Source: a virus (lineage: Duplodnaviria; Heunggongvirae; Uroviricota; Caudoviricetes). Taken from it: DNA of 64,000 nucleotides. The stretch lies in IMG/VR virus record IMGVR_UViG_3300025011_000026. The stretch is one strand, 5' to 3'. This document shows positions 1-64,000 of this stretch, piece after piece. Position 1 is the stretch's first letter; every line of letters starts with the position of its first letter. The position numbers and the translations under genes are program-made. Under the pieces are notes generated by a model. It was not told where the DNA came from and ran no database searches. It worked only from the letters and a program-made list of their open reading frames with translations.

Positions 1-273
1 GATTTCATTTATTATCTCAATAAAGAAGTAGATTTAGAGGAAAATGCTTATGATTTTGATATGCCATTACCTGACAGTACAAAAGAATATTTTTTAATCT
101 TTAATGATAAGATTTGGCTTTACATAATTATATCTGATGAATATATGGGAAGTGGAGAATCTTCAACTTATGCTCATATTAATAGTATTTTAGTTCCAGA
201 AGGTACAGACATTGAAGAGGTCAGAGAAATTAAGGATTGGTTAATTAAGGGTGGATTTAAGTTATTGAAGTAG
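1..273 (+). CDS. hypothetical protein, 5' end outside window
   Basis: Frame is open from base 1 with no stop. The track Met at 61 has no SD. Confidence 0.45.
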   Translation, partial: DFIYYLNKEVDLEENAYDFDMPLPDSTKEYFLIFNDKIWLYIIISDEYMGSGESSTYAHINSILVPEGTDIEEVREIKDWLIKGGFKLLK

Positions 274-383
274 GAATTTCTTGAAAAATACAAAGTAAAA
301 TATAATATTGTGTTTTCTGAAAGTGTTGCTACAGTAGGCTTTTAGAAAACACAATATGGCATAAAACTAATCATTTAAAGGAT

Positions 384-743
384 GTGAGTATAAATTTGAA
401 TTTGCTAGAATTAAAAACAAATGTTGACTACATAATTAATAATTTACGAGATTATCAAGACCCAAAAGATATTGTTGTTGCAATTACTTTGTCGGAAAGT
501 TCAATTGGTTCAAGAGCTTTTGCTAGAATTTATTCTGCAGGTATGGGGTTTGATTGGGAAAGTGGACAATTTAGAATTGAGCCACAAACTCCTATAGTTA
601 GAAAAGGAAACACTTTTAATGATATTAAAAATGTTGAATGTAAACCATTCGAAGGTAGGAAGTATTACTTTTGCCCAAGATGTGAGAGTAAAATAAGCAA
701 AGATGATAAATTTTGTAGATATTGTAGTCAGAAATTAAAGTAA
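384..743 (+). CDS. hypothetical protein with C-terminal double zinc ribbon
   Basis: CPRC-x12-CRYC at the C-terminus, with AAAGGA upstream. Start is ambiguous (GTG 384 or in-frame TTG 396). Confidence 0.55.
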   Translation: MSINLNLLELKTNVDYIINNLRDYQDPKDIVVAITLSESSIGSRAFARIYSAGMGFDWESGQFRIEPQTPIVRKGNTFNDIKNVECKPFEGRKYYFCPRCESKISKDDKFCRYCSQKLK

Positions 744-796
744 CGTACAATAGAATTAACCTTTGATTCGATTATTAGAAAGAAGGAGTAATACAT

Positions 797-1072
797 ATGA
801 AGAAAGAAACTTTTTATTGTGATATTTGTAATAAAGAGATAAGTGAATTAGATTTAACTAAAAAATTTATTCCGGTTATTAATAAAATATATGCGACTGG
901 TGGAAAAAGTAATATAAAACTTGCATATATGGGTGAGGCATTGGAATTTGAAGAAAAAGAATTATGTTCTAAATGTTTACAAATACATGATCAAGAATTT
1001 ACAAAATATGCGACAATGTTTGCTCAAGGATGGAAAATACAAGTGGATTTTATTAAATCTCAAACCGTGTAA
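797..1072 (+). CDS. hypothetical Cys-pair protein
   Basis: SD AGAAGGAG then ATG. CDIC and CSKC pairs. Confidence 0.6.
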   Translation: MKKETFYCDICNKEISELDLTKKFIPVINKIYATGGKSNIKLAYMGEALEFEEKELCSKCLQIHDQEFTKYATMFAQGWKIQVDFIKSQTV

Positions 1073-1101
1073 ATATTAAATAAAAAATAGGAGGAATACA
1101 T

Positions 1102-1491
1102 ATGAGTGCAGACAATGGTATTTATATTTTAGAGTGCAAAGATCAATACAGAGTAATCCATGCTCAAGCAATTGATAATCTTTACTGGACTTTTCTTGAT
1201 GGTATGATGTCTGTTGATAAACCTGTATCCACTAGAATAGTAGAAATGTATGGTGATTCTAGGTATACTAGAGATATTAATATGGCAAGAAATATTGCCT
1301 TCTCAATGGAGAAAAGGCATCCAATATTAGAATATGGAGTAAGTTCAATTCGAGTTAATAAAACGTGGTATGAAATTGTGCAAGAAGCAAAGAAGCTTGC
1401 TCCTTTGGAAATTGAAGCAATTAATAACACTAAAAAAGATGATAGATGGGATTGGAATATTAAACGATTAGAGAAAATTATTGCACGATAA
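1102..1491 (+). CDS. hypothetical protein
   Basis: SD TAGGAGG then ATG. The antisense ORF 1182-1505 is treated as a shadow. Confidence 0.6.
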   Translation: MSADNGIYILECKDQYRVIHAQAIDNLYWTFLDGMMSVDKPVSTRIVEMYGDSRYTRDINMARNIAFSMEKRHPILEYGVSSIRVNKTWYEIVQEAKKLAPLEIEAINNTKKDDRWDWNIKRLEKIIAR

Positions 1492-1568
1492 AAAACTGAT
1501 TTCAAGTGATTAGGAAGGAGTTTATTTAAGTGTTAAGAAAACTAAGCCATAGATTGACATAAATTGAA

Positions 1569-1724
1569 GTGCCAAGATCAATTAAATTATTATCTTACAT
1601 AGTAATATTTTTATCAGCAATATTTGTTCCAACTTATCTTCTTTTCTTAGACCATTATATATTTGCACTTATAGCACTTGTGTTAGGTATTTATGGAATA
1701 ATTGAAAGTTTAGAGTGGCAATGA
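1569..1724 (+). CDS. possible 51-aa two-TM membrane peptide
   Basis: Translation VPRSIKLLSYIVIFLSAIFVPTYLLFLDHYIFALIALVLGIYGIIESLEWQ has two hydrophobic helices. No SD lies at GTG 1569. A good SD+GTG at 1530 is in frame but separated by TAA 1560-1562. Confidence 0.3.
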   Translation: MPRSIKLLSYIVIFLSAIFVPTYLLFLDHYIFALIALVLGIYGIIESLEWQ

Positions 1725-1752
1725 AAAAAGAAATTCAAAGGATGGTGAATAT

Positions 1753-1989
1753 ATGAGAAGAGAATTAAAGAAACCATACATAATAGATAGAATAGTACCA
1801 TTATTTTTATGGCATAAATGCGATTTGTGTGGAAGTGAATTTAAGTATGAATACGGATGGAAAATTCGCTATTCAACTACATCTAGAATTATATGTAATA
1901 CCTGTGCTGAGTTTAGTTGGGTAGCAGAAAAACTAGCACTTACATGGGGAGAATCTGGATGTGACAAGCCAAGTGTAAGACTTAAATAA
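1753..1989 (+). CDS. hypothetical zinc-ribbon protein
   Basis: SD AAAGGATGG then ATG. CDLC ... CNTC pairs. Confidence 0.6.
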   Translation: MRRELKKPYIIDRIVPLFLWHKCDLCGSEFKYEYGWKIRYSTTSRIICNTCAEFSWVAEKLALTWGESGCDKPSVRLK

Positions 1990-2032
1990 TTATACTTCGA
2001 ATCTCATATTTCGTAGGAGAGGAGGACTTCTA

Positions 2033-2158
2033 ATGATTCCGTGGGAAGAACCAATTCCAGAATGTACTGAGTGTGAGAATCATAAACCACCATATACCTT
2101 TTGTCTGTGTTGCCATTTTGCATTTAGTGAAAACAAACTGCTTCAAAAAGGAAGTTGA
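2033..2158 (+). CDS. 41-aa Cys-rich peptide (below ORF-track size cutoff)
   Basis: SD GGAGAGGAGG, 8 nt, then ATG. Translation MIPWEEPIPECTECENHKPPYTFCLCCHFAFSENKLLQKGS. Confidence 0.45.
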   Translation: MIPWEEPIPECTECENHKPPYTFCLCCHFAFSENKLLQKGS

Positions 2159-2164
2159 TTAATA

Positions 2165-2488
2165 ATGATTAGAAAATTTCCATATTTATGTGAAATGTGC
2201 AAGAAACATTTCGATGAGCCGAACATTGTTAAAGAAAATCATTGTAAATATAATGTATGTCACATTGTAATAGTAAGTGGATTACACGACCATGTTTTAT
2301 TAATTATCGATAATATCACTATTCTTAGAATAGAAAGGAGTAATATATGTCTCTATTTACTAAACAACCAATGTTTTGCTGTATTTGTGGAACTGAAATT
2401 ATGTTTGATTTTAATTATCGTGGTATTCCAATTTGTGATGTACAATGTTGGGACGAATATCAAAGAAGAAAATCTTTATATATTTTAG
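2165..2488 (+). CDS. hypothetical Cys-motif protein, 3' end doubtful
   Basis: Good SD AAGGAAG and ATG. The last ~45 codons read through the SD and body of the next gene and look like out-of-frame junk. Confidence 0.3.
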   Translation: MIRKFPYLCEMCKKHFDEPNIVKENHCKYNVCHIVIVSGLHDHVLLIIDNITILRIERSNICLYLLNNQCFAVFVELKLCLILIIVVFQFVMYNVGTNIKEENLYIF

Positions 2489-2553
2489 GGAAAAAGTATT
2501 ATGTAAAATCACAGCAAACAACTTTTGGTTTGATGAAAGGAGAATTATTATAA
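2347..2553 (+). CDS. hypothetical zinc-binding protein
   Basis: SD AAAGGAG then ATG. CCICG ... CDVQC motif. Confidence 0.55.
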   Translation: MSLFTKQPMFCCICGTEIMFDFNYRGIPICDVQCWDEYQRRKSLYILGKKYYVKSQQTTFGLMKGELL

Positions 2554-2756
2554 TAAGATGTAAAAGAAGATTAATAAATTGTTATGAAGATTCGTGTAAA
2601 GAAGATATAATATCAAGTATTAAAGCATCTATATCATTTGAAGGTTTAGAACCTAGTGATTATGCTGTTAATTTAATTGACCAATATGCAGATGGTAAAA
2701 TCACTGTTGAAAAATATATTGCTAAAATAAAAGAAAAATATAATATTGGAAGTTAA
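2544..2756 (+). CDS. VbhA-like antitoxin-domain protein (start uncertain)
   Basis: SISFEGLEPSDYAVNLIDQYADGKITVEKY matches the S-x3-E-G inhibitory helix motif of VbhA/FicA-type antitoxins. No ATG/GTG/TTG follows the SD AAAGGAGA; only ATT/ATA codons do. The track Met at 2445 has no SD. Confidence 0.5.
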   Translation: MIIIRCKRRLINCYEDSCKEDIISSIKASISFEGLEPSDYAVNLIDQYADGKITVEKYIAKIKEKYNIGS

Positions 2757-2782
2757 AAATGTTAGTTGAAGGAGGAATAAAT

Positions 2783-2974
2783 ATGTCTAATAAAACATTA
2801 AGCAAATATCTTGAAGACAATATTAAAAATAATGTAATTGATCATGCTATTAGAGCGCATAAAGATGATTATGGCAATATAGTTTTCTATATTCATCCTG
2901 CAAATGTAAGTGGAGACACCTTAGATTTTCTAGTGGATGAAAACGTATTATATCAGATGAATTATGAAGATTAA
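2783..2974 (+). CDS. hypothetical protein
   Basis: SD GAAGGAGG then ATG at 2783, in frame with track ORF 2759. Confidence 0.55.
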   Translation: MSNKTLSKYLEDNIKNNVIDHAIRAHKDDYGNIVFYIHPANVSGDTLDFLVDENVLYQMNYED

Positions 2975-3018
2975 TATCCTTCGAATCACAAATTTTATTT
3001 GAAATGAGATGATTATTA

Positions 3019-3135
3019 ATGTGCAAATATAGAAACTCTGAATATTTTTGTGCAATCACAAAAGAAAAATGTAATCAAAAGTCTGACTATGAATGTATCA
3101 TATATATTTCATACGAAGAAATGATTAGAGAATAA
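3019..3135 (+). CDS. possible 38-aa Cys-rich peptide
   Basis: Translation MCKYRNSEYFCAITKEKCNQKSDYECIIYISYEEMIRE. The SD is weak. Confidence 0.3.
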   Translation: MCKYRNSEYFCAITKEKCNQKSDYECIIYISYEEMIRE

Positions 3136-3183
3136 CAAATTATAAAATAAATACTTGACTTAATACCTTGCCCATGTTATTAT
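3134..3183 (+). promoter_or_regulatory. sigma-A type promoter with extended -10 and conserved upstream 20-mer
   Basis: TTGACT (3155-3160), 17 nt, TGtTATTAT (-10 at 3178-3183). It is preceded by AACAAATTATAAAATAAATA, which recurs identically at 23526. Confidence 0.6.
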
Positions 3184-3255
3184 ATAAATATACCAAATAC
3201 ATAAATAAATACTTCGAATTATTTCTTTTAATTGAAGACAGAAAGGAGGTTAATT

Positions 3256-3399
3256 GTGGATAAACTAAATTTACTTATACGAGAAATATTTAAAGAGATG
3301 AATACTAATTATGATGAACATCAAGCAGTTAAAATTGGCGAATTAATAACTGATTATTGCATTGATAAAGATTGGGATATTTATAAAGAATATAATTGA
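3256..3399 (+). CDS. 47-aa hypothetical protein
   Basis: SD AAAGGAGG, 7 nt, then GTG. Translation MDKLNLLIREIFKEMNTNYDEHQAVKIGELITDYCIDKDWDIYKEYN. Confidence 0.4.
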   Translation: MDKLNLLIREIFKEMNTNYDEHQAVKIGELITDYCIDKDWDIYKEYN

Positions 3400-3419
3400 A
3401 AAGGGGACTAAAATACATA

Positions 3420-3580
3420 ATGCAACAAAAAGTTAAAGCAAAATCAAAGGTACATTTTGGGGAACTGCTACAGTTATCATAGACCATGACGGAACAATTA
3501 TTGAAGTAGAAGAAGTGGAAAACCTTGATGATTTCGATGATTGTGAAGTTAGAGAAATAATTTATAGGATTAGAGGATAA
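3420..3580 (+). CDS. small acidic protein split by an apparent frame change
   Basis: ATG 3420 opens a 20-codon frame. The protein-like body (GTATVIIDHDGTIIEVEEVENLDDFDDCEVREIIYRIRG) is in the -1 frame and has no start codon. The junction lies in A/T/G runs at 3437-3462. Confidence 0.35.
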
Positions 3581-3582
3581 AA

Positions 3583-3831
3583 ATGGAAACAATTACCCTA
3601 CAAGATAATCATAAAAAAGCTATGAGCAGTAAAATTACCAAAGCAATTAATTCTATTCCAGATGAAACAATTCAAGAAATATTTTTAGATTATATTGCAA
3701 ATGAGATTGACAATTTGTATTCTGAAAGTAATTTCCAAGACATTATAGAATCTCAATTAAGAGAAATTGTTAGAAATATGTTTATCGAAAAGGGATTACT
3801 AAAAGCAACAAAAATTGAGGAGAGTGTTTAA
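3583..3831 (+). CDS. hypothetical protein
   Basis: SD GAGGA then ATG, directly after the previous stop. Confidence 0.6.
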   Translation: METITLQDNHKKAMSSKITKAINSIPDETIQEIFLDYIANEIDNLYSESNFQDIIESQLREIVRNMFIEKGLLKATKIEESV

Positions 3832-3834
3832 TAA

Positions 3835-4131
3835 ATGGAAAAGAAAATTACACTTAAATATCTAACGCCATTAGAATTTATTGCTACATACACAAGAGAA
3901 GAATTTTTTAGAGGAGAACATGATAGTGAAAGAAAATGGTTAGAAGAGGATGCAGGAATGCCTATATTGAATATTATTGCAAAAATTACAACTGGCAATT
4001 ATGATCAACTTATTATGAAAACTTTTGATAAATTCGCTCCAAAAGTAGGATTTTTGTATTGTGGAGAACACGATATATTTCATGAGTATGTAAATTGTCC
4101 ATTCTGTCAGTTAGACATACGAGTTGATTAA
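3835..4131 (+). CDS. hypothetical protein
   Basis: SD GAGGAG upstream. C-terminal CGEH ... CPFC pair. Confidence 0.6.
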   Translation: MEKKITLKYLTPLEFIATYTREEFFRGEHDSERKWLEEDAGMPILNIIAKITTGNYDQLIMKTFDKFAPKVGFLYCGEHDIFHEYVNCPFCQLDIRVD

Positions 4132-4185
4132 ATAGTTGAATGGTATATTTTCTAGCAATTTAAGAAAGAAAGGAATTGATACATA

Positions 4186-4515
4186 ATGGATAAAGAATTG
4201 TTTAAAGAGTTAGAAGAAGCATCAAAACCATTGCAGGACTTCTTAATGAAACATTTTGATCAAATGACTAAAATAGAGGTAGAAATTGGTCATATTAATG
4301 TGTTAAACGGAGTAATGGGAATGCCTACTGAAATTGATGATTCTGTAAAACAAATTGATAGATATATGAATGATAAAGAGAATTGTGATAATTGTAAATA
4401 TAATTTTATTGATTTTAATTTGGGTTGTTATGATAGGTGGTATGAGATGAATAGGATTTATACTAGAAAAATTGGAGATAATAGTGAAATGATTAATTGT
4501 TGGGAGCAAGGATAA
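4186..4515 (+). CDS. hypothetical protein
   Basis: SD AAAGGAA then ATG. The antisense ORF is treated as a shadow. Confidence 0.6.
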   Translation: MDKELFKELEEASKPLQDFLMKHFDQMTKIEVEIGHINVLNGVMGMPTEIDDSVKQIDRYMNDKENCDNCKYNFIDFNLGCYDRWYEMNRIYTRKIGDNSEMINCWEQG

Positions 4516-4570
4516 ATCAATTGAATAGTCGATTTCCAATGAAAATAAATTAAAAAGGAGAGATTAATAA

Positions 4571-5341
4571 ATGAATTATGATGATTATGACTATGAAACC
4601 CAATATGAACCAAGCGAAGTAGATCAATTAGTTGAAGAGTTTAGAGATAAAATTAGGGAACATTTATTACCTAATATTCAAGAAGAAATTGATCGCCTAA
4701 ACAAAGAAAATATTGAACTTAGACAAAAATATAATGAATATAAGACTAAGGAATCCGAATTAAGTAATAAGGAAAGAGACTTAAAATATAAAGAAGATAA
4801 TCTTAAAAGAGAAGTTGAAAGAGAATTTTATGCAAGTAACATAGGCGACACTTTGAAAGATTACATAGAAAATGCAGAAGTGTGGTTCGCGGATAGTAAG
4901 GGATTTCAACAAGATAAATGTCATTTATGTAATGATAAACGTAAATTAGTTGCTGAATTCCCTGGTGGTAAAACAACAGAAATAAATTGCGATTGTAGTA
5001 GAATAATATCTAAGTATGTTCCAGAAATATCTGAGTTATCTACTATTAGATTTAGCAAAAGAGATAGTCAATATCAATCAGAAAGAAAATTTTATTTATG
5101 GAAAACTTTTGTACCATCAGGAAAATCTAGTTATTATGATGATCACAGCTATAATGATTTTAAACTTTGTCAAATAGTAGACGAATTTAATGATAGTACT
5201 AAAGAACTTCATGAAGATAAGAAATGGGATACAAAAATTGGATTCAAAATTAAAGAAGAATGCCAAAAATATTGCGATTGGTTAAATAGAGACAAGACGG
5301 AAGAAATTGAAGAAGAAAACGATGAGGGAGATGAAGATTAA
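4571..5341 (+). CDS. hypothetical coiled-coil / Cys-cluster protein
   Basis: SD AAAGGAGAG. Heptad-like EEIDRLNKENIELRQKYNEYK, CHLC ... CDC cluster, acidic C-tail. Confidence 0.65.
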   Translation: MNYDDYDYETQYEPSEVDQLVEEFRDKIREHLLPNIQEEIDRLNKENIELRQKYNEYKTKESELSNKERDLKYKEDNLKREVEREFYASNIGDTLKDYIENAEVWFADSKGFQQDKCHLCNDKRKLVAEFPGGKTTEINCDCSRIISKYVPEISELSTIRFSKRDSQYQSERKFYLWKTFVPSGKSSYYDDHSYNDFKLCQIVDEFNDSTKELHEDKKWDTKIGFKIKEECQKYCDWLNRDKTEEIEEENDEGDED

Positions 5342-5403
5342 ATCCGAGGAAAAATTAGATTCGAGGGATTTTAGAAATAATTAAAATGAAAGAAGGAAAC
5401 AAT

Positions 5404-5970
5404 ATGGAAATATTTGATATTGAAAAACACTGGGATGATTTCAAAAACAATAAATTGGTGGTAAATTGTCCAACTCAAGAATTAGCAAATGAGTTTCATG
5501 ATTATTGTAGCAAACAAAATATTACATGGTTTGGTCACTCAATAAAAAATAATTATTGGAGTGACGAAAGTACTTGTTATAGACACCAAACATCACTTAC
5601 TTTTGCAGATATAGAACATTATGAAAATGAACATTATACAATAGTTGAATTCCAAGGACTTTCTAAAGACAAGATAAAAATTGAGATAAAAATTCCAACA
5701 GAAACATCCAAAGAAATCATTAAAGTAATCTATCACAATAAAGAAACAATTGTATTAATCAAGTCAGATGGCAGATATTATAAAGGCGTTGTCAGTTGTC
5801 ATTATCAAGATACATATGATAAAGAAATTGGATTTCAAAGAGCGTATGAAATTGCAAGAGAAAAATATAATGAATTTAAGGGATGTGAAAATAAAGTAAT
5901 CACCAAAACAAAAAATATTAATGATGATGACTTATATCCTATAAATTTGACTTATGGAGAATTGAATTGA
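5404..5970 (+). CDS. hypothetical protein
   Basis: SD AGAAGGAA then ATG 5404. The in-frame ATG at 5386 lacks an SD. Confidence 0.6.
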   Translation: MEIFDIEKHWDDFKNNKLVVNCPTQELANEFHDYCSKQNITWFGHSIKNNYWSDESTCYRHQTSLTFADIEHYENEHYTIVEFQGLSKDKIKIEIKIPTETSKEIIKVIYHNKETIVLIKSDGRYYKGVVSCHYQDTYDKEIGFQRAYEIAREKYNEFKGCENKVITKTKNINDDDLYPINLTYGELN

Positions 5971-6169
5971 ATTTAATTTTTAATATAATTGGTAGTGTTA
6001 ATGATAGAGGTAGTTATGAAAGATATTATGATGATCAAATTAAAAATGAAATTGATAGTATGTTGAATAAAATAGATATTGTTAGAGATGCAATTTGTAA
6101 TAAAGATTAAAGAGTATAATCCTTCGAAAGTTTCAGTTTATCTGAATTTAAGAAAGGAATGATAAAATA

Positions 6170-6355
6170 ATGCAAATCAGAATTATTAAAAATGATCCTC
6201 CTGTTAATGGAGCAAGTGATATTAGTAAATATGTTGGTCAAATTTTTAATGCACAAAAAGATGGAGACGGAGATGTTTCAATAGTCGAAGGGCTATTATA
6301 TGCAATGACAATATTTAATGGAGAATATGAAATTGTAGAGGAGGAAAATAATTAA
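6170..6355 (+). CDS. hypothetical protein
   Basis: SD AAAGGAA then ATG. Confidence 0.55.
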   Translation: MQIRIIKNDPPVNGASDISKYVGQIFNAQKDGDGDVSIVEGLLYAMTIFNGEYEIVEEENN

Positions 6356-6684
6356 TGAAATGCGAATTGTGTTTACTTCGTGGAGAAGATGAAAAAGAAG
6401 AATATTTAAATTTACATCTAATTGTAAAAGAAAATCACTATCAAAAATTCATTCTTAAAGATGATGGAACACTAGAATATGAGGATTCTGATGCAGATCA
6501 AACAATGTATTTAGAATGTCCTCTATGTGGAACTAAATTTGATTTAGATACAGATTATAAGAACTTTTCATTACAAATGGAAGAAAGACATGTCATTACG
6601 AGATTAGATTTTAACAATTATAAAAGTGAAAATCCTATTGTTAATTTGAATGATTATAAAATTATAGAGAGGATGGGCGATTAA
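6355..6684 (+). CDS. hypothetical zinc-ribbon protein
   Basis: TAATG overlap with the upstream stop. SD GGAGGAGGA. CELC and CPLC pairs. Confidence 0.6.
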   Translation: MKCELCLLRGEDEKEEYLNLHLIVKENHYQKFILKDDGTLEYEDSDADQTMYLECPLCGTKFDLDTDYKNFSLQMEERHVITRLDFNNYKSENPIVNLNDYKIIERMGD

Positions 6685-7019
6685 TGAAAATTGAATTCAA
6701 CTTATTCAAATTAAAGAAAGACAGTAAAACTTATCAACAATGGTCAACAAAAGATTATATGAAGAAAGAATTAGACCTTGACATTATCATTGTTGGAAAA
6801 GAGAAATTAGGTGATAAATTATACCTTAGAGGTTCTACCATTGGTGATAAAGGATTAACTTTGATTGGTGGTTTAATGCTTGATGAAAGTGGTTATTTAA
6901 TTCCAGAAGAAGATTTGCAATATACATCTTGTTCAATGGAATTCAATATCCATAAAAAGTATTTGAATGTTAGAATTATTGAGGATATTCAGAGAATCAA
7001 TGATAGGTTAATTGGATAA
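6684..7019 (+). CDS. hypothetical protein
   Basis: TAATG overlap with the upstream gene, suggesting translational coupling. Confidence 0.6.
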   Translation: MKIEFNLFKLKKDSKTYQQWSTKDYMKKELDLDIIIVGKEKLGDKLYLRGSTIGDKGLTLIGGLMLDESGYLIPEEDLQYTSCSMEFNIHKKYLNVRIIEDIQRINDRLIG

Positions 7020-7034
7020 ATAAAATTAAAGGAA

Positions 7035-7208
7035 GTGAAAATAATTATCTTAGCAGAAAAGATTATTGCATACATAAAAAATGAAGCAGATAAAGAAGTT
7101 GCAAGAAAAGCTAAGGCAATGGATAAAGATATAAGAGGATGCATTAGTCAAAGCATCTATAGAAATCAGCGTATGCTTAAAAGATTTATTGGGTGTGGTC
7201 AGAGGTAA
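7035..7208 (+). CDS. 57-aa hypothetical protein
   Basis: SD AAAGGAAG then GTG. It fills an otherwise empty 220-nt gap. Confidence 0.35.
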   Translation: MKIIILAEKIIAYIKNEADKEVARKAKAMDKDIRGCISQSIYRNQRMLKRFIGCGQR

Positions 7209-7241
7209 TACATATATAAACTAAAGAAAAAGGAGTTTAGT

Positions 7242-7529
7242 ATGAAGAAATTTTTCCACATCGTATTACCAATCATATTATCAATTGGTTTAACTGGCTG
7301 TGGTAGTAAAGGTACAACAGTAACTAGAATAAGTCAATATGATGGAGTTAAAGTTGTTTTTACGGGTAGCGTAGATAATCAATATGCTACATATGAATGG
7401 AAACTTAGAGATTATGATTTTACTGAAAAAGGAATGGAAGAAATCGTAAAACTAAATCCTAAAAACGGAGATAGAGTTAAAATAAATACTATAGGGTCTT
7501 TAATACTAAAATTGACCATATTGAATTAG
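7242..7529 (+). CDS. lipoprotein
   Basis: N-terminal MKKFFHIVLPIILSIGLTGC carries signal peptide II with lipobox LTGC. SD AAAGGAG. Confidence 0.75.
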   Translation: MKKFFHIVLPIILSIGLTGCGSKGTTVTRISQYDGVKVVFTGSVDNQYATYEWKLRDYDFTEKGMEEIVKLNPKNGDRVKINTIGSLILKLTILN

Positions 7530-7559
7530 TTCCTTAAAAACTAAAGAAGGAAACAATAA

Positions 7560-7967
7560 ATGCTTACAAAACCAGAACATGGTTGGACTAACCTACAAAT
7601 TAATGACTTCTCAGAAAGAGCGAGTTACATGACAAACATACCAAATGAATTTCTAGATGCTTTTATCAGTGCTTTACAAAATAGCACTCCTGCTGTAGTT
7701 TTCTTTGATGCTGAAGGTTGGGGCTTTCATTTGGTTGCATCATACTATTGTAGTTATATTATTGTAGATAAGGATGATGCAAAATTATTTACAGTTAGCA
7801 AGAATATTCATGCATTAGCAAAAGAATTATATGATGATATAAATAATAACCTTGATGATTGGACTAATTGGTATTTAGATGAAAGCGATACAGAGGAAGA
7901 AAGAAAAGAGTATAGGATGGTGTTGGAAGATAAATTAAATCAATTAAATATAGAGATTAACAAATAA
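7560..7967 (+). CDS. hypothetical protein
   Basis: SD AGAAGGAA then ATG. Confidence 0.6.
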   Translation: MLTKPEHGWTNLQINDFSERASYMTNIPNEFLDAFISALQNSTPAVVFFDAEGWGFHLVASYYCSYIIVDKDDAKLFTVSKNIHALAKELYDDINNNLDDWTNWYLDESDTEEERKEYRMVLEDKLNQLNIEINK

Positions 7968-7983
7968 AATGGAGAGTGATTAA

Positions 7984-8454
7984 ATGTCAATGACCATAGG
8001 TGTAATTTCAGGTATGGTAGCATTAGGTGCTTTTGGTATAGGATATTATTTATACAACTCTAAAAACAAATCTATTCCTAATTCTAATTCTAAACCAGAA
8101 ATCAAAGTAAAAGAAATCAAACAAAAGCAAAAAGTTGAATTATCACAGAAAACATATGCTCCATTAAATTATGTTCCTAAAAATACAAAACCAACTCCTA
8201 AGACAACTTATAATTCTAATTCTAATCAAAATCGTAAGAATAATAATCATGTTGAAGATGATTATTTGTTAAATACTTCAATAGGTTTTGGAATTATTAG
8301 TTCTGCATCAGATGATCATGATAGTCATAAACATTCATATCATAGTTCGCATAGTTATCATGACTCACATGATAGTGGTAGTAGTTCGCATAGCTCGTAT
8401 GATTCTGGTGGCAGTTCTGACTCAAGTAGTTGTGATTGTGGAGGATGTGATTAA
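7984..8454 (+). CDS. membrane-anchored protein with His/Ser/Asp-rich tail
   Basis: One N-terminal TM helix (IGVISGMVALGAFGIGYYLY). C-terminus is DDHDSHKHSYHSSHSYHDSHDSGSSSHSSYDSGGSSDSSSCDCGGCD. Confidence 0.6.
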   Translation: MSMTIGVISGMVALGAFGIGYYLYNSKNKSIPNSNSKPEIKVKEIKQKQKVELSQKTYAPLNYVPKNTKPTPKTTYNSNSNQNRKNNNHVEDDYLLNTSIGFGIISSASDDHDSHKHSYHSSHSYHDSHDSGSSSHSSYDSGGSSDSSSCDCGGCD

Positions 8455-8703
8455 ATGGAAATAAAGATTAATACAAAATTTGAGGATTCTGACAAAGCAT
8501 TTATGATTCTTGAGAATAATACTTTTATGCCAGTCGAAGTGACAACAGTTATTGCAATCGATCATGAAGTAAATGCATATAATGTTGATATTTATAGAGT
8601 AAAATATGAGGTTAAATCTCTAAAGCCATTCAAGCATTATTCAGTATACGAAGATGAACTTTATACTGCTGAGGAAATGGTAGGCGTTTTAGGTAATTGG
8701 TAG
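8455..8703 (+). CDS. hypothetical protein
   Basis: ATG immediately follows the previous stop. An SD-like GGAGGATG lies upstream. Confidence 0.55.
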   Translation: MEIKINTKFEDSDKAFMILENNTFMPVEVTTVIAIDHEVNAYNVDIYRVKYEVKSLKPFKHYSVYEDELYTAEEMVGVLGNW

Positions 8704-8738
8704 TAAAAACTGTTTATAATGAAAGGATGTGATGTAAA

Positions 8739-8864
8739 TTGTTTGTATTATTTATTCTATCTATAGTTGCAATACTACTATTCTTAGCAATACCACTATA
8801 CGGTAAAATAGGCCAGAAGATTGAAAATGTAGAAAATAAAATTAAAGAGGAGATTAAAAAATAA
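8739..8864 (+). CDS. 41-aa single-TM peptide coupled to the SPFH gene
   Basis: TTG start after AAAGGATG. Translation MFVLFILSIVAILLFLAIPLYGKIGQKIENVENKIKEEIKK. Its stop overlaps the SPFH ATG (TAATG). Confidence 0.45.
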   Translation: MFVLFILSIVAILLFLAIPLYGKIGQKIENVENKIKEEIKK

Positions 8865-9775
8865 TGAGAAATAATATTAATATTGATATGAGTAATTTTA
8901 AAATAAATAAATTCACCAAAGGTTTGATTGCTACCGGAGTATCAGCAGTTGTTTTACTTGCAGGATTTGGAATGTCAACTACAAAGATTAATCCAGGACA
9001 TGCAGGAATCATTTATAACATGCGTGGAGGTTTAGAGGAAAATACGCTATCACAAGGATGGCATATAGTCGCTCCTTGGAAATCAGTTAGAGAATATCCT
9101 GTATCAACTGAAACAGTATGGTTAACACAATCAAAAACAGAAGGTTCTCCAAATGATGATTCGTTCAATACCTCAACAATGGAAGGAAAACCAGTTTCAG
9201 TTGATGCATATTTTACATACCATGTTGATGTTGATAAATTACCTGCCATATTTACTCGCTTCAAAGGTGCTTCAATTGAAAGTATTTCTGGAGGATATTT
9301 AAAACAACAAATAAAAACAGCATCTCAATCAATTACTTCTGGATATAGTGTTATGGATTTATATGGAAATAAGCGTACAGAAATTCAATTAAAAGTACAC
9401 GAATTATTAATCAAAGAACTTACTCCATTTGGTTTGGTAATTGAAACATTTAGTTTTGGTGAAATTCGTCCTGATGAAGAAACCAAAAAAGCAATTCAAT
9501 TAAAGGTTGATGCACAGCAAAAATTACAACAGATGGAAACAGAATTGATGCAATCTAAAGTATTAGCTGATAAAGCAAGAGTTGATGCTCAAGGTGTTGC
9601 AGACGCAAGTCTTATCAAAGCAGAAGGTGAAGCAAAAGCAAATCAAGTATTACAAGCATCTTTGACGGATGCACTTGTAAGATATCAAACTGTTTTGAAA
9701 TGGAATGGTGCATACCCTCAAGTTGTAGGTGGTAATCAAATTATTAGTTTGCCAATGGCAGATGCAGGGAAATAA
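8864..9775 (+). CDS. SPFH / band-7 (prohibitin-HflC-like) membrane protein
   Basis: N-terminal TM helix, then PGHAGIIYNMRGGLEENTLSQGWHIVAPWKSVREYPVSTE, typical of the SPFH domain start. The C-terminus is an Ala/Gln/Lys-rich coiled coil. Confidence 0.75.
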   Translation: MRNNINIDMSNFKINKFTKGLIATGVSAVVLLAGFGMSTTKINPGHAGIIYNMRGGLEENTLSQGWHIVAPWKSVREYPVSTETVWLTQSKTEGSPNDDSFNTSTMEGKPVSVDAYFTYHVDVDKLPAIFTRFKGASIESISGGYLKQQIKTASQSITSGYSVMDLYGNKRTEIQLKVHELLIKELTPFGLVIETFSFGEIRPDEETKKAIQLKVDAQQKLQQMETELMQSKVLADKARVDAQGVADASLIKAEGEAKANQVLQASLTDALVRYQTVLKWNGAYPQVVGGNQIISLPMADAGK

Positions 9776-9790
9776 TAAGAATCTTAGTTA

Positions 9791-9827
9791 GTGAAACCCT
9801 TGCCAGAGTAAGGGTATAGGGTTTCAC
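9791..9827 (+). terminator. stem-loop after the SPFH gene
   Basis: GTGAAACCCT ... AGGGTTTCAC forms a 10-bp stem. The T-tract is weak. Confidence 0.4.
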
Positions 9828-9914
9828 ATTTGGTTAAAATTACGTTATTGTTGTTTAATATAAATAATTACATTTAAATTATAATTAAATTTTAATAAAG
9901 GAGAATGATAAATT

Positions 9915-10238
9915 ATGAACACAATAATTATCAATGGAACTAAAATCCAAACAAGTGGTAATAATATTTCAGTTGTAAATGGAATTATATATTGTGATGG
10001 AAAGGTTGCTTTATCTGGTTTATCAGGTGACGTAAATATTAAATTTGAAGGCGATTTGGCATCTTTAAAATGTGATGGAAGTGCTGAGATAAGTGGTAGT
10101 ATAAAAGGCAATGTAGATGTCGGAGGATCTTTAGAGTGTGGTGATGTCGGAGGAAATGTTGATGCAGGTGGAAGTATACGATGTGGCAAGGTGTCTGGAG
10201 ATATTGATGCTGGAGGTAGCGTTAAGTGTAGTCGGTGA
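9915..10238 (+). CDS. beta-helix repeat protein (bactofilin-like / polymer-forming type)
   Basis: Iterated G(D/N)V(D)xGGSxxCG units (GNVDVGGSLECG, GNVDAGGSIRCG, GDIDAGGSVKCS). SD AAAGGAGA. Confidence 0.35.
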   Translation: MNTIIINGTKIQTSGNNISVVNGIIYCDGKVALSGLSGDVNIKFEGDLASLKCDGSAEISGSIKGNVDVGGSLECGDVGGNVDAGGSIRCGKVSGDIDAGGSVKCSR

Positions 10239-10273
10239 TTCAATAAATTATTCATAAATACTAAAATAATTAT

Positions 10274-10302
10274 TTGACATGTAGGAAGTAAAATGTTATA
10301 AT
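10274..10302 (+). promoter_or_regulatory. near-consensus sigma-A promoter
   Basis: TTGACA, 17 nt, TGtTATAAT. Confidence 0.65.
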
Positions 10303-10350
10303 GAATAAGTAGAGAAGTTACATAAGAATCGAGGAGGTGATAAATCTTAA

Positions 10351-10914
10351 TTGAATTTTAACAGACCAAAGAATGAATCAGAAACACATTTTCTACTAAA
10401 AGAAATATCTAAATACATATTATTTGGTTGGGGATATAAAATGATTGGAACAGAAGTCCATGGCATGTGGGACTTAGACATTGGTAAAAAGAGAAAAGAA
10501 ATTATAGATTGCGTAGGACTTAAAAAGATATCAGAAGGCAGAGGTAAATTTCATTATGATATCAAAGGAATTGAAGCAAAAGCAAGTTTGTCAGATTATA
10601 ATAATGGATTTTGTTGCGCTCCTGCAATGAGTTATGTTATAAGTACAGTAAATACTATTCCAGTTAATATTTTGCCTCAATCTGTAGGATTAATTGAAGT
10701 AGATTTTGATATCTTTGAATTAAAGAAATATTCACAGAAAATCCCTGATATGCAAGGAGTTAAGTTAGTAAAAAGAGCAAAAAGAAAAATTGATAGTAGA
10801 TTTAAAAGTGAAGAAAAGTATAGGAAGTTTTGTAGTGATTGTTTAGAGAAAGTGGCGTATAGAAGCAGTTCAGAGTTGTTGTTTTGGAGAAATTATATAG
10901 AGTTTGTCAATTAG
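10351..10914 (+). CDS. putative PD-(D/E)XK nuclease (MmcB-like)
   Basis: E..H in the first helix, D in IIDCVGL and GIEAKASLSDY fit a D...E-x-K core like MmcB/DUF1052 proteins. SD GAGGAGGTG then TTG. Confidence 0.4.
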   Translation: MNFNRPKNESETHFLLKEISKYILFGWGYKMIGTEVHGMWDLDIGKKRKEIIDCVGLKKISEGRGKFHYDIKGIEAKASLSDYNNGFCCAPAMSYVISTVNTIPVNILPQSVGLIEVDFDIFELKKYSQKIPDMQGVKLVKRAKRKIDSRFKSEEKYRKFCSDCLEKVAYRSSSELLFWRNYIEFVN

Positions 10915-10943
10915 ATAAATAAATATATTGGAGGAATAATGTA

Positions 10944-11318
10944 ATGGAAATCGGAGATAAAGTTTTAATCACAGATAATCTTAAAGAACTTAGAGAAAAA
11001 TTTAATCAAGATATTACTTTTGAAATGCTAGAATATGCAGATAAAAAAGCAAAAATTACAGAAGTATTAAGTGATAGTTGGTATGAATTAAATATTGATG
11101 ATGGAGTTTATTGGTGGTCAGAAAAATGGTTAAAACCAGTTAAGAATAATATTACCGATGAGTTTATAACATTTAATGAAGTAATTGGTAATATTCAAAT
11201 GTTGTGGTCTAATATGAGTGAAGACGATAAAACAGAATGTATTCAATTATTCTTTGGATTAAAAAATAAATATGAGATGATTAATTTTATTGATAAGTAT
11301 ACACCTGTAAAACATTAG
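10944..11318 (+). CDS. hypothetical protein
   Basis: SD TGGAGGAA then ATG. Confidence 0.6.
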   Translation: MEIGDKVLITDNLKELREKFNQDITFEMLEYADKKAKITEVLSDSWYELNIDDGVYWWSEKWLKPVKNNITDEFITFNEVIGNIQMLWSNMSEDDKTECIQLFFGLKNKYEMINFIDKYTPVKH

Positions 11319-11357
11319 AATTTATACTTGGTTATTAATTTTAAGGAGGTGAACAAT

Positions 11358-11519
11358 ATGGAAACAACATCACGCAAAATGATTAATGAATATAAGAACA
11401 ATCCTAAGAAAGCAATTGAACAATTAGAGTTTTGTGGATATGAAACTGAAGGTGGAATATTGATTAATAATGTTGCATTTATTGCATTGAAGGAATTGAT
11501 TATGGAGGATGATAGATAA
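11358..11519 (+). CDS. hypothetical protein
   Basis: SD AAGGAGGTG then ATG 11358, in frame with track ORF 11328. Confidence 0.5.
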   Translation: METTSRKMINEYKNNPKKAIEQLEFCGYETEGGILINNVAFIALKELIMEDDR

Positions 11520-11705
11520 TTGCATAAAATAATATTCTTGCAAGACTTCAACTCATTTAAAAAAGATACTTGTCGAGTAATTATGGAAGAAACTGAACTT
11601 CATTATAGGATTCAAATTAAATTGGATAGTAATGAGTTGTATTGGATGCATAAAAGTGATAATGGGATTGTTTATAGGGTTGTAGAGAGGGGTTAGATAA
11701 TTAAT

Positions 11706-12399
11706 ATGAAATATAAAAATTGCAAAATAGGACAAAAAGTAGTTCCTCATTCCAAAAGTGTATTTGATTATGGTGATTTAGAAAATAGTCATCATTGGGG
11801 ACAAGCGAAATCAATTAATCAACCTTATTTGTTTATTACTAAAATTAAAGAAGAGATAATTGTTTTAAGTGTTGACAAAAGTGATGGAGATTATTTCTTA
11901 CCAGAAGATTTTGAACCATACATAGAAATTAATAATGAAAGTAGGAATATTAAAATGAAGAAATCTGATTTACATAGTTCAATGTTATTTAAAATGAGAG
12001 ATAATAAATTATATGTATTGCTTCCTGATCATGAGGAAGACTTGGTTTTTTTATGATGTAGATGATATTAATGCAGGATATACTGAAGGAACTGTATTTC
12101 TTTATGATTTATATGAAAATTTAGGACATTGTGACAATGACGATTATGATATTGTTGCTATTAAACAATATGAAAGTTGTGTAGAAGTTTTATCAAAGGT
12201 ATTGTGTAATAGAGAACCTAAAGAATGGGATTGGGTTGAAGAGGTTGAGAAGGAAGAACCAAAAGTAGAAGAACCACAAATTCCTGTTATTAATAATATT
12301 ACAATTAATTTAACTTTAGATTCTGATAGTTTTAATCCTGAAAATTTCTTAAAACAACTTAATGATGCTTTTAATATACTTAAGAAAGAAGGAAGGTAA
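11706..12399 (+). CDS. hypothetical protein, two ORFs separated by a +1 frame change at a T7 run
   Basis: ORF 11706-12056 ends just after GGTTTTTTTA (12045-12053). The downstream frame (YDVDDINAGYTEG...) has no SD-preceded start. With one T fewer, the sequence would read ...HEEDLVFYDVDDINAGY... continuously. Confidence 0.4.
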
Positions 12400-12401
12400 T
12401 A

Positions 12402-12611
12402 ATGGCAAAAGAAACAAAAACCCAAGAAAGTATAAGTAAAACTTGGATTATGACAGTTGGAGTTGTTTTCAATAGTGAAGAGACTAAGGAATCGGCTATG
12501 AGAGATTTTCAAGAATCATTGAACGATTATGTAGACAGTTGTAGGATGATTGAAGTTGTTAATGCAAAAGTAGGCAGTCTTAGTTTTAAGATTGTTGAAG
12601 ATGAGTTATAG
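12402..12611 (+). CDS. hypothetical protein
   Basis: SD AGAAGGAAGG then ATG. Confidence 0.55.
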   Translation: MAKETKTQESISKTWIMTVGVVFNSEETKESAMRDFQESLNDYVDSCRMIEVVNAKVGSLSFKIVEDEL

Positions 12612-12628
12612 AATAAACGTGAGATTTC

Positions 12629-12699
12629 GAAGGGTTTTGGTTGAATTAGGTTGAGGTTGTGAAATGTTTTTATGAATTGTAAAATAAATATATATTTGA
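12629..12699. repeat. C-free tract, inverted copy of the G-free element family
   Basis: The reverse complement CACAACCTCAACCTAATTCAACCAAAACCC resembles CAACCTAATCCAATCCCAAACCA at about 60475. Confidence 0.4.
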
Positions 12700-12725
12700 C
12701 ATGGGTTTGAGTAATATGGTATAAT
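12696..12725 (+). promoter_or_regulatory. strong promoter of the replication operon
   Basis: TTGACA, 18 nt, TGgTATAAT, with an A/T-rich UP-like AAAATAAATATATA upstream. Confidence 0.6.
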
Positions 12726-12898
12726 GATTAAGAGGTTAGAAAAATAATTGATTAAGAAGAAAGGATTGATTGGTTGAAGAATAAAGGTAAATGCAGAAGA
12801 CCTATCAAATTTAATAAAAGTCCACCTCTTTCAATATATTTTTAAAACTACTTGTATAAATAATAAAATAAAATTATTGAAAGAAGGAATTAATACAT

Positions 12899-14005
12899 AT
12901 GGCATTTTATAACAAGTTTATTTTCATTGGTGATATTGGTATAGCGAAAGATAAAGAAAAATTTTATAATTCATTTTTAAATGATAAAGGAACATGGAGA
13001 TCATCTAAGATCAATTTCATGATTAAAGAATCTGACCATAATGCAGTATTTGTAGAACTATTTGGTGGGTATATGGCTGATGGAAAAGGGAAAGTATTCT
13101 CAAAGGATTTAGAAAATAATAATATTGAAATTCCTTGGGCAGATCGTAATAATACAGAAACTTTAAAAATGGTAGCAGATATGAAAAAATTTAAAGTTAA
13201 TTTTGGAGAACAAAAAGAATTTATTACAGAGTTCGATATGATTGAGTGTTTAAAAGATGAACTTCCCAAGATTACAAAACCAGTTGTAATTACAGGACAA
13301 ATTAAACATAAAGAATATAAGGGAAAATATACGGATGTATTCATCATTAAAACTATAAGACTTGCTAAAGAAGATGAAAAGAATAAACTCTCTGCTAATA
13401 TAGAAATTTATTACTCTAAAGATTCTTTAGACACAGATGATTTTAAAGAAGAAAAAATTATTAAACTTGCAGGATTTGTTCCTCAATACATAGATAAAGA
13501 GACTGGTATAAAATATATGCCACATCCATTTATATTGAGTGCTAAGAAATTAGATTTCACAAATGAAAAGCATGTAGAAAAATTTGAGTTCTTAAAGAAA
13601 TATCTTACAGTAAAAACTAAAACTTATGTGCATATTCCTTGGCAAATGACAGTCTTTAGAGGTGCTGATGAAGTTGATTGGAATGAATCAATGCTTACTA
13701 AGGCACAAAAAGAACAGGTTGCGTTTGGTCTTTCTTCTGTAGATGATTTTAAACCTAAATCAAATATGCTTGGAGGCAACATATATGAGTATCGTTTAAC
13801 TAAACCATTATTGGTAGGAGATTTTTCCGAAGGAGTAGTAGATTCTGAGATTAAAATTGAAGAATTCGAAAATAATAATGTATTCACTCCAGTAGAAAAA
13901 ACTGAAAAATTTAAAAAACCTAAAGAAGAAAAACTCATTGAGCAGAAAGTGGAATCAAAGGTTGATGAAGTCATTAGTAAAGATGATGAAGATTTATTTT
14001 CTTAA
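12899..14005 (+). CDS. putative single-stranded DNA-binding protein (divergent)
   Basis: First gene of the replisome operon. The acidic C-terminal tip DDEDLFS resembles the SSB DDDIPF partner-binding tail. No canonical OB motif could be verified by eye. Confidence 0.4.
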   Translation: MAFYNKFIFIGDIGIAKDKEKFYNSFLNDKGTWRSSKINFMIKESDHNAVFVELFGGYMADGKGKVFSKDLENNNIEIPWADRNNTETLKMVADMKKFKVNFGEQKEFITEFDMIECLKDELPKITKPVVITGQIKHKEYKGKYTDVFIIKTIRLAKEDEKNKLSANIEIYYSKDSLDTDDFKEEKIIKLAGFVPQYIDKETGIKYMPHPFILSAKKLDFTNEKHVEKFEFLKKYLTVKTKTYVHIPWQMTVFRGADEVDWNESMLTKAQKEQVAFGLSSVDDFKPKSNMLGGNIYEYRLTKPLLVGDFSEGVVDSEIKIEEFENNNVFTPVEKTEKFKKPKEEKLIEQKVESKVDEVISKDDEDLFS

Positions 14006-14014
14006 TATAACTAT

Positions 14015-14040
14015 AGAGGGAAGAGTAATAGCTTCCCTCT
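14015..14040 (+). terminator. GC-rich stem-loop
   Basis: AGAGGGAAG ... CTTCCCTCT forms a 9-bp stem with no clear T-tract. Confidence 0.35.
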
Positions 14041-14097
14041 CAATTGGTAAATAGAAAAATAAAAATAATAAAATAAATATAATGGAGGAATTTTATA

Positions 14098-15198
14098 ATG
14101 GCATTTAAAAAGAATACGGTTAAGGTTGAACTGGCATCATATCCACCATACATCATCATGGGCCAAAGAAAAATTGGAAAGACATCTTTATTTTATAAAT
14201 TGCTATTAACTCACTATAAAACATTTGATGCAGGACTTTTAATTTCTTTTGGAGATGAAGAAGGATATCATAGTTTAGATGGATTACAATATGAGCGTGT
14301 CGTAGAATGGGATGCTGATACAGACGAAGAAACTAATCTTCGTGGTTTTATTCAAGTAGTAGATGATTTGGTTGAAAATAGAAAAGAATATGGAATTAAA
14401 GCTATTTGTTTAGATACTCTTGATGAAATGATTTCTATTGGTACTACAGAAATGCTTAAACAACATAAAAGAGAAAAAGGTACTGTATGTAAATCTCTTA
14501 ATGATGCGTTTGGTGGCTTTCAGAAAGGAAGAGATAGACTTCTAGAATCTGTAAATCTTCAAATTACTCGTCTAAGAAATGCAGGATATGCCGTATTTAT
14601 CCTTTGTCATACCAAATTAAAGAATGTTAAAGATGTAATGACAGGAGAAGATTATGAGCAATTAACAAATAATCTTCGTGCTGATTTCTTTGGTAGTGTT
14701 GCAGATAAAGCACAAATGATAGTAAATATTACAATGGAACGTGAAATAGTTGAAGGAAAACAAGTTGGAGAAAAGAGAATGATGTATTTTAGAAACACTT
14801 CTATTGTTGATGCAGGAGGAAGATTTGTTGGATTGCCAGAAAAATTAGAACTATCTGCTGAAAACTTTATGTTAGCATTTGAAACAGGTGTTAAAAACTC
14901 AATGATTAACCCTGTATCTGATAAAGATATTGAAGATCAGAAAAAGGTAGAGGTAAAAGAAATTGATTCTGCTGCTGAAATTGCATGGAAAAAAGAGCAT
15001 AAATTGATTCAGGCAGAAATGAGCAAAGATGATAATTTAGCATTTGTAACTACAATTCAATTAAAATATCCTAAAGCAACAGAAGATATTAAAGAAATTG
15101 TAAAAGGAATTATGTCTGAATACAAAATTGAAAACTTTAAATCTCCAGAAGAACTTTCAACTGAAGGATTAAAGAAAATAGTAACAACTTTAGGTTAG
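14098..15198 (+). CDS. AAA_24 / Sak4-like RecA-fold ATPase
   Basis: Walker A MGQRKIGKTS, Walker B-like ICLDTLDE, and a later ILCHTK strand. This matches the typical layout of phage Sak4-type recombination ATPases. Confidence 0.6.
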   Translation: MAFKKNTVKVELASYPPYIIMGQRKIGKTSLFYKLLLTHYKTFDAGLLISFGDEEGYHSLDGLQYERVVEWDADTDEETNLRGFIQVVDDLVENRKEYGIKAICLDTLDEMISIGTTEMLKQHKREKGTVCKSLNDAFGGFQKGRDRLLESVNLQITRLRNAGYAVFILCHTKLKNVKDVMTGEDYEQLTNNLRADFFGSVADKAQMIVNITMEREIVEGKQVGEKRMMYFRNTSIVDAGGRFVGLPEKLELSAENFMLAFETGVKNSMINPVSDKDIEDQKKVEVKEIDSAAEIAWKKEHKLIQAEMSKDDNLAFVTTIQLKYPKATEDIKEIVKGIMSEYKIENFKSPEELSTEGLKKIVTTLG

Positions 15199-15211
15199 AA
15201 TAATAATTAAG

Positions 15212-15236
15212 GGGATAGGTGAAAATACCCTATCCC
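15212..15236 (+). terminator. stem-loop
   Basis: GGGATAGG ... CCTATCCC forms an 8-bp stem. Confidence 0.3.
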
Positions 15237-15263
15237 TAATTAATATATAAGGAATTGATATGT

Positions 15264-15758
15264 ATGGCAAGAAAATGTATATGTTCAGCAACTAAGGAAA
15301 GTGGAACAACTGATATATTTTATTGTATTAATGATAAGGGCAAAAATAAATACTATAAATCAGAAGAAGTGTATAATGAATACATGAAGGATCAGGAATA
15401 CAAACGAAAAACTATTGAGTATTTTCTATCATTGTTAGGATATGAATATTCAAATTATCTCAAAAAGAGATTAGGAGAATTAAATGAACATTTTACATAT
15501 GAAATAATATATCTCGCATTTATCAAGCAAACAGACAGAATTAAATACGTACTAAATGATAAATTAAGATATTCTACTGAGCAACAAAAAATAAGTTATA
15601 TTATTAAAATAATTGAAAGTGTTATCAATGACATAAAACCATTTAAACAAGTAGAAGAAAATAGTGTTGAAGTAAATATAGAAGAATTAAATAATATTAA
15701 AATTAAATTGATTAAACGTGTTGATATTAGGCAATATCTAGATGAGGAGGATTTATGA
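15264..15758 (+). CDS. hypothetical protein (position suggests a helicase partner)
   Basis: SD AAGGAA then ATG 15264. Its stop overlaps the helicase ATG (ATGA). No motif was recognised. Confidence 0.5.
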   Translation: MARKCICSATKESGTTDIFYCINDKGKNKYYKSEEVYNEYMKDQEYKRKTIEYFLSLLGYEYSNYLKKRLGELNEHFTYEIIYLAFIKQTDRIKYVLNDKLRYSTEQQKISYIIKIIESVINDIKPFKQVEENSVEVNIEELNNIKIKLIKRVDIRQYLDEEDL

Positions 15759-17218
15759 AACTAGAAGAATACCCAGAATCACTTACAAAAAATCGTCAAA
15801 TGGTTGAAGCATCATTTATTTTTTCTCTCTATAAAAATCCTTCACTATATGATGATTACCACAAAAATCTTAAAATTGATTTGGAAGATAGCGATATACG
15901 AACTGATGACGGAATTTTCTATTATAGCTTAGGATTGCAGATGTTTAAATTAGGATATCAAACTTTCGATAGTTTAAGTGCATATGCTTTCTTAGAAAGT
16001 AATCAAGTATTAAAGGATGGATTTGAATCAAGAGGTGGATATAAATCCGTTGAAGAAATGAAGAGTTTAATCAACTTAGAAAATCTAGATAAATACTATG
16101 ATGAATTAGTTAAATACAATATGTTATTAAGATTATATGACAAAGGATTTAATGTTGAAAATAATATTGATAAATTTATAAAAATGACTAGCGATGAAGT
16201 ATATGCTTTTTATGATTACCAATTAAATAATATTGCTTTAAATAAATCTGTGCAAGCTAATATTGCAGATTTAAACGAGAATTATGATGAATGGATTGAT
16301 AAATGGGATCAAGGAAATTCAATGGGATATAAGATGGGATTTCCACTTATTAATTATCATATGGCTGGAGTACATAAAGGAAATTTAATTCTTCATGTTG
16401 GAGGAATTGGTCAAGGTAAAAGTACATCTGCAATTTTGTTTTATGTGCTTCCAACTATTGAATCAGGAGAAAGCATTGTAATTATTGGAAATGAACAAGA
16501 TGAAGATGCTTGGAGACAAATGATTTTATCTTCTGTATTGTTTAATAAAATTAATTATAGAAAAATGAATAGACAAAAATTTATGTTTGGAGGATTTAGT
16601 GACGAAGATAAGGAGGGATTACAAAAAGCAACAGAATGGTTAAAAAAATCTAAAGGTAAAATATTTTTTGCTCATTTGCAAGATTATAATATTAATACAG
16701 TAAAGAAAATCATTAAGAAATATAGTAAGAGAGGCGTAGGAGTATACTTATTTGATACTATGAAACCAGAAGATGACTCCTCAGACAAGGCTTGGGCGCA
16801 GTTCAGTGAAGTAGCCAAGGAATTATTTTTGATAGCTCACAAAGAAGATATAGCTCTTATTGCTACTGCACAATTATCAGGAGAATCTAATAAACGTAAA
16901 TATTTAGATTTATCATGTATTGGAAAATCAAAAGCAATTGCAGAGACAGCAGGGCAAGTATTAATGTTTAGGCCAGTAAGAAATGAAGAAAAAGAAAAAA
17001 TGAAGGGTTATTCATATAAAAAAAATAACGAAGGTAAATATACTAATATAAAAACAGTAATTGACTTATCGCCAGATAAAGATTACATCATTATGTTTGT
17101 CTCTAAAAATAGATATGGTAAAGCAAATATTTGTATACTCTATGAAAGGAATATGGACTTTAATTCGATCCATGAATTGGGTTATGTCGATATCGAATTT
17201 GATGGATGGGGAAGGTAG
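15755..17218 (+). CDS. dnaB: DnaB-like replicative DNA helicase
   Basis: RecA-type C-domain with Walker A HVGGIGQGKSTS. The N-terminal helical domain, length and position next to the primase fit DnaB. Confidence 0.75.
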   Translation: MKLEEYPESLTKNRQMVEASFIFSLYKNPSLYDDYHKNLKIDLEDSDIRTDDGIFYYSLGLQMFKLGYQTFDSLSAYAFLESNQVLKDGFESRGGYKSVEEMKSLINLENLDKYYDELVKYNMLLRLYDKGFNVENNIDKFIKMTSDEVYAFYDYQLNNIALNKSVQANIADLNENYDEWIDKWDQGNSMGYKMGFPLINYHMAGVHKGNLILHVGGIGQGKSTSAILFYVLPTIESGESIVIIGNEQDEDAWRQMILSSVLFNKINYRKMNRQKFMFGGFSDEDKEGLQKATEWLKKSKGKIFFAHLQDYNINTVKKIIKKYSKRGVGVYLFDTMKPEDDSSDKAWAQFSEVAKELFLIAHKEDIALIATAQLSGESNKRKYLDLSCIGKSKAIAETAGQVLMFRPVRNEEKEKMKGYSYKKNNEGKYTNIKTVIDLSPDKDYIIMFVSKNRYGKANICILYERNMDFNSIHELGYVDIEFDGWGR

Positions 17219-17227
17219 TAATGATGT

Positions 17228-18241
17228 ATGGATTTAATCTCAACAAAAGAATTCTTAAAGGATGATGCAGAAAAAATTATAGAATTACTTAATGATGTTG
17301 GATTTTGCCACATAAAACACAATTATAAACATAAAGAAATACGGTGTGCTGAACACGAACATGGAAATCCTACAGCAATTAAAATTAACACAGAAACTCT
17401 AGGATGTGTAAATTATAAAAGCAGTAAAAACGGAGATATAATTTCACTTATTCAGGAATTCAAACAAATAGGATATAGATCATCATTAGAATACATAATT
17501 GATTATTTTAATCTTGATTTAATACCACATAAAAAGATTCAATTACCATTTGGAGGATTTTATAAAAAAATAATTCCTCCAACGTCTTTGGATCAAATAG
17601 AGTTAAAAACTTATCCAGAAAGTATTTTAGATGAATACTGTAATAATCCTAATATTAGATTTTTTAATGATAGAATTGACTTAGATATTCAAAAACAATT
17701 CAATATTGGTTATGATATATCATCTTTAAGAATTACTATTCCTTGGAGGAGTGCAGAAGGAAAATTGATAGGAATCGTAGGAAGATTAAACGATGATGTA
17801 GTTAATGAAGATAATCCTAAATATTTAGCACTCCTTCCATTCTCAAAATCATATAGTTTATATGGATTTAGTGAAAACTATCAGAATCTAGTAGGCCAAA
17901 CTATCTGGATCTGCGAAGCAGAAAAAAGTGTGATGATTGCTAAAGGTATGAACTTGAATAATGTAATATCCGTAGGAAGTCATAGTATTTCTGCAATCCA
18001 AGTACAACTAATTAAATCACTTATGCCAAAAAGAATAATAATTTCTTTTGATGAAGGAATTGAAAAAGAGAAGCTGATTATAGAGTGTAATAAATTTAAA
18101 AATAGTTTCCTGAAGTATAATATAGGGGTTTTTGATACCACTTGTTTACCTAAAGATTCAAAAATGTCTTTGTTTGACTTAGATGATAATAAAAAAATAA
18201 TGCAATTAGCAAAGGAGAATATAATTTGGCTAGAGAATTAG
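17228..18241 (+). CDS. Toprim-domain DNA primase
   Basis: Toprim glutamate context WICEAEKSVM and acidic IISFDEG. N-terminal Cys/His cluster CHIKH ... CAEHEH. Confidence 0.6.
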   Translation: MDLISTKEFLKDDAEKIIELLNDVGFCHIKHNYKHKEIRCAEHEHGNPTAIKINTETLGCVNYKSSKNGDIISLIQEFKQIGYRSSLEYIIDYFNLDLIPHKKIQLPFGGFYKKIIPPTSLDQIELKTYPESILDEYCNNPNIRFFNDRIDLDIQKQFNIGYDISSLRITIPWRSAEGKLIGIVGRLNDDVVNEDNPKYLALLPFSKSYSLYGFSENYQNLVGQTIWICEAEKSVMIAKGMNLNNVISVGSHSISAIQVQLIKSLMPKRIIISFDEGIEKEKLIIECNKFKNSFLKYNIGVFDTTCLPKDSKMSLFDLDDNKKIMQLAKENIIWLEN

Positions 18242-19332
18242 AACCAATAGTAAAAAAATTAATAGAAGAAGGTAATATAGTTTATAGTTTTAGTAAATTA
18301 GGTTCATTTAATCAATGTGAATATGGATATTATAATACATATATACTTAAAAATAGAGGCATTGATAATATTTATAGTGTTTGCGGAAGCAATATTCATA
18401 ATGATTTGGAGCAAATATATAATGGTAAAGAAGTAGATTTAACTAAATCATTAAATAATACACTTTCAGAATTAGACATGTTGGGAGTTAATTTTGCAAA
18501 CGATAAAATTAGAAACGCTTGGGTGGCTGACATGGAACATTTCACTAAAAACTTTAAAGCAAAAGAAGGATCATATATTACTGAGGAAGGGTTTATATTT
18601 GAAATAATGCCTAGAGTTTATATACAAGGGTATATTGATATGGTGGAGCATCATGATGAAAATAATATTTCAATTATTGATTTCAAAACAAGCAGTAAAT
18701 TTGATAAAAAGAAATTAATTGGAGCAGGAAGACAGTTGGTGTTATATGGAATAGCAAAACAAGATAAATATACGATTAATAAAATAGCATGGTATATGCT
18801 TAAATATCTTTATGTTTGTTCTAAATTGAAAAACGGCAATATTAATAAGAAAATGTGTAATAGAGGGAAATGGGTTAAGGAAATAGGGACTGATAAAAAT
18901 ATAAAAGATAAAAAAACTAATACATATAAATTAACCAAAAGTGCTTTAAAAAGAGAATTAGAATCTTTAAAATATAAAGATTTTGAGATCGAAATATTAA
19001 TTAACGAAGCAATAAATAATAATAGTTTATTAAATATGCCAAAAGAAATTCAAGATAAGTATTGGTTAGAGGATTGTATTCTTGAATATGAGTTTAATGA
19101 AGAAACAAAGAGCGAATTTATGGAATTTGTGAAATCTACACATGAGAAAATTATTAAGAAAGATGTTGAGAATGAAAACGATTGGAAACCTTTAGATATT
19201 GAGAATGATAACTTTTTCTGTAGTAATCTTTGTGGGTTACGTCAATCATGTCGATATTTATTAGATTTTTATGAGAGATTAAAGTTAGGTGTTACTAAGA
19301 AAGACTCTGAGTGGGAAGATTTATTTGGATAA
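18226..19332 (+). CDS. PD-(D/E)XK exonuclease, Cas4/RecB-like with Fe-S cysteines
   Basis: GYIDMVEHHDENNISIIDFKTS gives the D ... D-x-K core. One N-terminal Cys (FNQCEY) plus C-terminal FCSNLCGLRQSC fits the 1+3 cysteine cluster pattern. Confidence 0.65.
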   Translation: MARELEPIVKKLIEEGNIVYSFSKLGSFNQCEYGYYNTYILKNRGIDNIYSVCGSNIHNDLEQIYNGKEVDLTKSLNNTLSELDMLGVNFANDKIRNAWVADMEHFTKNFKAKEGSYITEEGFIFEIMPRVYIQGYIDMVEHHDENNISIIDFKTSSKFDKKKLIGAGRQLVLYGIAKQDKYTINKIAWYMLKYLYVCSKLKNGNINKKMCNRGKWVKEIGTDKNIKDKKTNTYKLTKSALKRELESLKYKDFEIEILINEAINNNSLLNMPKEIQDKYWLEDCILEYEFNEETKSEFMEFVKSTHEKIIKKDVENENDWKPLDIENDNFFCSNLCGLRQSCRYLLDFYERLKLGVTKKDSEWEDLFG

Positions 19333-19346
19333 GAAGGAGGACTATA

Positions 19347-20318
19347 ATGAACTGTAGTATTTGTAATATTGATGAAAAAGATTCACCAAAATTTTATTAT
19401 AGTGGAATTTATGGGAATAATCTATGCAATAAGCATTATCTTCAAATGAGAAGGCATGGCAAAATTACTGATGATACTCCAAATATAAAATTAAATTTAT
19501 GTGAAGTTTGTGGTCATACTGAAGGGTTAAAAAGATGTGGGTTAGACGGAGACTTCAAAGGTAAAACATTGTGTGGAAAACATTATTCTCAAATATTTGA
19601 AAAAGGAATAATATTTGATGAATTACCAACTCATAAAGATATATTAAGGGTTTGCGAAATTTGTGGGGAAGATAAATCTACTGACGTTATTTTTTGTGCT
19701 GAAACAAATCAAATGCTCTGTAGAAAACATTATAATCATATCCGTACATATGGCAATATATTGGAGAGAAGTATTCATGATAAAAATACATATGTTTTGA
19801 AAGAGGATGAATTTGGAGAATATGCAGAGATAATATTAAGGAATATAGAACACAATGAAATAGCAAGAACGACAATTGACATTGAAGAATTGGAAAGGGT
19901 ATTACAAAGAGTGTGGGGTCATAGCACATGGGGATATGCGACCAGTAAAACTCAAGAAAGTTTTACGATGTTACAAAATTTTATTTTAAATCACGTAGGA
20001 TTAATTGATCATATTGATAGAAATACATTAAATAATAGGAAATATAATTTAATGCCCTCGAATAAATCATTAAATGCATTAAATTGTGGATTAAGAAATA
20101 ACAACATAAGTGGTGTTACTGGAGTTTCTTTTAGCAAAACTGCCAACTCATGGAGATCGTATATAAATTGGGAGGGCAAAAGATTAGAATTAGGAAACAG
20201 AAAAAGCAAAGATGATGCGATTATATTAAGACTATCTAAAGAAAATGAGTTATTAGGAATATTATCACCTCAAAAACAATTATTTGAAGAATATGGGATA
20301 GAGGTGAGAATTATATGA
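19347..20318 (+). mobile_element. free-standing HNH-AP2 homing endonuclease gene
   Basis: Three tandem Zn-knuckle repeats (CxxC ... C-x-KHY-x3-R-x-G). HNH_3-like HIDRNTLNNRKYNL. AP2-like ISGVTGVSFSKTANSWRSYINWEGKRLELG. SD AAGGAGG. Its stop overlaps the Pol III alpha ATG. Confidence 0.7.
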
Positions 20319-23300
20319 TTAAATTTCAAAATTTTCACCGCCATTCCAGCGATAGTAACATCTTCACAGCCGATAGTGCAATGGTTGTAGAGGACTATGC
20401 TAAAAGAGCAGTTGAATTAGGTCATACTATTCTATCTTCTTGTGAGCATGGTTTTCAGGGCCGATATTATGAAGTTTATGAAATGGCAAAAAAATATAAT
20501 CTCAAATTCATTTTTGGAACAGAAGCATATTGGGTTAAAGATAGATTTGAGAAAGACAGAACTAATGGGCATATTTGCATATTTGCTAAATCAGAGATTG
20601 GCAGAAAATCCATTAATAGAGTTCTATCAGAAGCAAACATTGATGGGTATTACTATAAACCAAGAGTGGACATTGAATTATTATTATCTCTTCCTCAATC
20701 GGAAGTATTTATTAGTACAGCATGTATGGCTTTTTGGAAATATGATGATATAGAAGATATTATATGGAAATTGCATAAACATTTTGGAGATAATTTTTTT
20801 CTTGAAGTACAATATCATCATACAGATATTCAACGTGAAATTAACAAAAGAATCCTTAATCTAGGTTTAAATATTGTAATGGGTTGTGATTCTCATTATA
20901 TATATCCAGACCAAGCAAAAGGCAGAGATGATGTTTTAGAAGCAAGAGGGATAAGATATGAAGGAGAGGAGGGGTGGTTCTTAGACTACCCCGATGGGGA
21001 TACTGCATATCAGAGATTTGTAGATCAAGGGATATTAAATCATGAACAAATAATGAGAGCAATCAATAATACTAATATTTTTCTTGAATTTGAAGATATA
21101 GAATTTGATAAAAATATTAAATTGCCATCACTTTACCCCAATTTATCTTTAGAAGAAAAGAATAAGATATATACAACATTATTAACTGAAAAGTGGAAAG
21201 AGTTCAGTAAAGATATTGATCCAAGTAAACATGAATTATATCTTCAAGAAATTCAAAAAGAAGTTAATATTGTTAGGAATACTGGCATGGTAGATTATTT
21301 CTTAATGGATTATGAGATTGTAAAACAAGCAATTGCAGATGGAGGAATTATTACTAACAGTGGCCGAGGTTCAGGCGTGTCCTTTATTACTAATACATTA
21401 TTAGGATTTAGTAAAGTAGACAGAATTTCATCACCTGTTAAATTATATCCTGAGAGATTTATGAGTGAAACAAGAATATTACAAACTAAAAGTTTACCTG
21501 ATTTGGATTTGAATTGTGGTACTCCTGAAATATTTGTTCAAGCACAAGATAAAATTCTTGGTGAAGGTCATGCATATCCTATGATTGCATATGGAAAATT
21601 TAAAATTAAATCAGCATTTAAGTTATATGCAAAATCGCAAAGTATGCCATTTGATACTGCAAATGAAATCACTAATCAAATTGAAAAATATGAGAGAGAT
21701 TTAAAATATGCAGATGAAGATGATAAAGATTTAATTAATGTTTATGATTATGTAGAAGAAAAACATCATGAAATACTTAAAGGTTCAGAAAAATACATGG
21801 GCATTATTGCTTCTAAATCTGCTCATCCATGTGGATATCTTTTATATCAAGGCAATATTAAAGAAGATATAGGATTAATCAAATGTAAGAGTGAATCAAC
21901 AAAAAAAGAAGTAGTTACCACTGTAATTGATGGTTATGTGGCAGAGAAATATAAGTTCTTAAAAAATGACTTACTTAAAGTTGATGTTGTATTATTGATT
22001 GATAAGGTTTATAAAAGAATTGGAATTAAACCTCATACAGTGAATGAATTATTAACTATTATTAAAAATGATTCAGAGACATGGGGTATATATGCTAAAG
22101 GATTGACTATTGGTGTTAATCAAGTAGAAAAACCATCTACGACACAAAAAGCAATGAGGTACAAAGCTAGTAATATTTCAGAATTGACCGCACTAATTGC
22201 TGCCATTCGTCCTGGGTTTAAATCAATGTATCATACATTTGAAACTAGAAAACCATTTAACTATAATACTCCAAGTTTTGATAAATTAATTCAAACTGAA
22301 GAAATGCCATTTTCTTTTGTATTATATCAGGAGCAAACAATGGCAACATTGCAATATGCAGGATTCCCTATGGATGAGAGTTACGGCATATTAAAAGCTA
22401 TCAGTAAGAAAAAAGCAGAAATTATTATTCCTTTAAAGGAGAGATTTTTAGATGGATTTAGTAAAAAACTAGTATTAGATGAGAATATTACGTTAGAGTT
22501 AGCATTAGAGAAAAGTGAGGATATATGGCGAATTATAGCGGATTCTGTCAATTATTCGTTTAATGCGTCACATGCTTTAAGTTATGCCATTGATTCAGCT
22601 TATTGTGCATATTTAAAAGCACATTACCCTTATGAATTTTACGAAGTTATGTTACAGTCTTATTCAGATAAAGGCAATAAGGATAAAGTTGCATTATTTA
22701 AAAAAGAAATGATAGAGGGGTTTGGTATATCCGAAGGAGAATATACGTTTGGATTAGATAATACTAAATTCTTAGCAGATAAAGAAAATAAAACTATTTA
22801 TCCAGAGATGCTATCAATTAAATTCTTAAATAAAGAAATGGCTCATACTTTATTGAAATTATCAAAGAAAAAATATGATAGTTTTTATGAATTATTACGA
22901 AACATTAAATCAACTAAGGTTAATTCAAGACAATTAAATATTTTAATTAAATTAGGTTATTTTAGAGATTATGCTGATATCAAAAAAATACAAATATTTA
23001 ATGATTACTATGATTTATTAGGAGATTCTAAACAAATATCTAAAGAAAAAGCAATATTGTCTGAATTACCAATAGAATTAATTGAAAAATATTCAAGATC
23101 AACAGATAAAACTTATGTAGAATTAGATGTTGACAATATTTTATTGGGGTTATGGGATAATATACCTAATGAGTCATTAAATATTAGAGAACAAATACAA
23201 AATGAAATTGAATTATTAGGATATGCAAAATCAATAAATCCAAATATCTCTCCTGACTATGGAATTGTAGTTGAACTCAACACTAAATATTCTCCAATTC

Positions 23301-23527
23301 CTACAATTTATCGAATCAATGATGGAAGTATTGAAACTATTAAAACTGATACAAGAAAGTATAAAGCAAATCCATTTCAGCAATTTGATATGATTAAAAC
23401 AATCACTAAGGAACCGAGAAACAAAAAGAAATATATGGGTAAGAATGAGAAAGGTAAAGGGATATATGAAACATTAGAAGAGAAAGAAGACATATTAACC
23501 CAGTGGACGATAGTGACATTTGATTAA
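20315..23527 (+). CDS. dnaE: DNA polymerase III alpha subunit (DnaE-type)
   Basis: N-terminal PHP motif FHRHSSDS. Catalytic-core strings GRGSGVSFITNTLLGFSKVD and LPDLDLNC. 1070 aa. Confidence 0.85.
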   Translation: MIKFQNFHRHSSDSNIFTADSAMVVEDYAKRAVELGHTILSSCEHGFQGRYYEVYEMAKKYNLKFIFGTEAYWVKDRFEKDRTNGHICIFAKSEIGRKSINRVLSEANIDGYYYKPRVDIELLLSLPQSEVFISTACMAFWKYDDIEDIIWKLHKHFGDNFFLEVQYHHTDIQREINKRILNLGLNIVMGCDSHYIYPDQAKGRDDVLEARGIRYEGEEGWFLDYPDGDTAYQRFVDQGILNHEQIMRAINNTNIFLEFEDIEFDKNIKLPSLYPNLSLEEKNKIYTTLLTEKWKEFSKDIDPSKHELYLQEIQKEVNIVRNTGMVDYFLMDYEIVKQAIADGGIITNSGRGSGVSFITNTLLGFSKVDRISSPVKLYPERFMSETRILQTKSLPDLDLNCGTPEIFVQAQDKILGEGHAYPMIAYGKFKIKSAFKLYAKSQSMPFDTANEITNQIEKYERDLKYADEDDKDLINVYDYVEEKHHEILKGSEKYMGIIASKSAHPCGYLLYQGNIKEDIGLIKCKSESTKKEVVTTVIDGYVAEKYKFLKNDLLKVDVVLLIDKVYKRIGIKPHTVNELLTIIKNDSETWGIYAKGLTIGVNQVEKPSTTQKAMRYKASNISELTALIAAIRPGFKSMYHTFETRKPFNYNTPSFDKLIQTEEMPFSFVLYQEQTMATLQYAGFPMDESYGILKAISKKKAEIIIPLKERFLDGFSKKLVLDENITLELALEKSEDIWRIIADSVNYSFNASHALSYAIDSAYCAYLKAHYPYEFYEVMLQSYSDKGNKDKVALFKKEMIEGFGISEGEYTFGLDNTKFLADKENKTIYPEMLSIKFLNKEMAHTLLKLSKKKYDSFYELLRNIKSTKVNSRQLNILIKLGYFRDYADIKKIQIFNDYYDLLGDSKQISKEKAILSELPIELIEKYSRSTDKTYVELDVDNILLGLWDNIPNESLNIREQIQNEIELLGYAKSINPNISPDYGIVVELNTKYSPIPTIYRINDGSIETIKTDTRKYKANPFQQFDMIKTITKEPRNKKKYMGKNEKGKGIYETLEEKEDILTQWTIVTFD

Positions 23528-23577
23528 CAAATTATAAAATAAATATATTTGACTTATTATTCCCAATATGTTATTAT
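23526..23577 (+). promoter_or_regulatory. promoter, paralogous to the one at 3134
   Basis: Identical 20-mer AACAAATTATAAAATAAATA, then TTGACT (23549-23554), 17 nt, TGtTATTAT. Confidence 0.6.
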
Positions 23578-23603
23578 TAATACATAGAGAGGAGGTAATA
23601 CTC

Positions 23604-23855
23604 ATGGAAGAGCAATATAGCAAAGTTAAAGAAATTAATGATATATGGTTAGAATTAACCAAGTTTTGCGACAGCATGAATTGTCATGATGGTATGGTTG
23701 ACGCTAATGATTTACTTGACAATGCTGAATATGTTAAAAATTTATTAGAAAAATACTTGAAGTATAATAAATTACTTATATCCCATAAATATCCAACCCT
23801 ACAACCCTACTCTCACAACACTTTCAAAATCATAAAATCTCATAATTTCCAATAA
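23604..23855 (+). CDS. hypothetical protein (3' third runs into the G-free element)
   Basis: SD GAGAGGAGG then ATG 23604. The C-terminal part is encoded by the repeated G-free tract, so the true stop and function are uncertain. Confidence 0.45.
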   Translation: MEEQYSKVKEINDIWLELTKFCDSMNCHDGMVDANDLLDNAEYVKNLLEKYLKYNKLLISHKYPTLQPYSHNTFKIIKSHNFQ

Positions 23856-23858
23856 AAT
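23763..23858 (+). repeat. 96-nt G-free tract (element copy A)
   Basis: No G from 23763 to 23858. CCATAAATATCCAACCCTACAACCCTAC is shared with copy B. Confidence 0.6.
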
Positions 23859-23899
23859 GTTCCATTTCTGGGATATTAATTTAAGGAGGTGAAAAATAA

Positions 23900-24049
23900 A
23901 TGCAAACTCAAAAAATCATCAATCGAATCGATGGAATTTGGACAGAATGCTCTTCTCAAGAGTACAATTCCAATGACAAATCAAACTTCATGTTCATTTC
24001 CAGCACATTGACCAATACCACTACATACCTGAAAAAGATTTCCCAATAA
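23900..24049 (+). CDS. 49-aa protein, paralog of 24139-24345
   Basis: SD AAGGAGGTG then ATG. IDGIWTECSSQEYNSNDKSNFMFIS aligns with DGDWIQCTQEEYENNYTDKVNYAFIV in the next gene. Confidence 0.5.
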   Translation: MQTQKIINRIDGIWTECSSQEYNSNDKSNFMFISSTLTNTTTYLKKISQ

Positions 24050-24138
24050 ATCATAAAATAAATGGCAAGGATTTAATCTCACAGATTATTCATTCAACTA
24101 ATTAAATTCTTGCTACACAAAAAGGAGTAATAATACAT

Positions 24139-24345
24139 ATGAAAGATAATCCTAAAATTCTACATGGCAGAGATGGCGACTGGATTCAATGCACACAGGA
24201 AGAATATGAAAATAATTACACTGATAAAGTTAATTATGCATTTATTGTGGATCAAGATTCTAACAAAGGCTCTTACTATAAAAAATTAATACTTGAGTCC
24301 TTAGAAAATCAATTTGAAATTAAAAATGAAAGGATGGAAGATTAG
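24139..24345 (+). CDS. hypothetical protein (paralog pair)
   Basis: SD AAAGGAG then ATG. Confidence 0.6.
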   Translation: MKDNPKILHGRDGDWIQCTQEEYENNYTDKVNYAFIVDQDSNKGSYYKKLILESLENQFEIKNERMED

Positions 24346-24348
24346 TCA

Positions 24349-24561
24349 GTGTTCGATTTCTGTTTATGTGAATATTCAGATTGCCCACAATCAATGATAT
24401 GTAGTAGATTTTTGTATAAAAATAGTTCTAATCCAGTTTATATTAAATTTAAGAATATTTGCAGTCTAGATGATGACTTTCAATGGTTTTATGGCGATAG
24501 GAGTAAGATGGTTAAGGTGGAATTGATTACTGAAATTGAAAACAAAGAAGGTGATACATAA
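24349..24561 (+). CDS. hypothetical Cys-containing protein
   Basis: GTG start 3 nt after the previous stop. Confidence 0.5.
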   Translation: MFDFCLCEYSDCPQSMICSRFLYKNSSNPVYIKFKNICSLDDDFQWFYGDRSKMVKVELITEIENKEGDT

Positions 24562-24732
24562 TAAGAGAAATTTATATAGTAGGACAAATTATTCTATTGC
24601 TTAATAATTATTATAAACTTAATTTGAAAGAATTAGATCAGTTGAGAATATTGTCTAATTTGCTAAGTTCGAGTCTTGGAGAATATCTTTATGATAAAAG
24701 AATTAATGGTTATTTGGAAGGAAGTAAAAATA

Positions 24733-24933
24733 ATGAAAACAGTTGATGAATATAACCAAGAAAGACAAAGACAATTTCAAATAGAAAATCCACAATGGAG
24801 AAATTGTAATATTGCTTGCAGCAAATGTGGTAATGAGTTGTTAATGGATATGTGGATTATACTTTGTTCAGATCCGCCACAAAGAAACGTTAAATGTAAT
24901 AAATGCAGTTATTATGGTAGTGTGTTGGCATAA
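24733..24933 (+). CDS. hypothetical zinc-ribbon protein
   Basis: SD GGAAGGAAG then ATG 24733, in frame with track ORF 24676. CSKC ... CNKC pairs. Confidence 0.55.
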   Translation: MKTVDEYNQERQRQFQIENPQWRNCNIACSKCGNELLMDMWIILCSDPPQRNVKCNKCSYYGSVLA

Positions 24934-24993
24934 ATGAAGATTTTCATTGTATTTACAAATAGATAAAAATAAAATATATTGGAGGATACATAA

Positions 24994-27237
24994 TTGACAG
25001 AGATAGATAATAATGTTCAGAAATTGTTGGAAAAGAGATATTTTTTAAGAGATAGTGAAAAAAATTTAATTGAAAATTCATGGTCTGATATAGCTATGAG
25101 GGTTGCAACAAATATTGCTCAAGCTGAAAATGAAAAGGATATTCCTTATTACATAGAAAAATTCTATACAATGATCAACAATATGGACTTTATTCCTTCA
25201 AGTCCTTGCATCTTTAATGCAGGAACTTCTTCACAGTCTTTAAGTTCTTGTTTTATTGTTGACATTGAAGACAATATTGAAGGAATATTTCAAACAGTAG
25301 CAGAATGTGCTAAGATTTTTCAAATGTCTGGTGGAGCAGGATTTTCAATGAGAAAGATTCGTCCTAATGGGGCAAGTTGTAAGTCTTCTGGATCTAATGC
25401 TTCGGGTGTAGTGTCATTTATGTTTATCTTCAATGAAGTAGTTAATAGAGTTAAGCAAGGAAATAAGAGAAATGGTGCAATTAAAATTGATCTACCATGT
25501 GATCATCCAGAAATTTTTTCATTTGTACACTCAAAAGATGATACTAAAGAACTAACCAATATGAATATTTCAGTCAGTATTACAAGAGAATTTATTGAGG
25601 CAGTAGAAAAAAATAGTGATTGGGAATTAAAATTTAATGGATTGATATATGAAACCGTCAAAGCAATCGACCTATGGAACGAAATTATGCAATGTGCTCA
25701 TAAAACAGGAGAGCCAGGTCTAAGTTATCAGACAAATATGGACGAAGGAAATATGAATCCGCATGTTAATTTGGAAGTATATGGTAATCCTTGCCATGAG
25801 TTTGTTAATGTTCCATATTCTAGTTGTAATCTAGCTTCTGTACACCTTAGAAAAATAGTTAAAAATAGCATCATTGATTGGAACAAGTTAAAAGAAAACA
25901 TTAAATTTACATTTAGGTTCTTAGATAATATGATCACAATGAATAAACTTCCTTTGAAAAAGATTGAAGAAATGACTAAAGCACTTAGACCTATTGGACT
26001 TGGAACAATGGGATTTGCCCAGTTGCTTTATGAGTTGAAAATTCCTTATGATTCTCAACAATGTTTGGATTTTGTAGACGAATTATATGGATTTATAGAA
26101 CGTACATGTTTAGAATATAATATTGAACTAGCCAAAGAAAGAGGAGTTTATCCTGCTTGGAAAGGTAGCAAATGGGAAGAAAAAGATATTGAGGTACGTT
26201 GTTCGAGTATGACAAGCATTGCTCCAAATGGTTCTATTGCTTTTATTGCTAAAACAACTGGTGGAGTTGAACCACAATGGTCTTTAGGAACAATTCGCAC
26301 AGATAACGATAATGATAAATATTATACTTTTGATTCTGTTTTTGAAAAATATTTAAAGGATAATAATTTATATACCGAAGAAATTTTAGACAGAATAACC
26401 AATAATAATGGTTCAATTCAAGGATTAGACGATATTTTTACAAAAGAAATCCAACGTATATTTGTTACTGCAAATGATATTTCTCCTGAATGGCATGTAA
26501 AAGTATTGGCACAAATTCAAAAGTATGTGAGTTTAAGTATTTCTAAGACTGTTAATATGCCTAGTAATGCTACACTAGAAGATGTTGGTAATGTATACAT
26601 AATGGCAGCAAAAAGTGGAATTAAAGGAATTACCGTCTATCGAGATGGTTGTAGAGAAAATCAAATATTAAGTACAGGAAACAATAATACAACAGAAGAA
26701 ATTATTGAAATCATAGATCGAGGACATGTAATAAAAGCCCCATCAGTAGCAGATAGCAGAACTTATAAATTTGTTAGTGGTTGTGGCAATGCTTATGTTA
26801 CAGTTACATGGGATGAAAAAGGCAATATCAATCAAACATTTACCAACAAAGGAAGTAGCGGAACATGTAAAAGCAATCAAGAAGCAGTTTCAAGATTAAT
26901 ATCGCTATCATTGCGTGGCGGTATTCCAATCGAGAAAATTATTGATCAATTAGAAAGCGTAGATATTTGTTCTTCATATACAAACGCTAGAGTTAAAGGA
27001 AAACCAGTTAGCAAAGGTGCTAGTTGTCCTCATGCCATTGCTAATATTCTTAAGCAAGCAATAAAAGACGTTAAGAGTAAATTTGATAATATTGACATAA
27101 AACAAGAGCGCAAAACTGAGTTGGAAGGCACAGAAATTATTAATGATGCTAATTCTTGTCCTGAATGTAAAGAACCACTAATTAACGAGGGTTCATGTAT
27201 ATGCTGTAAATCATGCGGTTATAGCAAGTGCTCATAA
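24994..27237 (+). CDS. nrdJ: class II (adenosylcobalamin-dependent) ribonucleotide reductase
   Basis: Active-site region GNPCHEF ... SSCNLASV. VYRDGCRENQ. C-terminal TSCPD-like segment GCGNAYVTVTWDEKGNINQTFTNKGSSGTCKSNQEAVSRLISLSLRGG and terminal Cys4 finger CPEC ... CKSC. No glycyl-radical RVCGY tail. Confidence 0.8.
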   Translation: MTEIDNNVQKLLEKRYFLRDSEKNLIENSWSDIAMRVATNIAQAENEKDIPYYIEKFYTMINNMDFIPSSPCIFNAGTSSQSLSSCFIVDIEDNIEGIFQTVAECAKIFQMSGGAGFSMRKIRPNGASCKSSGSNASGVVSFMFIFNEVVNRVKQGNKRNGAIKIDLPCDHPEIFSFVHSKDDTKELTNMNISVSITREFIEAVEKNSDWELKFNGLIYETVKAIDLWNEIMQCAHKTGEPGLSYQTNMDEGNMNPHVNLEVYGNPCHEFVNVPYSSCNLASVHLRKIVKNSIIDWNKLKENIKFTFRFLDNMITMNKLPLKKIEEMTKALRPIGLGTMGFAQLLYELKIPYDSQQCLDFVDELYGFIERTCLEYNIELAKERGVYPAWKGSKWEEKDIEVRCSSMTSIAPNGSIAFIAKTTGGVEPQWSLGTIRTDNDNDKYYTFDSVFEKYLKDNNLYTEEILDRITNNNGSIQGLDDIFTKEIQRIFVTANDISPEWHVKVLAQIQKYVSLSISKTVNMPSNATLEDVGNVYIMAAKSGIKGITVYRDGCRENQILSTGNNNTTEEIIEIIDRGHVIKAPSVADSRTYKFVSGCGNAYVTVTWDEKGNINQTFTNKGSSGTCKSNQEAVSRLISLSLRGGIPIEKIIDQLESVDICSSYTNARVKGKPVSKGASCPHAIANILKQAIKDVKSKFDNIDIKQERKTELEGTEIINDANSCPECKEPLINEGSCICCKSCGYSKCS

Positions 27238-27262
27238 AAATAAATGAAAAGAGGAAATTAAA

Positions 27263-27862
27263 ATGAATAAAGAGCAACTTAAGGCTAAATATGGTGATGT
27301 AGAAGTATTTGTAGTAAGTAACGAATTAACAAAGGACTTTGATACATTTATGCAATTAGACAAAAATAATAAGTATAGTGAAATTTTTAATGAACTTGGT
27401 AAATTTATTCCTAGATATGACGCAGAATTAAATTTCGAACATAGACAAATAATTCCGTATTGTTTAGTTAGATGCGGAGGAAATTATTTTATCACTCGCA
27501 GACTTGAAGGTGACTCAAGACTAACAGGTAAATATTCTTTAGGAATAGGTGGTCATTTAGAAAGATTAGATAATTCTAATAATTACATTACATCAGGAAT
27601 GTTGAGAGAATTAGATGAAGAAATTGATATACAATCAAGTATTAAATCTATTGACTTGATTGGTATGATTTGCTCCAACAATACAGAAGTGGACTCAGTT
27701 CATCTCGGTTTGGTATACGTAGTAGAAGTTGCAGGATTTTCAGTTAAAGTTAAAGAGACAGAAACACTGACTGGTGATTGGATCTCTACGGAAGCATTAT
27801 TAGAATTTGATGGAGAACTGGAATCATGGTCAAAAATTGCTGTAGATGAATTTATTAAGTAA
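27263..27862 (+). CDS. Nudix-family hydrolase (degenerate Nudix box)
   Basis: GIGGHLE ... GMLRELDEEIDI resembles G-x5-E-x7-REUxEExGU, but with altered spacing and Asp in place of the final Gly. Confidence 0.5.
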   Translation: MNKEQLKAKYGDVEVFVVSNELTKDFDTFMQLDKNNKYSEIFNELGKFIPRYDAELNFEHRQIIPYCLVRCGGNYFITRRLEGDSRLTGKYSLGIGGHLERLDNSNNYITSGMLRELDEEIDIQSSIKSIDLIGMICSNNTEVDSVHLGLVYVVEVAGFSVKVKETETLTGDWISTEALLEFDGELESWSKIAVDEFIK

Positions 27863-27873
27863 ATATTATAAAT

Positions 27874-27924
27874 AGACACTATATGTAGTATAAAATTAAT
27901 ATAAAACCACTACATATAGTGTCT
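27874..27924. repeat. perfect 16-bp inverted repeat
   Basis: AGACACTATATGTAGT, 19 nt, ACTACATATAGTGTCT. No flanking T-tract. Confidence 0.7.
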
Positions 27925-27975
27925 AAAACCACACCAAATAAACATTTCCAAGGATTATTGAAAGGAGATACAAAT

Positions 27976-28110
27976 ATGCAATTTTTATTAGAAGTCTACA
28001 TAGACGTTGACACTATAGAAGATGCAGAAGAAATAGCACATGATTTACATGAGATATTGGGCGATAATGGGATAACCAATAGTGTTAGTGTAATTGAAGA
28101 GGAGGAATAA
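27976..28110 (+). CDS. 44-aa acidic protein
   Basis: SD AAAGGAGA then ATG 27976, in frame with track ORF 27919. Confidence 0.5.
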   Translation: MQFLLEVYIDVDTIEDAEEIAHDLHEILGDNGITNSVSVIEEEE

Positions 28111-28118
28111 GTTTTAAA

Positions 28119-28316
28119 ATGAAAAGCGAATATAGAAAAAGATTAGAATACAATTCTGAAGATAATAAAGTAGAACTATCTGAAGCAAGAGATATAATGG
28201 ATGATATTGAAATGCAAGTAAATGACATTAAAGATAGACTTGAAGAATTTGCAAATCTAACTGAGATAAGTAAAATACATGAAATTTTAGAAGATTTAAG
28301 TAATAAATTATATTGA
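28119..28316 (+). CDS. hypothetical acidic helical protein
   Basis: SD GAGGAGGAA upstream. Confidence 0.55.
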   Translation: MKSEYRKRLEYNSEDNKVELSEARDIMDDIEMQVNDIKDRLEEFANLTEISKIHEILEDLSNKLY

Positions 28317-28331
28317 AAGGAGAGAATAGCA

Positions 28332-28562
28332 ATGAAAACATTAAATACACAAAAATCAGAAGAACTATGGAATGAAATTAAATCAATAGAATATCTTGTT
28401 TCTAAACTAGGTGGTTGTGTCCAAAATCCAGACTTTGTAAACGAAGAAAATGCAAGAGAAAATTATAATTATTTTATAAATGATTATTATAAAATTATGG
28501 ATAAATTAGTTGAGTTAAAAAATAATATACTTATATTACATGATGAATTAATTAATTTTTAA
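28332..28562 (+). CDS. hypothetical protein
   Basis: SD AAAGGAGAG then ATG. Confidence 0.55.
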   Translation: MKTLNTQKSEELWNEIKSIEYLVSKLGGCVQNPDFVNEENARENYNYFINDYYKIMDKLVELKNNILILHDELINF

Positions 28563-28646
28563 TAAAAATATCCAATATCCATAAATATCCACCTCTACAA
28601 TCCTTATACCATAAGGATCTTAAAATCCTAAAACCCTATAAAAATT
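28546..28646 (+). repeat. G-poor tract (element copy B)
   Basis: G-free at 28546-28614 and 28617-28646. CCATAAATATCCACCTCTACAATCCTTAT is shared with copy A. Confidence 0.55.
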
Positions 28647-28689
28647 GAATTTGGTTGGATTTATTAAAAAGAAAGAAGGAACACAATTT

Positions 28690-28956
28690 ATGATGGATAT
28701 AAAATTAATCAAAGCATTAGAACCAATTGAGGAAGAATTCGAGGTAGATTTATTTACATTTGATGAAGCACTTGACTTTTATAAATCAGATATTGAAGAA
28801 TATAAAACTTTTGTAAATCAAATAATTAAAACTACTCGACAAGGAAGAAAAGATGAGGAATTAAATACTGACGAATCATGTTATATTAGAGGGTTAAAGG
28901 ATAGTTTAGAAGCAGTTGATTTAATTTTTGGAGGAAGAGTAGAAGAAGGTTTTTAA
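28690..28956 (+). CDS. hypothetical protein
   Basis: SD AGAAGGAA then ATG 28690, in frame with track ORF 28645. Confidence 0.5.
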   Translation: MMDIKLIKALEPIEEEFEVDLFTFDEALDFYKSDIEEYKTFVNQIIKTTRQGRKDEELNTDESCYIRGLKDSLEAVDLIFGGRVEEGF

Positions 28957-28976
28957 TTGAAAGGATGTTGTGAAAA

Positions 28977-29288
28977 ATGAAACAACAATGTGTTCACTTT
29001 GATGGCGGAGTTTGTTATTCAGATGGATGGGTAGACCCATATGGAGAAGGTTGCGAATTAAACCATAAGGATTCTTGTCCTCACTATAAGTCAAACAAAT
29101 TAGTTAAAGTAAAATATAAAAATTGGCAAGGCGAAATATCAATCAGAACAATCATTCCTCAAAATATATATTATGGCAACACCGAATACCACAAAGAAGA
29201 CCAATGGTTGTTAGAGGTATGGGATGTAGAAAAAGATGCTCCAAGAACTTATGCCATGCTTGATATTATTGAATTTATCAAAGAATAA
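28977..29288 (+). CDS. hypothetical Cys-rich protein
   Basis: SD AAAGGATG upstream. The N-terminal region carries several Cys and His residues. Confidence 0.55.
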   Translation: MKQQCVHFDGGVCYSDGWVDPYGEGCELNHKDSCPHYKSNKLVKVKYKNWQGEISIRTIIPQNIYYGNTEYHKEDQWLLEVWDVEKDAPRTYAMLDIIEFIKE

Positions 29289-29455
29289 ACTAAAAATTAA
29301 AGTTTACAACAAACACAAAACTAAGTGATATTACATACAATATATAAATAAAATACGCAAAAATGTAATGTCGCTTCCTAGAATCACCATGAACTAACAT
29401 AATAAAATAGACAGAAAGGAGGTGATAAGTTAAGAAAGGAGGATAAACACATAAA

Positions 29456-29611
29456 ATGGAAGAATTAAAAAATTGGCTTATTTATCAAATAAATCAACCA
29501 ACAGAAAAATATAATGAAAATACTTTATTATGGAGTAAAGGTTTTAGAAAAGCATGTATAATAATTTTAGAATTTATAAAAAATATTGAAAAACAAAATG
29601 AGGGGAAATAA
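29456..29611 (+). CDS. 51-aa hypothetical protein
   Basis: Tandem SD AGAAAGGAGG repeats, then ATG. Translation MEELKNWLIYQINQPTEKYNENTLLWSKGFRKACIIILEFIKNIEKQNEGK. Confidence 0.45.
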   Translation: MEELKNWLIYQINQPTEKYNENTLLWSKGFRKACIIILEFIKNIEKQNEGK

Positions 29612-29783
29612 TGGAAAATAAACTGTTAGAGTTGAAAGAAGAATTTGTAAATATTATTGTCTTAACAAAGTAACTGGAATTGAAGATTATGATGGATATT
29701 TATTAGACAGACAATTTGTTTGTAAAATTTGTCAAATTAATGATTATATTAAATTTATCAGAGACGAAATGGGAGGGGAATAA
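29611..29783 (+). CDS. zinc-ribbon protein split by an apparent frame change
   Basis: ATG overlaps the previous stop (TAATG) but that frame stops after 20 codons. The -1 frame encodes RICKYYCLNKVTGIEDYDGYLLDRQFVCKICQ... and has no start. One extra A in the AAA run near 29620 would join them. Confidence 0.35.
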
Positions 29784-29786
29784 TAA

Positions 29787-30011
29787 TTGAATAAACGTCA
29801 AAACAAAAAGAAGATAAAATATATTTTAAATAATATTCAAACAATAAATCTTAAAGAAAATGAGTTCTTATTATTTAGATTTGATACAAACAAATGGAAG
29901 CCGAAAGATTTGGCAGACTTTTCTCAACAGATTTCTGAAAATATAACTAGCAAGATAATTTTTATACCATCAGATCTTGAAATGAAAAAAGTAATTGAAC
30001 AAACAAAATGA
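29787..30011 (+). CDS. hypothetical basic protein
   Basis: SD GGGAGGGGAA then TTG. Confidence 0.5.
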   Translation: MNKRQNKKKIKYILNNIQTINLKENEFLLFRFDTNKWKPKDLADFSQQISENITSKIIFIPSDLEMKKVIEQTK

Positions 30012-30495
30012 TAGTTTCGTATGTTCAAAGAAAGAAGGTAATATTATAGAAAATCTATTGCAATTCCAAGAAGAATTATCTCTCAAATATAAATACAGAA
30101 AACTTAATAAAACTCTATCGGCAGAAGTTAGACAAAAATATCTGGATAATTTACCTCAACAATTAAATGTAGATGGTGATATTAATTTCAAAATACATAG
30201 TTTAGAAGGTACATTAATATCCAAAGGTTACAATCGAATCGTTATTGGTGACTATGGAGCGTTTATTGAATTTGATAAAAATCAAATTAAAGGAAAACTT
30301 AAAGTAAAAGTTGGTCAAGAATATAGAATTGATAATCCTAAGTATAGTGAGAATGTTAAATACTATTGGTTAACTCCTAAAGATAATAGCGATATGAAGA
30401 TATATTATCAAAAAAGAACTGTAAGTTATGCAGATTATAAACCAGAGATGTATTATGTTTCACCTTATGAAGTTTTATTAGAAGGTGAATTATGA
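29995..30495 (+). CDS. hypothetical protein (start uncertain)
   Basis: Long open frame. TTG 29995 has a weak SD. A better SD AAGAAGG is followed only by ATT/ATA codons. Confidence 0.5.
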   Translation: MNKQNDSFVCSKKEGNIIENLLQFQEELSLKYKYRKLNKTLSAEVRQKYLDNLPQQLNVDGDINFKIHSLEGTLISKGYNRIVIGDYGAFIEFDKNQIKGKLKVKVGQEYRIDNPKYSENVKYYWLTPKDNSDMKIYYQKRTVSYADYKPEMYYVSPYEVLLEGEL

Positions 30496-30830
30496 AAAAT
30501 ATAATCGTTTATGGTTCTACTAAAGAAAAAGCATTTAATAAATTACAAGAATTACTTGATAATATAAACCAAGAAGATATCCATAAAGTTATCAAAACAT
30601 CTCCTAATACTGGTATATTTACTATTGAATTAAAAAATGGAGATTATTACAAGGCAATTAGTGCAAATGATAATGCAAGAGGTTATAGGTGGCAATATGC
30701 CTATATCGACAGAAATATAAGTAAAGTGTCACTTGACCATGTTGTTTTTTGTAAGTTTATACCTGAGTATGGTACTGAAGATTATTATAATCATGATAGA
30801 AATTTTAAAGATTACTATGAGTGGTATTAA
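30492..30830 (+). CDS. hypothetical protein
   Basis: ATGA overlap with the upstream gene. Confidence 0.6.
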   Translation: MKNIIVYGSTKEKAFNKLQELLDNINQEDIHKVIKTSPNTGIFTIELKNGDYYKAISANDNARGYRWQYAYIDRNISKVSLDHVVFCKFIPEYGTEDYYNHDRNFKDYYEWY

Positions 30831-30855
30831 TTAATTATGAAAGGAAGTAAACAAA

Positions 30856-31221
30856 ATGATAAAATCAAAAAATAGAGGAAACGATATTGAATTTATTAAC
30901 GATGTATGGGTCTATTCTGATACACAAGAATCAGTTGCTAATAATCATACGCATAAACCTTGTGGAAATTGTGGAAGAACTTATACAACAGAAGGACACG
31001 ATGGTTGTCTAGGAACATTGCAAGGGGTGATGAATGCATGTTGCGGTCATGGAGTGTCGAAAGAAGCATATGTCCAATTTTGGGATGGTTCATGTGTTAG
31101 AGGGCAAGATGCGAAAATAATACAAGATATATTAAAAAAATATCAATTAGATATTAATGGCGAAGATTATCAAAATCATATGAAGTTGATAAAAATATTT
31201 ATGCAATCTAATAAAAGTTAA
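30856..31221 (+). CDS. hypothetical Cys/His-rich protein
   Basis: SD AAAGGAAG. CGNCG ... GHDGCLG ... ACCGHG cluster. Confidence 0.6.
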   Translation: MIKSKNRGNDIEFINDVWVYSDTQESVANNHTHKPCGNCGRTYTTEGHDGCLGTLQGVMNACCGHGVSKEAYVQFWDGSCVRGQDAKIIQDILKKYQLDINGEDYQNHMKLIKIFMQSNKS

Positions 31222-31253
31222 TAAGTAGTTTTAAATAAGGAGTGAAAAATAAA

Positions 31254-31937
31254 ATGCCAATAAGAACTGAACAAATTGACGTATCTTTTAACCTCAAACT
31301 TCAAAAAGACCTCCAAGAACATGAAGTAATTTGCTCCCACTGTGGAGGCACAGGACTCCAAATAGATAATAATCCATTTGGAATTAAAGAAGAAAATAGT
31401 AAAGTTCATTTTCCATATAAGCAACAAACAATTATAGGTTGTAGACATTGTTACAATGGAGTTCAAAGTAAATGTTTACATTGTAATAAAATATTAGATA
31501 GAGGAACATCTCAATGCAATTGTGAAAAATATATACAAGAACGTACTCAAGAGCGACATAGTAAAGATTTGGGAACATGGAATAAAGCAAAGAAAATATC
31601 ATTTGAACAAGCAAGTGAAAAATATACAATGTTTTATATTTCTGAACATGATAAGTATATCAATGTTGAAGATTTTGAAGATTGGATACATGATAAAGGT
31701 TATGAGGAAGACGAGGTTGCATCATTAAGAGTTTATGGCACAAGTGTAATTGATTTATCGATTGATGCTTCTGATGTTATTGAAAACGCTTGTAGCGACT
31801 TACACGAAGATGCTAGAGATAATATTTTGGTGCAAGATGAAGAAAAACTTCAAGTGTTATTGGACAAATGGTGTGAAGAAAATAATGCAGGAACAACGAC
31901 TTATTATGCTGATTTTAATGTCGGGATAAATATGTAA
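31254..31937 (+). CDS. hypothetical protein with DnaJ-like CxxCxGxG zinc motifs
   Basis: SD AAGGAG, 11 nt, then ATG 31254. CSHCGGTG and CRHC ... CLHC motifs. Confidence 0.6.
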   Translation: MPIRTEQIDVSFNLKLQKDLQEHEVICSHCGGTGLQIDNNPFGIKEENSKVHFPYKQQTIIGCRHCYNGVQSKCLHCNKILDRGTSQCNCEKYIQERTQERHSKDLGTWNKAKKISFEQASEKYTMFYISEHDKYINVEDFEDWIHDKGYEEDEVASLRVYGTSVIDLSIDASDVIENACSDLHEDARDNILVQDEEKLQVLLDKWCEENNAGTTTYYADFNVGINM

Positions 31938-31956
31938 AAGAAAGGATGTAAATTAA

Positions 31957-32253
31957 ATGACCACATATAAAATCACTACACAAGAAGAGCTAGATAAATT
32001 AAACACAGATTATCTCAAACATTGCCCTCAAGAATCAAATTTAAAATGGTCTGGATGTAATTATTATATAAATCAAGGTAGCAATAAGCATGAACCTCTA
32101 GGTACAGCACAATCTATGCATGACTGTGATAATTGTGAAAGACTAGACTATTGCGAAGCTAATTTTGATACTCCTACTTGGTTTTGGGATAATGAAATTG
32201 AGCAGAGATTAAAAAATATTATTAATTCTTATATAAGAAAAGATGTGAATTAA
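31957..32253 (+). CDS. hypothetical protein
   Basis: SD AAAGGATG then ATG. Confidence 0.55.
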   Translation: MTTYKITTQEELDKLNTDYLKHCPQESNLKWSGCNYYINQGSNKHEPLGTAQSMHDCDNCERLDYCEANFDTPTWFWDNEIEQRLKNIINSYIRKDVN

Positions 32254-32254
32254 A

Positions 32255-32626
32255 ATGAAATTATGGGAATATGTTCTTGCGAATGACAAAGAAGCAGATT
32301 TTATAAAATGGAAAAGTGGAAAAAATAAATCAGAAGATAAAATATTAATCTATGATTATTGTCCTATGTCTTTTGAATGTTTGACTGACACTGAGTATAA
32401 TACAGCATATAAATTAAAAAATAAAAAGGGAGATTGTAAATATCAAGAAGTTAATCATGAAGATATTCGATTAGAATATTACGACAATAAAGATCAATTT
32501 GAAAAAGCTTTTCTTAAAGAGTATAAGATTTGTAGTGAATGTTGGAATAGGGAGATAAAGGATAAAACAGATGAAGAATATGAAATGTATTTAAAACTTA
32601 AAGAAAAATTTGATCCTAGCAAATAA
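32255..32626 (+). CDS. hypothetical protein
   Basis: ATG 1 nt after the previous stop. Confidence 0.55.
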   Translation: MKLWEYVLANDKEADFIKWKSGKNKSEDKILIYDYCPMSFECLTDTEYNTAYKLKNKKGDCKYQEVNHEDIRLEYYDNKDQFEKAFLKEYKICSECWNREIKDKTDEEYEMYLKLKEKFDPSK

Positions 32627-32708
32627 TGATTTTATGTTATATTCATTAGGTATTAATGCTTTCCTATCAAGCATTTAATATAATAAATTAATAAAGGATT
32701 GGTTAAAT

Positions 32709-32963
32709 ATGAAAGCTCTAGAAGACATACTTAATATGGTAAATCGAGAAAATAGACTATCAAATTCAATTACTAACAATATTATTAAAGATATTTATCA
32801 AAATTATCATGTAATGAAAGATTTTGAAGATAAAATTACAGAACCTGCACGAGGGATTAGACAAATGCTTGAATCTACTCAACAAATATTTGAAAAACAA
32901 AACCCTCATATAGATAGAGGACTCTCTTTATTCTTATCATCAATCAATAAACGATACCTATAA
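32709..32963 (+). CDS. hypothetical protein
   Basis: SD AAAGGATTGG then ATG. Confidence 0.55.
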   Translation: MKALEDILNMVNRENRLSNSITNNIIKDIYQNYHVMKDFEDKITEPARGIRQMLESTQQIFEKQNPHIDRGLSLFLSSINKRYL

Positions 32964-33045
32964 TATAAGATTGTAACCTATTGAGATAGGCATTAGGTAC
33001 AATTAAGTATAAACTATTAGAACCTTATTGAAAGGAGATATTAAT

Positions 33046-33225
33046 ATGCAAGATAAACAAGTAACATTTACAGAGGCGTTAACCGCAAAGAAACTAGGAT
33101 TTGAAATTTATGGTGTTACAGATAAGGGGACACCTACGAATTGGAATCCAGACGGTCAGAATATGGTTTCTTGGTATGCAATAGAAAATGGCAAATGGTA
33201 TATTAAAAATAAGAATGAACAATAA
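33046..33225 (+). CDS. hypothetical protein
   Basis: SD AAAGGAGA then ATG 33046. Confidence 0.5.
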   Translation: MQDKQVTFTEALTAKKLGFEIYGVTDKGTPTNWNPDGQNMVSWYAIENGKWYIKNKNEQ

Positions 33226-33253
33226 AGAACCTATTTGAAAGGATGGTAAAATA

Positions 33254-33484
33254 ATGAATATTGAAACTGCTAAAATAGTTGAGAAATTATTATATGAATT
33301 AAAAATTGCAGAGCAACGATTAAAAGATTTACACGAAAACATAGAACATGATGATTTACATATATGTGGTAGAAATTCTATTTATTTTAATGGTAATATG
33401 GAAATAAAAAAGATTGGTAGTTTACTTGAAGATTATTATAAAGAAAAAATTGAACAAATAAATAATGAAATTTCGGCACTTTAA
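33254..33484 (+). CDS. hypothetical coiled-coil protein
   Basis: SD AAAGGATGG then ATG. Confidence 0.55.
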   Translation: MNIETAKIVEKLLYELKIAEQRLKDLHENIEHDDLHICGRNSIYFNGNMEIKKIGSLLEDYYKEKIEQINNEISAL

Positions 33485-33525
33485 ATACAATAGATGATAA
33501 ATTCTATTGGAAAGGAAGTAAAAAT

Positions 33526-33663
33526 ATGTTTAGATGGTTGGTTATTTATGGAGATGGAAGTTCTGATGAAAAATTGGCAAGTAATTTAGAAGATGCTCTA
33601 TTTCAATCTGTTAATAATTGGTTAATCCATTCTATTATTAAACTAGGAGAAGTGAAAAAATAA
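33526..33663 (+). CDS. 45-aa hypothetical protein
   Basis: SD GGAAAGGAAG then ATG. Translation MFRWLVIYGDGSSDEKLASNLEDALFQSVNNWLIHSIIKLGEVKK. Confidence 0.45.
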   Translation: MFRWLVIYGDGSSDEKLASNLEDALFQSVNNWLIHSIIKLGEVKK

Positions 33664-33709
33664 TACTGTTAAAAATAAAGTTTTTAAATTATAAAGGAGC
33701 GATAATAAT

Positions 33710-33916
33710 TTGAGCACAAACAACATTGACATTCTACTATACAATTCCAAAGACGAGGTAGTAACAGCATACACATCTAACAATCCTAATTATCAAAATG
33801 GCGAAGCAATTACCATCAAAGAAAGCAATAAAAATTATAAAGTAGTAGATATTAACAAATACAGAATCATGGGATTGAGTGAGCGTATTGCTTTAGAGTT
33901 AAAAGTAGTAAAATAA
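33710..33916 (+). CDS. hypothetical protein
   Basis: SD AAAGGAGC then TTG. Confidence 0.5.
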   Translation: MSTNNIDILLYNSKDEVVTAYTSNNPNYQNGEAITIKESNKNYKVVDINKYRIMGLSERIALELKVVK

Positions 33917-33936
33917 TTATAAAGGAGTGAATAACC

Positions 33937-34140
33937 ATGGATGAAAATACTCGCGTTACATGTACAGATTGTATCCATTGGGAACATCTTAAAAAGAATC
34001 AAGAAAAATACTTCGGTTGTCAAGTGCTTTGTAACAAATGTCCGTGTGGCGAGTGTAGTTGCTACGATCCAACCAGTACAAGGAAATTTTCTCACAGACC
34101 TAAGTTTGTAATAAAAGAAAAAGAAATGATTAATTTATGA
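33937..34140 (+). CDS. hypothetical Cys-rich protein
   Basis: SD AAAGGAGTG then ATG. Nine Cys residues, including CTDC and CPCGECSC. Confidence 0.55.
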   Translation: MDENTRVTCTDCIHWEHLKKNQEKYFGCQVLCNKCPCGECSCYDPTSTRKFSHRPKFVIKEKEMINL

Positions 34141-34301
34141 ATCAAAATTGTAATCTAATTAAATGTATTCATAATTTACATAATTCCATTTCGCTATGTC
34201 TAAATATTTCTGAGCTAGAATATGATTATTTAAATGTTTGTTGGTTGAATCAAGGAATAACACCTAATAATTTTAATTGTACAAAGTACAAAATAAAATA
34301 A
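34137..34301 (+). CDS. 54-aa Cys-containing protein
   Basis: ATGA overlap with the upstream stop. Translation MNQNCNLIKCIHNLHNSISLCLNISELEYDYLNVCWLNQGITPNNFNCTKYKIK. Confidence 0.4.
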   Translation: MNQNCNLIKCIHNLHNSISLCLNISELEYDYLNVCWLNQGITPNNFNCTKYKIK

Positions 34302-34317
34302 AAGGAGCTTGGTAAAT

Positions 34318-34506
34318 ATGATTGAAAACAATACAAAATTATCCACAACTGAGGAATTAGAAACAAAACACTACAATCGCATGAAAAGATTTCTGACTGC
34401 TGATTTTGAAGGTAGGAACTTCGAGGAATGCGATATCATTCTTAGACAAATCATAAAAGTAGCATACGATTTACTCAATGAACCAGACCTAATGAATCAG
34501 AAATGA
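34318..34506 (+). CDS. hypothetical protein
   Basis: SD AAAGGAGC then ATG 34318. Confidence 0.5.
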   Translation: MIENNTKLSTTEELETKHYNRMKRFLTADFEGRNFEECDIILRQIIKVAYDLLNEPDLMNQK

Positions 34507-34631
34507 TATGTAAGCGACAGAATGACACGTAGAATGGGTTAGAAATTTGTTGAGGTATGATTGTTCAAAAACAAATTTCTAAGGTCTTAGAATCAAAATT
34601 AAGAGTTGATTAAGAAAGGATTGATATTTAT

Positions 34632-34838
34632 ATGTTGGTAAAAATTGGAGATATTATATACGATTCTACCAAAACTCCTATTATGTTAATTCTTAATGAT
34701 AAGGAAATTGAACATATGCAAGGGATTGAAAGCAATAATTATAAATATTGTTCGTATCCTGAAGATTCTAAAGAAGAGGATATTGTTGAGTTCATGAAAG
34801 TGGATGAAGTTGATAAGATAGGTTTTTTGCAATATTAA
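34632..34838 (+). CDS. hypothetical protein
   Basis: SD AGAAAGGA then ATG. Confidence 0.55.
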   Translation: MLVKIGDIIYDSTKTPIMLILNDKEIEHMQGIESNNYKYCSYPEDSKEEDIVEFMKVDEVDKIGFLQY

Positions 34839-34839
34839 T

Positions 34840-34868
34840 TTGCATGTAAGCAAAAAATAATGTATAAT
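34840..34868 (+). promoter_or_regulatory. promoter upstream of the homing-endonuclease gene
   Basis: TTGCAT, 17 nt, TATAAT. Confidence 0.55.
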
Positions 34869-35019
34869 CAATTCAGTGGGGATAAATACATAAAGCAAAG
34901 AGGTGTTCATTCTGGAACAAAACAATCAAAATACATATAACCCAGATTCTCTTGATTCTCTAGATTCTTTAGGCATATTAGGGGGAGTCAGGGCAAAACC
35001 TGCAAGAAAGGATAAAATT

Positions 35020-35970
35020 ATGACCAAAGGTAAAATAGTGAATATTGGAGATAAATTTATAAGTAATAAAGGATATGAATACGAGGTTATAAATAAATTA
35101 AAAGGAGGAAAATATGAAGTTAGATTTAAAGATACAGGATATATAGCTAAGTCTGACAAAAAAGAAGTTTTAAATGGATGCATACGAGATTGGGAGGCTC
35201 CTTATGTCGTTGGTATAGGGATAGTTGGAAAAGAAATAGATCATCCCCAAAAGCATTATTTATATGATAGATGGAGAGATATGTTAAGACGGTGTTATGA
35301 TAATAGGTGTAATAGTTATTGTACATATGGAGCAGTAGGAGTAACAGTTGATGAAAAATGGTTTAGATTTATTAATTACGTAAATGATATCGAAACTAAG
35401 GAAAATTTTGAAAAATTAAAGATAAAAAATTGTGGTTGGGAAATAGATAAAGATTTAAAAGGGAATGGTACAAAAATATATTCTAATGCAACAACTTCAA
35501 TAATAAGAGAAGAAGAAAATATTAAAGAAAGAAATATCAGGCAAGATAATCCAGCAATAAAGCTTAAAATAAAAGTCATGCAATTTACAACAGAAGGCAA
35601 TTTTATTAAAACGCATGAGAGTATTACTGAAGCTATGAAGTTCATCGGTGTTATAAATGGTAGTGGCTCATGTATAATTGATTGTTGTAAAAGTAGAGCA
35701 AAGACAGCTTATGGGTTTGCATGGATGTATGAAAAAGATTTTATAGATTTTGAATCAGCTCGTATAAAAATAATACATAGATTAGAATATATTCCAGATA
35801 AGTATCGTAAAATAGTTTTGAAAATGGACAATGACTATAACATTATAGATGAATTTAAAGGGTTAAAAAGAGCATCTGAAAGTTTAGGTGCTACTGTTGG
35901 TGCAATAGCAAATGCCATAACAAGAGGGAACAAATGTAAAGGATTTATAGTGAGATACAAGGAGGAATAA
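35020..35970 (+). mobile_element. free-standing homing endonuclease-like gene with two NUMOD-type HTH modules
   Basis: YLYDRWRDMLRRCYD ... YGAVGVTVDEKW core, common in phage HNH/AP2-type endonucleases. Two C-terminal modules (ITEAMKFIG ... KTAYGFAWMY and LKRASESLG ... KCKGFIVRY). It has its own promoter and lies immediately 5' of the topoisomerase gene. Confidence 0.55.
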
Positions 35971-35973
35971 AAT

Positions 35974-37965
35974 ATGAGCGACAAAATAACCGTACTATCA
36001 TACAAACAAAAGGCCAGAGAAAGAATTAATGTCTTTCATGGTTCAGCAAATCATTTTTTGAACATGGTGAAAGAATTGATCGCAAATAGTTTCGACATAT
36101 TTAGCAAAGACAAACTAAATACTATTAAAATTATATTACATAATGAAAATAAAATTGAATATATTGATTCTGGAATAGGCATTCCAATTGAGGGTATTGC
36201 TAGTGATGGTAGTCCTAGTTATCAAGCTATATTTGAAAGAGATTTTGCAGGAAGTAGATACGGCAATACAGAGCAAACAGCAGGTCAAAATGGCATATTT
36301 TTGTATACCCTAACAATGACATCAGAAGATATTGAATACTTTATAGCTAGACCAGATGGAAATTTATACAATATAAAATATCATAAAGGAGATATGGTAT
36401 CAGATTTAAAAATTATAGGTAAGGAGGAAACTACTTATTCAAGAATGATATTTTCACTTGATGGAGAAGTATGGAATAATCCTAAATTTATATTTCAAGA
36501 AATATGTGATATAGCACAAACACAGTCTTCATTATGTAATGTAAAAATTACAATAGAAGACAAAGAGAATAACTTAACAAATGAATTTTACTATGAAAAT
36601 GGGATATTAGATTACTTTAATGACACAACTCAAAACAAAGATATTGTTACAGATCAAATTAGGATTTCCCAAATTAAAAAACCAACAATAGAGAAGGTGA
36701 TCAAAGGAATCCCTAAAAAAATTGAAGATATTGTTTCGATTGATTTTATATTTTCTTATTCAAATGATTCTAATGAAGACTTTAAAAAAGAGTTTTTAAA
36801 TACTGCTGATTTATTGTTGCATGGAACAATTCAAGATGGTATATATGCTGGATTAAAAAATTGTATCAACAAATGGTTAAAAGATAATGGAAAATATGCT
36901 AAAAATGAAAAACAAATATCTATTGATGATATTTCCACAGGACTAAACTATATTTGTAACGTATTTAGTTATTATGTAGAATATGATAATCAAATTAAGC
37001 AGAAAACATCAGCAAAGCACTATAAAACTGTTTTACAAGAAACAATTGAAGAATTTATGGAAATATATTTTATTGAAAATAAAGAGGAAAGTGAGAAATT
37101 AGCCAATGCAATCCTCTTAAACAAAAGAATCCGTGAAAAATCTGAAATCAATAGGAAAAATATCAAGAAAGAATTAGAAGAGAAAATAACTAATCAAGTT
37201 AATAGACCTGCTAAATTTGTACCATGTAGAAGCAAAAATCCTTTAGAAATAAAATTCACATTGATTGAAGGTGATTCTTCCTTAAATAGTGTCAAATTAG
37301 CTCGTAATGCTTATGATACTTGTATTTTACCATTGAAAGGGAAACCGATAAATCCTTTTAAATGTAAAATAGATGCTTTATTAAATAATGAAGAAATAAA
37401 ATCTATTTTTAAAATATTGGGTTGTGGTATGGAATATAAAGGTAAATCTATAAAAGGAGTTCCTAAATTTAATATTGACAACTTACAAGTTGATAGAGTA
37501 CAGATTGCGACAGATTTTGACAATGATGGTTATCACATACAAGCATTATTGATTGGTATATTTTATACTTTATCACCTGAACTATTAAAACAGGGTAAAA
37601 TTTATATTCTTTATACTCCTTTATACGTAATCAAAACAAAAAAGCAGACAGAATACAAAAATGAAATCACAGATACTTTATTAGCTTATAGTGAAATGGA
37701 AAGGAATGAAATTGTAAATAAACTTCATGATGAAGATATTTCATTCAAAGAAACAAGGTTTAAAGGATTAGGAGGGTTACCTGTTTCTATCATGTCAAAA
37801 GCATTAAGTGAAAACAGTATGATTATGAAACAAATAACTATGGATGACGTTGAAGAAAGTAAAAAATGGTTAGAATTATTCCTATCAGAAGAAAAATTAA
37901 AAGATAGAAAAGAATATATTGAAACTCATGGTAATAAATATTTCGACTATTCTTTGTTTGAATAA
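35974..37965 (+). CDS. type II DNA topoisomerase, ATPase/Toprim subunit (GyrB/ParE/T4 gp39-like)
   Basis: GHKL motifs ELIANSFD and DSGIGIP. Toprim EGDSS, PLKGKPINP and IATDFDNDGYHI. Confidence 0.8.
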   Translation: MSDKITVLSYKQKARERINVFHGSANHFLNMVKELIANSFDIFSKDKLNTIKIILHNENKIEYIDSGIGIPIEGIASDGSPSYQAIFERDFAGSRYGNTEQTAGQNGIFLYTLTMTSEDIEYFIARPDGNLYNIKYHKGDMVSDLKIIGKEETTYSRMIFSLDGEVWNNPKFIFQEICDIAQTQSSLCNVKITIEDKENNLTNEFYYENGILDYFNDTTQNKDIVTDQIRISQIKKPTIEKVIKGIPKKIEDIVSIDFIFSYSNDSNEDFKKEFLNTADLLLHGTIQDGIYAGLKNCINKWLKDNGKYAKNEKQISIDDISTGLNYICNVFSYYVEYDNQIKQKTSAKHYKTVLQETIEEFMEIYFIENKEESEKLANAILLNKRIREKSEINRKNIKKELEEKITNQVNRPAKFVPCRSKNPLEIKFTLIEGDSSLNSVKLARNAYDTCILPLKGKPINPFKCKIDALLNNEEIKSIFKILGCGMEYKGKSIKGVPKFNIDNLQVDRVQIATDFDNDGYHIQALLIGIFYTLSPELLKQGKIYILYTPLYVIKTKKQTEYKNEITDTLLAYSEMERNEIVNKLHDEDISFKETRFKGLGGLPVSIMSKALSENSMIMKQITMDDVEESKKWLELFLSEEKLKDRKEYIETHGNKYFDYSLFE

Positions 37966-37982
37966 AGGAGGATTATATCAAT

Positions 37983-40175
37983 TTGGCAAACATTACAAAA
38001 ATAGAAGCAGGATTGCATACAAAAGAATCTTATATGCCTTATGCTATGAGTACAATATTAGATAGAGCATTACCTGATGTTAGGGATGGCATGAAACCAA
38101 TCCATAGAAGAGTTCTTTATTCTATGTATAAAGCTGGAATTACATATGATAAAGATAGGGCAAAGACAACTGAACCTATTGCAGAAACAATGAAAATACA
38201 TCATCATGGAGACGCTTCTATTTTGGAAGCTCTTGCTTTAATGACTGAGCAAAATGAATCATTGTTACATCCGTATATTGATGGAGAAGGTGCTTTTGGA
38301 AAAGTTTATTCAAAAGATAGTCCATCAGCCCCAAGATACACATATTGCAGATTAAATAAATTCTCTGAAGAATATTTTAAAGATGTTGATAATGGAGTTA
38401 TTCAATTAATTGGTGAAGACAAAAAACACTTACAACCAATTGTTTTAAGTTCTAGTTTTCCTAATATTCTTATTAAAAATAATTCTGGAATCGCTTGTGC
38501 TGAGGCATGTAATTTCCCTAGTTTTAATTTGTCAGAAGTGTGTGATACAACAATTGAATATATCAAAGATGAGAATGTCTATTTGCTAAACACATTAAAA
38601 GCTGTAGATTTTTCTACTAGAGGAGAATTAATTTACAATGAAAATGACTTGAATAAAATATATGATACAGGTCAAGGATCAATTCTACTAAGATCAAAAT
38701 ACACTTATGACAAAACCAATAATTGTATAGATGTATATGAAATTCCATATAGTACAACTGTTGATACTATAATATCTAAAATTACTGATTTAATTAAAAA
38801 AGACAGTGGTTTTAAAGATATTTTAGATATTAGAGATGAGACTGGATTTAATACAAAAACAAGCAAAGAAGAAATGAAGATTACAATTGATGTAAAAAAG
38901 AATACAGATGTGGATTTGTTAATGAAAAAACTTTTTAAGAAGACTCCATTGCAATCATATTTTTCAGCAAATATGAATTGTTTGGTTGATTATAAACCAA
39001 AAGTATTAGGCATTAAACAAATACTTGATGAGTGGCTTAAATTCAGATATGAGTGTGTTAATAAAGGATTAGAATATAATATTAATACATTATCAGGTAA
39101 ATTACATTTACTCAAAGGATTAGAGAAAGCATTATTGGATATTGATAGTGTTATTGCAATTGTTAGAAATTCTGAAAATGATAATAATGCCATACAAAAA
39201 TTAATGAACAAATTTAATATTGATAATGAACAATCTGAACATATAGTTGATATAAAATTAAGAAACATAAACAAAAATTATATTGTCAATAAAATTAAAG
39301 ATATTCAATTATTTGAACAAAATATCAACGACTTAAAATACAAGCATGATAATAAAGAAGAAATTGATAAAATTATTATTGATGATTTGGAAAGAATTAA
39401 GAAAGCATATGGCGTACCTCGTAAAACAGAAATAATTTACTCAGATTCAATGGAAGATGTATCAGAAGTGCAATTGATCGAAGATTATAATATCAGATAT
39501 TATTTAACCAATGATGGTTATTTAAAGAAAATTCCTTTGACATCATTAAGAGGAAGTTCTGAGCATAAATTAAAGGAAAAAGATTATATTATGTCTGAAA
39601 TTGATTCAACTAATAAATCTGATTTACTTTTATTCTCTAACAAAGGAATAGCATATAAATTAAAATCATATGAATTGCCTGATACAAAAATATCAAATCA
39701 AGGAGAATATTTGTCCAATATCATTGACTTAGACAAAGATGAAAAAATAATATATATGATTTCTACTACAGACTACTCAGGTTATTTATTACTTGCTTTT
39801 AAAAATGGTAAAATTGCTAAGATTAATTTATCCTCATATGCTACAAAAACAAACAGGAGTAAATTAATTAATGCTTATAGTACAGATAGTGAAATTGTAA
39901 ATATGTTACATTTAGAAAAAGATGTTGATTTATTGTGCAAGAGTAGTATTAATAAGGTATTAATTATTAATACAAATCAAATTGCAGTTAAATCAAGTAA
40001 GATGAGCGTAGGGGTAAGTGTATTGAAGAGTAAGAATGAAAGTTGTATGGATTTATGTGTTTTGTTGGAGGTGGTTAGTGGATTAGATGATGAGGGAATT
40101 AAGTATTATAGTGGGAATGTTAATTCTGTTGGGAATTATTTGAAAAAGGGAGATGTTATTAATGTTGTAAGGTGA
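37983..40175 (+). CDS. type II DNA topoisomerase, DNA-cleavage subunit (GyrA/ParC-like)
   Basis: RALPDVRDGMKPIHRRVLYSM, HHHGDAS, and active-site Tyr context SAPRYTYCRL. SD AAGGAGG then TTG. Confidence 0.85.
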   Translation: MANITKIEAGLHTKESYMPYAMSTILDRALPDVRDGMKPIHRRVLYSMYKAGITYDKDRAKTTEPIAETMKIHHHGDASILEALALMTEQNESLLHPYIDGEGAFGKVYSKDSPSAPRYTYCRLNKFSEEYFKDVDNGVIQLIGEDKKHLQPIVLSSSFPNILIKNNSGIACAEACNFPSFNLSEVCDTTIEYIKDENVYLLNTLKAVDFSTRGELIYNENDLNKIYDTGQGSILLRSKYTYDKTNNCIDVYEIPYSTTVDTIISKITDLIKKDSGFKDILDIRDETGFNTKTSKEEMKITIDVKKNTDVDLLMKKLFKKTPLQSYFSANMNCLVDYKPKVLGIKQILDEWLKFRYECVNKGLEYNINTLSGKLHLLKGLEKALLDIDSVIAIVRNSENDNNAIQKLMNKFNIDNEQSEHIVDIKLRNINKNYIVNKIKDIQLFEQNINDLKYKHDNKEEIDKIIIDDLERIKKAYGVPRKTEIIYSDSMEDVSEVQLIEDYNIRYYLTNDGYLKKIPLTSLRGSSEHKLKEKDYIMSEIDSTNKSDLLLFSNKGIAYKLKSYELPDTKISNQGEYLSNIIDLDKDEKIIYMISTTDYSGYLLLAFKNGKIAKINLSSYATKTNRSKLINAYSTDSEIVNMLHLEKDVDLLCKSSINKVLIINTNQIAVKSSKMSVGVSVLKSKNESCMDLCVLLEVVSGLDDEGIKYYSGNVNSVGNYLKKGDVINVVR

Positions 40176-40275
40176 TTATGTAAGTGATAAATAATTTTTA
40201 TGTTGTGTTTAATTATTAGTTAAAAGTATATAGCATTGATTGATAAATATAATAAATGAAAGAAGGAATTAATAA

Positions 40276-40902
40276 ATGAAAATTATTAAAGCAAGCGTAG
40301 AAGTATTAGACCAAATTAATGGAGATGAAATCCTTAAACATATTGAAATAGTCGGACGAACTTGTTACAAAAGTGAAGATAAAATAACTCCCGACTCGTC
40401 ACGTAAATTCGTTGCAGACCTAATTAAAAGGAGTCATGAGGCTATGATTGAGCACTTCAATATCTCTGTTAAGTTTATTTGCGATAGAGGTGTTACACAT
40501 GAAATTGTAAGACATAGAATAGCTTCTTATGCTCAAGAAAGTACAAGATATTGTAATTATAATCAAGAGAAATTTGGTAAAGAAATTACAGTAATTAAAC
40601 CTTTATTTTGGGATGATGGTTCTAAATTATATCAATCTTGGAGAATAGGATGCCTACAAGCTGAGATTACATATTTTGAATTATTAGCGTTAGGAGCAAG
40701 TCCTCAAGAAGCACGATCAGTATTACCTAATTCCCTTAAAACCGAAATTGTTGTTACTATGAATCTTAGAGAATTGAGGCATTTCTTTAGATTAAGAACT
40801 GCTAAAACAGCTCATCCTCAAATGCGCGAAGTTGCTATTATGTTATTAGAAGAATTAAAAAATAAAATTCCTGTAATTTTTGATGACATTGAGGTGAAAT
40901 AA
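40276..40902 (+). CDS. thyX: flavin-dependent thymidylate synthase
   Basis: ThyX signature RHRIASYAQESTRY. 208 aa. Confidence 0.85.
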   Translation: MKIIKASVEVLDQINGDEILKHIEIVGRTCYKSEDKITPDSSRKFVADLIKRSHEAMIEHFNISVKFICDRGVTHEIVRHRIASYAQESTRYCNYNQEKFGKEITVIKPLFWDDGSKLYQSWRIGCLQAEITYFELLALGASPQEARSVLPNSLKTEIVVTMNLRELRHFFRLRTAKTAHPQMREVAIMLLEELKNKIPVIFDDIEVK

Positions 40903-40903
40903 T

Positions 40904-42463
40904 TTGAATAAATTAAAAAATAAAATTGTTGTAGTTAGTGGTTTTAGTGCTTGTGTTGATGGGGATACAGAATATTTCAATGGTACGAGATGGATAAAAA
41001 TAAAAGATTATTCTGAAGGGGATGAGGTTTTACAATATCATTCAGATGGGACTACAAATTTAACATATCCACAAAAATATATCAAAGAACCTTGTAAAGA
41101 AATGTGGTATTTTAGAACGAAACATGGATTAAATCAATGTTTAACAGATGAACATGAAGTTTATTACATTACATCAAAAAATAATTTATATCATAAGACG
41201 TTTAAGGAGATAAGAGAGCAACATAATTCTAATAAAAATGGTTTTAGTGGTAAATTCATAACTACTTTCAATTATGGAGGGAAAGGAATTGAATTAACTG
41301 ACAATGAGATAAAATTAATGTGTGCTGTAATTTGTGATTCTTCTTTTCCAAACGGTACAAATAAATGTTTTTTTAATCTTAAAAAAGATAGAAAAAAAAA
41401 TGCTTTAAGAAAATTACTTAAAGAAATGAATTACGAATGGGAGGAAAAAGAATATGACTCAATGAAGGGGTATACAAGATTTTTCTTAAATGCTCCAAGA
41501 AAAGAAAAGGAATTTTCCCCATACTGGTATAATTGTAATCAGCACCAACTCAAAATAATTTGTGACAACATTATTCAATGGGATGGTAGTACATCCAGTG
41601 ATAGTATAAGATTTTTCTCTACTTCAAAAGATACTGCTGATTTTATTCAATTTGCTTTTTCGGCTTGTGGAATAAGAGCGAATTTATTAGAAAATGATAG
41701 GAGGGGAAGAATAAAGTATAATGAGACGACAAATAAAGAATATATTACTAAATCTATTGATTATGTGATAAATATTTGCAATAGTAAATTATTATCATTA
41801 ATAAGAGATAAAAATAAAAAAATCGAATTTAGCAAATACATAACTAAAGATGGATTTAAATATTGCTTTACAGTACCTAGTGGAATTTTAGTTTTAAGAA
41901 GAGATGGTTGTATATTTATAACTGGCAATTGTGGTAAAGACTCAATTCAAAAATACATATCTGATAATTACAATTACCAAATGGTGATATCACATTCATC
42001 TCGTCCTATGCGTCCAAATGAAGATGAAGGTAATCCATATTATTTCATTACAAGAAAACAATTTGAAGATATGATTAAACAAAATGAATTTATTGAGTGT
42101 AGGAAATATAATACACTTGTAAATAATGTGAATGATGTTTGGTATTATGGAGTTAGTAAAAATTCTATTGACTTAACAAAAAATAATTACATAGTAGTTC
42201 TGGATATTTTGGGATTAATAGAGATTAAAAAATATTTCAAAGATAATGTAATTTCATTCTTTATTGATGTTGATGAACCAATTAGAAAACAACGTGCTAT
42301 TAATCGACAAGGATTTGACCCCACAGAATGGGATAGGCGTTATCAAGATGATATTAAAAGCTTTTCTCAAGAAGTAATAAATAAAGAAGTTGATTATATT
42401 ATTGAGAATTATGATTTTGATAAATGTGTAAGTGAAATTCTTAGTAAGATTGGAGAGATTTAA
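40904..42463 (+). CDS. guanylate-kinase-like (d)NMP kinase interrupted by an intein
   Basis: Exteins join to VVVSGFSA|CGKDS (P-loop GxxxxGK). Downstream HSSRPMRPNEDEGNPYYFITRKQFEDMIKQNEFIE matches the guanylate kinase TTRxPRxGExDGxDYxF core. Confidence 0.7.
   Translation: MNKLKNKIVVVSGFSACVDGDTEYFNGTRWIKIKDYSEGDEVLQYHSDGTTNLTYPQKYIKEPCKEMWYFRTKHGLNQCLTDEHEVYYITSKNNLYHKTFKEIREQHNSNKNGFSGKFITTFNYGGKGIELTDNEIKLMCAVICDSSFPNGTNKCFFNLKKDRKKNALRKLLKEMNYEWEEKEYDSMKGYTRFFLNAPRKEKEFSPYWYNCNQHQLKIICDNIIQWDGSTSSDSIRFFSTSKDTADFIQFAFSACGIRANLLENDRRGRIKYNETTNKEYITKSIDYVINICNSKLLSLIRDKNKKIEFSKYITKDGFKYCFTVPSGILVLRRDGCIFITGNCGKDSIQKYISDNYNYQMVISHSSRPMRPNEDEGNPYYFITRKQFEDMIKQNEFIECRKYNTLVNNVNDVWYYGVSKNSIDLTKNNYIVVLDILGLIEIKKYFKDNVISFFIDVDEPIRKQRAINRQGFDPTEWDRRYQDDIKSFSQEVINKEVDYIIENYDFDKCVSEILSKIGEI
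40952..41929 (+). mobile_element. intein (326 aa) with LAGLIDADG-like endonuclease domain
   Basis: Starts with Cys1 (CVDGDT, block A). Block B is CLTDEH. Central KLMCAVICDSSF and FIQFAFSACGIRANL look like LAGLIDADG motifs. It ends ...FITGN, followed by +1 Cys. Residues 17-342 of the host ORF. Confidence 0.65.
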
Positions 42464-43042
42464 TTGATAGATAAAACTAAGTTATTTTTGGACTGTGATA
42501 ATTGTCTCACAGCAAGCACTAGAAGTTTTTGCGAATCTTACAACATTCTATACAAATATCATAAAGATTTTAAACCTGCAAATTGGGAACTAGTTAATGA
42601 GTGGAATATGCAAGATCAGTGTCCTATTCTTAAAACAGATTCAGATGTATTAGAAATATTTGAAACTCCAATATTCTTCAAATTACTCAAACTCATAAAC
42701 GACAATACATACGAAATAGCCAGAGAATTAAATGAAAAATATCATATAATTATAGCGTCAATTGGAACTCCGATTAATTTATCTAGGAAAGCAATGTATT
42801 TGCAAGAAACTTTGCCATTTATTAAAGACTATATTCTAATGTATAATAATGGGATAAAAATGAATAAAGAGATTATCCAAATGAATTATCCTGAATCAAT
42901 TTTTATAGATGACCATATATCAAATTTAATTTCAAGTAATGCAATAAATAAATATGTGTTTGGTAAGGATTATCCTTGGAGTAAAACAAATGATTATGAT
43001 AGATTATGGAATTGGACAGATGTTGCCAATAAATTGTTGTAA
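42464..43042 (+). CDS. HAD-family 5'(3')-deoxyribonucleotidase-like protein (NT5C type)
   Basis: N-terminal HAD motif I LFLDCDNCLT (DxDx). Late acidic FIDDH motif. Confidence 0.45.
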   Translation: MIDKTKLFLDCDNCLTASTRSFCESYNILYKYHKDFKPANWELVNEWNMQDQCPILKTDSDVLEIFETPIFFKLLKLINDNTYEIARELNEKYHIIIASIGTPINLSRKAMYLQETLPFIKDYILMYNNGIKMNKEIIQMNYPESIFIDDHISNLISSNAINKYVFGKDYPWSKTNDYDRLWNWTDVANKLL

Positions 43043-43077
43043 AAGTTAAAAATAAAATATATGGAGGTAATAATAAT

Positions 43078-43356
43078 ATGTGTAAAGACGAAAATGATGA
43101 CGAAAATAAAATTGAAGATTTTCTAGAATATGATGTTAGTAATATTGAGTGGTTAAGAGTTTGTAATTCTCAAATTCCCTATAGTGAATTATTGGATAAA
43201 AATGCATTAGGTGAGTATTTTAAAAATGAGAATAAGAAATATTGCGAACAAAATGGTTTATGTGAGATTTGCAGGAATCCTTTACAAGAACGTGTAGAAT
43301 ATGAAGATGGAATGATTAGTGAAAAATATTGGATTTGTAAATATGGATGCAATTAA
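43078..43356 (+). CDS. hypothetical Cys-rich protein
   Basis: SD TGGAGGTAA then ATG. CEIC ... CKYGC. Confidence 0.55.
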   Translation: MCKDENDDENKIEDFLEYDVSNIEWLRVCNSQIPYSELLDKNALGEYFKNENKKYCEQNGLCEICRNPLQERVEYEDGMISEKYWICKYGCN

Positions 43357-43519
43357 TAATTATCTAAAAGATGTAATAAAGAAATACGAAGATATACAAA
43401 AATGGAAGATAGAGAATAACTATTCTAATCTTTTGTTTGAAGATTATGGTACTCCTACTGATTATGAAGATTGGATTAATGAATTTACTAAATTTTGTAT
43501 AGAAATTAATCATAGATAA
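43343..43519 (+). CDS. hypothetical protein (start uncertain, GTG 43319 or ATG 43343)
   Basis: It overlaps the previous gene's end, and neither start has a clear SD. Confidence 0.4.
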   Translation: MDAINNYLKDVIKKYEDIQKWKIENNYSNLLFEDYGTPTDYEDWINEFTKFCIEINHR

Positions 43520-43594
43520 GGTACACTTAATCCTAATTATAAAAAATAAATTAAGTAATAAATAAAATTAAAAAACGAAAGAAGGATTTATATA

Positions 43595-44080
43595 ATGGCA
43601 AAATTTAAACAAATTGGTGGAAACCCTAAAGAAATCGCGTATGATGCAAAAGATATATTGATTTGGATGAAATGCTTAGAAAATAAATCTCATCCATCAT
43701 ATCTAATTACTCCTTATGCTGTAACGCATGTAAAATTAGGATGTCCATTGTGTGAAGGTAGAGAAGTTATTATTCCTTATCAAGTGAGATTTGGAATTAA
43801 ACTATACAATGATGATAGCAGTAATGGATCAGTTTTTGGTAGTAATTGTTATTTTACTACAATTAATGAAGCAAAAAATGAAGTAATGAATACATTTAAT
43901 ACAGCAATTAAGGAAATGTTTTCTGATGCAGAATGTGGTGAATTAATTATGGTTAGTGATTTAAAGTGTGATTGTGGATGTGGTTTTGAATCTGCTAAGT
44001 ATAAGGATGAGACAGAACTGGTTGGCAGAATGGAGGTAGAATTTGAGGGAGGGGAAGGGTATGTTGAGATTGTAAAGTGA
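43595..44080 (+). CDS. hypothetical Cys-motif protein
   Basis: SD AGAAGGA then ATG. CPLC and CDCGC motifs. Confidence 0.6.
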   Translation: MAKFKQIGGNPKEIAYDAKDILIWMKCLENKSHPSYLITPYAVTHVKLGCPLCEGREVIIPYQVRFGIKLYNDDSSNGSVFGSNCYFTTINEAKNEVMNTFNTAIKEMFSDAECGELIMVSDLKCDCGCGFESAKYKDETELVGRMEVEFEGGEGYVEIVK

Positions 44081-44087
44081 TAAGAAT

Positions 44088-44867
44088 CTACTTCTTTTTA
44101 ACAATTTCAGTAACTTTTAATTCAATAAAATACTCCTGATGATCTTCACTCAAAAACATAGACAATCTCTGTAGAAAGTTTTCTAATTCCAAGGTATTAA
44201 ATTTCCTCTTAATATTAATCAAAGCATTATTCACTTCAATTTCTTCTACTTTTTTTATAGAAGGAGTTGAAGTAAAATTTTTATCATTAATTTCTTTAAC
44301 ATCTTTATCATTTACCTGAGAAACATTAATATGTCTATTATATGCACGTTTCTTATGATCATCTTGTTCATTAATTTTAGGAAATCCTTTAGCAATTCTT
44401 TCATTGTTCAAATAATCTATGGCAGATTGACCAATAAAAACATTATTACCTTTCTTACTTTTTGCAACTTGCATTGTTAGAAAGTAAGAATTAAGAGAAA
44501 CTGATGAACATTTCCATTGTTTTACAATATCATGATTAGTATGAAGTCTTCTCAATTCTGCTAATGCTTTCTGACTATTTTCAAAATCCAGTGCTTCAAA
44601 TTCTGATTTAGGTGGAATTTCACCTGATTTAATCTTTTCTAGAAGTTCATTCATTTTCATTTCTCCAATCGTTGTTGAGTGAATTACTCCAGCGTTCATG
44701 ACAATTTTTCTTTCAATACCTGTTAAACTCTCAGAAGGGGTTCTTACTGATTCATGTTTTCTCAATCTTAATGCACGACCATGAATTCCATTTCCTGTTC
44801 TCTTTTGCTGTCGAATATCATCTTTTAACATTCTTTCAATTTCTGATTCTTGTTCATAGTCGAACAT
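44088..44867 (-). CDS. hypothetical protein downstream of the origin
   Basis: 259-aa ORF, the last gene of the minus-strand maintenance block. Basic N-terminus, no recognised motif. Confidence 0.55.
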   Translation of the reverse strand: MFDYEQESEIERMLKDDIRQQKRTGNGIHGRALRLRKHESVRTPSESLTGIERKIVMNAGVIHSTTIGEMKMNELLEKIKSGEIPPKSEFEALDFENSQKALAELRRLHTNHDIVKQWKCSSVSLNSYFLTMQVAKSKKGNNVFIGQSAIDYLNNERIAKGFPKINEQDDHKKRAYNRHINVSQVNDKDVKEINDKNFTSTPSIKKVEEIEVNNALINIKRKFNTLELENFLQRLSMFLSEDHQEYFIELKVTEIVKKK

Positions 44868-44946
44868 TCTGCACTAACTTTCTTTTTGCTACATAATTAT
44901 TGATGATACCATATCATGATGCTTATCTACTATCGGATAATTTTAC

Positions 44947-44956
44947 CTGTGGATAA
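44947..44956 (-). promoter_or_regulatory. DnaA box (perfect TTATCCACAG)
   Basis: The plus strand reads CTGTGGATAA. Confidence 0.6.
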
Positions 44957-45020
44957 CTTTCTAATAAAATGGTAATAATAGTAAGATATATACACCTTGT
45001 ATTAGTTTCTTTTGTGGGTC

Positions 45021-45124
45021 TAAAGTTTAGACTGGTCGGGTATAAAACTTAGACGGGTCTAGAATTTAGACAGGTGTTTTCTGTGGATAAGCATCATATA
45101 ACCAGTATAGAATTTAGACAGGTT
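45021..45124. repeat. iterons (4 direct repeats, core TTAGACnGGT)
   Basis: AGTTTAGACTGGTC, AACTTAGACGGGTC, TAGAATTTAGACAGGTG and TAGAATTTAGACAGGTT, with cores starting at 45027, 45049, 45066 and 45114. A variant TTCGACAGGTTGA lies at 45944-45956. Confidence 0.65.
45081..45090 (-). promoter_or_regulatory. DnaA box (perfect TTATCCACAG)
   Basis: The plus strand reads CTGTGGATAA, between iterons 3 and 4. Confidence 0.6.
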
Positions 45125-45130
45125 GACATT

Positions 45131-45523
45131 TTAACTATCTCTTTCTTCCATCATTTTTTCATATAATTTGTCTGCACTAATAACTCCTTCTTTAAAAGAT
45201 TGTTCAATAATTTCTGTTTCTTCTGAGCATAGAAAAATCATCTTTTTGATGTTGCCATTTACACCAGCACTTGCAGTCCACACATAACCATTCTCTTCTA
45301 GCCAATTCAATCCATTTATACAAGATTGGCGAGATAAACCAGTAAGTTTAATTAATTGAGAAATGCTGATCCAATCACCTGTTTTAGCAAATCCCCATGT
45401 TTTTCTAATCATTAAGAGATAAACCTTTAAAGCTGAGAAATTACTAATTCTAGGTATCAATTCATCAAATACAATATTAGGAACCTCCATATAATTTTTC
45501 TGTGGTTTAGGTAATCTGAACAT
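45131..45523 (-). CDS. replication initiator, phage_rep_O-like winged-helix protein
   Basis: YMEVPNIVFDELIPRISNFSALKVYLLMIRKTWGFAKTGDWISISQLIKLTGLSRQSCINGLNWLEENGY matches the N-terminal domain pattern of lambda-O-type and plasmid replication proteins. ATG 45523 has SD AAGGA. The TTG at 45559 in the track has none. Confidence 0.65.
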   Translation of the reverse strand: MFRLPKPQKNYMEVPNIVFDELIPRISNFSALKVYLLMIRKTWGFAKTGDWISISQLIKLTGLSRQSCINGLNWLEENGYVWTASAGVNGNIKKMIFLCSEETEIIEQSFKEGVISADKLYEKMMEERDS

Positions 45524-45570
45524 GTTTTCATCCTTCTTTCTAGCAATAAAAACAGGCAATGCTAGAAGAG

Positions 45571-45598
45571 TTGACGAATTTCTAAAAAATGATATAAT
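45571..45598 (+). promoter_or_regulatory. near-consensus promoter facing away from rep
   Basis: TTGACG, 16 nt, TATAAT. Confidence 0.55.
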
Positions 45599-45604
45599 GG
45601 GTAT

Positions 45605-45680
45605 ATAGAAATTTCATCTAGTCTTCTGGGTCTCCTAAAGCGATGTGTCGGCAAAACTCTACGCTTTAGGAGATTTTTCA
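45605..45680 (+). ncRNA. candidate small RNA 1 (promoter + terminator unit, no ORF)
   Basis: Perfect 12-bp stem TCTCCTAAAGCG/CGCTTTAGGAGA (45631-45673), then TTTTT. About 75 nt from the predicted start. Confidence 0.35.
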
Positions 45681-45793
45681 TTTGCTTATTTAATTTAAGT
45701 TAGTTACAACACAATAAAAAAGTTGATAGCATGTTCCATTACACACTACCAACTTTTGACATTCTTTTACTAAATTATTACCAAAATATAGAC

Positions 45794-45821
45794 TTGATTT
45801 TTTTCTATATCTGACTATAAT
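45794..45821 (+). promoter_or_regulatory. promoter
   Basis: TTGATT, 16 nt, TATAAT. Confidence 0.45.
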
Positions 45822-45827
45822 TAATAT

Positions 45828-45920
45828 CAAGAGCGTCAAGTAAATGTTGTGTTGGAACATTACTTGATCAAAAGCCTGTCAAGTCCTTGCAAGACCTGAT
45901 GGGCTTCGCTTATTTTATTG
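45828..45920 (+). ncRNA. candidate small RNA 2 (two hairpins, T-rich end)
   Basis: Hairpin TCAAGTAAATGTT/AACATTACTTGA at 45836-45867. Long imperfect hairpin at 45872-45906, followed by CGCTTATTTTATT. Confidence 0.3.
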
Positions 45921-45982
45921 AGTTAATTTGTTAGAGTTATATATTCGACAGGTTGATACATTTCTCCTTTAAAGAATTTAAA

Positions 45983-45992
45983 TTATCCACAG
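45983..45992 (+). promoter_or_regulatory. DnaA box (perfect TTATCCACAG)
   Basis: Read directly. A one-mismatch box TTATCCCCA follows at 46012-46020. Confidence 0.6.
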
Positions 45993-45997
45993 GTATT

Positions 45998-46026
45998 ATT
46001 ATACATGAAAGTTATCCCCATGTGTA
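45998..46026 (-). promoter_or_regulatory. possible minus-strand promoter for the rep leader
   Basis: The minus strand reads TACACA, 17 nt, TATAAT. The -35 is weak. Confidence 0.3.
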
Positions 46027-46071
46027 TAGAAATTTTGACAAAATATTTAATCGTTAGGCCGTACAACAAAA

Positions 46072-46110
46072 TCGAAAAAATAAACACTATCCAAAATTAA
46101 CTGGATAGTG
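46072..46110 (-). terminator. rho-independent terminator after parR
   Basis: 9-bp stem CACTATCCA/TGGATAGTG, followed on the minus strand by TTTATTTTTT. Confidence 0.6.
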
Positions 46111-46143
46111 CTTTTGTATTTCAATAAAATTCAATGAAATTAA

Positions 46144-46515
46144 TTATTCAGACATGAGATTGTTCATAGTTTTAAGAAAAATACTATCTTTCTTTTTATC
46201 AGAGACTTCAGGAACCATCTCAACCAGCTCATCTCTATCCACAATAACTTCATTTTTCTTTCTCGTTTTCTTCGGAACTTTTACACTATTTACAGAAACC
46301 TTAATATTGCCTGACACAATGTTATCTGTAATTTTTTCATTAAATTTATCCAATTTAAGTTTTTTTGGATAATAATCCATGTAAAATTTTAAACAAGTTT
46401 TAACCAACTGTGAATTAGAAATTCCTTGTTCTTCAATTTGATTAACATAATCAATTAGAATTTTGTCATTTTTTGAACTAAGGTTTGTGCCAACATATTT
46501 TCTCAGGCTACCCAT
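46144..46515 (-). CDS. parR: ParR-like ribbon-helix-helix centromere-binding protein
   Basis: Starts 2 nt after the parM stop. The N-terminus KYVGTNLSSKNDKILIDYVNQIEEQG fits a beta-strand plus two helices. The tail is basic. Confidence 0.5.
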   Translation of the reverse strand: MGSLRKYVGTNLSSKNDKILIDYVNQIEEQGISNSQLVKTCLKFYMDYYPKKLKLDKFNEKITDNIVSGNIKVSVNSVKVPKKTRKKNEVIVDRDELVEMVPEVSDKKKDSIFLKTMNNLMSE

Positions 46516-46517
46516 AA

Positions 46518-47495
46518 TTACTCATCCATATCCCAATATTGTTTTCCTCCATCAAGATATGCTAAAGCATTAGTCAATTGAGGATGTTCACTTGATAACT
46601 TTGCTGTATTATCAAGTTTAATATTAAGATAAGGTAACAATACTTCGGCAGGGCCTCCCATGACACAAGTTTCTAATGCCTGTTGTAAATCAAATGTTTT
46701 TTCCAAAGAAGAAATTACATTATCGATATAATCTATAAGAATTTCATCTTTTGTCCTATCTAGATCATAACTTTGCTTTCGCAATGTAATCTCTGACCGT
46801 TTAAGATATTGCAATAATTCATGAGGTTTAAATCTAGTTCCATTCTTAGAATTAAAAGTTGTTGTAATTTGCTCTAGTATTTGATCAAAACCAAATTGTG
46901 TATAACTTACTTTAGAATCTAAAATTACTTCAGTATTTTCAGGATTAATATCGTCACCTTTACGCCATAATGAAGCATCTAAAGTTCCACCACCAAAATC
47001 TAAAACCAATAGGGGATATTCATATCTTCCTTTTTGAGAATCAGTTATTCCAGATTGAATGTAGCAAATAGAATCAGTTATTTCAATATTGATATTACCT
47101 CTATCATCACCGATATTAATAGTTTGTGCTTTCATAGTTTTTAATTTTTCAAGATATGCATTTGCATGTTGTTTGTAATAACCAGCCGGAGTACCAACTA
47201 CTAATTTAACTTTAATATCTTTACATTCTGGAAAACTTAAAGCAATAGAAGTTAATGTACATAAATCAAAATGTGTTGTGGTGTATTTATCTGGATTGAT
47301 ATAAATTTTTCCTTCTGGATCTCCTACAAGATGACTTAAGCCATCTTTTTTAACTAAGTAAGTATTACTTTTTAGTAGACCATCGCCCTCAGTATTAAAC
47401 TTAATTCTTGCTCTCAATACTATCCCTTTACTGGTTTTGTAGTACGAATTTCCTGCATCAAGACCTAAAATTTCTTCATCGTTCATCTCATTCAT
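46518..47495 (-). CDS. parM: ParM/StbA-type actin-like segregation ATPase
   Basis: Phosphate-1 LGLDAGNSYYKT and phosphate-2 LVLDFGGGTLDASL motifs. 325 aa. Confidence 0.8.
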   Translation of the reverse strand: MNEMNDEEILGLDAGNSYYKTSKGIVLRARIKFNTEGDGLLKSNTYLVKKDGLSHLVGDPEGKIYINPDKYTTTHFDLCTLTSIALSFPECKDIKVKLVVGTPAGYYKQHANAYLEKLKTMKAQTINIGDDRGNINIEITDSICYIQSGITDSQKGRYEYPLLVLDFGGGTLDASLWRKGDDINPENTEVILDSKVSYTQFGFDQILEQITTTFNSKNGTRFKPHELLQYLKRSEITLRKQSYDLDRTKDEILIDYIDNVISSLEKTFDLQQALETCVMGGPAEVLLPYLNIKLDNTAKLSSEHPQLTNALAYLDGGKQYWDMDE

Positions 47496-47566
47496 TTTAA
47501 ATTCCTCCTAAATAATATTTCAATGTATGCGAATAGTGTATCATTAATTGTGTACTTTTACAAGTT

Positions 47567-47659
47567 TTCAATTGTAGGTAAATATATCTACAGTTGTAAG
47601 TATATATACTTGTCTACAAATGTAAGTATGTTAATATAGACAAACTTATCTATATTAAC
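47567..47659. repeat. parC-like centromere repeats upstream of parM
   Basis: TTGTAGGTA (47573), TCTACAGTTGTAAGTAT (47587-47603) and TCTACAAATGTAAGTAT (47613-47629). Also an 11-bp inverted repeat GTTAATATAGA-N8-TCTATATTAAC (47630-47659). Confidence 0.55.
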
Positions 47660-48156
47660 ATATCTATTAATTAGAAAAGTCAGAAACTTCAGAGATGATT
47701 CTATCTTATATGATTATTTTTTAAAGATCAGGGCAAAGTAATGCTAGAGGACGAGGAAAGTTAACATATAGAAGGAGTAGTTTGATGATTAAGTCCTGAG
47801 AAATCAGAGCTTTTCTTTTTTTGTAAAGTATACTTGGGTATATTGGTAAACATTTAGTATACTCATATTTTATAATAATATTATTTATATATTAAACCAT
47901 CATACGTACTCCTATAAACACCTAATTATCCATTTTTAAACCATTAATATAAGCTATTTTCAGGATGTAAAATTTAAGAAAAGATGAATTATCATCAATC
48001 TAAGCCTTTGAAAATAATGTTTGGTGTGATTGTGTTAGTATGATTAGTTAAGGTTGTTTTAGGTTAAAGATTTCCCATTTATTACTATACATAACGTACA
48101 AACAATACTCAATAAGATTAAACATATCAACACCACACAAAGGAGGTCACAAAGCA

Positions 48157-48408
48157 TTGATAACTGACAAACTCAACAAATCAGAGATTAAAGTTCTTCA
48201 AGTTCTTCAGGAATCAAATATCACTAATGATATGAATGCTATGAAAATATCAACATTGTCAGAAAAAACTGGATTAAGTTATTTCATTGTTAGAAATATT
48301 ATCAAAGCATTTTATATTGCTAATATTTGTAAGAAAGGGAGGAGAGAGGGGAATGGAGAGACATATTATTTGAGCAAAGGAATTGATGATATTGAAACAA
48401 AAACCTGA
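48157..48408 (+). CDS. small winged-helix/HTH regulator, first gene of the T4SS-like operon
   Basis: SD AAAGGAGG then TTG. ISTLSEKTGLSYFIVRNIIKAF looks like a helix-turn-helix. Confidence 0.5.
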   Translation: MITDKLNKSEIKVLQVLQESNITNDMNAMKISTLSEKTGLSYFIVRNIIKAFYIANICKKGRREGNGETYYLSKGIDDIETKT

Positions 48409-48616
48409 ATGTAGACTTATTTGTAATCAAAATGACGATGACAATTTTAATTCTGTTTTTACTATTACTGATGAAGTTGCAAAATGTTTAATCAGAGCAA
48501 AAAGAGATTATTCTGCTAAAAGTTATATTGATCAAATTTGTGATATTGAATCTGTTGAAGAAGTTTTGAGATTGAGTTTAGGTTATGTTAATTTTATTTT
48601 TGTATATGAATTTTAA
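48386..48616 (+). CDS. hypothetical protein
   Basis: It overlaps the previous gene's end, with AAAGGA upstream. Confidence 0.45.
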   Translation: MILKQKPECRLICNQNDDDNFNSVFTITDEVAKCLIRAKRDYSAKSYIDQICDIESVEEVLRLSLGYVNFIFVYEF

Positions 48617-48630
48617 GGAGGAGGATGATT

Positions 48631-48894
48631 ATGAAGAAACCTGAAATTGGATTAGTTAAGAAGAAATTTTTTGATTATTTTAAATATCCAGAAGCAAAAA
48701 AGGTTGTTATTCCCACTCGATGTCCTAATTTAAAGTGTAGGAGCAAGAATATTATCGGCAGAGGATTAGTTATTGGAATGGCTTATGTAAGTCTTAAAAC
48801 TATGGATGTTGATGAATTAGGTGATGATTTTGAGATTTTGGATAAGGATGGGATAAAGTTTAGATGTTTTGATTGTGGTGAAGATTTTGAGTAA
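48631..48894 (+). CDS. hypothetical zinc-ribbon protein
   Basis: SD AAGGAGGAGG then ATG. CPNLKC ... CFDC. Confidence 0.55.
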   Translation: MKKPEIGLVKKKFFDYFKYPEAKKVVIPTRCPNLKCRSKNIIGRGLVIGMAYVSLKTMDVDELGDDFEILDKDGIKFRCFDCGEDFE

Positions 48895-48923
48895 ATTTTA
48901 ATGAATTTAAAGGAGTGGTAAAT

Positions 48924-49130
48924 ATGGCAAAAGTAAAAGTAATTAAATCAAAAAATCTAATCAAAATCGAAGAGAAAACTGATGCAGAATTGTATGAAGA
49001 CTTTACTAGAAGAATTAATGACTTATATACTGTAAGCAAATATTATGAGGAAAATAATCTTAAAATGCCTAAATGGATTGAGAATAAGATTATTAAGATG
49101 GGCGAGGTTATTGGGCAATTGGGATTGTGA
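48924..49130 (+). CDS. hypothetical protein
   Basis: SD AAAGGAGTGG then ATG 48924. Confidence 0.55.
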   Translation: MAKVKVIKSKNLIKIEEKTDAELYEDFTRRINDLYTVSKYYEENNLKMPKWIENKIIKMGEVIGQLGL

Positions 49131-49142
49131 GGAGTGGTCAAT

Positions 49143-49448
49143 ATGAATTACAGACTTCCAAACGAAAAGAAAATGAGAAATTATTTAGATCAATTTAGTT
49201 ACAGGAAAGTTACTGAAAAAGAATGGGAAGATTGTATTGAGAATTTTGTTGGTTTCGCAGAGTATATTGAAGAAGAAATGGAAGGCAAACAATTAATTCA
49301 AGAAGGAGCATCTACTGAAGTAGATATTGGAAAAGATAGTTATGAAGTATGGATTATTTTCAATTGGGTTTATGAACATGGAGTTAAAATTGTGCTGATT
49401 GATTTTGATTATAGTTATTCATTAGGAATTGTGAATGGAGAGTATTAA
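49143..49448 (+). CDS. hypothetical acidic protein
   Basis: SD GAGGAGTGG then ATG 49143. Confidence 0.55.
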   Translation: MNYRLPNEKKMRNYLDQFSYRKVTEKEWEDCIENFVGFAEYIEEEMEGKQLIQEGASTEVDIGKDSYEVWIIFNWVYEHGVKIVLIDFDYSYSLGIVNGEY

Positions 49449-49465
49449 TTAAAAGGAGGATTATT

Positions 49466-49657
49466 GTGAAAACATACAACATTCTAAAACCTAAAAATGA
49501 CTTTTATGAAAAGGTAAAAAATCGTCTTCATGGTAGAACTTGTACTTGTGATTTGTGTAAAACTAAAAGTCCTCTTTTAACCAATAAATCAATTGTCACA
49601 AAAGATACTGAATCCCAGTTCATTCATGTTTTAAATTATTGCCCTAATTGTCAGTAA
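49466..49657 (+). CDS. hypothetical zinc-ribbon protein
   Basis: SD AAAGGAGGA then GTG. CTCDLC ... CPNC. Confidence 0.5.
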   Translation: MKTYNILKPKNDFYEKVKNRLHGRTCTCDLCKTKSPLLTNKSIVTKDTESQFIHVLNYCPNCQ

Positions 49658-49784
49658 CGAATGCCAATTAGAATTGATTTTATTGAAAATACTCTTTCTT
49701 TTGCTTTTCCTTCTTGGGATGATAAAGATGGTATTTATCCTAAAAGAAGAGCAGATTAAATTAGTTTAAAAGGAGGAATTAATT

Positions 49785-50024
49785 ATGCTAATCAGTGGGT
49801 TTTCTATTAACAAAGGCAAAGAAAAATGTTTTTCATATATGGTTAAACCATCTACAATTGTTTCATTATTATTAATAGGAAGTTTTAGTGTAAATTTATG
49901 GCATATTCTTACATCTTCTGGATTAGAGTTATCAGGTGGCAAAGACATTTATTCATTTTTAGATAGTGTGAAACTTGACGGACAGAATATTAATTATGAA
50001 TATGTTTTTATGAAATTTAGGTAA
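49785..50024 (+). CDS. hypothetical membrane-associated protein
   Basis: SD AAAGGAGGAA then ATG. Central hydrophobic stretch TIVSLLLIGSFSVNLW. Confidence 0.5.
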   Translation: MLISGFSINKGKEKCFSYMVKPSTIVSLLLIGSFSVNLWHILTSSGLELSGGKDIYSFLDSVKLDGQNINYEYVFMKFR

Positions 50025-50060
50025 ATTGTGAAGGATGAGATTAAGGAGGGTTGATTAATT

Positions 50061-50273
50061 ATGAAAATTCGCGTATCAATACTGATTAATCAAGGTCGTA
50101 AAATTCATGACATTATCAATCATTTGGAATTTGAGAATACTGATGATTTTGTTGATTATAAACATGATTTTTATGACAATCTTTTTGACAGAGGATGGAG
50201 AAGAAATGGTATGAGTGCTAATCAATGTTATAAGGGGAATTTGACTTTGACTCCTTATTTTATTAGGGAATGA
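50061..50273 (+). CDS. hypothetical protein
   Basis: SD AAGGAGGG then ATG. Confidence 0.55.
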   Translation: MKIRVSILINQGRKIHDIINHLEFENTDDFVDYKHDFYDNLFDRGWRRNGMSANQCYKGNLTLTPYFIRE

Positions 50274-50279
50274 TTGATT

Positions 50280-50837
50280 ATGAAAAAACCAAACAAAAAA
50301 TTATTATTCTCTCTTGTATTATTAACATTATTATCAATACCACATCCTGTATCTGCCAAAGGAGAATTAACTACTAAACAAGCAAAAAGCATTTTAAACA
50401 TCATTATTGATAAAACTTATACAATTCTCACATATTCGTCTTCTCCTTGGATTTATCCTGTAGATGGAATTGTCACAAGTCCTTATGGGCCAAGAGAATC
50501 TTCGATAGATGGATTTCATCATGGGTTAGACATCTCTGCAGTAGAAAACACTCAAGTTCATTGTTCTAAATCAGGGATCGTAGTTAAAGCAGAATTTAAT
50601 GAAATGGTTGGAAATGTTGTGTGCATTAATCATTCAGATGGATTTCAAACTATGTATGCACACAACAATAAATTATTAGTCAAAGTTGGAGATAATGTAA
50701 ATCAAAATGATGTTATTGCATTGTCCGGTAATACTGGATTATTGTCAAGAGGAGCGCATGTACATTTTGAGATTCGTACCAATAATGGAACAAATTCATT
50801 AAATCCAATGAATTATTTACCTGCTAAACAAAAATAA
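50280..50837 (+). CDS. secreted M23 (LytM-type) peptidoglycan metallopeptidase
   Basis: Signal peptide MKKPNKKLLFSLVLLTLLSIPHPVSA. HxxxD motif GFHHGLDI and HxH motif AHVHFEI. Confidence 0.85.
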   Translation: MKKPNKKLLFSLVLLTLLSIPHPVSAKGELTTKQAKSILNIIIDKTYTILTYSSSPWIYPVDGIVTSPYGPRESSIDGFHHGLDISAVENTQVHCSKSGIVVKAEFNEMVGNVVCINHSDGFQTMYAHNNKLLVKVGDNVNQNDVIALSGNTGLLSRGAHVHFEIRTNNGTNSLNPMNYLPAKQK

Positions 50838-50855
50838 ACCCCTCAAAATGAGGGG
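50825..50855 (-). terminator. terminator for the minus-strand peptide gene
   Basis: 7-bp stem CCCCTCA/TGAGGGG, followed on the minus strand by TTTATTTTTGTTT. Confidence 0.5.
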
Positions 50856-50881
50856 ATGAAGTAGGATCATATTGATATTCA

Positions 50882-50983
50882 TTATTGAATTAATCTTCCT
50901 AATTGTTGTGCAATATCAACTAATTGATATGATCCATACCCTATTAATCCTACTCCAATTGCTGTTCCAAATATTAAAAACAT
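50882..50983 (-). CDS. 33-aa hydrophobic glycine-zipper peptide, antisense-oriented inside the T4SS operon
   Basis: Minus-strand SD AAAGGAG, 9 nt, then ATG. Translation MFLIFGTAIGVGLIGYGSYQLVDIAQQLGRLIQ. It has its own terminator. Confidence 0.4.
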   Translation of the reverse strand: MFLIFGTAIGVGLIGYGSYQLVDIAQQLGRLIQ

Positions 50984-51227
50984 AAATTTTCACTCCTTTA
51001 AATCATATTTCATTAACTGTATTATTACCAAACTATATGTCGAATATACATGAATTGATGTAAATTTTAAGACAAGAACCCTATATTAGCCACCTATACC
51101 AAGGATAATACACCCTAAATCCTACAGTCCTTTAATATCAATGGTCTTAGACTTGAAAATGTGGGGTCTTCTTATATAAGGAGGCAGATTTGCCGACTGT
51201 TTTAATTTTCAAAGGAGGTTGTTTACA

Positions 51228-51479
51228 TTGAATGAATTTTTAAGTTGGTCAACAAAGATTTGTTTGGCTATGACTGCTCTTGGTGGAGGATTGGCTATGC
51301 TCATGATCGTCTGGTCTGGGGTCATGGACATCATCGGAAATGGGCAATGGAAAGCTCAAGCAAAAGAACTGAAAGAAAGTGTAATTCGTGGATGTATCAC
51401 TATAGTCGTTGGGCCTTGGATCATAAAAATCTTGTGGAGTATATTAAAAGGAATCTTTCCAACACTTCCTACATTTTAA
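51228..51479 (+). CDS. VirB2/TrbC-like two-TM protein
   Basis: SD AAAGGAGG, then in-frame TTG 51228 (TTG 51219 abuts the SD). Two hydrophobic helices flank a polar loop, and it lies just before the VirB6-like gene. Confidence 0.35.
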   Translation: MNEFLSWSTKICLAMTALGGGLAMLMIVWSGVMDIIGNGQWKAQAKELKESVIRGCITIVVGPWIIKILWSILKGIFPTLPTF

Positions 51480-51509
51480 TTATTACAATTATAAAGGGGA
51501 TGATCATAA

Positions 51510-52544
51510 ATGCTTACAGTTGGAGAAGTAGGAGATGCAATTATTAACTTTTTTATTAAACCACCATCTCCTGAAAATGTTGATATAATACATGGGGCAT
51601 TATTCAATGCTCCTTCTCCAGAAACAGTAGAGAGTGTCAATAATGCTCTATTTAATGCACCTACACAACAAGATATTACAACAGTCAATGGAAGATTAGA
51701 GCATTTTATTACTGACTCATTAGTACAAAACTTTGCACAATTATTTCTTCATACACCAAATGTATTGGCAGAAAACCCAACCATATTATCTTTATATACT
51801 TTCTTTTTAAAAATAATTATTTCATTTTCATTTGCAGGAATAGTATATTTTGGAATTATGCAAATCATGAATAAGGGTAGTAAACACAATACAACGGAAT
51901 ACATTGTTAAGATAGCTCAATCAATGGTAATTATAAATATAGCAATTATAGCATTGCCATTGCTAATTGAAGCAACAAACAAATTTACTATAGCAATTCT
52001 TTCTCTTGGTGGATCTGAAGCACAAATGGTAAAAGCATTAAGTCCTCAATATGGATTAGGATTAATCATATTCACATTAATTTTTGCATTAATTCTAATT
52101 AATCTAATATGGTTCTATTTCATGAGAATGATTTCTATTATGTTTCTAATTGCAACTGCTCCTATATTCTTCTTTTTATGGTTATTCCCTAAATATCAAA
52201 ATATGAGACAGGTTTGGATTGATGAATTATTAGATAATCTAATTGCACCAATTATACATGCAATAATTATGGTTATTTGGTTAGGGTTTGAATCATCAGT
52301 ATCAAAATCAAATCATGGAGCACTTTATCATGTAATGCTTTCCATAGCTGCTGGTTCATTTATGTTAAAAGCACCTTCTTATGTCCAACAATGGATTTCT
52401 CATGGTCATCAATCACCAAATCCTATACAAATGTTTAAAGAGATAAAGTATGGGTTAAGTCCTAGAAAACTTATCGGTTATGGAGGATTTGGAAGAATGG
52501 GAGGAAGTATGTTTAGAGGAAGAGGGACTACAAAAAGGAGGTAA
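51510..52544 (+). CDS. VirB6/TrbL-like polytopic membrane protein
   Basis: At least 5 long hydrophobic segments. N-terminal three 16-aa repeats (PSPENVDIIHGALFNA / PSPETVESVNNALFNA / PTQQDITTVNGRLEHF). Gly/Arg-rich tail. Confidence 0.5.
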   Translation: MLTVGEVGDAIINFFIKPPSPENVDIIHGALFNAPSPETVESVNNALFNAPTQQDITTVNGRLEHFITDSLVQNFAQLFLHTPNVLAENPTILSLYTFFLKIIISFSFAGIVYFGIMQIMNKGSKHNTTEYIVKIAQSMVIINIAIIALPLLIEATNKFTIAILSLGGSEAQMVKALSPQYGLGLIIFTLIFALILINLIWFYFMRMISIMFLIATAPIFFFLWLFPKYQNMRQVWIDELLDNLIAPIIHAIIMVIWLGFESSVSKSNHGALYHVMLSIAAGSFMLKAPSYVQQWISHGHQSPNPIQMFKEIKYGLSPRKLIGYGGFGRMGGSMFRGRGTTKRR

Positions 52545-52548
52545 TTCA

Positions 52549-52896
52549 ATGTTTAATAATGAGATGTTTGAAACTAATCAAATCATTGAAATGAAAGACG
52601 AAATATTTTATGGACTTACAGGAAAACAAACTATTTATTTATTAGGTGGAATAGTGCTTAGTTTATCTGTATTTAATACTGCATTACCTATTATTGCAAA
52701 ACTATTCATTCTACCAAATATAGGTATTCCTACTGCAATTTTAACTAAAACTGATGTAGATCAAGGGATAGTTTCTTTCTTTAAATTCAAATGGAGAGGA
52801 GTGACAAAACAAAATGTTACAATACAATCTTTACCCAAAAGCAAATTATCTTTTAGTAACAAAAGAAGAGCAGACGCTACTTCGATCAAAGTTTAA
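52549..52896 (+). CDS. PrgI/VirB3-like small membrane protein
   Basis: SD AAGGAGG then ATG 52549. KDEIFYGLTGKQTIYLLGGIVLSLSVF matches the conserved (F)GLTxRQ-TM start of PrgI-family proteins. It lies directly upstream of the VirB4-like ATPase. Confidence 0.45.
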   Translation: MFNNEMFETNQIIEMKDEIFYGLTGKQTIYLLGGIVLSLSVFNTALPIIAKLFILPNIGIPTAILTKTDVDQGIVSFFKFKWRGVTKQNVTIQSLPKSKLSFSNKRRADATSIKV

Positions 52897-54322
52897 GTAT
52901 TTATTAAATTCTCTAAATGAACCATTTAAGATTATTTGTAAAACTGACTTAAATCAATTAAACAAAGAAATACAAGTTAATGAGTCAAGTTATTCTCTTA
53001 CTACTAATGCAAATATTTACGAAAATTTGCGTAATTCTGGAATAGACTATACTCAAAATCAATTACTAATTGCAAGTAATATTCAAATAAAGGAGTATAG
53101 AAAGTACATTGGTGTTACTGAAAACAATGTAAAATATTTTGCTAAATCAATCAAGGTTATCCAATTTCCACAAATGCTTTCTACTGGATTCATAAACAAC
53201 TTAATGATTTCTGACACTGAAATTGCTCTTACAATCTTTCCATTGCCACAAGAAGAGGCTGTAAAGGCAGTAAAAAAGAGAATTGATACTACTGAAGCAA
53301 ATGCTAATTGGAAGGCCGTAAAGAACCCTAATCAAGAGTTTTATGTAGAAGATGAAATTGTATCAAAACTTCAAAAGACTATGGTTGATCTTATGGGTAA
53401 TGAGGAAAAACTTTGTATGGTTGGATTATATATTTTAATTAAAGGACAAACACTTGAACAATTAGAAACAAAATCAAAACAAATATCAATGCTTTTAGAT
53501 GGAATGCAAATCAGATTCAAATTCGCTAATTGTGAACATTTTAATTGTTTCAAGAATTTTAGATCATATAAAGAAATTGACTATGTAAAGGAGTTAAAAG
53601 TGTTTTTAACAAGTGTGATTAGTAATTTTTATCCATTTGTTAGATATGTATCAGGTGATGGAATTATAATTGGATATGATTATCAAAATTATCAATTAAT
53701 TAAGATTAATTTTGCAGAGCAATTCAATCTGTCATGGTTCATTTTTGGAATTTCAGGAAGTGGAAAATCATTTGCTGTGAAATCAATTGTCAAGAAAATA
53801 TCTAGTCATAAGAAGATTTATATTCTTGATATTACTGGTGAATACGCCAAATTAAAATCAAAGAATATTATCATTATATCTAAGGATTTTGAGAAATTCC
53901 TACTGTACACCGATTTTAAAGATTGCATGATTGTAATTGATGAAGCATGGGATATTTTAAAAACTGATGCAGTTATTAAAAGAGTGGTAGCAATTGCCAA
54001 AGGATACAGAAAACGAGGAGTAGGTGTTTTAGTCTGCACACAAAACATTGCTGATACAAGTAAAGAGGATATTGAATTAATTATTAAAAACTGTGCTAAT
54101 ACTTTAATTCTTCACTTAACCTCCTTAGAACTTCAACATATTAGTGAATACATGAATATACCATCTCATATTGTCGATTATCTTTCTAGGATTGAAAAAG
54201 GACAAGGATGGATGACCATAGGAACAAAGAAATATGCTTTTAGCCCCATATTTAGTAATGAAGAATATTTATTATTTAATACCAATTATGAGGAAATGAA
54301 AGGGGTTGGTTATAATGGGTGA
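52814..54322 (+). CDS. VirB4-like T4SS ATPase (short form)
   Basis: Walker A FGISGSGKSF, Walker B MIVIDEAW. SD GGAGAGGAG 11 nt upstream. It overlaps the PrgI-like gene by 83 nt. Confidence 0.65.
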   Translation: MLQYNLYPKANYLLVTKEEQTLLRSKFKYLLNSLNEPFKIICKTDLNQLNKEIQVNESSYSLTTNANIYENLRNSGIDYTQNQLLIASNIQIKEYRKYIGVTENNVKYFAKSIKVIQFPQMLSTGFINNLMISDTEIALTIFPLPQEEAVKAVKKRIDTTEANANWKAVKNPNQEFYVEDEIVSKLQKTMVDLMGNEEKLCMVGLYILIKGQTLEQLETKSKQISMLLDGMQIRFKFANCEHFNCFKNFRSYKEIDYVKELKVFLTSVISNFYPFVRYVSGDGIIIGYDYQNYQLIKINFAEQFNLSWFIFGISGSGKSFAVKSIVKKISSHKKIYILDITGEYAKLKSKNIIIISKDFEKFLLYTDFKDCMIVIDEAWDILKTDAVIKRVVAIAKGYRKRGVGVLVCTQNIADTSKEDIELIIKNCANTLILHLTSLELQHISEYMNIPSHIVDYLSRIEKGQGWMTIGTKKYAFSPIFSNEEYLLFNTNYEEMKGVGYNG

Positions 54323-56021
54323 AAAGATAAGCAAGATTAAAGATATGGCAATTAAATCAGGTAAATATTCTGCTTTGTATACTGGACAATTTATTTTAGG
54401 TGGATTAGGCTATGCTGTTCAAATTGCTTCAAATGGAATATTAGGAATGAGCATTCCAGATTATAAACTGCCTAATTTGAAGTTTGGAGATGATAAAACT
54501 TCATTAGGAGATAGGGTAGTGTTAACTCCTAGTAAATTTCTTCTTAAAGGAAATGGCATAGTAATTGGCAAAGACTATAATACAAAAAATGTACTTACTT
54601 ATCCTGTAGATCATTTTGACGATCTTATGAAAAATTTTATTTATGTTGGGTCTCCTGGAAGTGGAAAATCAAATTTAGCAGAAAATATAGCAGTTCAAAT
54701 ATCTAAAATTAATAATTTACCTAATTTTAATACAGCAGGATTTTGTGTGATAGATGTAGCTGATGGAGCATTGATTGATAATATTTTAATGTCTATTCCT
54801 GAAAACAGATTGGAAGATGTAGTTTTATTAGATTTCTCTAATAAAGATTTTCTGCCAGGAATTAACCTTCTAGAATTCGATGAAAAAGTAGAGAAACAAT
54901 TCCCACACTTTATTCATGCTGAAATAATCTCATTCTTTAAAAAACGATTTGGTGAACAAATTGGTTATGCTAGTGAGGATCTTTTATCAAACTCGTTGAA
55001 CGCAATTCTGAAACAAACTGACTATCCTAAAACACTATTAGGAATTATCAAAATGCTAACTGAAGTAGAATATCGTGAACAAATAGTTGCATCTTTGAGA
55101 AAAAATAAAAGGAATGCTTCAGTAGTCAGATATTGGGATAGATTTGAAGCTCAATCTCCTTCTGTTAAAAGAGATATGGTTAAGCCTTTATTAAATAAAG
55201 TTGGAAATTTAACCAATAATGATTATTTAAAATCTATTATATGTCAAAACAAATCTACCATAGATTTTAGAAAAATTATGGATAGTGGCAAAATTCTTCT
55301 TATAAAAGCACCAAAGGTTGCTGTCGGAAAAGTTAATATAGAAATATTGATACCATTGATTCTTTCAAAGTTTTGGATCGCTGCTTTATCAAGATTTGAT
55401 ATTACTAATACTAATTTACGCCGTCCATTCTTTGCCTTTCTTGATGAACCTCAAATGTATCTATCAAATGAAGCAGGAATAGAAGAAATGTTGACGGAAA
55501 TGAGAAAGTATAGATTTGGACTTCATTTTTTCTTTCAATCCCCTGAACAAACGCAACTTCAATCAGTTATCAAAATGATGTTAGAAGTCAATCCTCAAAT
55601 TATATCATTTGCTATGGGTAGAGGTGGAGCACAAACATTATTTAGAGAATTTGAAACTGGTGATGAAGAAAAAGACATGTCAAATAGATATGCAATTCTT
55701 AATCTCCCAAAACATCACGCACTTTGTAGATTTTTATATAAAAGCGAAAAGAGTGTATCTATTATTAAATGCGATCCTCCAATTAAACCTTTGCGTAAAA
55801 AAGTACCTGATATTATTACTGAAAACAGTCAAATGTATTTACGTTCTGTTGATGAAATTATGGAAGAAATTCTTGAATCGGATTATATCCCTGAACCAGA
55901 TTTTAGTTTAGGGGAGGTGAGCAATAATGAACAGCAAAGATTTAATGTTGAAAAAATTGATTGTGGGCCAAAAATACGCCCATTTAACGGCGAGAGATTT
56001 AGAGATAATAAGAAGTATTAG
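54315..56021 (+). CDS. VirD4/TraG-like type IV coupling protein
   Basis: N-terminal hydrophobic segment. Walker A VGSPGSGKSN, Walker B FAFLDEPQ. ATG 54315 has better SD spacing than TTG 54306. Confidence 0.6.
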   Translation: MGEKISKIKDMAIKSGKYSALYTGQFILGGLGYAVQIASNGILGMSIPDYKLPNLKFGDDKTSLGDRVVLTPSKFLLKGNGIVIGKDYNTKNVLTYPVDHFDDLMKNFIYVGSPGSGKSNLAENIAVQISKINNLPNFNTAGFCVIDVADGALIDNILMSIPENRLEDVVLLDFSNKDFLPGINLLEFDEKVEKQFPHFIHAEIISFFKKRFGEQIGYASEDLLSNSLNAILKQTDYPKTLLGIIKMLTEVEYREQIVASLRKNKRNASVVRYWDRFEAQSPSVKRDMVKPLLNKVGNLTNNDYLKSIICQNKSTIDFRKIMDSGKILLIKAPKVAVGKVNIEILIPLILSKFWIAALSRFDITNTNLRRPFFAFLDEPQMYLSNEAGIEEMLTEMRKYRFGLHFFFQSPEQTQLQSVIKMMLEVNPQIISFAMGRGGAQTLFREFETGDEEKDMSNRYAILNLPKHHALCRFLYKSEKSVSIIKCDPPIKPLRKKVPDIITENSQMYLRSVDEIMEEILESDYIPEPDFSLGEVSNNEQQRFNVEKIDCGPKIRPFNGERFRDNKKY

Positions 56022-56691
56022 GGATTTTAAAATATTCTCCAGAACTCAAATTCAAATAATGTTCTTTCAATCCAAACAAAGTTTAACTATTTGCAATCGA
56101 AGGCTGGCTGAAATTGAAAGATTAGAATTTATAAAAAGGACACCAATAGCATTAAATGGGGAATCATTAGTCACTGCGGGAAAATTGCTTTGTCAAATTG
56201 GTGGGGTATATATATCAAAATTACCATCCGACTATACGCATCAACTATTAATAAATGAAATTTATGCTTTATTGTTCAGAGAGCAGAATTTAAATAGAAT
56301 TACTATCAAGCAATATAAACCAGAATTTGTTTACAGATACAAAGATAGAGAAAATGGCAAACAATATATTTTTAGGTCTGATATATTAGTTGTATTAACT
56401 AAGAATAATCAAGATACCACTTTGCTATTCGAAATTGATGCCGGAACAGAAAGCAAGAAACAATTAAGAGAAAAGATTGCTGTTTATGAAAAAGTGTCTC
56501 AAAAAGTGAAAGGGTTTCCTCGATTATTCTGGTTGACTAATACATTGGGATATCGAAAATTAACAAATTTAGATAAACAAATTAATATTGCTCAAGTAGA
56601 AGAATTGAGAAACGACTTTTATATTTTTACTCGTTACCCAGATATGAAGAAGATTAAATTAATTCCTGATATTGTGGTCTGGAAAATATAA
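55927..56691 (+). CDS. replication-relaxation (Replic_Relax) family protein, candidate relaxase
   Basis: LTARDLEIIRSIRDFKIFSRTQIQIMFFQSKQSLTICNRRLAEIERLEFIKR is the typical N-terminal wHTH pattern of the family. Strong SD GGGGAGGTG. It overlaps the coupling-protein gene by 95 nt. Confidence 0.6.
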   Translation: MNSKDLMLKKLIVGQKYAHLTARDLEIIRSIRDFKIFSRTQIQIMFFQSKQSLTICNRRLAEIERLEFIKRTPIALNGESLVTAGKLLCQIGGVYISKLPSDYTHQLLINEIYALLFREQNLNRITIKQYKPEFVYRYKDRENGKQYIFRSDILVVLTKNNQDTTLLFEIDAGTESKKQLREKIAVYEKVSQKVKGFPRLFWLTNTLGYRKLTNLDKQINIAQVEELRNDFYIFTRYPDMKKIKLIPDIVVWKI

Positions 56692-56712
56692 CTGGAACGG
56701 AGATGTTTAATT

Positions 56713-56880
56713 ATGGGATTTATAAGTAATTTAATTAGTGGTTTTGATAAGCCAGAAATTGATATTGATGAATTAGTAAATTTTATAATTGAAGAAACAC
56801 ATGTTAGTAGAGATATTATAGAATTGATTTTAGATACCGAGGAAATTTATTTAAGGATGAGAGGAATTATTATTGATTAA
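56713..56880 (+). CDS. 55-aa acidic protein, last gene of the operon
   Basis: SD GGAACGGAG then ATG. Translation MGFISNLISGFDKPEIDIDELVNFIIEETHVSRDIIELILDTEEIYLRMRGIIID. Confidence 0.45.
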   Translation: MGFISNLISGFDKPEIDIDELVNFIIEETHVSRDIIELILDTEEIYLRMRGIIID

Positions 56881-56886
56881 GATTTT

Positions 56887-56914
56887 AAGGATGATTTAAT
56901 TATCATCCTTTTTT
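56887..56914 (+). terminator. rho-independent terminator of the T4SS-like operon
   Basis: 9-bp stem AAGGATGAT/ATCATCCTT, then TTTTT. Confidence 0.7.
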
Positions 56915-56956
56915 AATATATTTTATAAAAAAATGATTGACAAGGTATTATTTGCC

Positions 56957-56984
56957 TTGTTTTTGTGTATATTTAATGTATAAT
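56957..56984 (+). promoter_or_regulatory. promoter of the DGQHR gene
   Basis: TTGTTT, 16 nt, TATAAT. A perfect TTGACA at 56937 is too far upstream to pair with this -10. Confidence 0.4.
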
Positions 56985-57006
56985 GAACGGAAAGGACTGA
57001 TTTGAG

Positions 57007-58557
57007 ATGAAAATTCTATTTTCTGATAAAGTTAAGGATATTAAATTGGAAGGAGATATACATGATATGAGTAGGAAAAGTAAGGAGAGATTTACACAGA
57101 TGGATATTGGTTTGGTTAATGCAGTAAAGGAAGAGGTGATGAACGGAATGAGTGATAATCACTCAGAAGAAGATCAAGAAATGATTCAGGAGATGGAAAG
57201 CATCACTCGTGAAGAAACTGCCGTTGGTTATGAGAGTGCAAATAGTTTTGAAGAGAATAGTAAAAGTGGAGATGTTATTAATTTGGGTGAGAAATCTATG
57301 CCAGCATTTGGTAGTTTAAGTGAAAAGACTAAAATAGAAGAGTCAAATGGGGATGATAAAGAGCAAATGTCAACTGAAGAATTTAATGAAACTAGAAATG
57401 AAGTTTTAGATAGTAAGAGTGAGTTCGAAAAGAAAAAGGAATTAAGAGAAGCAAATAAATTGAAACGAGATATGAGAAGTAAATTAAAGCAATTAGACAG
57501 TGAAAATGATGATAAATCATGGGAACTAAACAATGTCCAAATCGTCTTGCGTGATGGTAAGCCTTATAAATATTTGGTATCACTATCTTGTATGCAGTTG
57601 GCTGAGTGGTATATCTCTAAAAAGCTGATTTACGATTTTGGCGTACAAAGAGGCAGTAAAACCAATAAAAAAGGCGAGGAAGTACCTATACTTTTTCTAA
57701 AACATTGCAATGATATCAAAACTGCAATTTTAGATGGGTCAATTCACGGGGGAACATTGAGTCTAAATTTGCCTACTGACAATAATACACAACTTTTTTA
57801 TGACGAAGACAATATGACTTTAAGTTCTGACGTTCCCTTAACCATAAATGATGGTTTTCACCGCATATATGCAAGTTATTTGTGGTATAAGGAATTTGTT
57901 AAACCAAATAGTACATGTAAAAGTCCTGAAACGTTCTATTTTCCAGCCAATATTGAGCATATTAGTAGACAAGCGAGTTGTGATTTATTCAAAGAATATG
58001 CGGTTATGGGGAAATCTATTAGTAAGAACAGGATTAGTGTCCATAATGTATTTGATAAAAATTATGAAATCACACAGAGGGTTGCAAAATCATCTCAACT
58101 TCGTGGACGTATAGAAATGATTTCTAATTCAATTAAAAGAAGTAGTCCTTGCATTTTTACTTATGGTACAATATTAAATGGAGTATCTGAATTTAAGGTT
58201 ATTACTCAGGGGAAAGAAGAAGAAGTTGGTAATTTCATCATTGAGTTCTTAAATGAATTAATCGAATTATTTCCTAATCTAATGGGTCATGTTGATTCAG
58301 AAACAAGAGCGATAGAAAAACAAAAGAGTTTTGTACTCGAAAAAATGTTTCAAAATTCTTATTTTGTGTTAGCTAGTCAATTACAAGGTAAAGATGATTG
58401 GAAGAGTAGATTGGCTAAATTGACACAAAACAATTTCCTATCAAGAAGTAATCCAATGTGGGGCTTTTGCCTTAGAGAAGGCGAAAAAATAGTGAATTCT
58501 TCAAAGGTGCAAAAAACAATTACTGAGAAAATTATTGACTATGTGATGGCAAACTAA
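57007..58557 (+). CDS. ParB/Srx-fold DGQHR-type (DndB-like) protein with acidic disordered N-terminus
   Basis: FGVQRG ... LTINDGFHRIYASYLW resembles the QR ... DGQHR signature of DndB/DGQHR-domain proteins. The first ~170 aa are Glu/Asp/Ser/Lys-rich. Confidence 0.4.
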   Translation: MKILFSDKVKDIKLEGDIHDMSRKSKERFTQMDIGLVNAVKEEVMNGMSDNHSEEDQEMIQEMESITREETAVGYESANSFEENSKSGDVINLGEKSMPAFGSLSEKTKIEESNGDDKEQMSTEEFNETRNEVLDSKSEFEKKKELREANKLKRDMRSKLKQLDSENDDKSWELNNVQIVLRDGKPYKYLVSLSCMQLAEWYISKKLIYDFGVQRGSKTNKKGEEVPILFLKHCNDIKTAILDGSIHGGTLSLNLPTDNNTQLFYDEDNMTLSSDVPLTINDGFHRIYASYLWYKEFVKPNSTCKSPETFYFPANIEHISRQASCDLFKEYAVMGKSISKNRISVHNVFDKNYEITQRVAKSSQLRGRIEMISNSIKRSSPCIFTYGTILNGVSEFKVITQGKEEEVGNFIIEFLNELIELFPNLMGHVDSETRAIEKQKSFVLEKMFQNSYFVLASQLQGKDDWKSRLAKLTQNNFLSRSNPMWGFCLREGEKIVNSSKVQKTITEKIIDYVMAN

Positions 58558-58571
58558 AAATGGTAAAAATA

Positions 58572-58607
58572 AGAGTAATAATCACAAATTAAAGTGATTA
58601 TTACTCT
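58572..58607. terminator. bidirectional terminator between convergent genes
   Basis: Perfect 14-bp stem AGAGTAATAATCAC/GTGATTATTACTCT with A/T-rich flanks. Confidence 0.6.
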
Positions 58608-58620
58608 ATTATATTATTTA

Positions 58621-60339
58621 CTACTTATAAATTCCCCAAACCAATTTTTCACCAGTTTCAGGATGTTTACCAGCCGATTTTTGATTGCCACTGCAACATC
58701 TAGATATGCCATTCGCAGACATATTATATTTTATTGAAGCATCCAACATACTCTCAAAAATTTCATTTGTTGTTATACAAATTACCTTTTTCTTACAAGA
58801 ATCATAATTTTCTGCTTTAGCATTTTTTAAACTATATTCTATTTCATCTTCTGTTTTCAAAAGATATTTTTCATAATACATCCAAACCAATGGCTCACCA
58901 GTTATCGACTTACCTGCTGATTTATGCTTACCTTTACAACATGCAGATATATTTGGTCTTATTGATTCTCTGCCATTGAATGAAGCTTCATATATAGAAT
59001 CAAATATTTCTCCAGTTGTAATGCAAATCACTTTCTCGCATATTTCTTCTTTTGGGTTATAAGAACACCATCCTAATTCTGTTCCTTTTTTAAGATAACT
59101 CCTTATCGCACTACTACTCAAATTTAAATTTTCCCCTATTTTAACTGTGCTTTTAATTCCTTCATTCCATAAACTACATGCTGTTTTAACTAAATTTCTA
59201 CACCCTGCTTCTTGCACTCTTAACCAATCTATATCTTCTTCAGTAAAATTTAATAACTCTGGCAATTTACTATTCATAATACTGTCCCTTATCCACCCTA
59301 TTTCAGACGTTCTGCAATCAATTATTAAATAATTTTTAATTTTATTACTCCTAGCCAACCATTCCTTATCAAAATCATTGATTTGTATATCATCTAATGA
59401 ATCCCACTTACTTTTCGTTTCTTCGTAGTGTTGAATTCCTTGACACTCTATCACACCATTTATTTTATTTATGTATATGTCATATCTATAATTTTCACAC
59501 CATTTAAAAGTAGTTTTTGATAATTGAATGATAAATGTTTCGTGTAATTGTTCTAAAACATTTATCATAACCTTTTCGGGGATGCTCACACCATCTCCAC
59601 ATCTGTTGCAACCGAAACCGTGATTTACTAAGTTAGAAATTTTAATCATTTTTTCATAACCACAATCAGGACATTTAGTTAATACATATTCACCTGACCC
59701 AAAAGAATATTTATGTGCATCATTTATATTCACAAAGAAATGTGTTAAATGAGGATGTGTGACAAAAATAGTATTGCACATATCACAATCTAGACTACCC
59801 TTTTGTCCTCCTGTAAAAGAACTTATATGTTTTTGTTCAGGTTTGTGTTCTGGATTATCTAAACAATTAAACCAATATCCTTTTTTATCTATGCCTTGTG
59901 AAGCAAAACTTACATCTTTGGGAGATAATTTATTACCATCTTTATCAACATTCAGTTCGCAATTCCAACGATTAATTATTATATCTGCTTCATTTTTATT
60001 TTTATTATCATAGCACCATTTGTAAAAAGATGTCCATTGTTTATCTCCTGCGTTTGCACATCTTAAACAATAATATTTTCCATCTTCTCTAACTTGTGAA
60101 GTATAGTCAGACCACCTTATATTTTCTAATAATTTTCCACATCCATCACATTCAATATTTACAAATACTCTGGCCTTATCTTGTAGATCCTCTACTTTAA
60201 CTTTTATTATTGCACCTCGTATATATTTTTCTTCGCCATTCTTATTTATGTATTTTGGTATCTCATATCCTTTTGCTTCATACCATTTAATATTTTTACT
60301 ACCTAACCCAACCTCAGCCTCTTTTGTTATCAATCCCAT
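58621..60339 (-). mobile_element. Zn-ribbon / PD-(D/E)XK-like / NUMOD-like endonuclease gene (free-standing homing-endonuclease-like)
   Basis: Several treble-clef-like Cys pairs (CDGC ... CLRC, CDMC, CPDC ... CNRC). Putative nuclease core YRYDIYINKINGVIECQGIQHY. Two C-terminal repeats VICITTxEIF(D/E)S ... CC(K/S)G ... KSAGK ... LVW. Confidence 0.45.
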
Positions 60340-60487
60340 AAATCTATCCCCTTCCTTAATAGGTTTAAAAATGGGAATAAGACACTCAAACTCTAAGGAA
60401 AGTTCAAGTGTCTCGTTTTACGCCTAAAACTCTGGCCTGAATTTTAGACAACCATATTTATTCCAACCTAATCCAATCCCAAACCAT

Positions 60488-60528
60488 CACAAAACAAAAA
60501 GAGGAATTTATCTTCATAAATTCCTCTT
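60488..60528 (-). terminator. terminator downstream of the lysis cassette
   Basis: 12-bp stem AAGAGGAATTTA/TAAATTCCTCTT, followed on the minus strand by TTTTTGTTTT. Confidence 0.55.
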
Positions 60529-60572
60529 CAAACAAATTCCTTATTCCCAACCAAAACCCTATTTCTCCCTAG

Positions 60573-60705
60573 TCCCTAAATACAAAATAAAACATAAATA
60601 TCCTACAATACATAAAACAAATAAATACTTCATATCTTTAATATATTCCCACCTTAATTAAATCAATCTCTAAATAATTTAAATCCTCTCTAAAAACACC
60701 ACTCT
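60573..60705 (+). repeat. 133-nt G-free tract (element region D)
   Basis: No G from 60573 to 60705. It contains ATAAATATCCTACAAT and AAATCCTCTCTAAAAACACC, which relate to copies A and B. Further G-poor sequence extends from 60448 to 60790. Confidence 0.6.
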
Positions 60706-60856
60706 GTAACCCAATCATACCAACACTTTCAGACCCACAATAATTCCATTCGCACAAAAACAACCCTAGAATCAATCAGAATTATCTTCTAGTATAATTG
60801 TTCCACTCGATAAATCAAGACGCTTAAATGGTGGTTTAATTTGTGATATTTTAAAC

Positions 60857-61240
60857 TTATTTTGTTTCCTCTTTTACTTCTTTGGTATCTTCTACTACAA
60901 CTCCATCAATTTTAAATTTACCACTAATAAAACTGGATAATTTAACCAAAACTTCCTTACCATAATAAAGGTAGCCAGACATCATAAGTAAATAAGTTGC
61001 ATTTGATAAATTTATTTCTTTTCCATCTACACTTACAAGAAGTATATTGGGATTTAACTGTCCTATGAAGCAAACACAAATAAAAGAGATCGAAACTACA
61101 ATCCCTTTGAAAACTCCTTGCCATAACTTCGTCTTGTCAAATTGCTTTAAAAAAAATGAATTTACTGAACCCAAGACGATATTCAAAACTATTAAACCTA
61201 AAAGACTGCCACCAAGTAATAGGGTATTTTGATCAATCAT
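60857..61240 (-). CDS. holin
   Basis: 127 aa with three hydrophobic helices and a charged C-tail. It is the last gene after xhlA and the amidase. Confidence 0.55.
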   Translation of the reverse strand: MIDQNTLLLGGSLLGLIVLNIVLGSVNSFFLKQFDKTKLWQGVFKGIVVSISFICVCFIGQLNPNILLVSVDGKEINLSNATYLLMMSGYLYYGKEVLVKLSSFISGKFKIDGVVVEDTKEVKEETK

Positions 61241-61254
61241 TTAAATACATCTCC

Positions 61255-61728
61255 TTAAATTTTAATTCCATATTTCCCTGCGACAAACGCCGATATTAAT
61301 AGACTTATTACAGCCAACGCCTTCAAAACCATCTTCGTATTATTATTTAGTCTAATTTTAGTAATTTCATTTCCTCCTTTTGCTTCAACTTTTGCAAGTT
61401 CATTGTTGCTTTTAGAATTAGATTGTGCAATACTAGAAATTGTGGAAACAAGCAAATTTGTGGATTGATAATTATTGTTTTCTATTCTTGTCAAACAACT
61501 TTTAACTTCTGAAAATTGCAAATCTATTGAATTGAATCTCTCATCATTTGTGGCTCCTCTAATTTGAAGCGCAGTAATTTCATCATCATGGTGATTTATT
61601 TTTTGATCGTGTTTTTCTATCTTTTCAGAATTATAAGATATCCTTTTTTCATGATCCTCAAGTTTAACAATAATTTCATTTTCATCCACTTCCAACACCT
61701 CTTCCATAATTATATTTTTATTTTGCAT
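61255..61728 (-). CDS. xhlA: XhlA-like lysis-associated membrane protein
   Basis: Coiled-coil N-terminus (KLEDHEKRISYNSEKIEKHDQKINHHDDEITAL) and a single C-terminal TM helix (VLKALAVISLLISAFVAGKYG). It is adjacent to the holin. Confidence 0.5.
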   Translation of the reverse strand: MQNKNIIMEEVLEVDENEIIVKLEDHEKRISYNSEKIEKHDQKINHHDDEITALQIRGATNDERFNSIDLQFSEVKSCLTRIENNNYQSTNLLVSTISSIAQSNSKSNNELAKVEAKGGNEITKIRLNNNTKMVLKALAVISLLISAFVAGKYGIKI

Positions 61729-61964
61729 TTGACTTTTACCCCTTTCTGTGTTAAACTAACGTCAATGGATGCAATATTTAGAGTATTGCAAACAGGAGAC
61801 AGTCCAGATCGGGCAATAATCTGGCTGTCATACATACTACAACTGAATAAATAAATAAAATTAATTAGATTTACTAAATGTAAAAATAATATTAAATAAT
61901 TTAGTAGATTAAAAGAGATGTAAAACAAATTACACCTCTAATTTGGCATTAAATAAAAAAAATA

Positions 61965-62705
61965 TTAAGCAAGTTCTAATTTTTTGCAAGCATATCCCAT
62001 TTTAATGATTTGCTTAATTACTTCTTCAGATTTAGATTCAAGAACACGAACAGATAGATAAATATCTTTATCTGTTTTTATTGTTGTGTCTGTTTTTACA
62101 TCTGCCACTTTAAATACAACTCCTTCCTTATAAACTATTCCAAAATAAATACAAACACTTTTAGCAATATTCACAGCAATTTGTTGTCTAATATTTGCAT
62201 CTGCTAATTTAGCATTATCATTTTTATTATCTAAAAACGCAGTTTCTAATAATACTGCTGGCATATTTGTGTCCCTAATTACTGCAAAATTTGATACTTT
62301 AATTCCTCTATTATAGAATAATTGTCCCATCATAGGATTTAAAATTTTAGCAAATCTTTCTGCATTTCCATTCAATCCAAATACATGACAAGTTGTGCCA
62401 AATGCCTGAGAATTAAAGGCATCACAATGGACAGAAAGAAATAAATCTGTTTTATTTGAATTTGCTATTTGACATCTTGTATTTAATGAAGCATTAACTG
62501 AAGATCCATTTCCATTTACAGTCCCTCCATCACGAGTCATAATAACTTTAACTCCATTTAACTCAATTAATATTTTTGCACGTTTGCAAATATCTAAAAC
62601 TATATCTTCTTCATGAAGACCAAAGCCTGAACATCCTGTATCAGCATTTGTAATTGACTGATGTCCTGCGTCTAATGTTATTGAATAACTCATTTTTACC
62701 TTCAT
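61965..62705 (-). CDS. N-acetylmuramoyl-L-alanine amidase endolysin (Amidase_3)
   Basis: LDAGH, LSVHCDAF and VLLETAFLDN, in the order of the Amidase_3 Zn-binding/catalytic motifs. An extra ~70-aa C-terminal domain follows. Confidence 0.8.
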   Translation of the reverse strand: MKVKMSYSITLDAGHQSITNADTGCSGFGLHEEDIVLDICKRAKILIELNGVKVIMTRDGGTVNGNGSSVNASLNTRCQIANSNKTDLFLSVHCDAFNSQAFGTTCHVFGLNGNAERFAKILNPMMGQLFYNRGIKVSNFAVIRDTNMPAVLLETAFLDNKNDNAKLADANIRQQIAVNIAKSVCIYFGIVYKEGVVFKVADVKTDTTIKTDKDIYLSVRVLESKSEEVIKQIIKMGYACKKLELA

Positions 62706-62748
62706 CTCCTAAATTTTATTTATTAATTTACCATTTTCCTATTCATAC

Positions 62749-64000
62749 CTAAACATCTTCCCTAACAAATACAATCTTACTACCTTTATATCCCAATTCA
62801 TTCTTTATAATTTTATACAAATCATAAATCTCTCCTTTATTAGCAAAATCACCTATCATTACCTTATAATAATTTCCCCTTTCAAAAACATAAATATTAT
62901 AATCTAATCCTCTACTAATTAATTCATCCACTAAATTATCAGCATCACTTTCTATCTTTGTAGATAAAACTTGAACAGAATAATATTTATCGGTATCTAC
63001 AATTGTTATGTATTTAGTATCTGTTTTATTTAGGTATTTTGCTGTGATTTTAACTTTTCCTGTTTTATTTGAATTTGCAATTAAAAGACCATTGTTGTCT
63101 ATTGTTGCAATAGATGGATTTGAAGTTGACCATTCTGCTTTGTCGGTAAAATTATATTTGCCATCAACTATTGCTGATAATTGTAAATTAGAATCAACAA
63201 ACACTTTAGGATAATCTACTTCTATGTCTAATCTTTTGATTTTTGGCATTGGATTAGGAGGTGTTATTTCTTTTTCATTAGAATCAACTATTGCCCAATA
63301 TTCATTTATAGGATAACCTTCTGCTGGCATGTAACAATAACCAGAAAACTCTCCCCAGTCTTTACCCCATGAGTTTAAAATTTTAAAATATAATTTATTA
63401 TGTATCATCTTCCATCCAATAATTGAGGTCGCATGATTTCCGTTATAATTTTCTAGTGTTTTGTCAGGAACAGGAAGTATCCCTCCACGATAAAATGAAC
63501 TATACACCCTAAAACTAATATATACTGGCCCAATATTAACAAGAGATTTTTTAATTTCAGATATATTGTGTAATCTGATATAATCTTTTATCCTATGATT
63601 CTTTGCTTCATCAATCATAGACTGTGTTATTTTTGCCTTTAGCTCAGGGTAATTACCTTGATCTGAAAAGGATGAGTTTAAACATGTTCCATTTAATTTT
63701 AACGCAGAAATTGCGTCAATGCTATACATCCCTTCGCCTTCATATCCACCAATACGATGGGCATAAATAAATCCTGCTGAATGATCTTCATTAGGATTTT
63801 CATTATTCAGACCTAATATATCCTTTATTCCGCGAAGAGCATAACTTACGCAACTTGAATATGGCCCTTGATCTAGGACTTCAGGCAATAAATTTGGAAT
63901 TGTATACTCTCCTACATCTAAATTTATAGATTTTATTACATTATTGTTTTCTATAAAATCATTTAGTTCTATTGTGCCAGTTTCATTTTCAGATGCAGGA
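62749..64000 (-). CDS. papain-family (C1) cysteine peptidase - Big_2 - SPOR protein, 5' end outside window
   Basis: Q-x5-C (DQGPYSSCVSYA), His (NHATSIIGW) and N-S-W (ILNSWGKDWG). Big_2-like SNPSIATIDNNGLLIANSNKTGKVKITAKY. SPOR-like YYSVQVLS ... YYKVMIGDF. The frame stays open to base 64000, so the track start at 63888 is not the true start. Confidence 0.7.
   Translation of the reverse strand, partial: PASENETGTIELNDFIENNNVIKSINLDVGEYTIPNLLPEVLDQGPYSSCVSYALRGIKDILGLNNENPNEDHSAGFIYAHRIGGYEGEGMYSIDAISALKLNGTCLNSSFSDQGNYPELKAKITQSMIDEAKNHRIKDYIRLHNISEIKKSLVNIGPVYISFRVYSSFYRGGILPVPDKTLENYNGNHATSIIGWKMIHNKLYFKILNSWGKDWGEFSGYCYMPAEGYPINEYWAIVDSNEKEITPPNPMPKIKRLDIEVDYPKVFVDSNLQLSAIVDGKYNFTDKAEWSTSNPSIATIDNNGLLIANSNKTGKVKITAKYLNKTDTKYITIVDTDKYYSVQVLSTKIESDADNLVDELISRGLDYNIYVFERGNYYKVMIGDFANKGEIYDLYKIIKNELGYKGSKIVFVREDV

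Follow-up and report, generated by a model that had tools for sequence, protein, structure and literature searches.

How would a gene for a Fic antitoxin-like protein be expressed and used when it has neither a Fic gene beside it nor a canonical start codon? Toxin-antitoxin modules are known in which a Fic AMPylase is the toxin. The open reading frame (ORF) that raises this question lies at 2544-2756 on the + strand of a 64 kb stretch of phage-like DNA (hereafter the window), which is the first 64 kb of JGI metagenome contig 3300024999|Ga0209728_1000074 (92,482 bp). The reading that we favour, with a probability of roughly 0.5, is that the ORF is a solitary class I Fic antitoxin homologue that would act against Fic enzymes and would be expressed, at a reduced level, from an AUA codon.

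The window has a GC content of 28.6%, and strong AGGAG-type Shine-Dalgarno (SD) sequences are found across its genes. Pfam matches identify replication and nucleotide metabolism genes (DnaB, primase-like, PD-(D/E)XK nuclease, DNA polymerase III alpha, ribonucleotide reductase, GyrB- and GyrA-like topoisomerase subunits, ThyX, guanylate-kinase-like, and Rep O) as well as plasmid-like and other genes (actin-like ParM/ALP, M23 peptidase, VirB4-like and coupling-protein-like ATPases, Replic_Relax, DndB, Amidase_3, and a C1-peptidase/Big_2/SPOR protein). For the polymerase, the nearest matches (40-46% identity) are polymerases of large Bacillota phages: Geobacillus E3, the Lactococcus 949 group, Clostridium botulinum c-st, and Bacillus phages. 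A megablast search of window positions 1-8000 against the INPHARED phages gave no match. The element is best read as a large phage or phage-plasmid with a low-GC Gram-positive (Bacillota-like) host, and the VbhA-like gene lies in its accessory, probably early, gene region. The genetic code is standard, with TGA as a stop codon. A code with TGA as sense, suggested by the ENA calls P0002 (MW...) and P0091 (MDW...), was rejected: translation with table 4 did not lengthen the long ORFs, and TGA is the terminal codon of 9 of 81 genes.

From position 2544 the frame reads ATT ATT ATA ATA AGA TGT and stays open until the TAA at 2754-2756, giving 70 codons from 2544 or 68 from the ATA at 2550; its translated product is IIIIRCKRRLINCYEDSCKEDIISSIKASISFEGLEPSDYAVNLIDQYADGKITVEKYIAKIKEKYNIGS. 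An earlier note on this DNA, made from the sequence alone, had described a VbhA/FicA-like domain with an S-x3-E-G inhibitory motif, and both are found. The motif is present as S29-I-S-F-E33-G34 (2628-2645, + strand; definition [S/T]xxxE[G/N]) at the beginning of SISFEGLEPSDY (2628-2663), with the codons for S29, E33, and G34 at 2628-2630, 2640-2642, and 2643-2645, respectively. The bare pattern [ST]xxxE[GN] is non-significant and uninformative, as it occurs 38 times in the six-frame translation of the window. The 70 amino acid (aa) product matches the Pfam VbhA family (PF18495, HMM positions 6-47 of 47) with an E-value of 1e-6 and a score of 29.0 bits, above the curated gathering score of 25.9 bits, and most of the close relatives carry a precomputed match to the same family. 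In an alignment of 45 relatives, the presumed inhibitory Glu, E33, is the sole invariant column, while K27, A28, S29, and G34 are at least 90% conserved. No match for the protein was found in NCBIfam or PADLOC, and PHROGs returned only families of unknown function (best match phrog_18905).

An AF2 model built from the 45-relative alignment has three helices (residues 15-32, 39-49, and 55-65) with a mean pLDDT of 71 (77-88 across residues 21-70, and less than 50 for residues 1-15). S29-x3-E33-G34 is placed at the C-terminus of the predicted helix 1; the inhibitory motif is likewise found at the end of helix 1 in EcFicA and VbhA (PMC5033356). When the model was compared with 350,542 PDB chains using Foldseek, ranks 1-5 were all BiaA (5eu0_B, 5nh2_B) or VbhA (3zcb_B, 3shg_B, 3zc7_B), with probabilities of 0.96-1.00 and target-normalised TM scores of 0.63-0.70; the E-values of 0.08-0.5 are weak, a consequence of the small size of the protein (approximately 60 residues). 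VbhA was not recovered by sequence, as a profile of the nine closest relatives had no meaningful match among PDB sequences.

Relatives that do stand beside a Fic gene complete this picture. P0050, annotated by NCBI as an 'antitoxin VbhA family protein', is 43% identical to the VbhA domain of the window protein, and in six gut-metagenome or genome contigs its gene lies 13 nt upstream of one for a 196-aa Fic protein with the motif HPFREGNGR. In the viral contig L037 (IMGVR_UViG_3300002838_000038), the only addition from a repeat viral scan that used a broader alignment, a Fic gene directly follows one for an antitoxin with 51% identity to the window protein. The GenBank phage PV036453.1 has a gene for a 357-aa Fic protein followed by an unannotated VbhA-like ORF. 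A family-pattern scan of 185,579 species genomes found no relative. Taken together, the HMM match, the fold, the motif, and the Fic-adjacent relatives show that the frame at 2544-2756 encodes a VbhA/FicA-type antitoxin homologue.

The second part of the question concerns translation. The conserved coding sequence is preceded by an extended SD of 8 nt, GAAAGGAG (2535-2542, + strand), and the VbhA-like frame begins directly after AAAGGAGA (2536-2543, + strand). No ATG, GTG, or TTG is found in frame between the SD and the stop at 2754-2756, and the run of ATT (2544), ATT (2547), ATA (2550), and ATA (2553) at 2544-2555 (+ strand) supplies the only candidate start codons. The earlier claim that the frame offers only ATT and ATA codons after the SD is thus borne out downstream of the SD. 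In frame, a canonical start is found only upstream: the ATG at 2445, 33 codons away, which was chosen in the public JGI gene call (P0001, 103 aa). This start was rejected: it has no SD, it falls within ORF 2347-2553, which is read in another frame, and no homology to relatives is seen before 2535. The window contains eight copies of GAAAGGAG, all on the + strand; the other seven stand ahead of ATG or GTG gene starts, at 6-9 nt in six cases and at 14 nt in one. From the copy at 2535, the distances to ATT 2547, ATA 2550, and ATA 2553 are 4, 7, and 10 nt, respectively; the 7 nt of ATA 2550 is typical of the genome, so that a properly spaced extended SD stands here with no canonical start downstream.

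Comparison with related loci suggests how this arrangement arose. Between the VbhA-like gene and a conserved upstream neighbour, the window has a 68-aa Cys-rich ORF (2347-2553, + strand) with a strong SD, an ATG, and a TAA stop at 2551-2553; it is found on this contig only and has no counterpart in the related loci. Similarity to the relatives ends at 2323-2333 and restarts at 2535. The inserted ORF is bordered by two similar copies of intergenic and SD sequence, and its junction with the VbhA-like gene reads GAAAGGAG-AATTATTATA. The TAA of the inserted ORF overlaps both ATA 2550 and ATA 2553. The resulting ATAA stop/start overlap is arranged like the ATGA overlaps by which translation of adjacent genes is coupled.

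The relatives fall into short and long forms. The short forms (L002-L006, L019, and L021) start with MNKHD or MRKHE just before the VbhA domain and have a textbook SD and ATG. The long forms add R-G-K-R-R-L-I-N-C-Y-E-D-S-C at the N-terminus, an extension that corresponds to R(C/G)KRRLINCYEDSC in the window (2556-2600, + strand), that is confined to long-form members, and that is predicted to be disordered (pLDDT of less than 50 for residues 1-15). The nucleotide changes in this segment among the relatives are mostly synonymous in frame (GGT/GGC, TTA/CTA, TCA/TCG/TCC), which indicates that it is translated. In the long forms L007-L011, L016, and L012, an ATG directly follows AAAGG(G)A, while in L017, L018, and L020 the ATG is followed by an in-frame TGA and so is not usable. 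The string ATT ATA ATA AGA is common to the window, L007, L016, L017, and L020 (ATT ATA ATA is carried by four variants); just upstream of the ATT/ATA stretch there is an ATG in L007, L016, and L012, and an ATG followed by TGA in L017 and L020. These alignments show that the ancestral ATG was lost at the junction with the inserted 68-aa ORF, making the missing start a derived state of this allele: the window copy has no canonical start because the insertion of ORF 2347-2553 destroyed the ATG. The absence of a canonical start that the earlier note had reported therefore holds for the window copy and fails as a trait of the family, as an ATG is found at exactly this place in L007-L011, L016, and L012.

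A similar SD-then-ATT/ATA arrangement had been pointed out at about position 30035, and it is indeed present at 30030-30048 (+ strand), where GAAAGAAGG (30030-30038) is followed by an ATT at 30043 and, after 7 nt, by an ATA at 30046. The gene, called as 29995-30495, continues from there as ATA GAA AAT, with in-frame TTG codons nearby at 29995 and 30058. In the relative L034 the corresponding sequence is TAA-AAAGGAGG-7 nt-ATA GAA AAT, and a TGA lies in frame just upstream; a canonical start is thus impossible there and only the ATA is available. Eight homologues begin with M-ENLL at the codon that matches ATA 30046. From these alignments, ATA 30046 is likely to be the start of the gene called as 29995-30495.

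Starts of this kind have been reported in Staphylococcus aureus: infC, ccpN, and citZ are said to have natural AUA starts and cvfC1 an AUU start, extended SD motifs are reported for the infC, cvfC1, and ccpN sites, and the cvfC1, ccpN, and citZ starts gave approximately 10-30% of AUG output in reporters (2025 preprint, bioRxiv 10.1101/2025.06.19.660503). Given the S. aureus examples, the case of 30046 and L034, the ATAA stop/start overlap, and the other seven GAAAGGAG copies, which serve as ribosome-binding sites, initiation of the window copy at ATA or ATT is plausible.

The strongest alternative, although we consider it rather unlikely, is that the gene was recently inactivated in this contig when the insertion removed its ATG, with the family remaining functional in sister phages. 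The product would then not be made in useful amounts, and the frame would be open only because few mutations have accumulated. This alternative draws on the ATG that L007-L011, L016, and L012 have and the window lacks, on a 1-nt deletion in the neighbouring zinc-ribbon gene (described below), and on the substitutions themselves. The window lineage has 1 synonymous and 5 non-synonymous changes (G2C, M26I, S39N, E53K, and H62Y, numbered from the R at 2556), an approximately neutral ratio, compared with lineage-specific synonymous to non-synonymous counts of 4 to 4 in L016 and 1 to 0 in L007. One of these changes, M26I (M30I when numbered from 2544), converts to Ile a Met that is conserved in at least 90% of the relatives. 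Pairwise dN/dS values are 0.27-0.54 in comparisons with the window and 0.16-0.33 among the others, values that are indicative only given the small number of substitutions. With approximately 6 lineage-specific changes, the intact 70-codon frame is itself uninformative, as it would be expected even without selection. These hints of relaxed constraint suggest that the window copy may be poorly expressed or dying. Against inactivation, however, the SD is of the strongest type in the genome and works as a ribosome-binding site at every other copy; the sister lineage of L017, L018, and L020 likewise lacks a usable ATG but has preserved the frame, with conservative change; AUA and AUU starts are on record for low-GC Firmicutes and probably occur in this phage group; and a significant dN/dS test would need far more than six substitutions.

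The next alternative takes the protein to be made and its partner not to be Fic, the clade having been re-used, for example with the product of the preceding gene. That gene, at 2165-2313 (+ strand), encodes a 49-aa CxxC...CxxC zinc ribbon and is the conserved upstream neighbour mentioned above; in the window, a 1-nt deletion near 2261, seen by alignment with L007, L016, and L002, shifts its frame, while it is intact in L020. Synteny of the zinc-ribbon and VbhA-like genes is found in the window, L002-L011, L016 (by tblastn), and also L020. This synteny suggests a functional pairing, as do the joint damage to both genes in the window, the absence of Fic from every clade member examined, and the extra basic, Cys-containing N-terminal segment of the long forms. 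The pairing is not obligatory, however, since L012, L019, and L021 have other upstream neighbours, and the 49-aa zinc ribbon matched no toxin family in NCBIfam or PHROGs. Moreover, conservation within the protein, the solitary clade included, is highest at the inhibitory Glu and the K-A-S-x-S-F-E-G around it, as a Fic-directed function would predict. We regard a partner other than Fic as improbable.

The solitary status of the gene is central to the reading as an anti-Fic protein. The earlier note had seen no neighbouring ORF with a Fic HPFxxGNGR motif, and this observation extends well beyond the immediate neighbours. A regular-expression search for the Fic/Doc signature H-x-F-x-[DE]-G-N-[GK]-R had no match in any frame of the 64 kb window, whereas the expected motif was recovered in the positive controls L022-L027. 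No Pfam Fic/Doc match was obtained among the kept ORFs of the window (minimum length 45 aa up to approximately 17 kb and 55 aa from there on; ORFs overlapped for the most part by a longer ORF were removed). Precomputed Pfam annotations of the near-identical sister contigs L029 and L030 include no Fic/Doc domain in the approximately 7 kb past the window end, a region that holds lysis and tail-like genes, and no Fic motif was found in the related loci L002-L021 (up to 20 kb each, within 10 kb on either side). Groundwater and landfill metagenome contigs, together with two IMG/VR viral contigs (L020 and L021), are the source of the closest homologues (P0002-P0026). Within the loci examined, toxin-less FicA-type genes thus form a conserved clade carried by related phage-like elements. 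A FicTA type II module has an adjacent, co-transcribed Fic gene with the motif HPFx[D/E]GN[G/K]R; as the window gene has no adjacent Fic, it is not part of such a module and is grouped instead with the orphan antitoxins of mobile elements, as a toxin-less homologue present in several distinct phage-like contigs (L002-L021 and the window).

A cognate Fic gene could in principle lie at approximately 71-92 kb of the contig, since the 64 kb window and the approximately 7 kb seen through a near-identical contig are what was covered of the 92,482 bp, and the gene would then not be truly solitary. We find this very improbable: class I FicTA genes are adjacent pairs (PMC5033356, and the P0050 and L037 loci here), the related elements have no Fic gene within 10 kb on either side, and the region past the window is occupied by lysis and tail-like genes. 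Least credible of all is a fusion protein in which the VbhA-like domain would form the C-terminal part, joined to ORF 2347-2553 by a -1 ribosomal frameshift in the 2439-2553 overlap; it was rejected as the main model: although the VbhA frame is the -1 frame of that ORF, is open from 2439, and has in register a G AAA AAG (2490-2496) resembling the dnaX A AAA AAG site, there is no canonical X XXY YYZ slippery heptamer in register, a complete SD immediately precedes the conserved coding sequence, and the upstream ORF occurs on this contig alone and is absent from all relatives, so that a fusion cannot be a feature of the family.

In the favoured reading, the solitary antitoxin homologue would work as VbhA and EcFicA do. 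Helix 1 is predicted to end in S29-x3-E33-G34, and E33 would pair with the second Arg of the Fic active-site motif and so block productive ATP binding. With no Fic gene on the element itself, the protein would be directed at a Fic AMPylase encoded elsewhere, be it a FicT toxin of the host, a SoFic-like defence, or the Fic module of a competing mobile element. The gene would accordingly serve in counter-defence or anti-addiction. Expression, if any, would proceed from GAAAGGAG and AUA 2550 (or a neighbouring AUU or AUA); its level would probably be reduced, and initiation would probably be coupled to upstream-ORF termination at UAA 2551-2553. Fic binding, the identity of the target, and translation itself are inferred. 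Fic enzymes are plausible targets because VbhT inactivates gyrase and topoisomerase IV (PMC5033356) and because SoFic is a Fic-domain anti-phage defence with a small downstream antitoxin, AS1 (PMC12249575). Any link to the GyrB- and GyrA-like genes of the element itself (35974-40175) is speculation only.

A broader version of this proposal seems doubtful to us. It holds that the solitary FicA/VbhA clade serves specifically in counter-defence against Fic and would be the first inhibitor of Fic enzymes, such as FicT or SoFic-like proteins, known from a phage, and that this phage group routinely uses AUA and AUU codons behind extended SDs (at 2550, at 30046, and in L034) for low expression. In the literature searched, we found no report of a phage-encoded anti-Fic protein.

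A conserved, toxin-less FicA-type clade in phages is a concrete and easily testable candidate inhibitor of Fic enzymes. The locus also provides two cheap test cases for AUA/AUU initiation in phages of low-GC bacteria, at sites of a type that standard gene callers handle badly, either by extending the ORF to a distant ATG or by invoking genetic code 4. If the window copy proves to be a dying allele, the case is an ordinary one.

The known proteins that the window gene most resembles are VbhA of Bartonella schoenbuchensis, BiaA, and EcFicA/YhfG, which are likewise small and helical, with an [S/T]xxxE[G/N] motif that ends helix 1 and an invariant Glu. In contrast to these, the window gene has no adjacent Fic, its identity to the solved structures is only 13-20%, and the long-form members of its clade add a basic, Cys-containing segment at the N-terminus; it is also carried by a phage-like element of a low-GC host, whereas VbhA, BiaA, and EcFicA belong to proteobacterial toxin-antitoxin loci. 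The FicTA modules of gut Clostridia (P0050) and of L037 are the closest Fic-linked relatives found and have the core IKASMSFEG in common with the window clade, but they encode an HPFREGNGR Fic protein a few nt downstream that this clade lacks. SoFic and AS1 offer a parallel of function: a Fic AMPylase that acts in anti-phage defence and is restrained by a small protein is a plausible target for a phage inhibitor. SoFic is, however, a class II Fic protein with its own N-terminal inhibitory helix, while the window gene is likened to class I antitoxins.

As a toxin-less antitoxin homologue among small accessory genes, the window gene is also comparable to the orphan DarG-like antitoxins of T4-like phages, for which activity against DarTG1 is experimentally supported (PMC11825919), and to the orphan antitoxins proposed for plasmids, namely that of pVbh (PMC5675462) and hipB in plasmid leading regions (PMC11541004). 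Such orphans are the precedents for a counter-defence or anti-addiction role on phages and plasmids. Neutralisation has experimental support for the anti-DarT proteins of T4-like phages, whereas the anti-Fic role of the window gene is proposed from its sequence. With respect to initiation, the S. aureus AUA and AUU genes are similar in their low-GC context and strong SD usage, and the window gene matches them with its 8-nt SD GAAAGGAG and approximately 7 nt to the AUA. In S. aureus, however, the non-AUG codon is conserved, while close relatives of the window gene have an ATG; the non-AUG state in the window is therefore derived and may simply be damage.

The VbhA-like gene is not the only one in the window for which an ATA start is predicted. 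In the gene called at 29995-30495, translation very probably begins at ATA 30046: the window at 30030-30048 contains GAAAGAAGG, followed by 7 nt and this ATA, and the sequence M-ENLL begins at this codon position in 8 homologues. The related locus L034 has TAA-AAAGGAGG, then 7 nt and the same ATA (positions 102-150), and because an in-frame TGA lies upstream of the ATA, no canonical start is possible there. Public gene calls for this gene either stretch the ORF to a far-off TTG or apply genetic code 4.

Related cases of an in-frame TGA concern L017 and L018 (53-271 in both), L020 (9994-10210), and L034 (102-590). In the ENA protein predictions P0002 and P0091, an in-frame TGA is read as Trp, contrary to its role as a stop in the elements from which they derive. 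The VbhA-like gene reads ATG TGA TTA ATT ATA ATA ... in the phage-like loci L017 and L020, which form a second lineage of this gene that lacks a usable canonical start.

In most relatives, a small CxxC...CxxC zinc-ribbon gene lies directly 5' of the VbhA-like gene. The window copy (2165-2313) is frameshifted through a 1-nt deletion near 2261, resulting in a spurious public call of 107 aa (2165-2488). A Cys-rich 68-aa ORF (2347-2553; MSLFTKQPMFCCICGTEIMF...) occupies the zinc-ribbon/VbhA junction. No homologue of it was found in the related loci, its sole PHROG match is weak (phrog_888, E=0.009), and the intergenic and SD sequence is present in two similar copies, one on each side of it; this ORF was inserted at the junction.

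The kinase similarity of a 519-aa guanylate/dNMP-kinase-like ORF (40904-42463) is confined to residue 345 onward, and its long N-terminal stretch (start ...SGFSAC VDGD..., end ...FITGN CGKDS) looks like an intein in the kinase P-loop. Two large ORFs without Pfam matches (58621-60339, minus strand, and 34903-35970) contain repeated modules, Cys-rich and 'VICITTGEIF...CC.G..KSAGK', which look like homing-endonuclease DNA-binding repeats. At 43595-58557, conjugation- and plasmid-type genes adjoin a phage-type replication module; this region encodes Rep O, an actin-like ALP/ParM protein (46518-47495, minus strand), an M23 peptidase, a VirB4-like ATPase (52814-54322), a coupling-protein-like ATPase (54306-56021), Replic_Relax (55927-56691), and DndB (57007-58557). 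From this gene content, the element may be a phage-plasmid.

A Fic-linked VbhA-like ORF is present in a deposited Syntrophomonadaceae phage (L028; GenBank PV036453.1, 31466-32857). This ORF is unannotated (the record does annotate a 'hypothetical protein' at this place, but on the other strand) and lies immediately 3' of a 357-aa Fic protein with an HPFNDGNGR motif and an SNRIEG motif of its own. Genes at 35974-40175 provide the window element with type II topoisomerase subunits of its own, GyrB-like and GyrA/ParC-like. GyrB and ParE are reported targets of class I Fic toxins, and a connection between these subunits and the solitary antitoxin is speculation.

What the first reader, a model, noticed from the sequence alone, without database searches (positions are those of the whole stretch)
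8739..10914. Small-TM peptide + SPFH protein, beta-helix repeat protein and MmcB-like nuclease as an early-region accessory cluster
**Seen in sequence**
- A 41-aa TM peptide is translationally coupled (TAATG) to a 303-aa SPFH/band-7 protein, with a hairpin after the pair.
- A bactofilin-like GGS/Cys beta-helix protein follows.
- A consensus extended -10 promoter then drives a putative PD-(D/E)XK nuclease.

**Established knowledge**
- SPFH proteins normally pair with NfeD partners and scaffold or regulate membrane proteases such as FtsH.

**Inference**
- Here the partner is replaced by a minimal peptide.
- The module could manipulate host membrane proteolysis (for example lysis-lysogeny control) or act in superinfection exclusion.
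Basis: partly seen in the sequence, partly recalled or inferred. Interest (0 to 1): 0.5.

Follow-up and report, generated by a model that had tools for sequence, protein, structure and literature searches.

The report
Phage prohibitin-like protein with mini-partner
A large phage from groundwater carries a prohibitin-like membrane-scaffold gene whose start overlaps a 41-residue membrane peptide gene; this peptide is a conserved partner found in nearly all related phages, while the two genes that follow (a bactofilin-like beta-helix protein and an MmcB-like nuclease) are unrelated neighbours.

Summary
They are not one four-gene unit.

**The conserved unit: peptide + SPFH (8739-9775)**
- The SPFH protein is closest to prohibitin among solved structures.
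- A profile of the peptide family found an adjacent copy in 85 of 93 Bacillota-type loci. It found no copy anywhere else in the roughly 1.1 Mb held at that point.
- In 70 of 83 loci the peptide stop overlaps the SPFH start.
- Peptide and SPFH distances correlate (Mantel r = 0.91). The peptide is under purifying selection (dN/dS 0.2-0.3).
- No other neighbouring gene recurs.
- Gram-negative phages carry an analogous pair: an SPFH lipoprotein with an overlapping 2-TM protein (77 of 77 loci).
- In Staphylococcus kayviruses the counterpart, mbpV-mbpS, is its own early and abundant transcription unit.

**The other two genes**
- The beta-helix protein is bactofilin-related. It is absent from every relative examined.
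- The 187-aa protein has a PD-(D/E)XK fold. Its closest solved structure is 3dnx, the MmcB-like representative. It occurs in only a few relatives.

**Function**
Function is untested. I favour a two-subunit cage on the outer face of the host membrane, possibly corralling FtsH. Exclusion of other phages and lysis control remain open.

The parts
8739..8864 (+). Gene for a 41-aa single-pass membrane peptide. It has an N-terminal TM helix (about residues 1-22), then the YGKIG motif, an amphipathic Lys/Glu helix and a charged tail. It belongs to a conserved family of partners of phage prohibitin-like SPFH genes.
   Evidence: ORF and TTG start with a strong SD. An HMM trained without the window's clade scores it 23.4 bits, while non-adjacent small TM ORFs score at most 9.1 bits. 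The family peptide is adjacent in 85 of 93 loci. dN/dS is 0.2-0.3. Lys+Arg bias after the TM in 53 of 57 pairs suggests N-out/C-in. The gene was not called on the source contig and is absent from the protein collection.
8864..9775 (+). Gene for a 303-aa prohibitin-like SPFH (Band 7) protein. It has an N-terminal membrane anchor (about residues 20-38), an SPFH domain (41-229), an Ala/Glu/Lys-rich helical region and a C-terminal cap segment. Its start overlaps the peptide stop (TAATG).
   Evidence: Pfam Band_7 E 2e-26 and phrog_200 E 7e-63. The closest solved relatives are prohibitin 1/2 (E 6e-16), then HflK (3e-6), then QmcA. Homologues are named 'prohibitin family protein'. 666 phage records hold a homologue.
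9791..9827 (+). Stable stem-loop after the SPFH stop. It may be a transcript end or a stabiliser. It has no U-tract.
   Evidence: dG -20.7 kcal/mol, z -3.8. Not called by the terminator scan. Absent in the closest relatives L003 and L006-L008. Stable hairpins, several with U-tracts, follow the pair in Bacillus, Staphylococcus, PBS1 and other loci.
9915..10238 (+). Independent gene for a 107-aa Cys-bearing beta-helix protein related to bactofilins (phrog_3163). It is not part of the SPFH module.
10274..10302 (+). Consensus sigma-70-type promoter (TTGACA, 17 nt, TG-n-TATAAT) upstream of the nuclease gene.
   Evidence: 12/12 match with TG. It is one of two such sites on the + strand of the window. 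It is not conserved upstream of the nuclease homologues in L007 and L003.
10351..10914 (+). Independent gene for a 187-aa PD-(D/E)XK-fold protein whose architecture resembles MmcB-like (DUF1052) proteins. It is a putative nuclease.

Best explanation
The functional unit is a two-gene cassette at 8739-9775. It encodes a prohibitin-like SPFH protein and an obligate small membrane subunit made in step with it by translational coupling.

By homology with prohibitin, HflK/C and QmcA, the SPFH protein most likely assembles into a ring or cage on the outer face of the host cytoplasmic membrane, anchored by its N-terminal helix. The 41-aa peptide (probably N-out, with its tail in the cytoplasm) most likely packs against that anchor as a membrane subunit of the assembly.

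The complex would be made from early in infection. It would fence off a patch of host membrane and so control a membrane client. My first guess for the client is the host FtsH protease, as for HflK/C and prohibitin.

The beta-helix gene and the nuclease gene downstream are separate accessory genes. The nuclease has its own promoter. Neither belongs to the module.

- **Shown:** gene structure, family membership, conservation, co-inheritance and autonomy of the pair.
- **Shown in a homologous phage:** early, abundant, bicistronic transcription.
- **Inferred:** cage assembly, topology, peptide-anchor contact. I put the identity of the client as FtsH at about 0.3.
For: **Pairing**
- The family peptide is adjacent in 85 of 93 loci and has no hit of at least 15 bits elsewhere in the sequence searched.
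- The peptide stop overlaps the SPFH start in 70 of 83 loci.
- Mantel r = 0.906, with 0 of 2000 permutations as high.
- Peptide dN/dS is 0.2-0.3.

**Autonomy**
- 113 flanking proteins from 30 loci hit 163 PHROGs. None occurs in more than 2 members.
- Hairpins or terminators follow the pair in several distant phages.

**Parallel design in Gram-negative phages**
- An SPFH lipoprotein with an overlapping 2-TM partner occurs in 77 of 77 loci.
- This also places the SPFH domain outside the cytoplasm.

**Homology**
- Prohibitin 1/2 E 6e-16, HflK 3e-6, QmcA 4e-4.

**Topology**
- The peptide shows a positive-inside bias in 53 of 57 pairs.

**Expression of the counterpart**
- Kayvirus TU15 is the mbpV-mbpS region, driven by early promoter p70 just upstream of mbpV. 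mbpS is at about 16-24 thousand CPM at 5, 15 and 30 min (PMC7698491).
- Terminators flank the pair in Staph1N.

**Separateness of the other genes:**
Against: - There is no direct evidence of a peptide-SPFH contact, of oligomerisation or of any client.
- No natural peptide-SPFH fusion was found among 120 homologues.
- The positive-inside bias of the SPFH anchor itself is weak: N side greater than C side in only 26 of 57 pairs.
- The Mantel correlation is expected in part from simple linkage.
- Part of the Glu-rich tail of the peptides coincides with the SPFH ribosome-binding site, so tail conservation is not purely protein-level.
- A few loci carry a different small TM peptide (L096, L028/29, MbpV), or have the family peptide 730 nt away (L023/24).
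- In Gram-negative homologues the residue after the lipobox Cys is not Asp. From general knowledge this points to outer-membrane sorting and complicates a single model.
Confidence: 0.55

Rival explanations
1. Superinfection exclusion or envelope protection. The pair is an early membrane complex acting at the outer face of the membrane. It blocks DNA entry or envelope damage by other phages or bacteriocins, as T4 Imm/Sp, HK97 gp15 or lipoprotein Sie factors do.
For: The SPFH domain is probably extracytoplasmic, since Gram-negative homologues are lipoproteins. Expression in kayvirus is early, abundant and constant. The cassette has a moron-like, autonomous distribution in virulent and temperate phages and in bacterial genome contigs. 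Known exclusion factors are small early membrane proteins or lipoproteins (general knowledge).
Against: No known exclusion protein has an SPFH domain. PADLOC models gave no hit. Nothing here was tested. Strictly virulent phages with short cycles would gain less from exclusion, yet they carry the pair in large numbers (275 Staphylococcus records).
Confidence: 0.2
2. Lysis control. The small peptide is a holin-, antiholin- or toxin-like membrane-active peptide, and the SPFH cage holds it in check or times its action.
For: The peptide architecture (N-terminal TM plus charged tail) resembles single-TM holins and type I toxins. MbpV was noted to resemble holins, and mbpV-mbpS lies between lysK and tgl in kayviruses (PMC7150955). 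Two of 113 flanking proteins from other loci are endolysins.
Against: In kayvirus the pair is a separate unit with an early promoter and is already abundant at 5 min. holA-lysK depends on a late promoter. In the window and in most loci no lysis gene is adjacent. Overlapping start and stop codons fit a partner made in step with SPFH better than a timed trigger.
Confidence: 0.1
3. One reading: all four genes (peptide, SPFH, beta-helix, nuclease) form one functional accessory cluster.
For: They are contiguous, on one strand, in a block of small genes upstream of the replication module.
Against: The beta-helix gene is absent from all 82 related loci. The nuclease is present in 3 of them, and truncated in two of those. 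A hairpin and a separate consensus promoter lie between the genes. Neither element is conserved in close relatives. Beta-helix homologues in cultured phages lie far from the SPFH gene. The nuclease has no homologue in cultured phages.
Confidence: 0.04
4. The 41-codon ORF is not a functional protein. It is only an upstream ORF whose translation drives SPFH translation.
For: There is universal start/stop overlap. The SPFH Shine-Dalgarno lies inside the ORF's last codons. The gene was not called by the pipeline.
Against: dN/dS is 0.2-0.3, with conservative substitutions in the TM helix. A sequence motif and architecture are conserved across SPFH partners only 36% identical. The profile separates true partners from all other small TM ORFs. 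Gram-negative phages keep a 2-TM protein with a conserved motif in the same position.
Confidence: 0.05

Closest known systems
Kayvirus MbpV-MbpS (Staphylococcus phages K, G1, Staph1N, 515A1)
   Same: An SPFH membrane protein (MbpS, about 31% identical over 92% of the window protein) sits directly downstream of a gene for a small protein with an N-terminal TM helix and a charged tail. The two overlap by one base. They have their own early promoter and flanking terminators.
   Different: MbpV is 102 aa, belongs to another PHROG (3667), and is not detected by the peptide profile. No function is known for either protein. The literature treats them as two hypothetical membrane proteins, not as a conserved pair (PMC7150955).
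Prohibitin (PHB1/PHB2) and bacterial p-prohibitins (SPFH4)
   Same: Best sequence match among solved structures. N-terminal anchor, SPFH domain and helical region are arranged alike. Homologues are named 'prohibitin family protein'. No NfeD partner is expected for this subfamily (PMC2636767).
   Different: There is one SPFH gene rather than two paralogues forming heterodimers. It has an extra small TM partner and is phage-borne. Cage formation and protease regulation are not shown.
HflK/HflC-FtsH complex
   Same: Extracytoplasmic SPFH assembly anchored by N-terminal helices, and a detectable sequence relation (E 3e-6). It is the model for the proposed action on a membrane protease.
   Different: The window protein falls far below the NCBIfam HflK cut-off (18.5 vs 159.4 bits). 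There is no hflC-like second gene. No FtsH link was tested.
Stomatin/flotillin-NfeD operons (for example QmcA-YbbJ, FloT-YuaF)
   Same: An SPFH gene shares an operon with, and co-evolves with, a membrane partner gene (PMC2636767).
   Different: NfeD partners have a soluble domain of shared structure, and those SPFH subfamilies are SPFH1/2/5. The 41-aa peptide has no room for such a domain and gives no Pfam hit.
MmcB-like / DUF1052 proteins (PF06319; structure 3dnx)
   Different: No family member reaches the Pfam model: 3 of 35 at E about 0.09, and 0 of 58 distant relatives. It has about 45 extra C-terminal helical residues. Activity is unknown.
Bactofilins (PF04519)
   Same: For the 107-aa protein: beta-helical core, 31% identity to Thermus bactofilin over 65 residues, most homologues match the Pfam model, and NCBI names homologues 'polymer-forming cytoskeletal protein'.

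Membership tests
SPFH / Band 7 superfamily (PF01145) | Match to the curated domain model above its gathering score | tested here: met
   93.3 bits against a cut-off of 23.6, residues 41-229.
SPFH / Band 7 superfamily (PF01145) | Membrane anchor at the N-terminus, followed by the SPFH domain and a helical oligomerisation region | tested here: met
   Hydrophobic stretch at about residues 20-38. The profile aligns to prohibitin over positions 21-250 and to QmcA over 143-288.
SPFH / Band 7 superfamily (PF01145) | Assembly into large rings or cages on a membrane | not testable with these tools
   Needs multimer modelling or cryo-EM.
Prohibitin-like subfamily (SPFH4 / 'prohibitin family protein') | Closer to prohibitins than to HflK/C, stomatin or flotillin | tested here: met
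   PDB profile search gives prohibitin 1/2 at E 6e-16 to 8e-14, HflK at 3e-6 and QmcA at 4e-4. Source names of homologues agree.
HflK/HflC | Equivalog-level match and a tandem pair of paralogous SPFH genes | tested here: not met
   TIGR01933 scores 18.5 bits against a cut-off of 159.4. There is a single SPFH gene.
NfeD partner proteins | TM segment(s) plus a soluble NfeD domain, encoded next to an SPFH1/2/5 gene | tested here: not met
   The peptide is 41 aa and gives no Pfam or NCBIfam hit. The SPFH gene is prohibitin-like, a subfamily for which no NfeD partner was identified.
Phage SPFH-associated small membrane peptide family (defined here; PHROGs 9657 and 35614 in part) | Small ORF with an N-terminal TM helix, an aromatic-x-x-hydrophobic-Gly motif and a charged tail, abutting or overlapping the start of a prohibitin-like SPFH gene | tested here: met
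   A profile built without the window clade scores the window peptide 23.4 bits. The best of 2000 architecture-preserving shuffles scores 24.2, and their 95th percentile is 8.3. There is a weak phrog_35614 hit at E 0.003. The overlap is TAATG.
Kayvirus MbpV (phrog_3667) | Sequence similarity to MbpV | tested here: not met
   L083 (MbpV) is not found by the peptide profile at 15 bits or more. The two belong to different PHROGs. Only the architecture and gene position are shared.
Bactofilin (PF04519) | Match above the gathering score | tested here: not met
   22.5 bits against a cut-off of 27.9, although 21 of 37 homologues match at E below 0.01.
Bactofilin (PF04519) | Right-handed beta-helical core | tested here: met
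Bactofilin (PF04519) | Polymer formation | not testable with these tools
   Needs experiment.
PD-(D/E)XK nuclease superfamily | Restriction-endonuclease-like alpha/beta core with a D...(D/E)xK signature | tested here: met
MmcB-like (PF06319 / DUF1052) | Match to the Pfam model | tested here: not met
   No hit for the window protein. 3 of 35 relatives hit at E about 0.09. 0 of 58 distant relatives hit.
MmcB-like (PF06319 / DUF1052) | Structural similarity to the family's solved representative | tested here: met
Holins | Small TM protein encoded with an endolysin and expressed late | tested here: inconclusive
   The architecture is compatible. No lysis gene is adjacent in the window. The kayvirus counterpart is transcribed from an early promoter. 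Pore formation was not tested.
Known anti-phage defence systems (PADLOC) | Match to any model | tested here: not met
   No hit at E up to 0.1 for any of the seven proteins scanned, which include the four products of the finding.

The most novel reading that the evidence does not exclude
Phage prohibitin-like SPFH proteins and their obligate mini-partners form an unrecognised, widespread two-component membrane cage system. The partners are single-TM peptides in Bacillota phages and 2-TM proteins in Gram-negative phages. The job of the system would be to shield the infected cell's membrane, for example against membrane-disrupting abortive-infection effectors or against superinfecting phages. That would make it a new class of counter-defence or exclusion device built on a scaffold conserved from bacteria to mitochondria.
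Probability: 0.2. Interest if true: 0.75.

Novelty: new variant of a known kind. Interest (0 to 1): 0.5.

Why it matters
SPFH genes occur in at least 666 sequenced phages. One peptide branch alone was seen on at least 1000 gut-derived contigs. Even so, papers still call their role in phages unclear or poorly understood (PMC13239085, PMC7760394).

Showing that the SPFH gene nearly always comes with an overlapping, co-inherited small membrane protein changes the question. It becomes a defined two-protein complex that can be co-expressed, imaged and deleted.

The complex would be a minimal homo-oligomeric prohibitin-type assembly with a 41-residue partner. That makes it an attractive model for how SPFH cages engage transmembrane helices.

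The work also shows that gene callers miss the partner, so it is absent from protein databases for this clade.

For the scan itself, the result separates one real conserved module from two unrelated neighbours.

Tried and rejected
**Searches that found nothing**
- DNA search of the region against cultured phages: no match.
- PADLOC and NCBIfam scans of the seven proteins: nothing useful.
- Sequence profile of the nuclease family against PDB: nothing significant.
- Pfam scan of 58 distant nuclease relatives: no family, so a transitive link to MmcB by sequence failed.
- Search for natural peptide-SPFH fusions among the homologues: none.
- Pfam scan of peptides and 2-TM partners: no curated family.

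**Steps that needed a second attempt**
It was repeated with a tighter alignment.
- The first rule-based survey called about 10 loci 'exceptions'. The profile search showed most were errors in my choice of SPFH start codon.
- A strict motif for the Gram-negative partner found 4 of 77 loci. A corrected motif found 77 of 77.

**Ideas tested and rejected**
- A conserved third gene next to the pair was looked for and not found.
- A promoter directly upstream of the peptide gene was looked for and not found.

- The afdb50 fold library was unavailable.
A fused-chain model was considered and not attempted, because paired alignments could not be submitted.

**Literature**
- Searches found only passing mentions of phage SPFH genes.
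Full report
**1. What is in the sequence**

- 8739-8864 encodes MFVLFILSIVAILLFLAIPLYGKIGQKIENVENKIKEEIKK. It has a TTG start 9-10 nt after AAGGATGTGAT, a near-perfect Shine-Dalgarno.
- Its TAA shares base 8864 with the ATG of the 303-codon ORF 8864-9775.
- A stem-loop at 9791-9827 folds at -20.7 kcal/mol (z -3.8). It lacks a U-run and is not called a terminator.
- 9915-10238 encodes a 107-aa Gly/Cys-repeat protein.
- A perfect TTGACA-17-TGnTATAAT promoter lies at 10274-10302. It is one of only two perfect sites on the + strand of the window.
- 10351-10914 encodes a 187-aa protein.

The window comes from a large phage with its own Pol III alpha, DnaB-like helicase, ribonucleotide reductase and gyrase. 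Its nearest polymerase relatives are a human-faecal phage, Geobacillus E3, lactococcal 949-group phages and Clostridium phage c-st. An identical SPFH protein lies on a groundwater metagenome contig.

**2. The SPFH protein**

- It passes the Pfam Band_7 threshold and matches phrog_200.
- Among solved structures it is closest to prohibitin 1/2 (E 6e-16), then HflK (3e-6), then QmcA and erlin.
- Database homologues are named 'prohibitin family protein'.
- It is far below the HflK equivalog cut-off.
- Homologues occur in 666 cultured-phage records: Staphylococcus 275, Bacillus 54, and Klebsiella, Erwinia, Burkholderia, Caulobacter and others.

A phage SPFH gene as such is therefore already known. 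Papers describe its role as unclear (PMC13239085; PMC7760394; PMC8540360).

**3. The peptide is a conserved partner, not a chance ORF**

- *First sign.* Bacillus phages vB_BcgM and B13 have 44- and 46-aa TM peptides abutting their SPFH genes.
- *Survey.* I examined 80 viral loci, 31 bacterial-genome loci and six annotated phages. Most SPFH genes are preceded by a small ORF with an N-terminal TM helix.
- *Leave-out test.* A profile built from the partners, leaving out the window's own clade, scored the window peptide 23.4 bits. All other small TM ORFs in the loci and the window scored at most 9.1 bits. Of 2000 shuffles that preserve the TM/tail architecture, the best scored 24.2 and the 95th percentile was 8.3.
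- *Rescued 'exceptions'.* The same profile recovered most loci I had first scored as exceptions. In those I had chosen the SPFH start too far upstream.
- *Full profile.* 85 of 93 loci with an SPFH at least 30% identical have the family peptide adjacent. No hit of 15 bits or more lies anywhere else on either strand.
- *The other eight loci.* They have the peptide 730 nt upstream (L023/24), fused into a longer ORF (L037), a different small TM peptide (L096, L028/29, kayvirus MbpV), or nothing found (L093).
- *Background rate.* By one fixed rule, a small TM ORF abuts only 3.3% of other ORFs of at least 150 aa in the same loci.
- *Coupling.* In 70 of 83 loci the peptide stop overlaps the SPFH start. 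The commonest forms are ATGA (36) and TAATG (18).
- *Co-inheritance.* Peptide and SPFH pairwise distances correlate at r = 0.906, with 0 of 2000 permutations as high.
- *Selection.* Within the window's clade the peptide has dN/dS 0.2-0.3, with conservative changes in the helix.
- *Shared design.* A TM helix of about 20 residues starts at or near residue 1. It is followed by an aromatic-x-x-hydrophobic-Gly-(Lys/Arg) motif (YGKIGQK in the window), an amphipathic helix and a Lys/Glu tail.
- *Topology.* Lys+Arg counts are 0.5 before and 3.1 after the helix, with the bias present in 53 of 57 pairs. This suggests N-out, C-in.
- *Annotation status.* PHROGs splits these peptides among families 9657, 35614 and others, all of unknown function. 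Pfam has no model for them. The window's peptide was not called on its source contig and is absent from the 15-billion-protein collection. The gut (Blautia) branch is on at least 1000 contigs, always as 'hypothetical protein'.

**4. The pair is an autonomous cassette**

- 113 flanking proteins from 30 non-redundant loci hit 163 PHROG families. None occurs in more than two members.
- Stable hairpins follow the pair in Bacillus, Staphylococcus, PBS1 and several metagenomic phages. Several of these have U-tracts.
- Gram-negative phages show the same logic with different parts. There the SPFH protein is a lipoprotein, and the overlapping upstream gene encodes a 63-84-aa two-TM protein with a conserved P-x-[ML]-[VI]-S-[AS] motif (phrog_1130/11742).
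- This arrangement was found in 77 of 77 loci related to the Klebsiella phage Tribble protein. The motif occurs nowhere else in those loci.
- The lipoprotein form, the prohibitin/HflK homology and a weak positive-inside bias place the SPFH domain outside the cytoplasm. This is inference.

**5. Experimental anchor from a homologue**

In kayviruses the counterpart genes are mbpV (102 aa, N-terminal TM, charged tail) and mbpS (SPFH). They overlap by one base and lie between lysK and tgl (PMC7150955).

In phage vB_SauM-515A1 the early sigma-70 promoter p70 (TU15) lies just upstream of mbpV. TU15 is listed among the five most abundantly transcribed units. mbpS reads about 16-24 thousand CPM at 5, 15 and 30 min, with fold changes of only 1.2-1.3 (PMC7698491).

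Terminator-like hairpins flank the pair in Staph1N. The holin-endolysin unit, by contrast, depends on a late promoter. This favours a role that starts early and lasts. It argues against a late lysis trigger.

**6. The other two genes**

*Beta-helix protein*
- It belongs to phrog_3163. Homologues are named 'polymer-forming cytoskeletal protein' and 21 of 37 match Pfam Bactofilin. The window protein itself is below the cut-off.
- It has no homologue in any of 82 SPFH loci. In cultured phages its homologues lie 7-50 kb from the SPFH gene.

*187-aa protein*
- It has 84 close metagenomic relatives and 190 at profile level. It has none in cultured phages.
- E35, D53, E75-x-K77 and D82 are invariant.
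- 3dnx is the structure of DUF1052/PF06319, now named MmcB-like (PMC3424549; family name). BFVD matches include phage proteins named 'MmcB-like DNA repair protein'.
- By sequence no family member reaches the Pfam model. It therefore works like an MmcB-type PD-(D/E)XK protein, but it is a family of its own.

*Synteny among the closest relatives (SPFH 75-83% identical)*
- Peptide and SPFH are always kept together.
- The beta-helix gene is absent from all.
- The nuclease is intact in L007 only and truncated in L003/L004.
- The hairpin and the consensus promoter are window-specific.

**7. Mechanism**

*Shown:* a conserved, overlapping, co-inherited two-gene cassette encoding a prohibitin-like SPFH protein and a small membrane protein.

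*Inferred:*
- The SPFH protein forms a ring or cage on the outer face of the membrane, as its solved relatives do.
- The peptide is a membrane subunit that pairs with the SPFH anchor helix. I note that each pair contributes two membrane anchors in both lineages: 1 TM + 1 TM in Bacillota phages, and lipid + 2-TM in Gram-negative phages.
- The complex fences a host membrane client.

FtsH is the best precedent, because HflK/C, prohibitin and QmcA all act with FtsH-type proteases (PMC2636767). I put that step at about 0.3.

**8. Comparison and novelty**

- The SPFH gene is a member of a known phage family.
- The pair resembles the annotated but uncharacterised kayvirus mbpV-mbpS.
- It differs from NfeD-type operons, because the partner has no soluble domain and the SPFH subfamily is a different one.
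- It differs from HflK/C and PHB1/2, because there is only one SPFH gene.
- In the literature I could search, I found no description of the small partner as a conserved family, or of the two-lineage parallel.

I rate it a new variant of a known kind, of moderate interest. The function is open, and the module is widespread and experimentally tractable.

Noticed in passing
window 7242-7529 and 7984-8454: Just upstream of the pair lie two further envelope-targeted products. One is a 95-aa predicted lipoprotein (lipobox LTGC). The other is a 156-aa protein with an N-terminal TM helix and a His/Ser/Asp-rich tail ending in CDCGGCD. Together with the peptide and SPFH this makes four membrane or envelope products in a row. 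The lipoprotein is conserved in relative L007.
   Followed up: partly
L085, L087, L088 and L121-L200: Gram-negative phage SPFH homologues are lipoproteins. They are always preceded by an overlapping gene for a 63-84-aa two-TM protein with the motif P-x-[ML]-[VI]-S-[AS] (phrog_1130/11742), seen in 77 of 77 loci. The residue after the lipobox Cys is not Asp, which from general knowledge would suggest outer-membrane sorting.
   Followed up: partly
window 12696-12725: This is the second of the only two perfect sigma-70 promoters with an extended -10 on the + strand of the window. It lies ahead of the 368-aa gene at 12899 that opens the replication block.
   Followed up: no
L003 and L004, 4001-4912 and 6717-6992: In these close relatives the SPFH reading frame is interrupted (64 aa + 217 aa) and the nuclease homologue stops after 75 aa. 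This could be decay of both genes or assembly errors.
   Followed up: no
window 8846-8852 and the peptide tails in many loci: The Glu-Glu codons near the peptide C-terminus (GAGGAG) are also the Shine-Dalgarno of the SPFH gene. Part of the 'conserved acidic tail' may therefore reflect the ribosome-binding site rather than protein function.
   Followed up: no
L120 2840-3001 (source contig of the window): The public gene calls on the identical groundwater contig skip the 41-aa gene. The exact peptide sequence, and that of a close relative, are absent from the 15-billion-protein collection.
   Followed up: yes
L009 3195-3791 and 4913-5119: A relative with a 75% identical SPFH carries additional genes beside the family peptide. 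One encodes a 198-aa Ser/Pro-rich protein with a signal-like N-terminus and a C-terminal TM, upstream of the pair. The other encodes a 68-aa multi-TM protein, downstream.
   Followed up: no
L090, L096, L097 (bacterial genome contigs): Some bacterial copies of the SPFH gene sit next to large, chromosomal-looking genes rather than obvious phage genes; ABC-transporter families appear among the flanking proteins scanned. The family peptide is present in L090, a different short TM peptide in L096, and none was seen in L097. The cassette may not be confined to phages.
   Followed up: no
window 9845-10255 (- strand): A 136-codon Pro/Ser-rich ORF lies antisense to the beta-helix gene. It is most likely spurious, because the + strand product has many conserved homologues.
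   Followed up: partly
window 57007-58557 and 62749-63888 (-): One protein contains a DndB-like domain. Another combines a papain-like peptidase C1 domain with Big_2 and SPOR domains, and may be a cell-wall-directed lytic enzyme.
   Followed up: no

Follow-up and report, generated by a model that had tools for sequence, protein, structure and literature searches.

A putative mobile LAGLIDADG intein in the Walker A motif of a phage guanylate-kinase-family nucleotide kinase

Introduction

A 64,000-nt stretch of Caudoviricetes DNA (IMG/VR record IMGVR_UViG_3300025011_000026; the whole stretch is hereafter the window) carries a kinase gene whose ATP-binding loop is interrupted by 326 codons. An earlier note, made from the letters alone, described this insert, at positions 40952–41929, as an intein with two LAGLIDADG-like motifs splitting a guanylate-kinase-like P-loop, and asked whether splicing is efficient or conditional, as the usual penultimate histidine is replaced by glycine. 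Is the insert a functional mobile intein, and which residues would carry out the splicing?

Results

The split kinase gene

The locus consists of the following features.

40276..40902, + strand: ThyX, flavin-dependent thymidylate synthase, immediately upstream of the precursor ORF (Pfam Thy1 on the identical locus)
40904..42463, + strand: precursor ORF encoding the N-extein, intein, and C-extein in this order (519 aa); its TTG start codon follows directly on the thyX stop
40904..40951, + strand: N-extein, 16 aa (MNKLKNKIVVVSGFSA), holding the first half of Walker A (G-F-S-A)
40952..41929, + strand: predicted intein of 326 aa, with a double-motif LAGLIDADG homing endonuclease embedded in a HINT splicing domain (AlphaFold2 model, Foldseek, same insert in unrelated hosts)
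40952..41269, + strand: N-terminal splicing region, approximately residues 1–106; Cys1 at nt 40952–40954, block B T65-D-E-H68 at nt 41144–41155, position B:12 is Val70, not Trp
41270..41854 (approximate limits), + strand: LAGLIDADG homing-endonuclease domain; motif 1 at nt 41315–41341 (Asp129, 41336–41338), motif 2 at nt 41561–41587 (Asp211, 41582–41584)
41855..41929, + strand: C-terminal splicing region, blocks F and G (FKYCFTVPSGILVLRRDGCIFITGN); Cys305 (F:4) at nt 41864–41866, Arg316 at nt 41897–41899, Thr324-Gly325-Asn326 at nt 41921–41929
41930..42463, + strand: C-extein, 177 aa and stop, opening with the +1 Cys (nt 41930–41932), then G-K-D-S as the second half of Walker A and the remaining guanylate-kinase fold (Pfam Guanylate_kin)
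42464..43042, + strand: 5'(3')-deoxyribonucleotidase-like gene, immediately downstream; NT5C family in orthologous loci (weak NT5C match on an orthologue)

The insert corresponds to residues 17–342 of the ORF (nt 40952–41929), is exactly 978 nt long and in frame. Its removal in silico joins ...VVVSGFSA to CGKDS... and yields a 193-aa protein with the Walker A motif GxxxxGK in the form of GFSACGKD, the orthologues mostly having GFSASGKD. The ORF, the coordinates and the rejoined Walker A all agree with the earlier description. The spliced kinase matches the Pfam Guanylate_kin profile (PF00625) with 78 bits over positions 2–175 without a break (cut-off 25.2), compared with 66 bits over positions 13–175 for the unspliced ORF. 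The kinase also matches PHROG 1815, "guanylate kinase" (E = 5e-36). Judged by these profile matches, the host protein is a member of the guanylate-kinase family, a match that does not fix the substrate; we left the substrate unassigned, as the score against the NCBIfam bacterial Gmk equivalog TIGR03263 was 90.8 bits, below the cut-off of 160.45. The identical 519-aa protein is found on six metagenome contigs from at least three groundwater samples. The GC content of the intein (27.1%) equals that of the exteins (25.9%), and therefore composition gives no sign of a recent foreign origin. An antisense 55-aa ORF at 41761–41928 had no support and was set aside.

All of the at least 100 orthologous kinases retrieved (112–206 aa) lack the insert, and their P-loop is mostly GFSASGKD. 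A syntenic relative, L004, has the gene order gyrB-gyrA-thyX-kinase-NT5C, 79–84% nucleotide identity and an empty site, the region of the empty allele at nt ∼3990–4060 including GGTTTTAGTGCCAGTGGCAAGGAC. Nucleotide homology to this intein-free relative resumes at 41931, 2 nt past the intein end. Both occupied and empty alleles are present within one assembly from the same sample, ERZ27254726. A Pfam search of the window copy of the downstream gene (42464..43042) gave no match, megablast yielded no counterpart of the locus among GenBank phages, and no second copy of the intein was found by tblastn elsewhere in the window.

Fold and family of the insert

The AlphaFold2 model of the insert is of high confidence (pLDDT 96.3, pTM 0.92). 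Its top Foldseek matches in PDB are the inteins TliVMA, PI-SceI, PhoVMA, PI-PfuI, and PI-TkoII (E-values from 2e-14 to 2e-7), so that solved inteins lead the list at E = 2e-14, as expected of a HINT fold. The LAGLIDADG fold is recognized by matches to I-DmoI (∼1e-5) and I-Tsp061I (overall 1e-5 to 1e-4), with the LAGLIDADG helices at residues 117–129 and 197–211. Direct searches were less informative. The insert matched no Pfam (including Intein_splicing) or NCBIfam intein model, and a single-sequence search of PDB found no intein; the only hits of these searches were Pfam LAGLIDADG_3, weak and below the cut-off (17.6 bits, E = 0.005), and a chance match to an ABC-binding protein. Since the intein models miss the insert, its assignment to inteins rests on the fold, profile-profile alignment, and distribution.

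The same insert, at 30–60% identity, is present in dozens of unrelated proteins, including RecD-like helicases, DnaB, clamp loader, FtsK, PhoH, DnaC/IstB-like proteins, terminase, ABC ATPase, MetK, and RtcB, and the site is nearly always GxxG|[C/S]GK. These full-length homologues in unrelated hosts have E-values down to 1e-119; together with the fold match to solved inteins (2e-14), this is far beyond chance. With the single intein sequence as a query, a search of 1.84 billion representatives yielded 2240 clusters with E ≤ 1e-3, 1070 of them with E ≤ 1e-10, and the family occurs on 366 IMG/VR viral contigs. The fold, the distribution, and the empty sites all agree with the intein and LAGLIDADG endonuclease proposed earlier for this kinase P-loop.

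The nearest relatives of the window intein reside in T4-gp1-type dNMP kinases. The intein identity is 56–60% where the exteins are 28% identical or unrelated, which argues for horizontal transfer of the intein. This excess of intein identity over extein identity and the sporadic distribution are indirect signs of mobility. As the closest relatives are in T4-gp1-type kinases and the coding sequence for CGKD is shared, the intein probably reached the guanylate-kinase gene by ectopic homing between kinase P-loops. The earlier note knew of no intein described in a guanylate or dNMP kinase; we, too, found no paper reporting one, but many metagenomic dNMP-kinase genes carry the same intein.

Catalytic residues

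The insert starts with CVDGDT, has TDEH as block B and two LAGLIDADG-type motifs, LMCAVICDS (residues 122–130, with Asp129) and CDNIIQWDG (residues 204–212, with Asp211), and ends with T324-G325-N326 followed by Cys; all these elements are where they had been noticed before. A more unusual feature, absent from the earlier note, is an invariant Cys at block F position 4 (Cys305) alongside the invariant Cys1. The residue at −1 is Ala in the window and Gly in most of the family.

Among 200 family members, Cys1 is present in 195; five sequences have Gly1, and four of these are free-standing, degenerate copies in which Asn or the F:4 Cys is gone as well. In block B, His68 is conserved in 198 of the 200 and position B:7 is Ser or Thr in 177 and Cys in 21, while B:12, Val70 in the window, is V, I, F, C, L or M and never Trp. 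The endonuclease residues are similarly conserved (Asp129, 195/200; Asp211, 194/200; Lys148, 199/200), as are Cys305 (198/200) and Arg316 (200/200) in block F, and Thr324 (192/200), Gly325 (184/200), and Asn326 (196/200) at the C-terminal end. The +1 residue is C in 113 members, S in 74, and T in nine.

In terms of splicing classes, the window intein has the class 1 hallmarks, that is, Cys1, the block B TxxH, and Asn followed by Cys +1. Two features that are typical of class 1 without being obligatory are absent: the penultimate His (G:6) is Gly325, and the block F Asp (F:4) is Cys305. It also has two hallmarks of class 3, the F:4 Cys305 and the G:5 Thr324, and lacks two others, as position 1 is not nucleophile-free (Cys1) and B:12 is not Trp (Val70).

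Two studied inteins help to interpret this combination. The mycobacteriophage RDF intein (Bethlehem gp51, counterpart Switzer gp53; 317 aa) is phage-borne, carries a LAGLIDADG endonuclease toxic in E. coli, and splices completely in E. coli, while its G316H mutation slows splicing to >5 h (Kelley et al., 2016, PMC5050341). The AceL NrdHF intein (PDB 6zgq) is an atypical class 3 intein with an experimentally proven mechanism; it has the T-G-N end and needs minutes to splice, and the G145H mutation abolishes its activity (Hoffmann et al., 2021, PMC7891396). Its C124 is the experimentally proven class 3 branch-point nucleophile, and it, too, lacks Trp at B:12 (PMC7891396). In hhalign alignments, C305, T324, G325, and N326 of the window intein fall on C124, T144, G145, and N146 of AceL NrdHF, and on the VWC...LTGN segment of the RDF intein. 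Homologues of the family include both an intein with Cys1 that is treated as class 1 and one with Ala1 that is a proven class 3 intein. At E ≤ 10, the family profile recovered none of the DnaB intein structures of the canonical class 3 (WCT-triplet) type, and so we claim no direct sequence link to classical class 3. A search with AceL NrdHF against a set of 5.8 billion proteins returned just the PDB construct and the natural C-terminal fragment, and no Cys1-bearing close relatives.

The penultimate Gly, read in the earlier note as a His-to-Gly change that puts splicing in question, turns out to be the family norm (184/200) rather than such a change or a lesion, and inefficiency is not borne out by the two T-G-N relatives, both of which splice rapidly and are impaired by the reverse change, Gly to His. 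Moreover, functional inteins without the penultimate His and the block F Asp are documented (PMC7891396, PMC5050341). As Gly is the norm of the family and the studied T-G-N relatives splice fast, the penultimate Gly does not appear to be a defect in the window intein, and inefficient splicing is not expected. In Asn cyclization, some residue would have to replace the penultimate His and the block F His, both of which are absent; the invariant Arg316 is only a candidate.

Discussion

Proposed mechanism and alternatives

The best explanation is that a mobile, splicing-competent intein, comprised of a HINT domain and a double-motif LAGLIDADG endonuclease, homed into the Walker A codons of a guanylate-kinase-family NMP kinase gene of a large phage; we put the probability of this reading, drawn from sequence comparison and structure prediction, at about 0.85. 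The 519-aa precursor would be translated with the ATP-binding loop split and presumably is inactive for this reason. The intein would then excise itself and ligate GFSA to CGKD, releasing a 193-aa kinase and a free 326-aa endonuclease, which may cut intein-free alleles such as GGTTTTAGTGCC/AGTGGCAAGGAC, with the repair copying the intein in. Most likely, the order of reactions is that of class 1: Cys1 would form the first thioester, the N-extein would pass to Cys+1, and Asn326 would cyclize. Activation of the N-terminal junction would fall to Thr65 and His68, the Thr324-Gly325-Asn326 end would function without the penultimate His, as in the studied relatives, and the invariant Cys305 would lie in the active site as a helper or a second nucleophile.

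The role of Cys305 is also where the main competing reading departs from this scheme. Since C305 aligns with the nucleophile of AceL NrdHF and yet Cys1 is also invariant, we keep both class 1 and class 3 as readings. In a class 3 or dual-pathway intein, Cys305, not Cys1, would attack the N-terminal junction, and the branched thioester would be passed to Cys+1, leaving Cys1 dispensable or a back-up. This is a possibility of lower probability, suggested by the alignment of C305, T324, G325, and N326 with their counterparts in AceL NrdHF, of which C124 is the proven nucleophile, by the conservation of F:4 Cys and G:5 Thr, and by the lack of both the block F and the penultimate His, again as in AceL NrdHF. 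In addition, WCT (Trp-Cys-Thr) triplet inteins starting with Ser1 or Cys1 exist (PMC2807308), and an N-terminal nucleophile is described as dispensable for class 3 inteins (PMC5222942). However, class 3 is defined by the absence of that nucleophile, and Cys1 is retained in 195/200 members, the Gly1 exceptions being mostly degenerate (four of five); such conservation is not expected of a dispensable residue. The family also lacks the B:12 Trp, has Ser/Thr at B:7 as in the class 1 TxxH, and has +1 Cys in 113/200 members, whereas in class 3 inteins this residue is almost always Ser or Thr (PMC2807308); furthermore, Kelley et al. treated the homologous RDF intein as class 1 (PMC5050341). More tentatively still, the window intein and its ∼1000 relatives may be "two-cysteine" inteins in which Cys1 and Cys305 both are nucleophiles, acting in relay or providing alternative class 1 and class 3 routes.

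The remaining alternatives concern the activity and the nature of the insert. Splicing could be conditional: the three cysteines predicted at the catalytic center, Cys1, Cys305, and Cys+1, would form a disulfide under oxidizing conditions, and the kinase maturation would wait for reducing ones. Disulfide-bonded precursor conformers do occur in the G316H mutant of the homologous RDF intein (PMC5050341), and the abstract of PMC6195587 reports that a mycobacterial DnaB intein senses oxidative stress. We nonetheless consider redox gating unlikely. A disulfide with Cys+1 is no general property of the family, as the +1 residue is Ser or Thr in 83/200 members, and in the parental RDF intein splicing goes to completion and no trap is seen (PMC5050341). 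Decay of the intein, with splicing or endonuclease activity lost and the kinase gene effectively a pseudogene, is very improbable. The missing penultimate and block F His, the lack of matches to Pfam intein models, and Ala instead of the family-typical Gly at −1 could be taken for decay, but the ORF is intact, every key catalytic position checked, both endonuclease Asp included, has the conserved residue of the family, the seemingly defective features are the family norm and work in the studied relatives, and the identical protein comes from several samples. Truly degenerate copies look different: they have Gly1 and lack the terminal Asn and exteins. Finally, the insert could have been a non-intein domain normal in orthologous kinases, an outcome that the earlier note had listed as speaking against its proposal. 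This was checked, and such an accessory domain, for which just the absence of a direct Pfam intein match would speak, is already refuted: the insert is missing from all 100 retrieved orthologues and from the syntenic relative with its empty site, it recurs in dozens of unrelated hosts, in every case with Cys...Asn|Cys/Ser/Thr at its boundaries, and it has the fold of an intein plus that of a LAGLIDADG endonuclease.

Implications

For annotation, the predicted true products of this gene are a 193-aa kinase and a free endonuclease rather than a 519-aa "guanylate kinase". More generally, the current Pfam and NCBIfam intein models miss a whole family of more than 1000 sequence clusters, whose members occupy the same Walker A position, GxxG|[C/S]GK, in dozens of unrelated hosts. 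Small NMP kinases, of both the guanylate-kinase and T4-gp1 types, would join the list of P-loop intein hosts. The occupied and empty alleles from one assembly form a natural pair usable for homing tests, and fast-splicing T-G-N inteins are useful as protein-engineering tools. With both Cys1 and a class 3-type block F Cys, the window intein is a compact test case for whether such an intein follows the class 1 route, the class 3 route, or both, a question relevant to the dispute over how class 3 arose; the two-cysteine reading, if true, would argue against an independent, convergent origin of that class.

Comparison with known inteins

The class 1, endonuclease-bearing inteins TliVMA (7qsu), PI-SceI (1vde), PhoVMA (7qst), and PI-PfuI (1dq3) share the two-domain architecture with the window intein and are its best structural matches (Foldseek E-values from 2e-14 to 1e-10, TM-scores of 0.54–0.64 normalized by the query length), at a sequence identity of 9–14%. 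Like the window intein, they have Cys1, Asn, and Cys+1; unlike it, they have the penultimate His. To our knowledge, none of the four is inserted in a Walker A motif. In particular, we take the site of the yeast VMA1 intein to be YVG|CGERGNEM, outside the P-loop, and on this assumption reject a Walker A position shared with the window intein.

[quoted passage not shown] Both have a hydroxyl residue at position 65 (B:7; Ser in AceL NrdHF, Thr in the window intein), His at position 68 (B:10), a residue other than Trp at B:12, the F:4 Cys followed by x-x-V-P, no block F His, and the Thr-Gly-Asn end; the source of AceL NrdHF, a phage-like metagenome contig, is a further likeness. On the other hand, AceL NrdHF has Ala1, an RNR beta subunit as the host, and +1 Ser, while the window intein has Cys1, a kinase host, and +1 Cys. 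Moreover, AceL NrdHF occurs in nature as two halves separated by a GIY-YIG gene and has no internal LAGLIDADG domain, and its missing His is compensated by Arg69, where the window intein has Glu69.

The RDF intein is homologous to the window intein from end to end, endonuclease domain included (hhalign probability 98%, E = 1.5e-13, 284 columns), at ∼20% identity. They share Cys1, the TxxH block B, the F:4 Cys in C-x-x-V-P-x-G, and the Thr-Gly-Asn end. They differ in the site, which in the RDF intein is a metallophosphoesterase motif (HEGNHD|C...N|S) with +1 Ser and in the window a P-loop, and in Arg316, which is invariant in the window family and is not conserved in the RDF intein.

P-loop inteins are known from mycobacteriophage terminases (TerL1-a, TerL1-b), DnaB, MCM, and RFC (PMC5050341, PMC4760082). 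Like the window intein, they target the Walker A motif of P-loop NTPases, are spread by phages, and have relatives in non-orthologous P-loop hosts. However, the "classic" site lies between Lys and Ser/Thr (GK|T), two residues downstream of the site of the window family (GxxG|[C/S]GK), and these inteins reside in replication or packaging ATPases, while the host of the window intein is a small nucleotide kinase.

Identity of the kinase insert

The kinase ORF (40904-42463, + strand; 519 aa) begins with a TTG codon one base past the thyX stop, and its residues 17-342 match nt 40952-41929 exactly. In-silico excision of this segment fuses ...VVVSGFSA with CGKDS..., yielding a 193-aa protein that matches Pfam Guanylate_kin without a break (78 bits, profile positions 2-175); the unspliced ORF scores 66 bits, and the match begins only at profile position 13. 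All elements described in the earlier note, that is, the insert coordinates, CVDGDT, TDEH, two LAGLIDADG-type motifs, the Asn|Cys end (here and below, | marks an insert junction) and the P-loop restored upon removal, were found in their places. The GC content of the insert equals that of the exteins.

Features of the insert (intein numbering)
CVDGDT, intein start
T65-D-E-H68, block B
LMCAVICD129S, LAGLIDADG-type motif 1
CDNIIQWD211G, LAGLIDADG-type motif 2
T324-G325-N326, intein end, followed by Cys

Apart from a LAGLIDADG_3 match below threshold, Pfam and NCBIfam models found nothing in the insert, and no relevant match came from a phmmer search of PDB sequences. An AlphaFold2 model built from 52 homologues (pLDDT 96.3, pTM 0.92) is closest to endonuclease-bearing inteins, namely TliVMA (E 2e-14), then PI-SceI, PhoVMA, PI-PfuI and PI-TkoII, with free LAGLIDADG enzymes, I-DmoI among them, ranking next. 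Three independent lines, the predicted fold, absence from orthologues and presence in unrelated hosts, settle its identity as an intein with a LAGLIDADG endonuclease, as the earlier note had proposed, rather than a domain of the kinase family.

The host had been called a guanylate-kinase-like dNMP kinase. The first part of this label is justified by the Guanylate_kin match, although the spliced protein scores 90.8 bits against the NCBIfam Gmk equivalog, below the 160.45 cut-off; the dNMP part is suggested by the neighbors, with thyX preceding the gene and an NT5C-like nucleotidase following it. The window belongs to a large AT-rich (29% GC) phage-like genome found in groundwater metagenomes, of which it forms a replication and nucleotide-metabolism module; it encodes Pol III alpha, class II RNR, GyrB/GyrA, DnaB, primase, a Sak4-like protein, an exonuclease and two HNH endonucleases. 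The two HNH genes probably represent additional homing elements of this module.

Other features of the window
19311-20318, +, free-standing HNH endonuclease ORF (PHROG match), directly upstream of Pol III alpha (20315-23527)
34903-35970, +, free-standing HNH endonuclease ORF (PHROG match), directly upstream of gyrB (35974-37965)
52814-54322, +, HerA/DUF87-like ATPase, downstream of the replication module
57007-58557, +, DndB-like protein, downstream of the replication module

Empty sites in orthologues

Using the kinase spliced in silico as query, we retrieved 100 orthologous proteins (112-206 aa, identity up to 77%), all 100 lacking the insert and mostly having the P-loop GFSASGKD. One related genome retains the gene order gyrB-gyrA-thyX-kinase-NT5C at 79-84% nucleotide identity, with a kinase of 189 aa; homology to the window restarts at 41931, two bases past the intein end. 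The empty site reads GGTTTTAGTGCC AGT GGCAAGGAC, and the occupied one, GGTTTTAGTGCT|intein|TGTGGTAAAGAC. Both occupied and empty alleles (loci L001 and L006, respectively) come from one assembly, ERZ27254726. By blastn, thyX of the window (40276-40902) has no match in the intein-free relative L004 (3248-4000), though the gyrB/gyrA and kinase/NT5C flanks are 79-84% identical; the ThyX ORF is 250-276 aa in the relative and 208 aa in the window. This suggests replacement of the allele adjoining the intein site.

Intein family and its target

Many other proteins contain homologues spanning the whole insert, at 30-60% identity and with E as low as 1e-119. Among these hosts are T4-gp1-type dNMP kinases, terminase, PhoH, DnaC/IstB-like proteins, DnaB, RecD-like helicases, ABC and KaiC-like ATPases, MetK, class II RNR and methyltransferase-like proteins; in cultured phages, the hosts are RecD, primase-helicase, RtcB, TerL, PhoH, NAMPT and TOPRIM primase. 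With phmmer, 2240 of 1.84 billion cluster representatives match at E<=1e-3; 1070 of them remain at E<=1e-10, and 557 at E<=1e-30. In IMG/VR, 366 viral contigs carry a relative. Of 48 distinct viral hosts, 28 are RecD-like SF1 helicases and 8 are DnaB-like proteins, the others being clamp loader, FtsK, VapE and AAA proteins. Our literature search found no paper on an intein in a guanylate or dNMP kinase, consistent with the earlier note, but many such genes are present in metagenomes.

P-loop hosts, with the junction GxxG|[C/S]GK[S/T/D], form the great majority. Phage inteins inserted in P-loops are well known (PMC4760082, PMC5050341). Compared with the classic GK|T site of terminase and helicase inteins (PMC5050341), this family inserts two residues upstream. 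Conservation of the reconstructed DNA target, chiefly ...GG|TG-GG-AA..., fits an endonuclease tolerant of many P-loop genes. Sites outside P-loops sharing the [C/S]G context are also occupied (P0054-P0058, P0070/P0071, P0061/P0067 and L088, the last being mycobacteriophage Switzer gp56). They include MetK (|SGKDSTKVDRS), class II RNR (|CNQF), TOPRIM primase (AEGE|CD) and the methyltransferase motif I-like EPxC|CGxG, for which one of three scanned exteins gave only a weak Methyltransf_23 match.

The nearest relatives of the window intein (55-60% identity) are found in T4 gp1-type dNMP kinases (Pfam DNMK) and one other guanylate-kinase-like protein. The exteins of these relatives share just 28% identity with the window kinase or are unrelated beyond the P-loop. 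Hence, the intein has moved horizontally between non-orthologous nucleotide kinases with a common CGKD Walker A motif.

A 366-aa Sak4-like ATPase (14098-15198, +) also matches PHROG 19299, 'terminase large subunit', in its C-terminal part (positions 384-665 of 702), while the N-terminal part of this profile weakly matches the intein; the profile was probably built on intein-containing terminases.

Splicing class and efficiency

The point of interest is a very large family uniting Cys1 with a class 3-type Cys-Thr-Gly-Asn module. Position 4 of block F, usually Asp, is Cys305 in the window intein (FKYC305FTVPSG), which the first reading did not mention, and Cys in 198 of 200 distinct full-length members. 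Thr324 occupies position 5 of block G, and both the block F His and the penultimate His are absent. The C-terminal layout C-x-x-V-P...T-G-N is common to this intein and AceL NrdHF, an atypical class 3 intein, in which the Cys aligned with Cys305, Cys124, is the proven branch-point nucleophile, and Thr144 hydrogen-bonds His68 (PMC7891396).

On the other hand, Cys1 is kept in 195 of the 200 members, and four of the five exceptions are degenerate copies without exteins, in which Asn or the block F Cys is gone as well. Extein-less metagenome relatives P0010, P0044, P0303 and P0317 (329-362 aa) have Gly for Cys1 and have all lost the terminal Asn; in P0317 the block F Cys is missing too. These proteins resemble free-standing or decaying endonucleases derived from inteins. 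P0019 (480 aa) has Gly at position 1 and is otherwise intact (...ICITGN|CVGKD); its host is closely related to the DNMK-like kinase hosting P0018, which has Cys1. This Gly may reflect a sequencing error or a dead allele, or may hint that position 1 can do without Cys.

The published definition of class 3 comprises the lack of an N-terminal nucleophile and a WCT triplet (PMC2807308). The family lacks the B:12 Trp, shares Ser/Thr at B:7 with class 1, and has Cys at +1 in 113 of 200 members, so that, judged from sequence, the window intein is not class 3 by this definition. Class 1 chemistry seems most likely in view of the strong constraint on Cys1; still, with both cysteines conserved and homology to a proven class 3 intein, sequence does not assign the first nucleophile.

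The earlier note read the penultimate Gly as a change from His. The residue is indeed Gly, but this is the family norm: the members end with Thr (192/200), Gly (184/200; His in 5) and Asn (196/200), implying that Gly is ancestral rather than a lesion. Arg316 (41897-41899), present in all 200 members and not conserved in AceL NrdHF or the mycobacteriophage Bethlehem gp51 (RDF) intein, is a candidate to take over the part of the absent His residues in Asn cyclisation.

The concern that this Gly makes splicing poor or conditional is countered by two homologues with the same T-G-N end. The RDF intein (317 aa, ...LTGN|S; aligned with the family profile by hhalign at 98%, E 1.5e-13, 284 columns) splices fully in E. 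coli, while its G316H variant needs >5 h for about 50% splicing; its endonuclease is toxic (PMC5050341). AceL NrdHF (...VTGN|S; hhalign 95%, E 2e-8), the sole PDB intein retrieved by the family profile, splices in minutes, and G145H kills its activity (PMC7891396). Given the family-wide Gly and by analogy with these two experimentally studied inteins, the window intein would be expected to splice efficiently.
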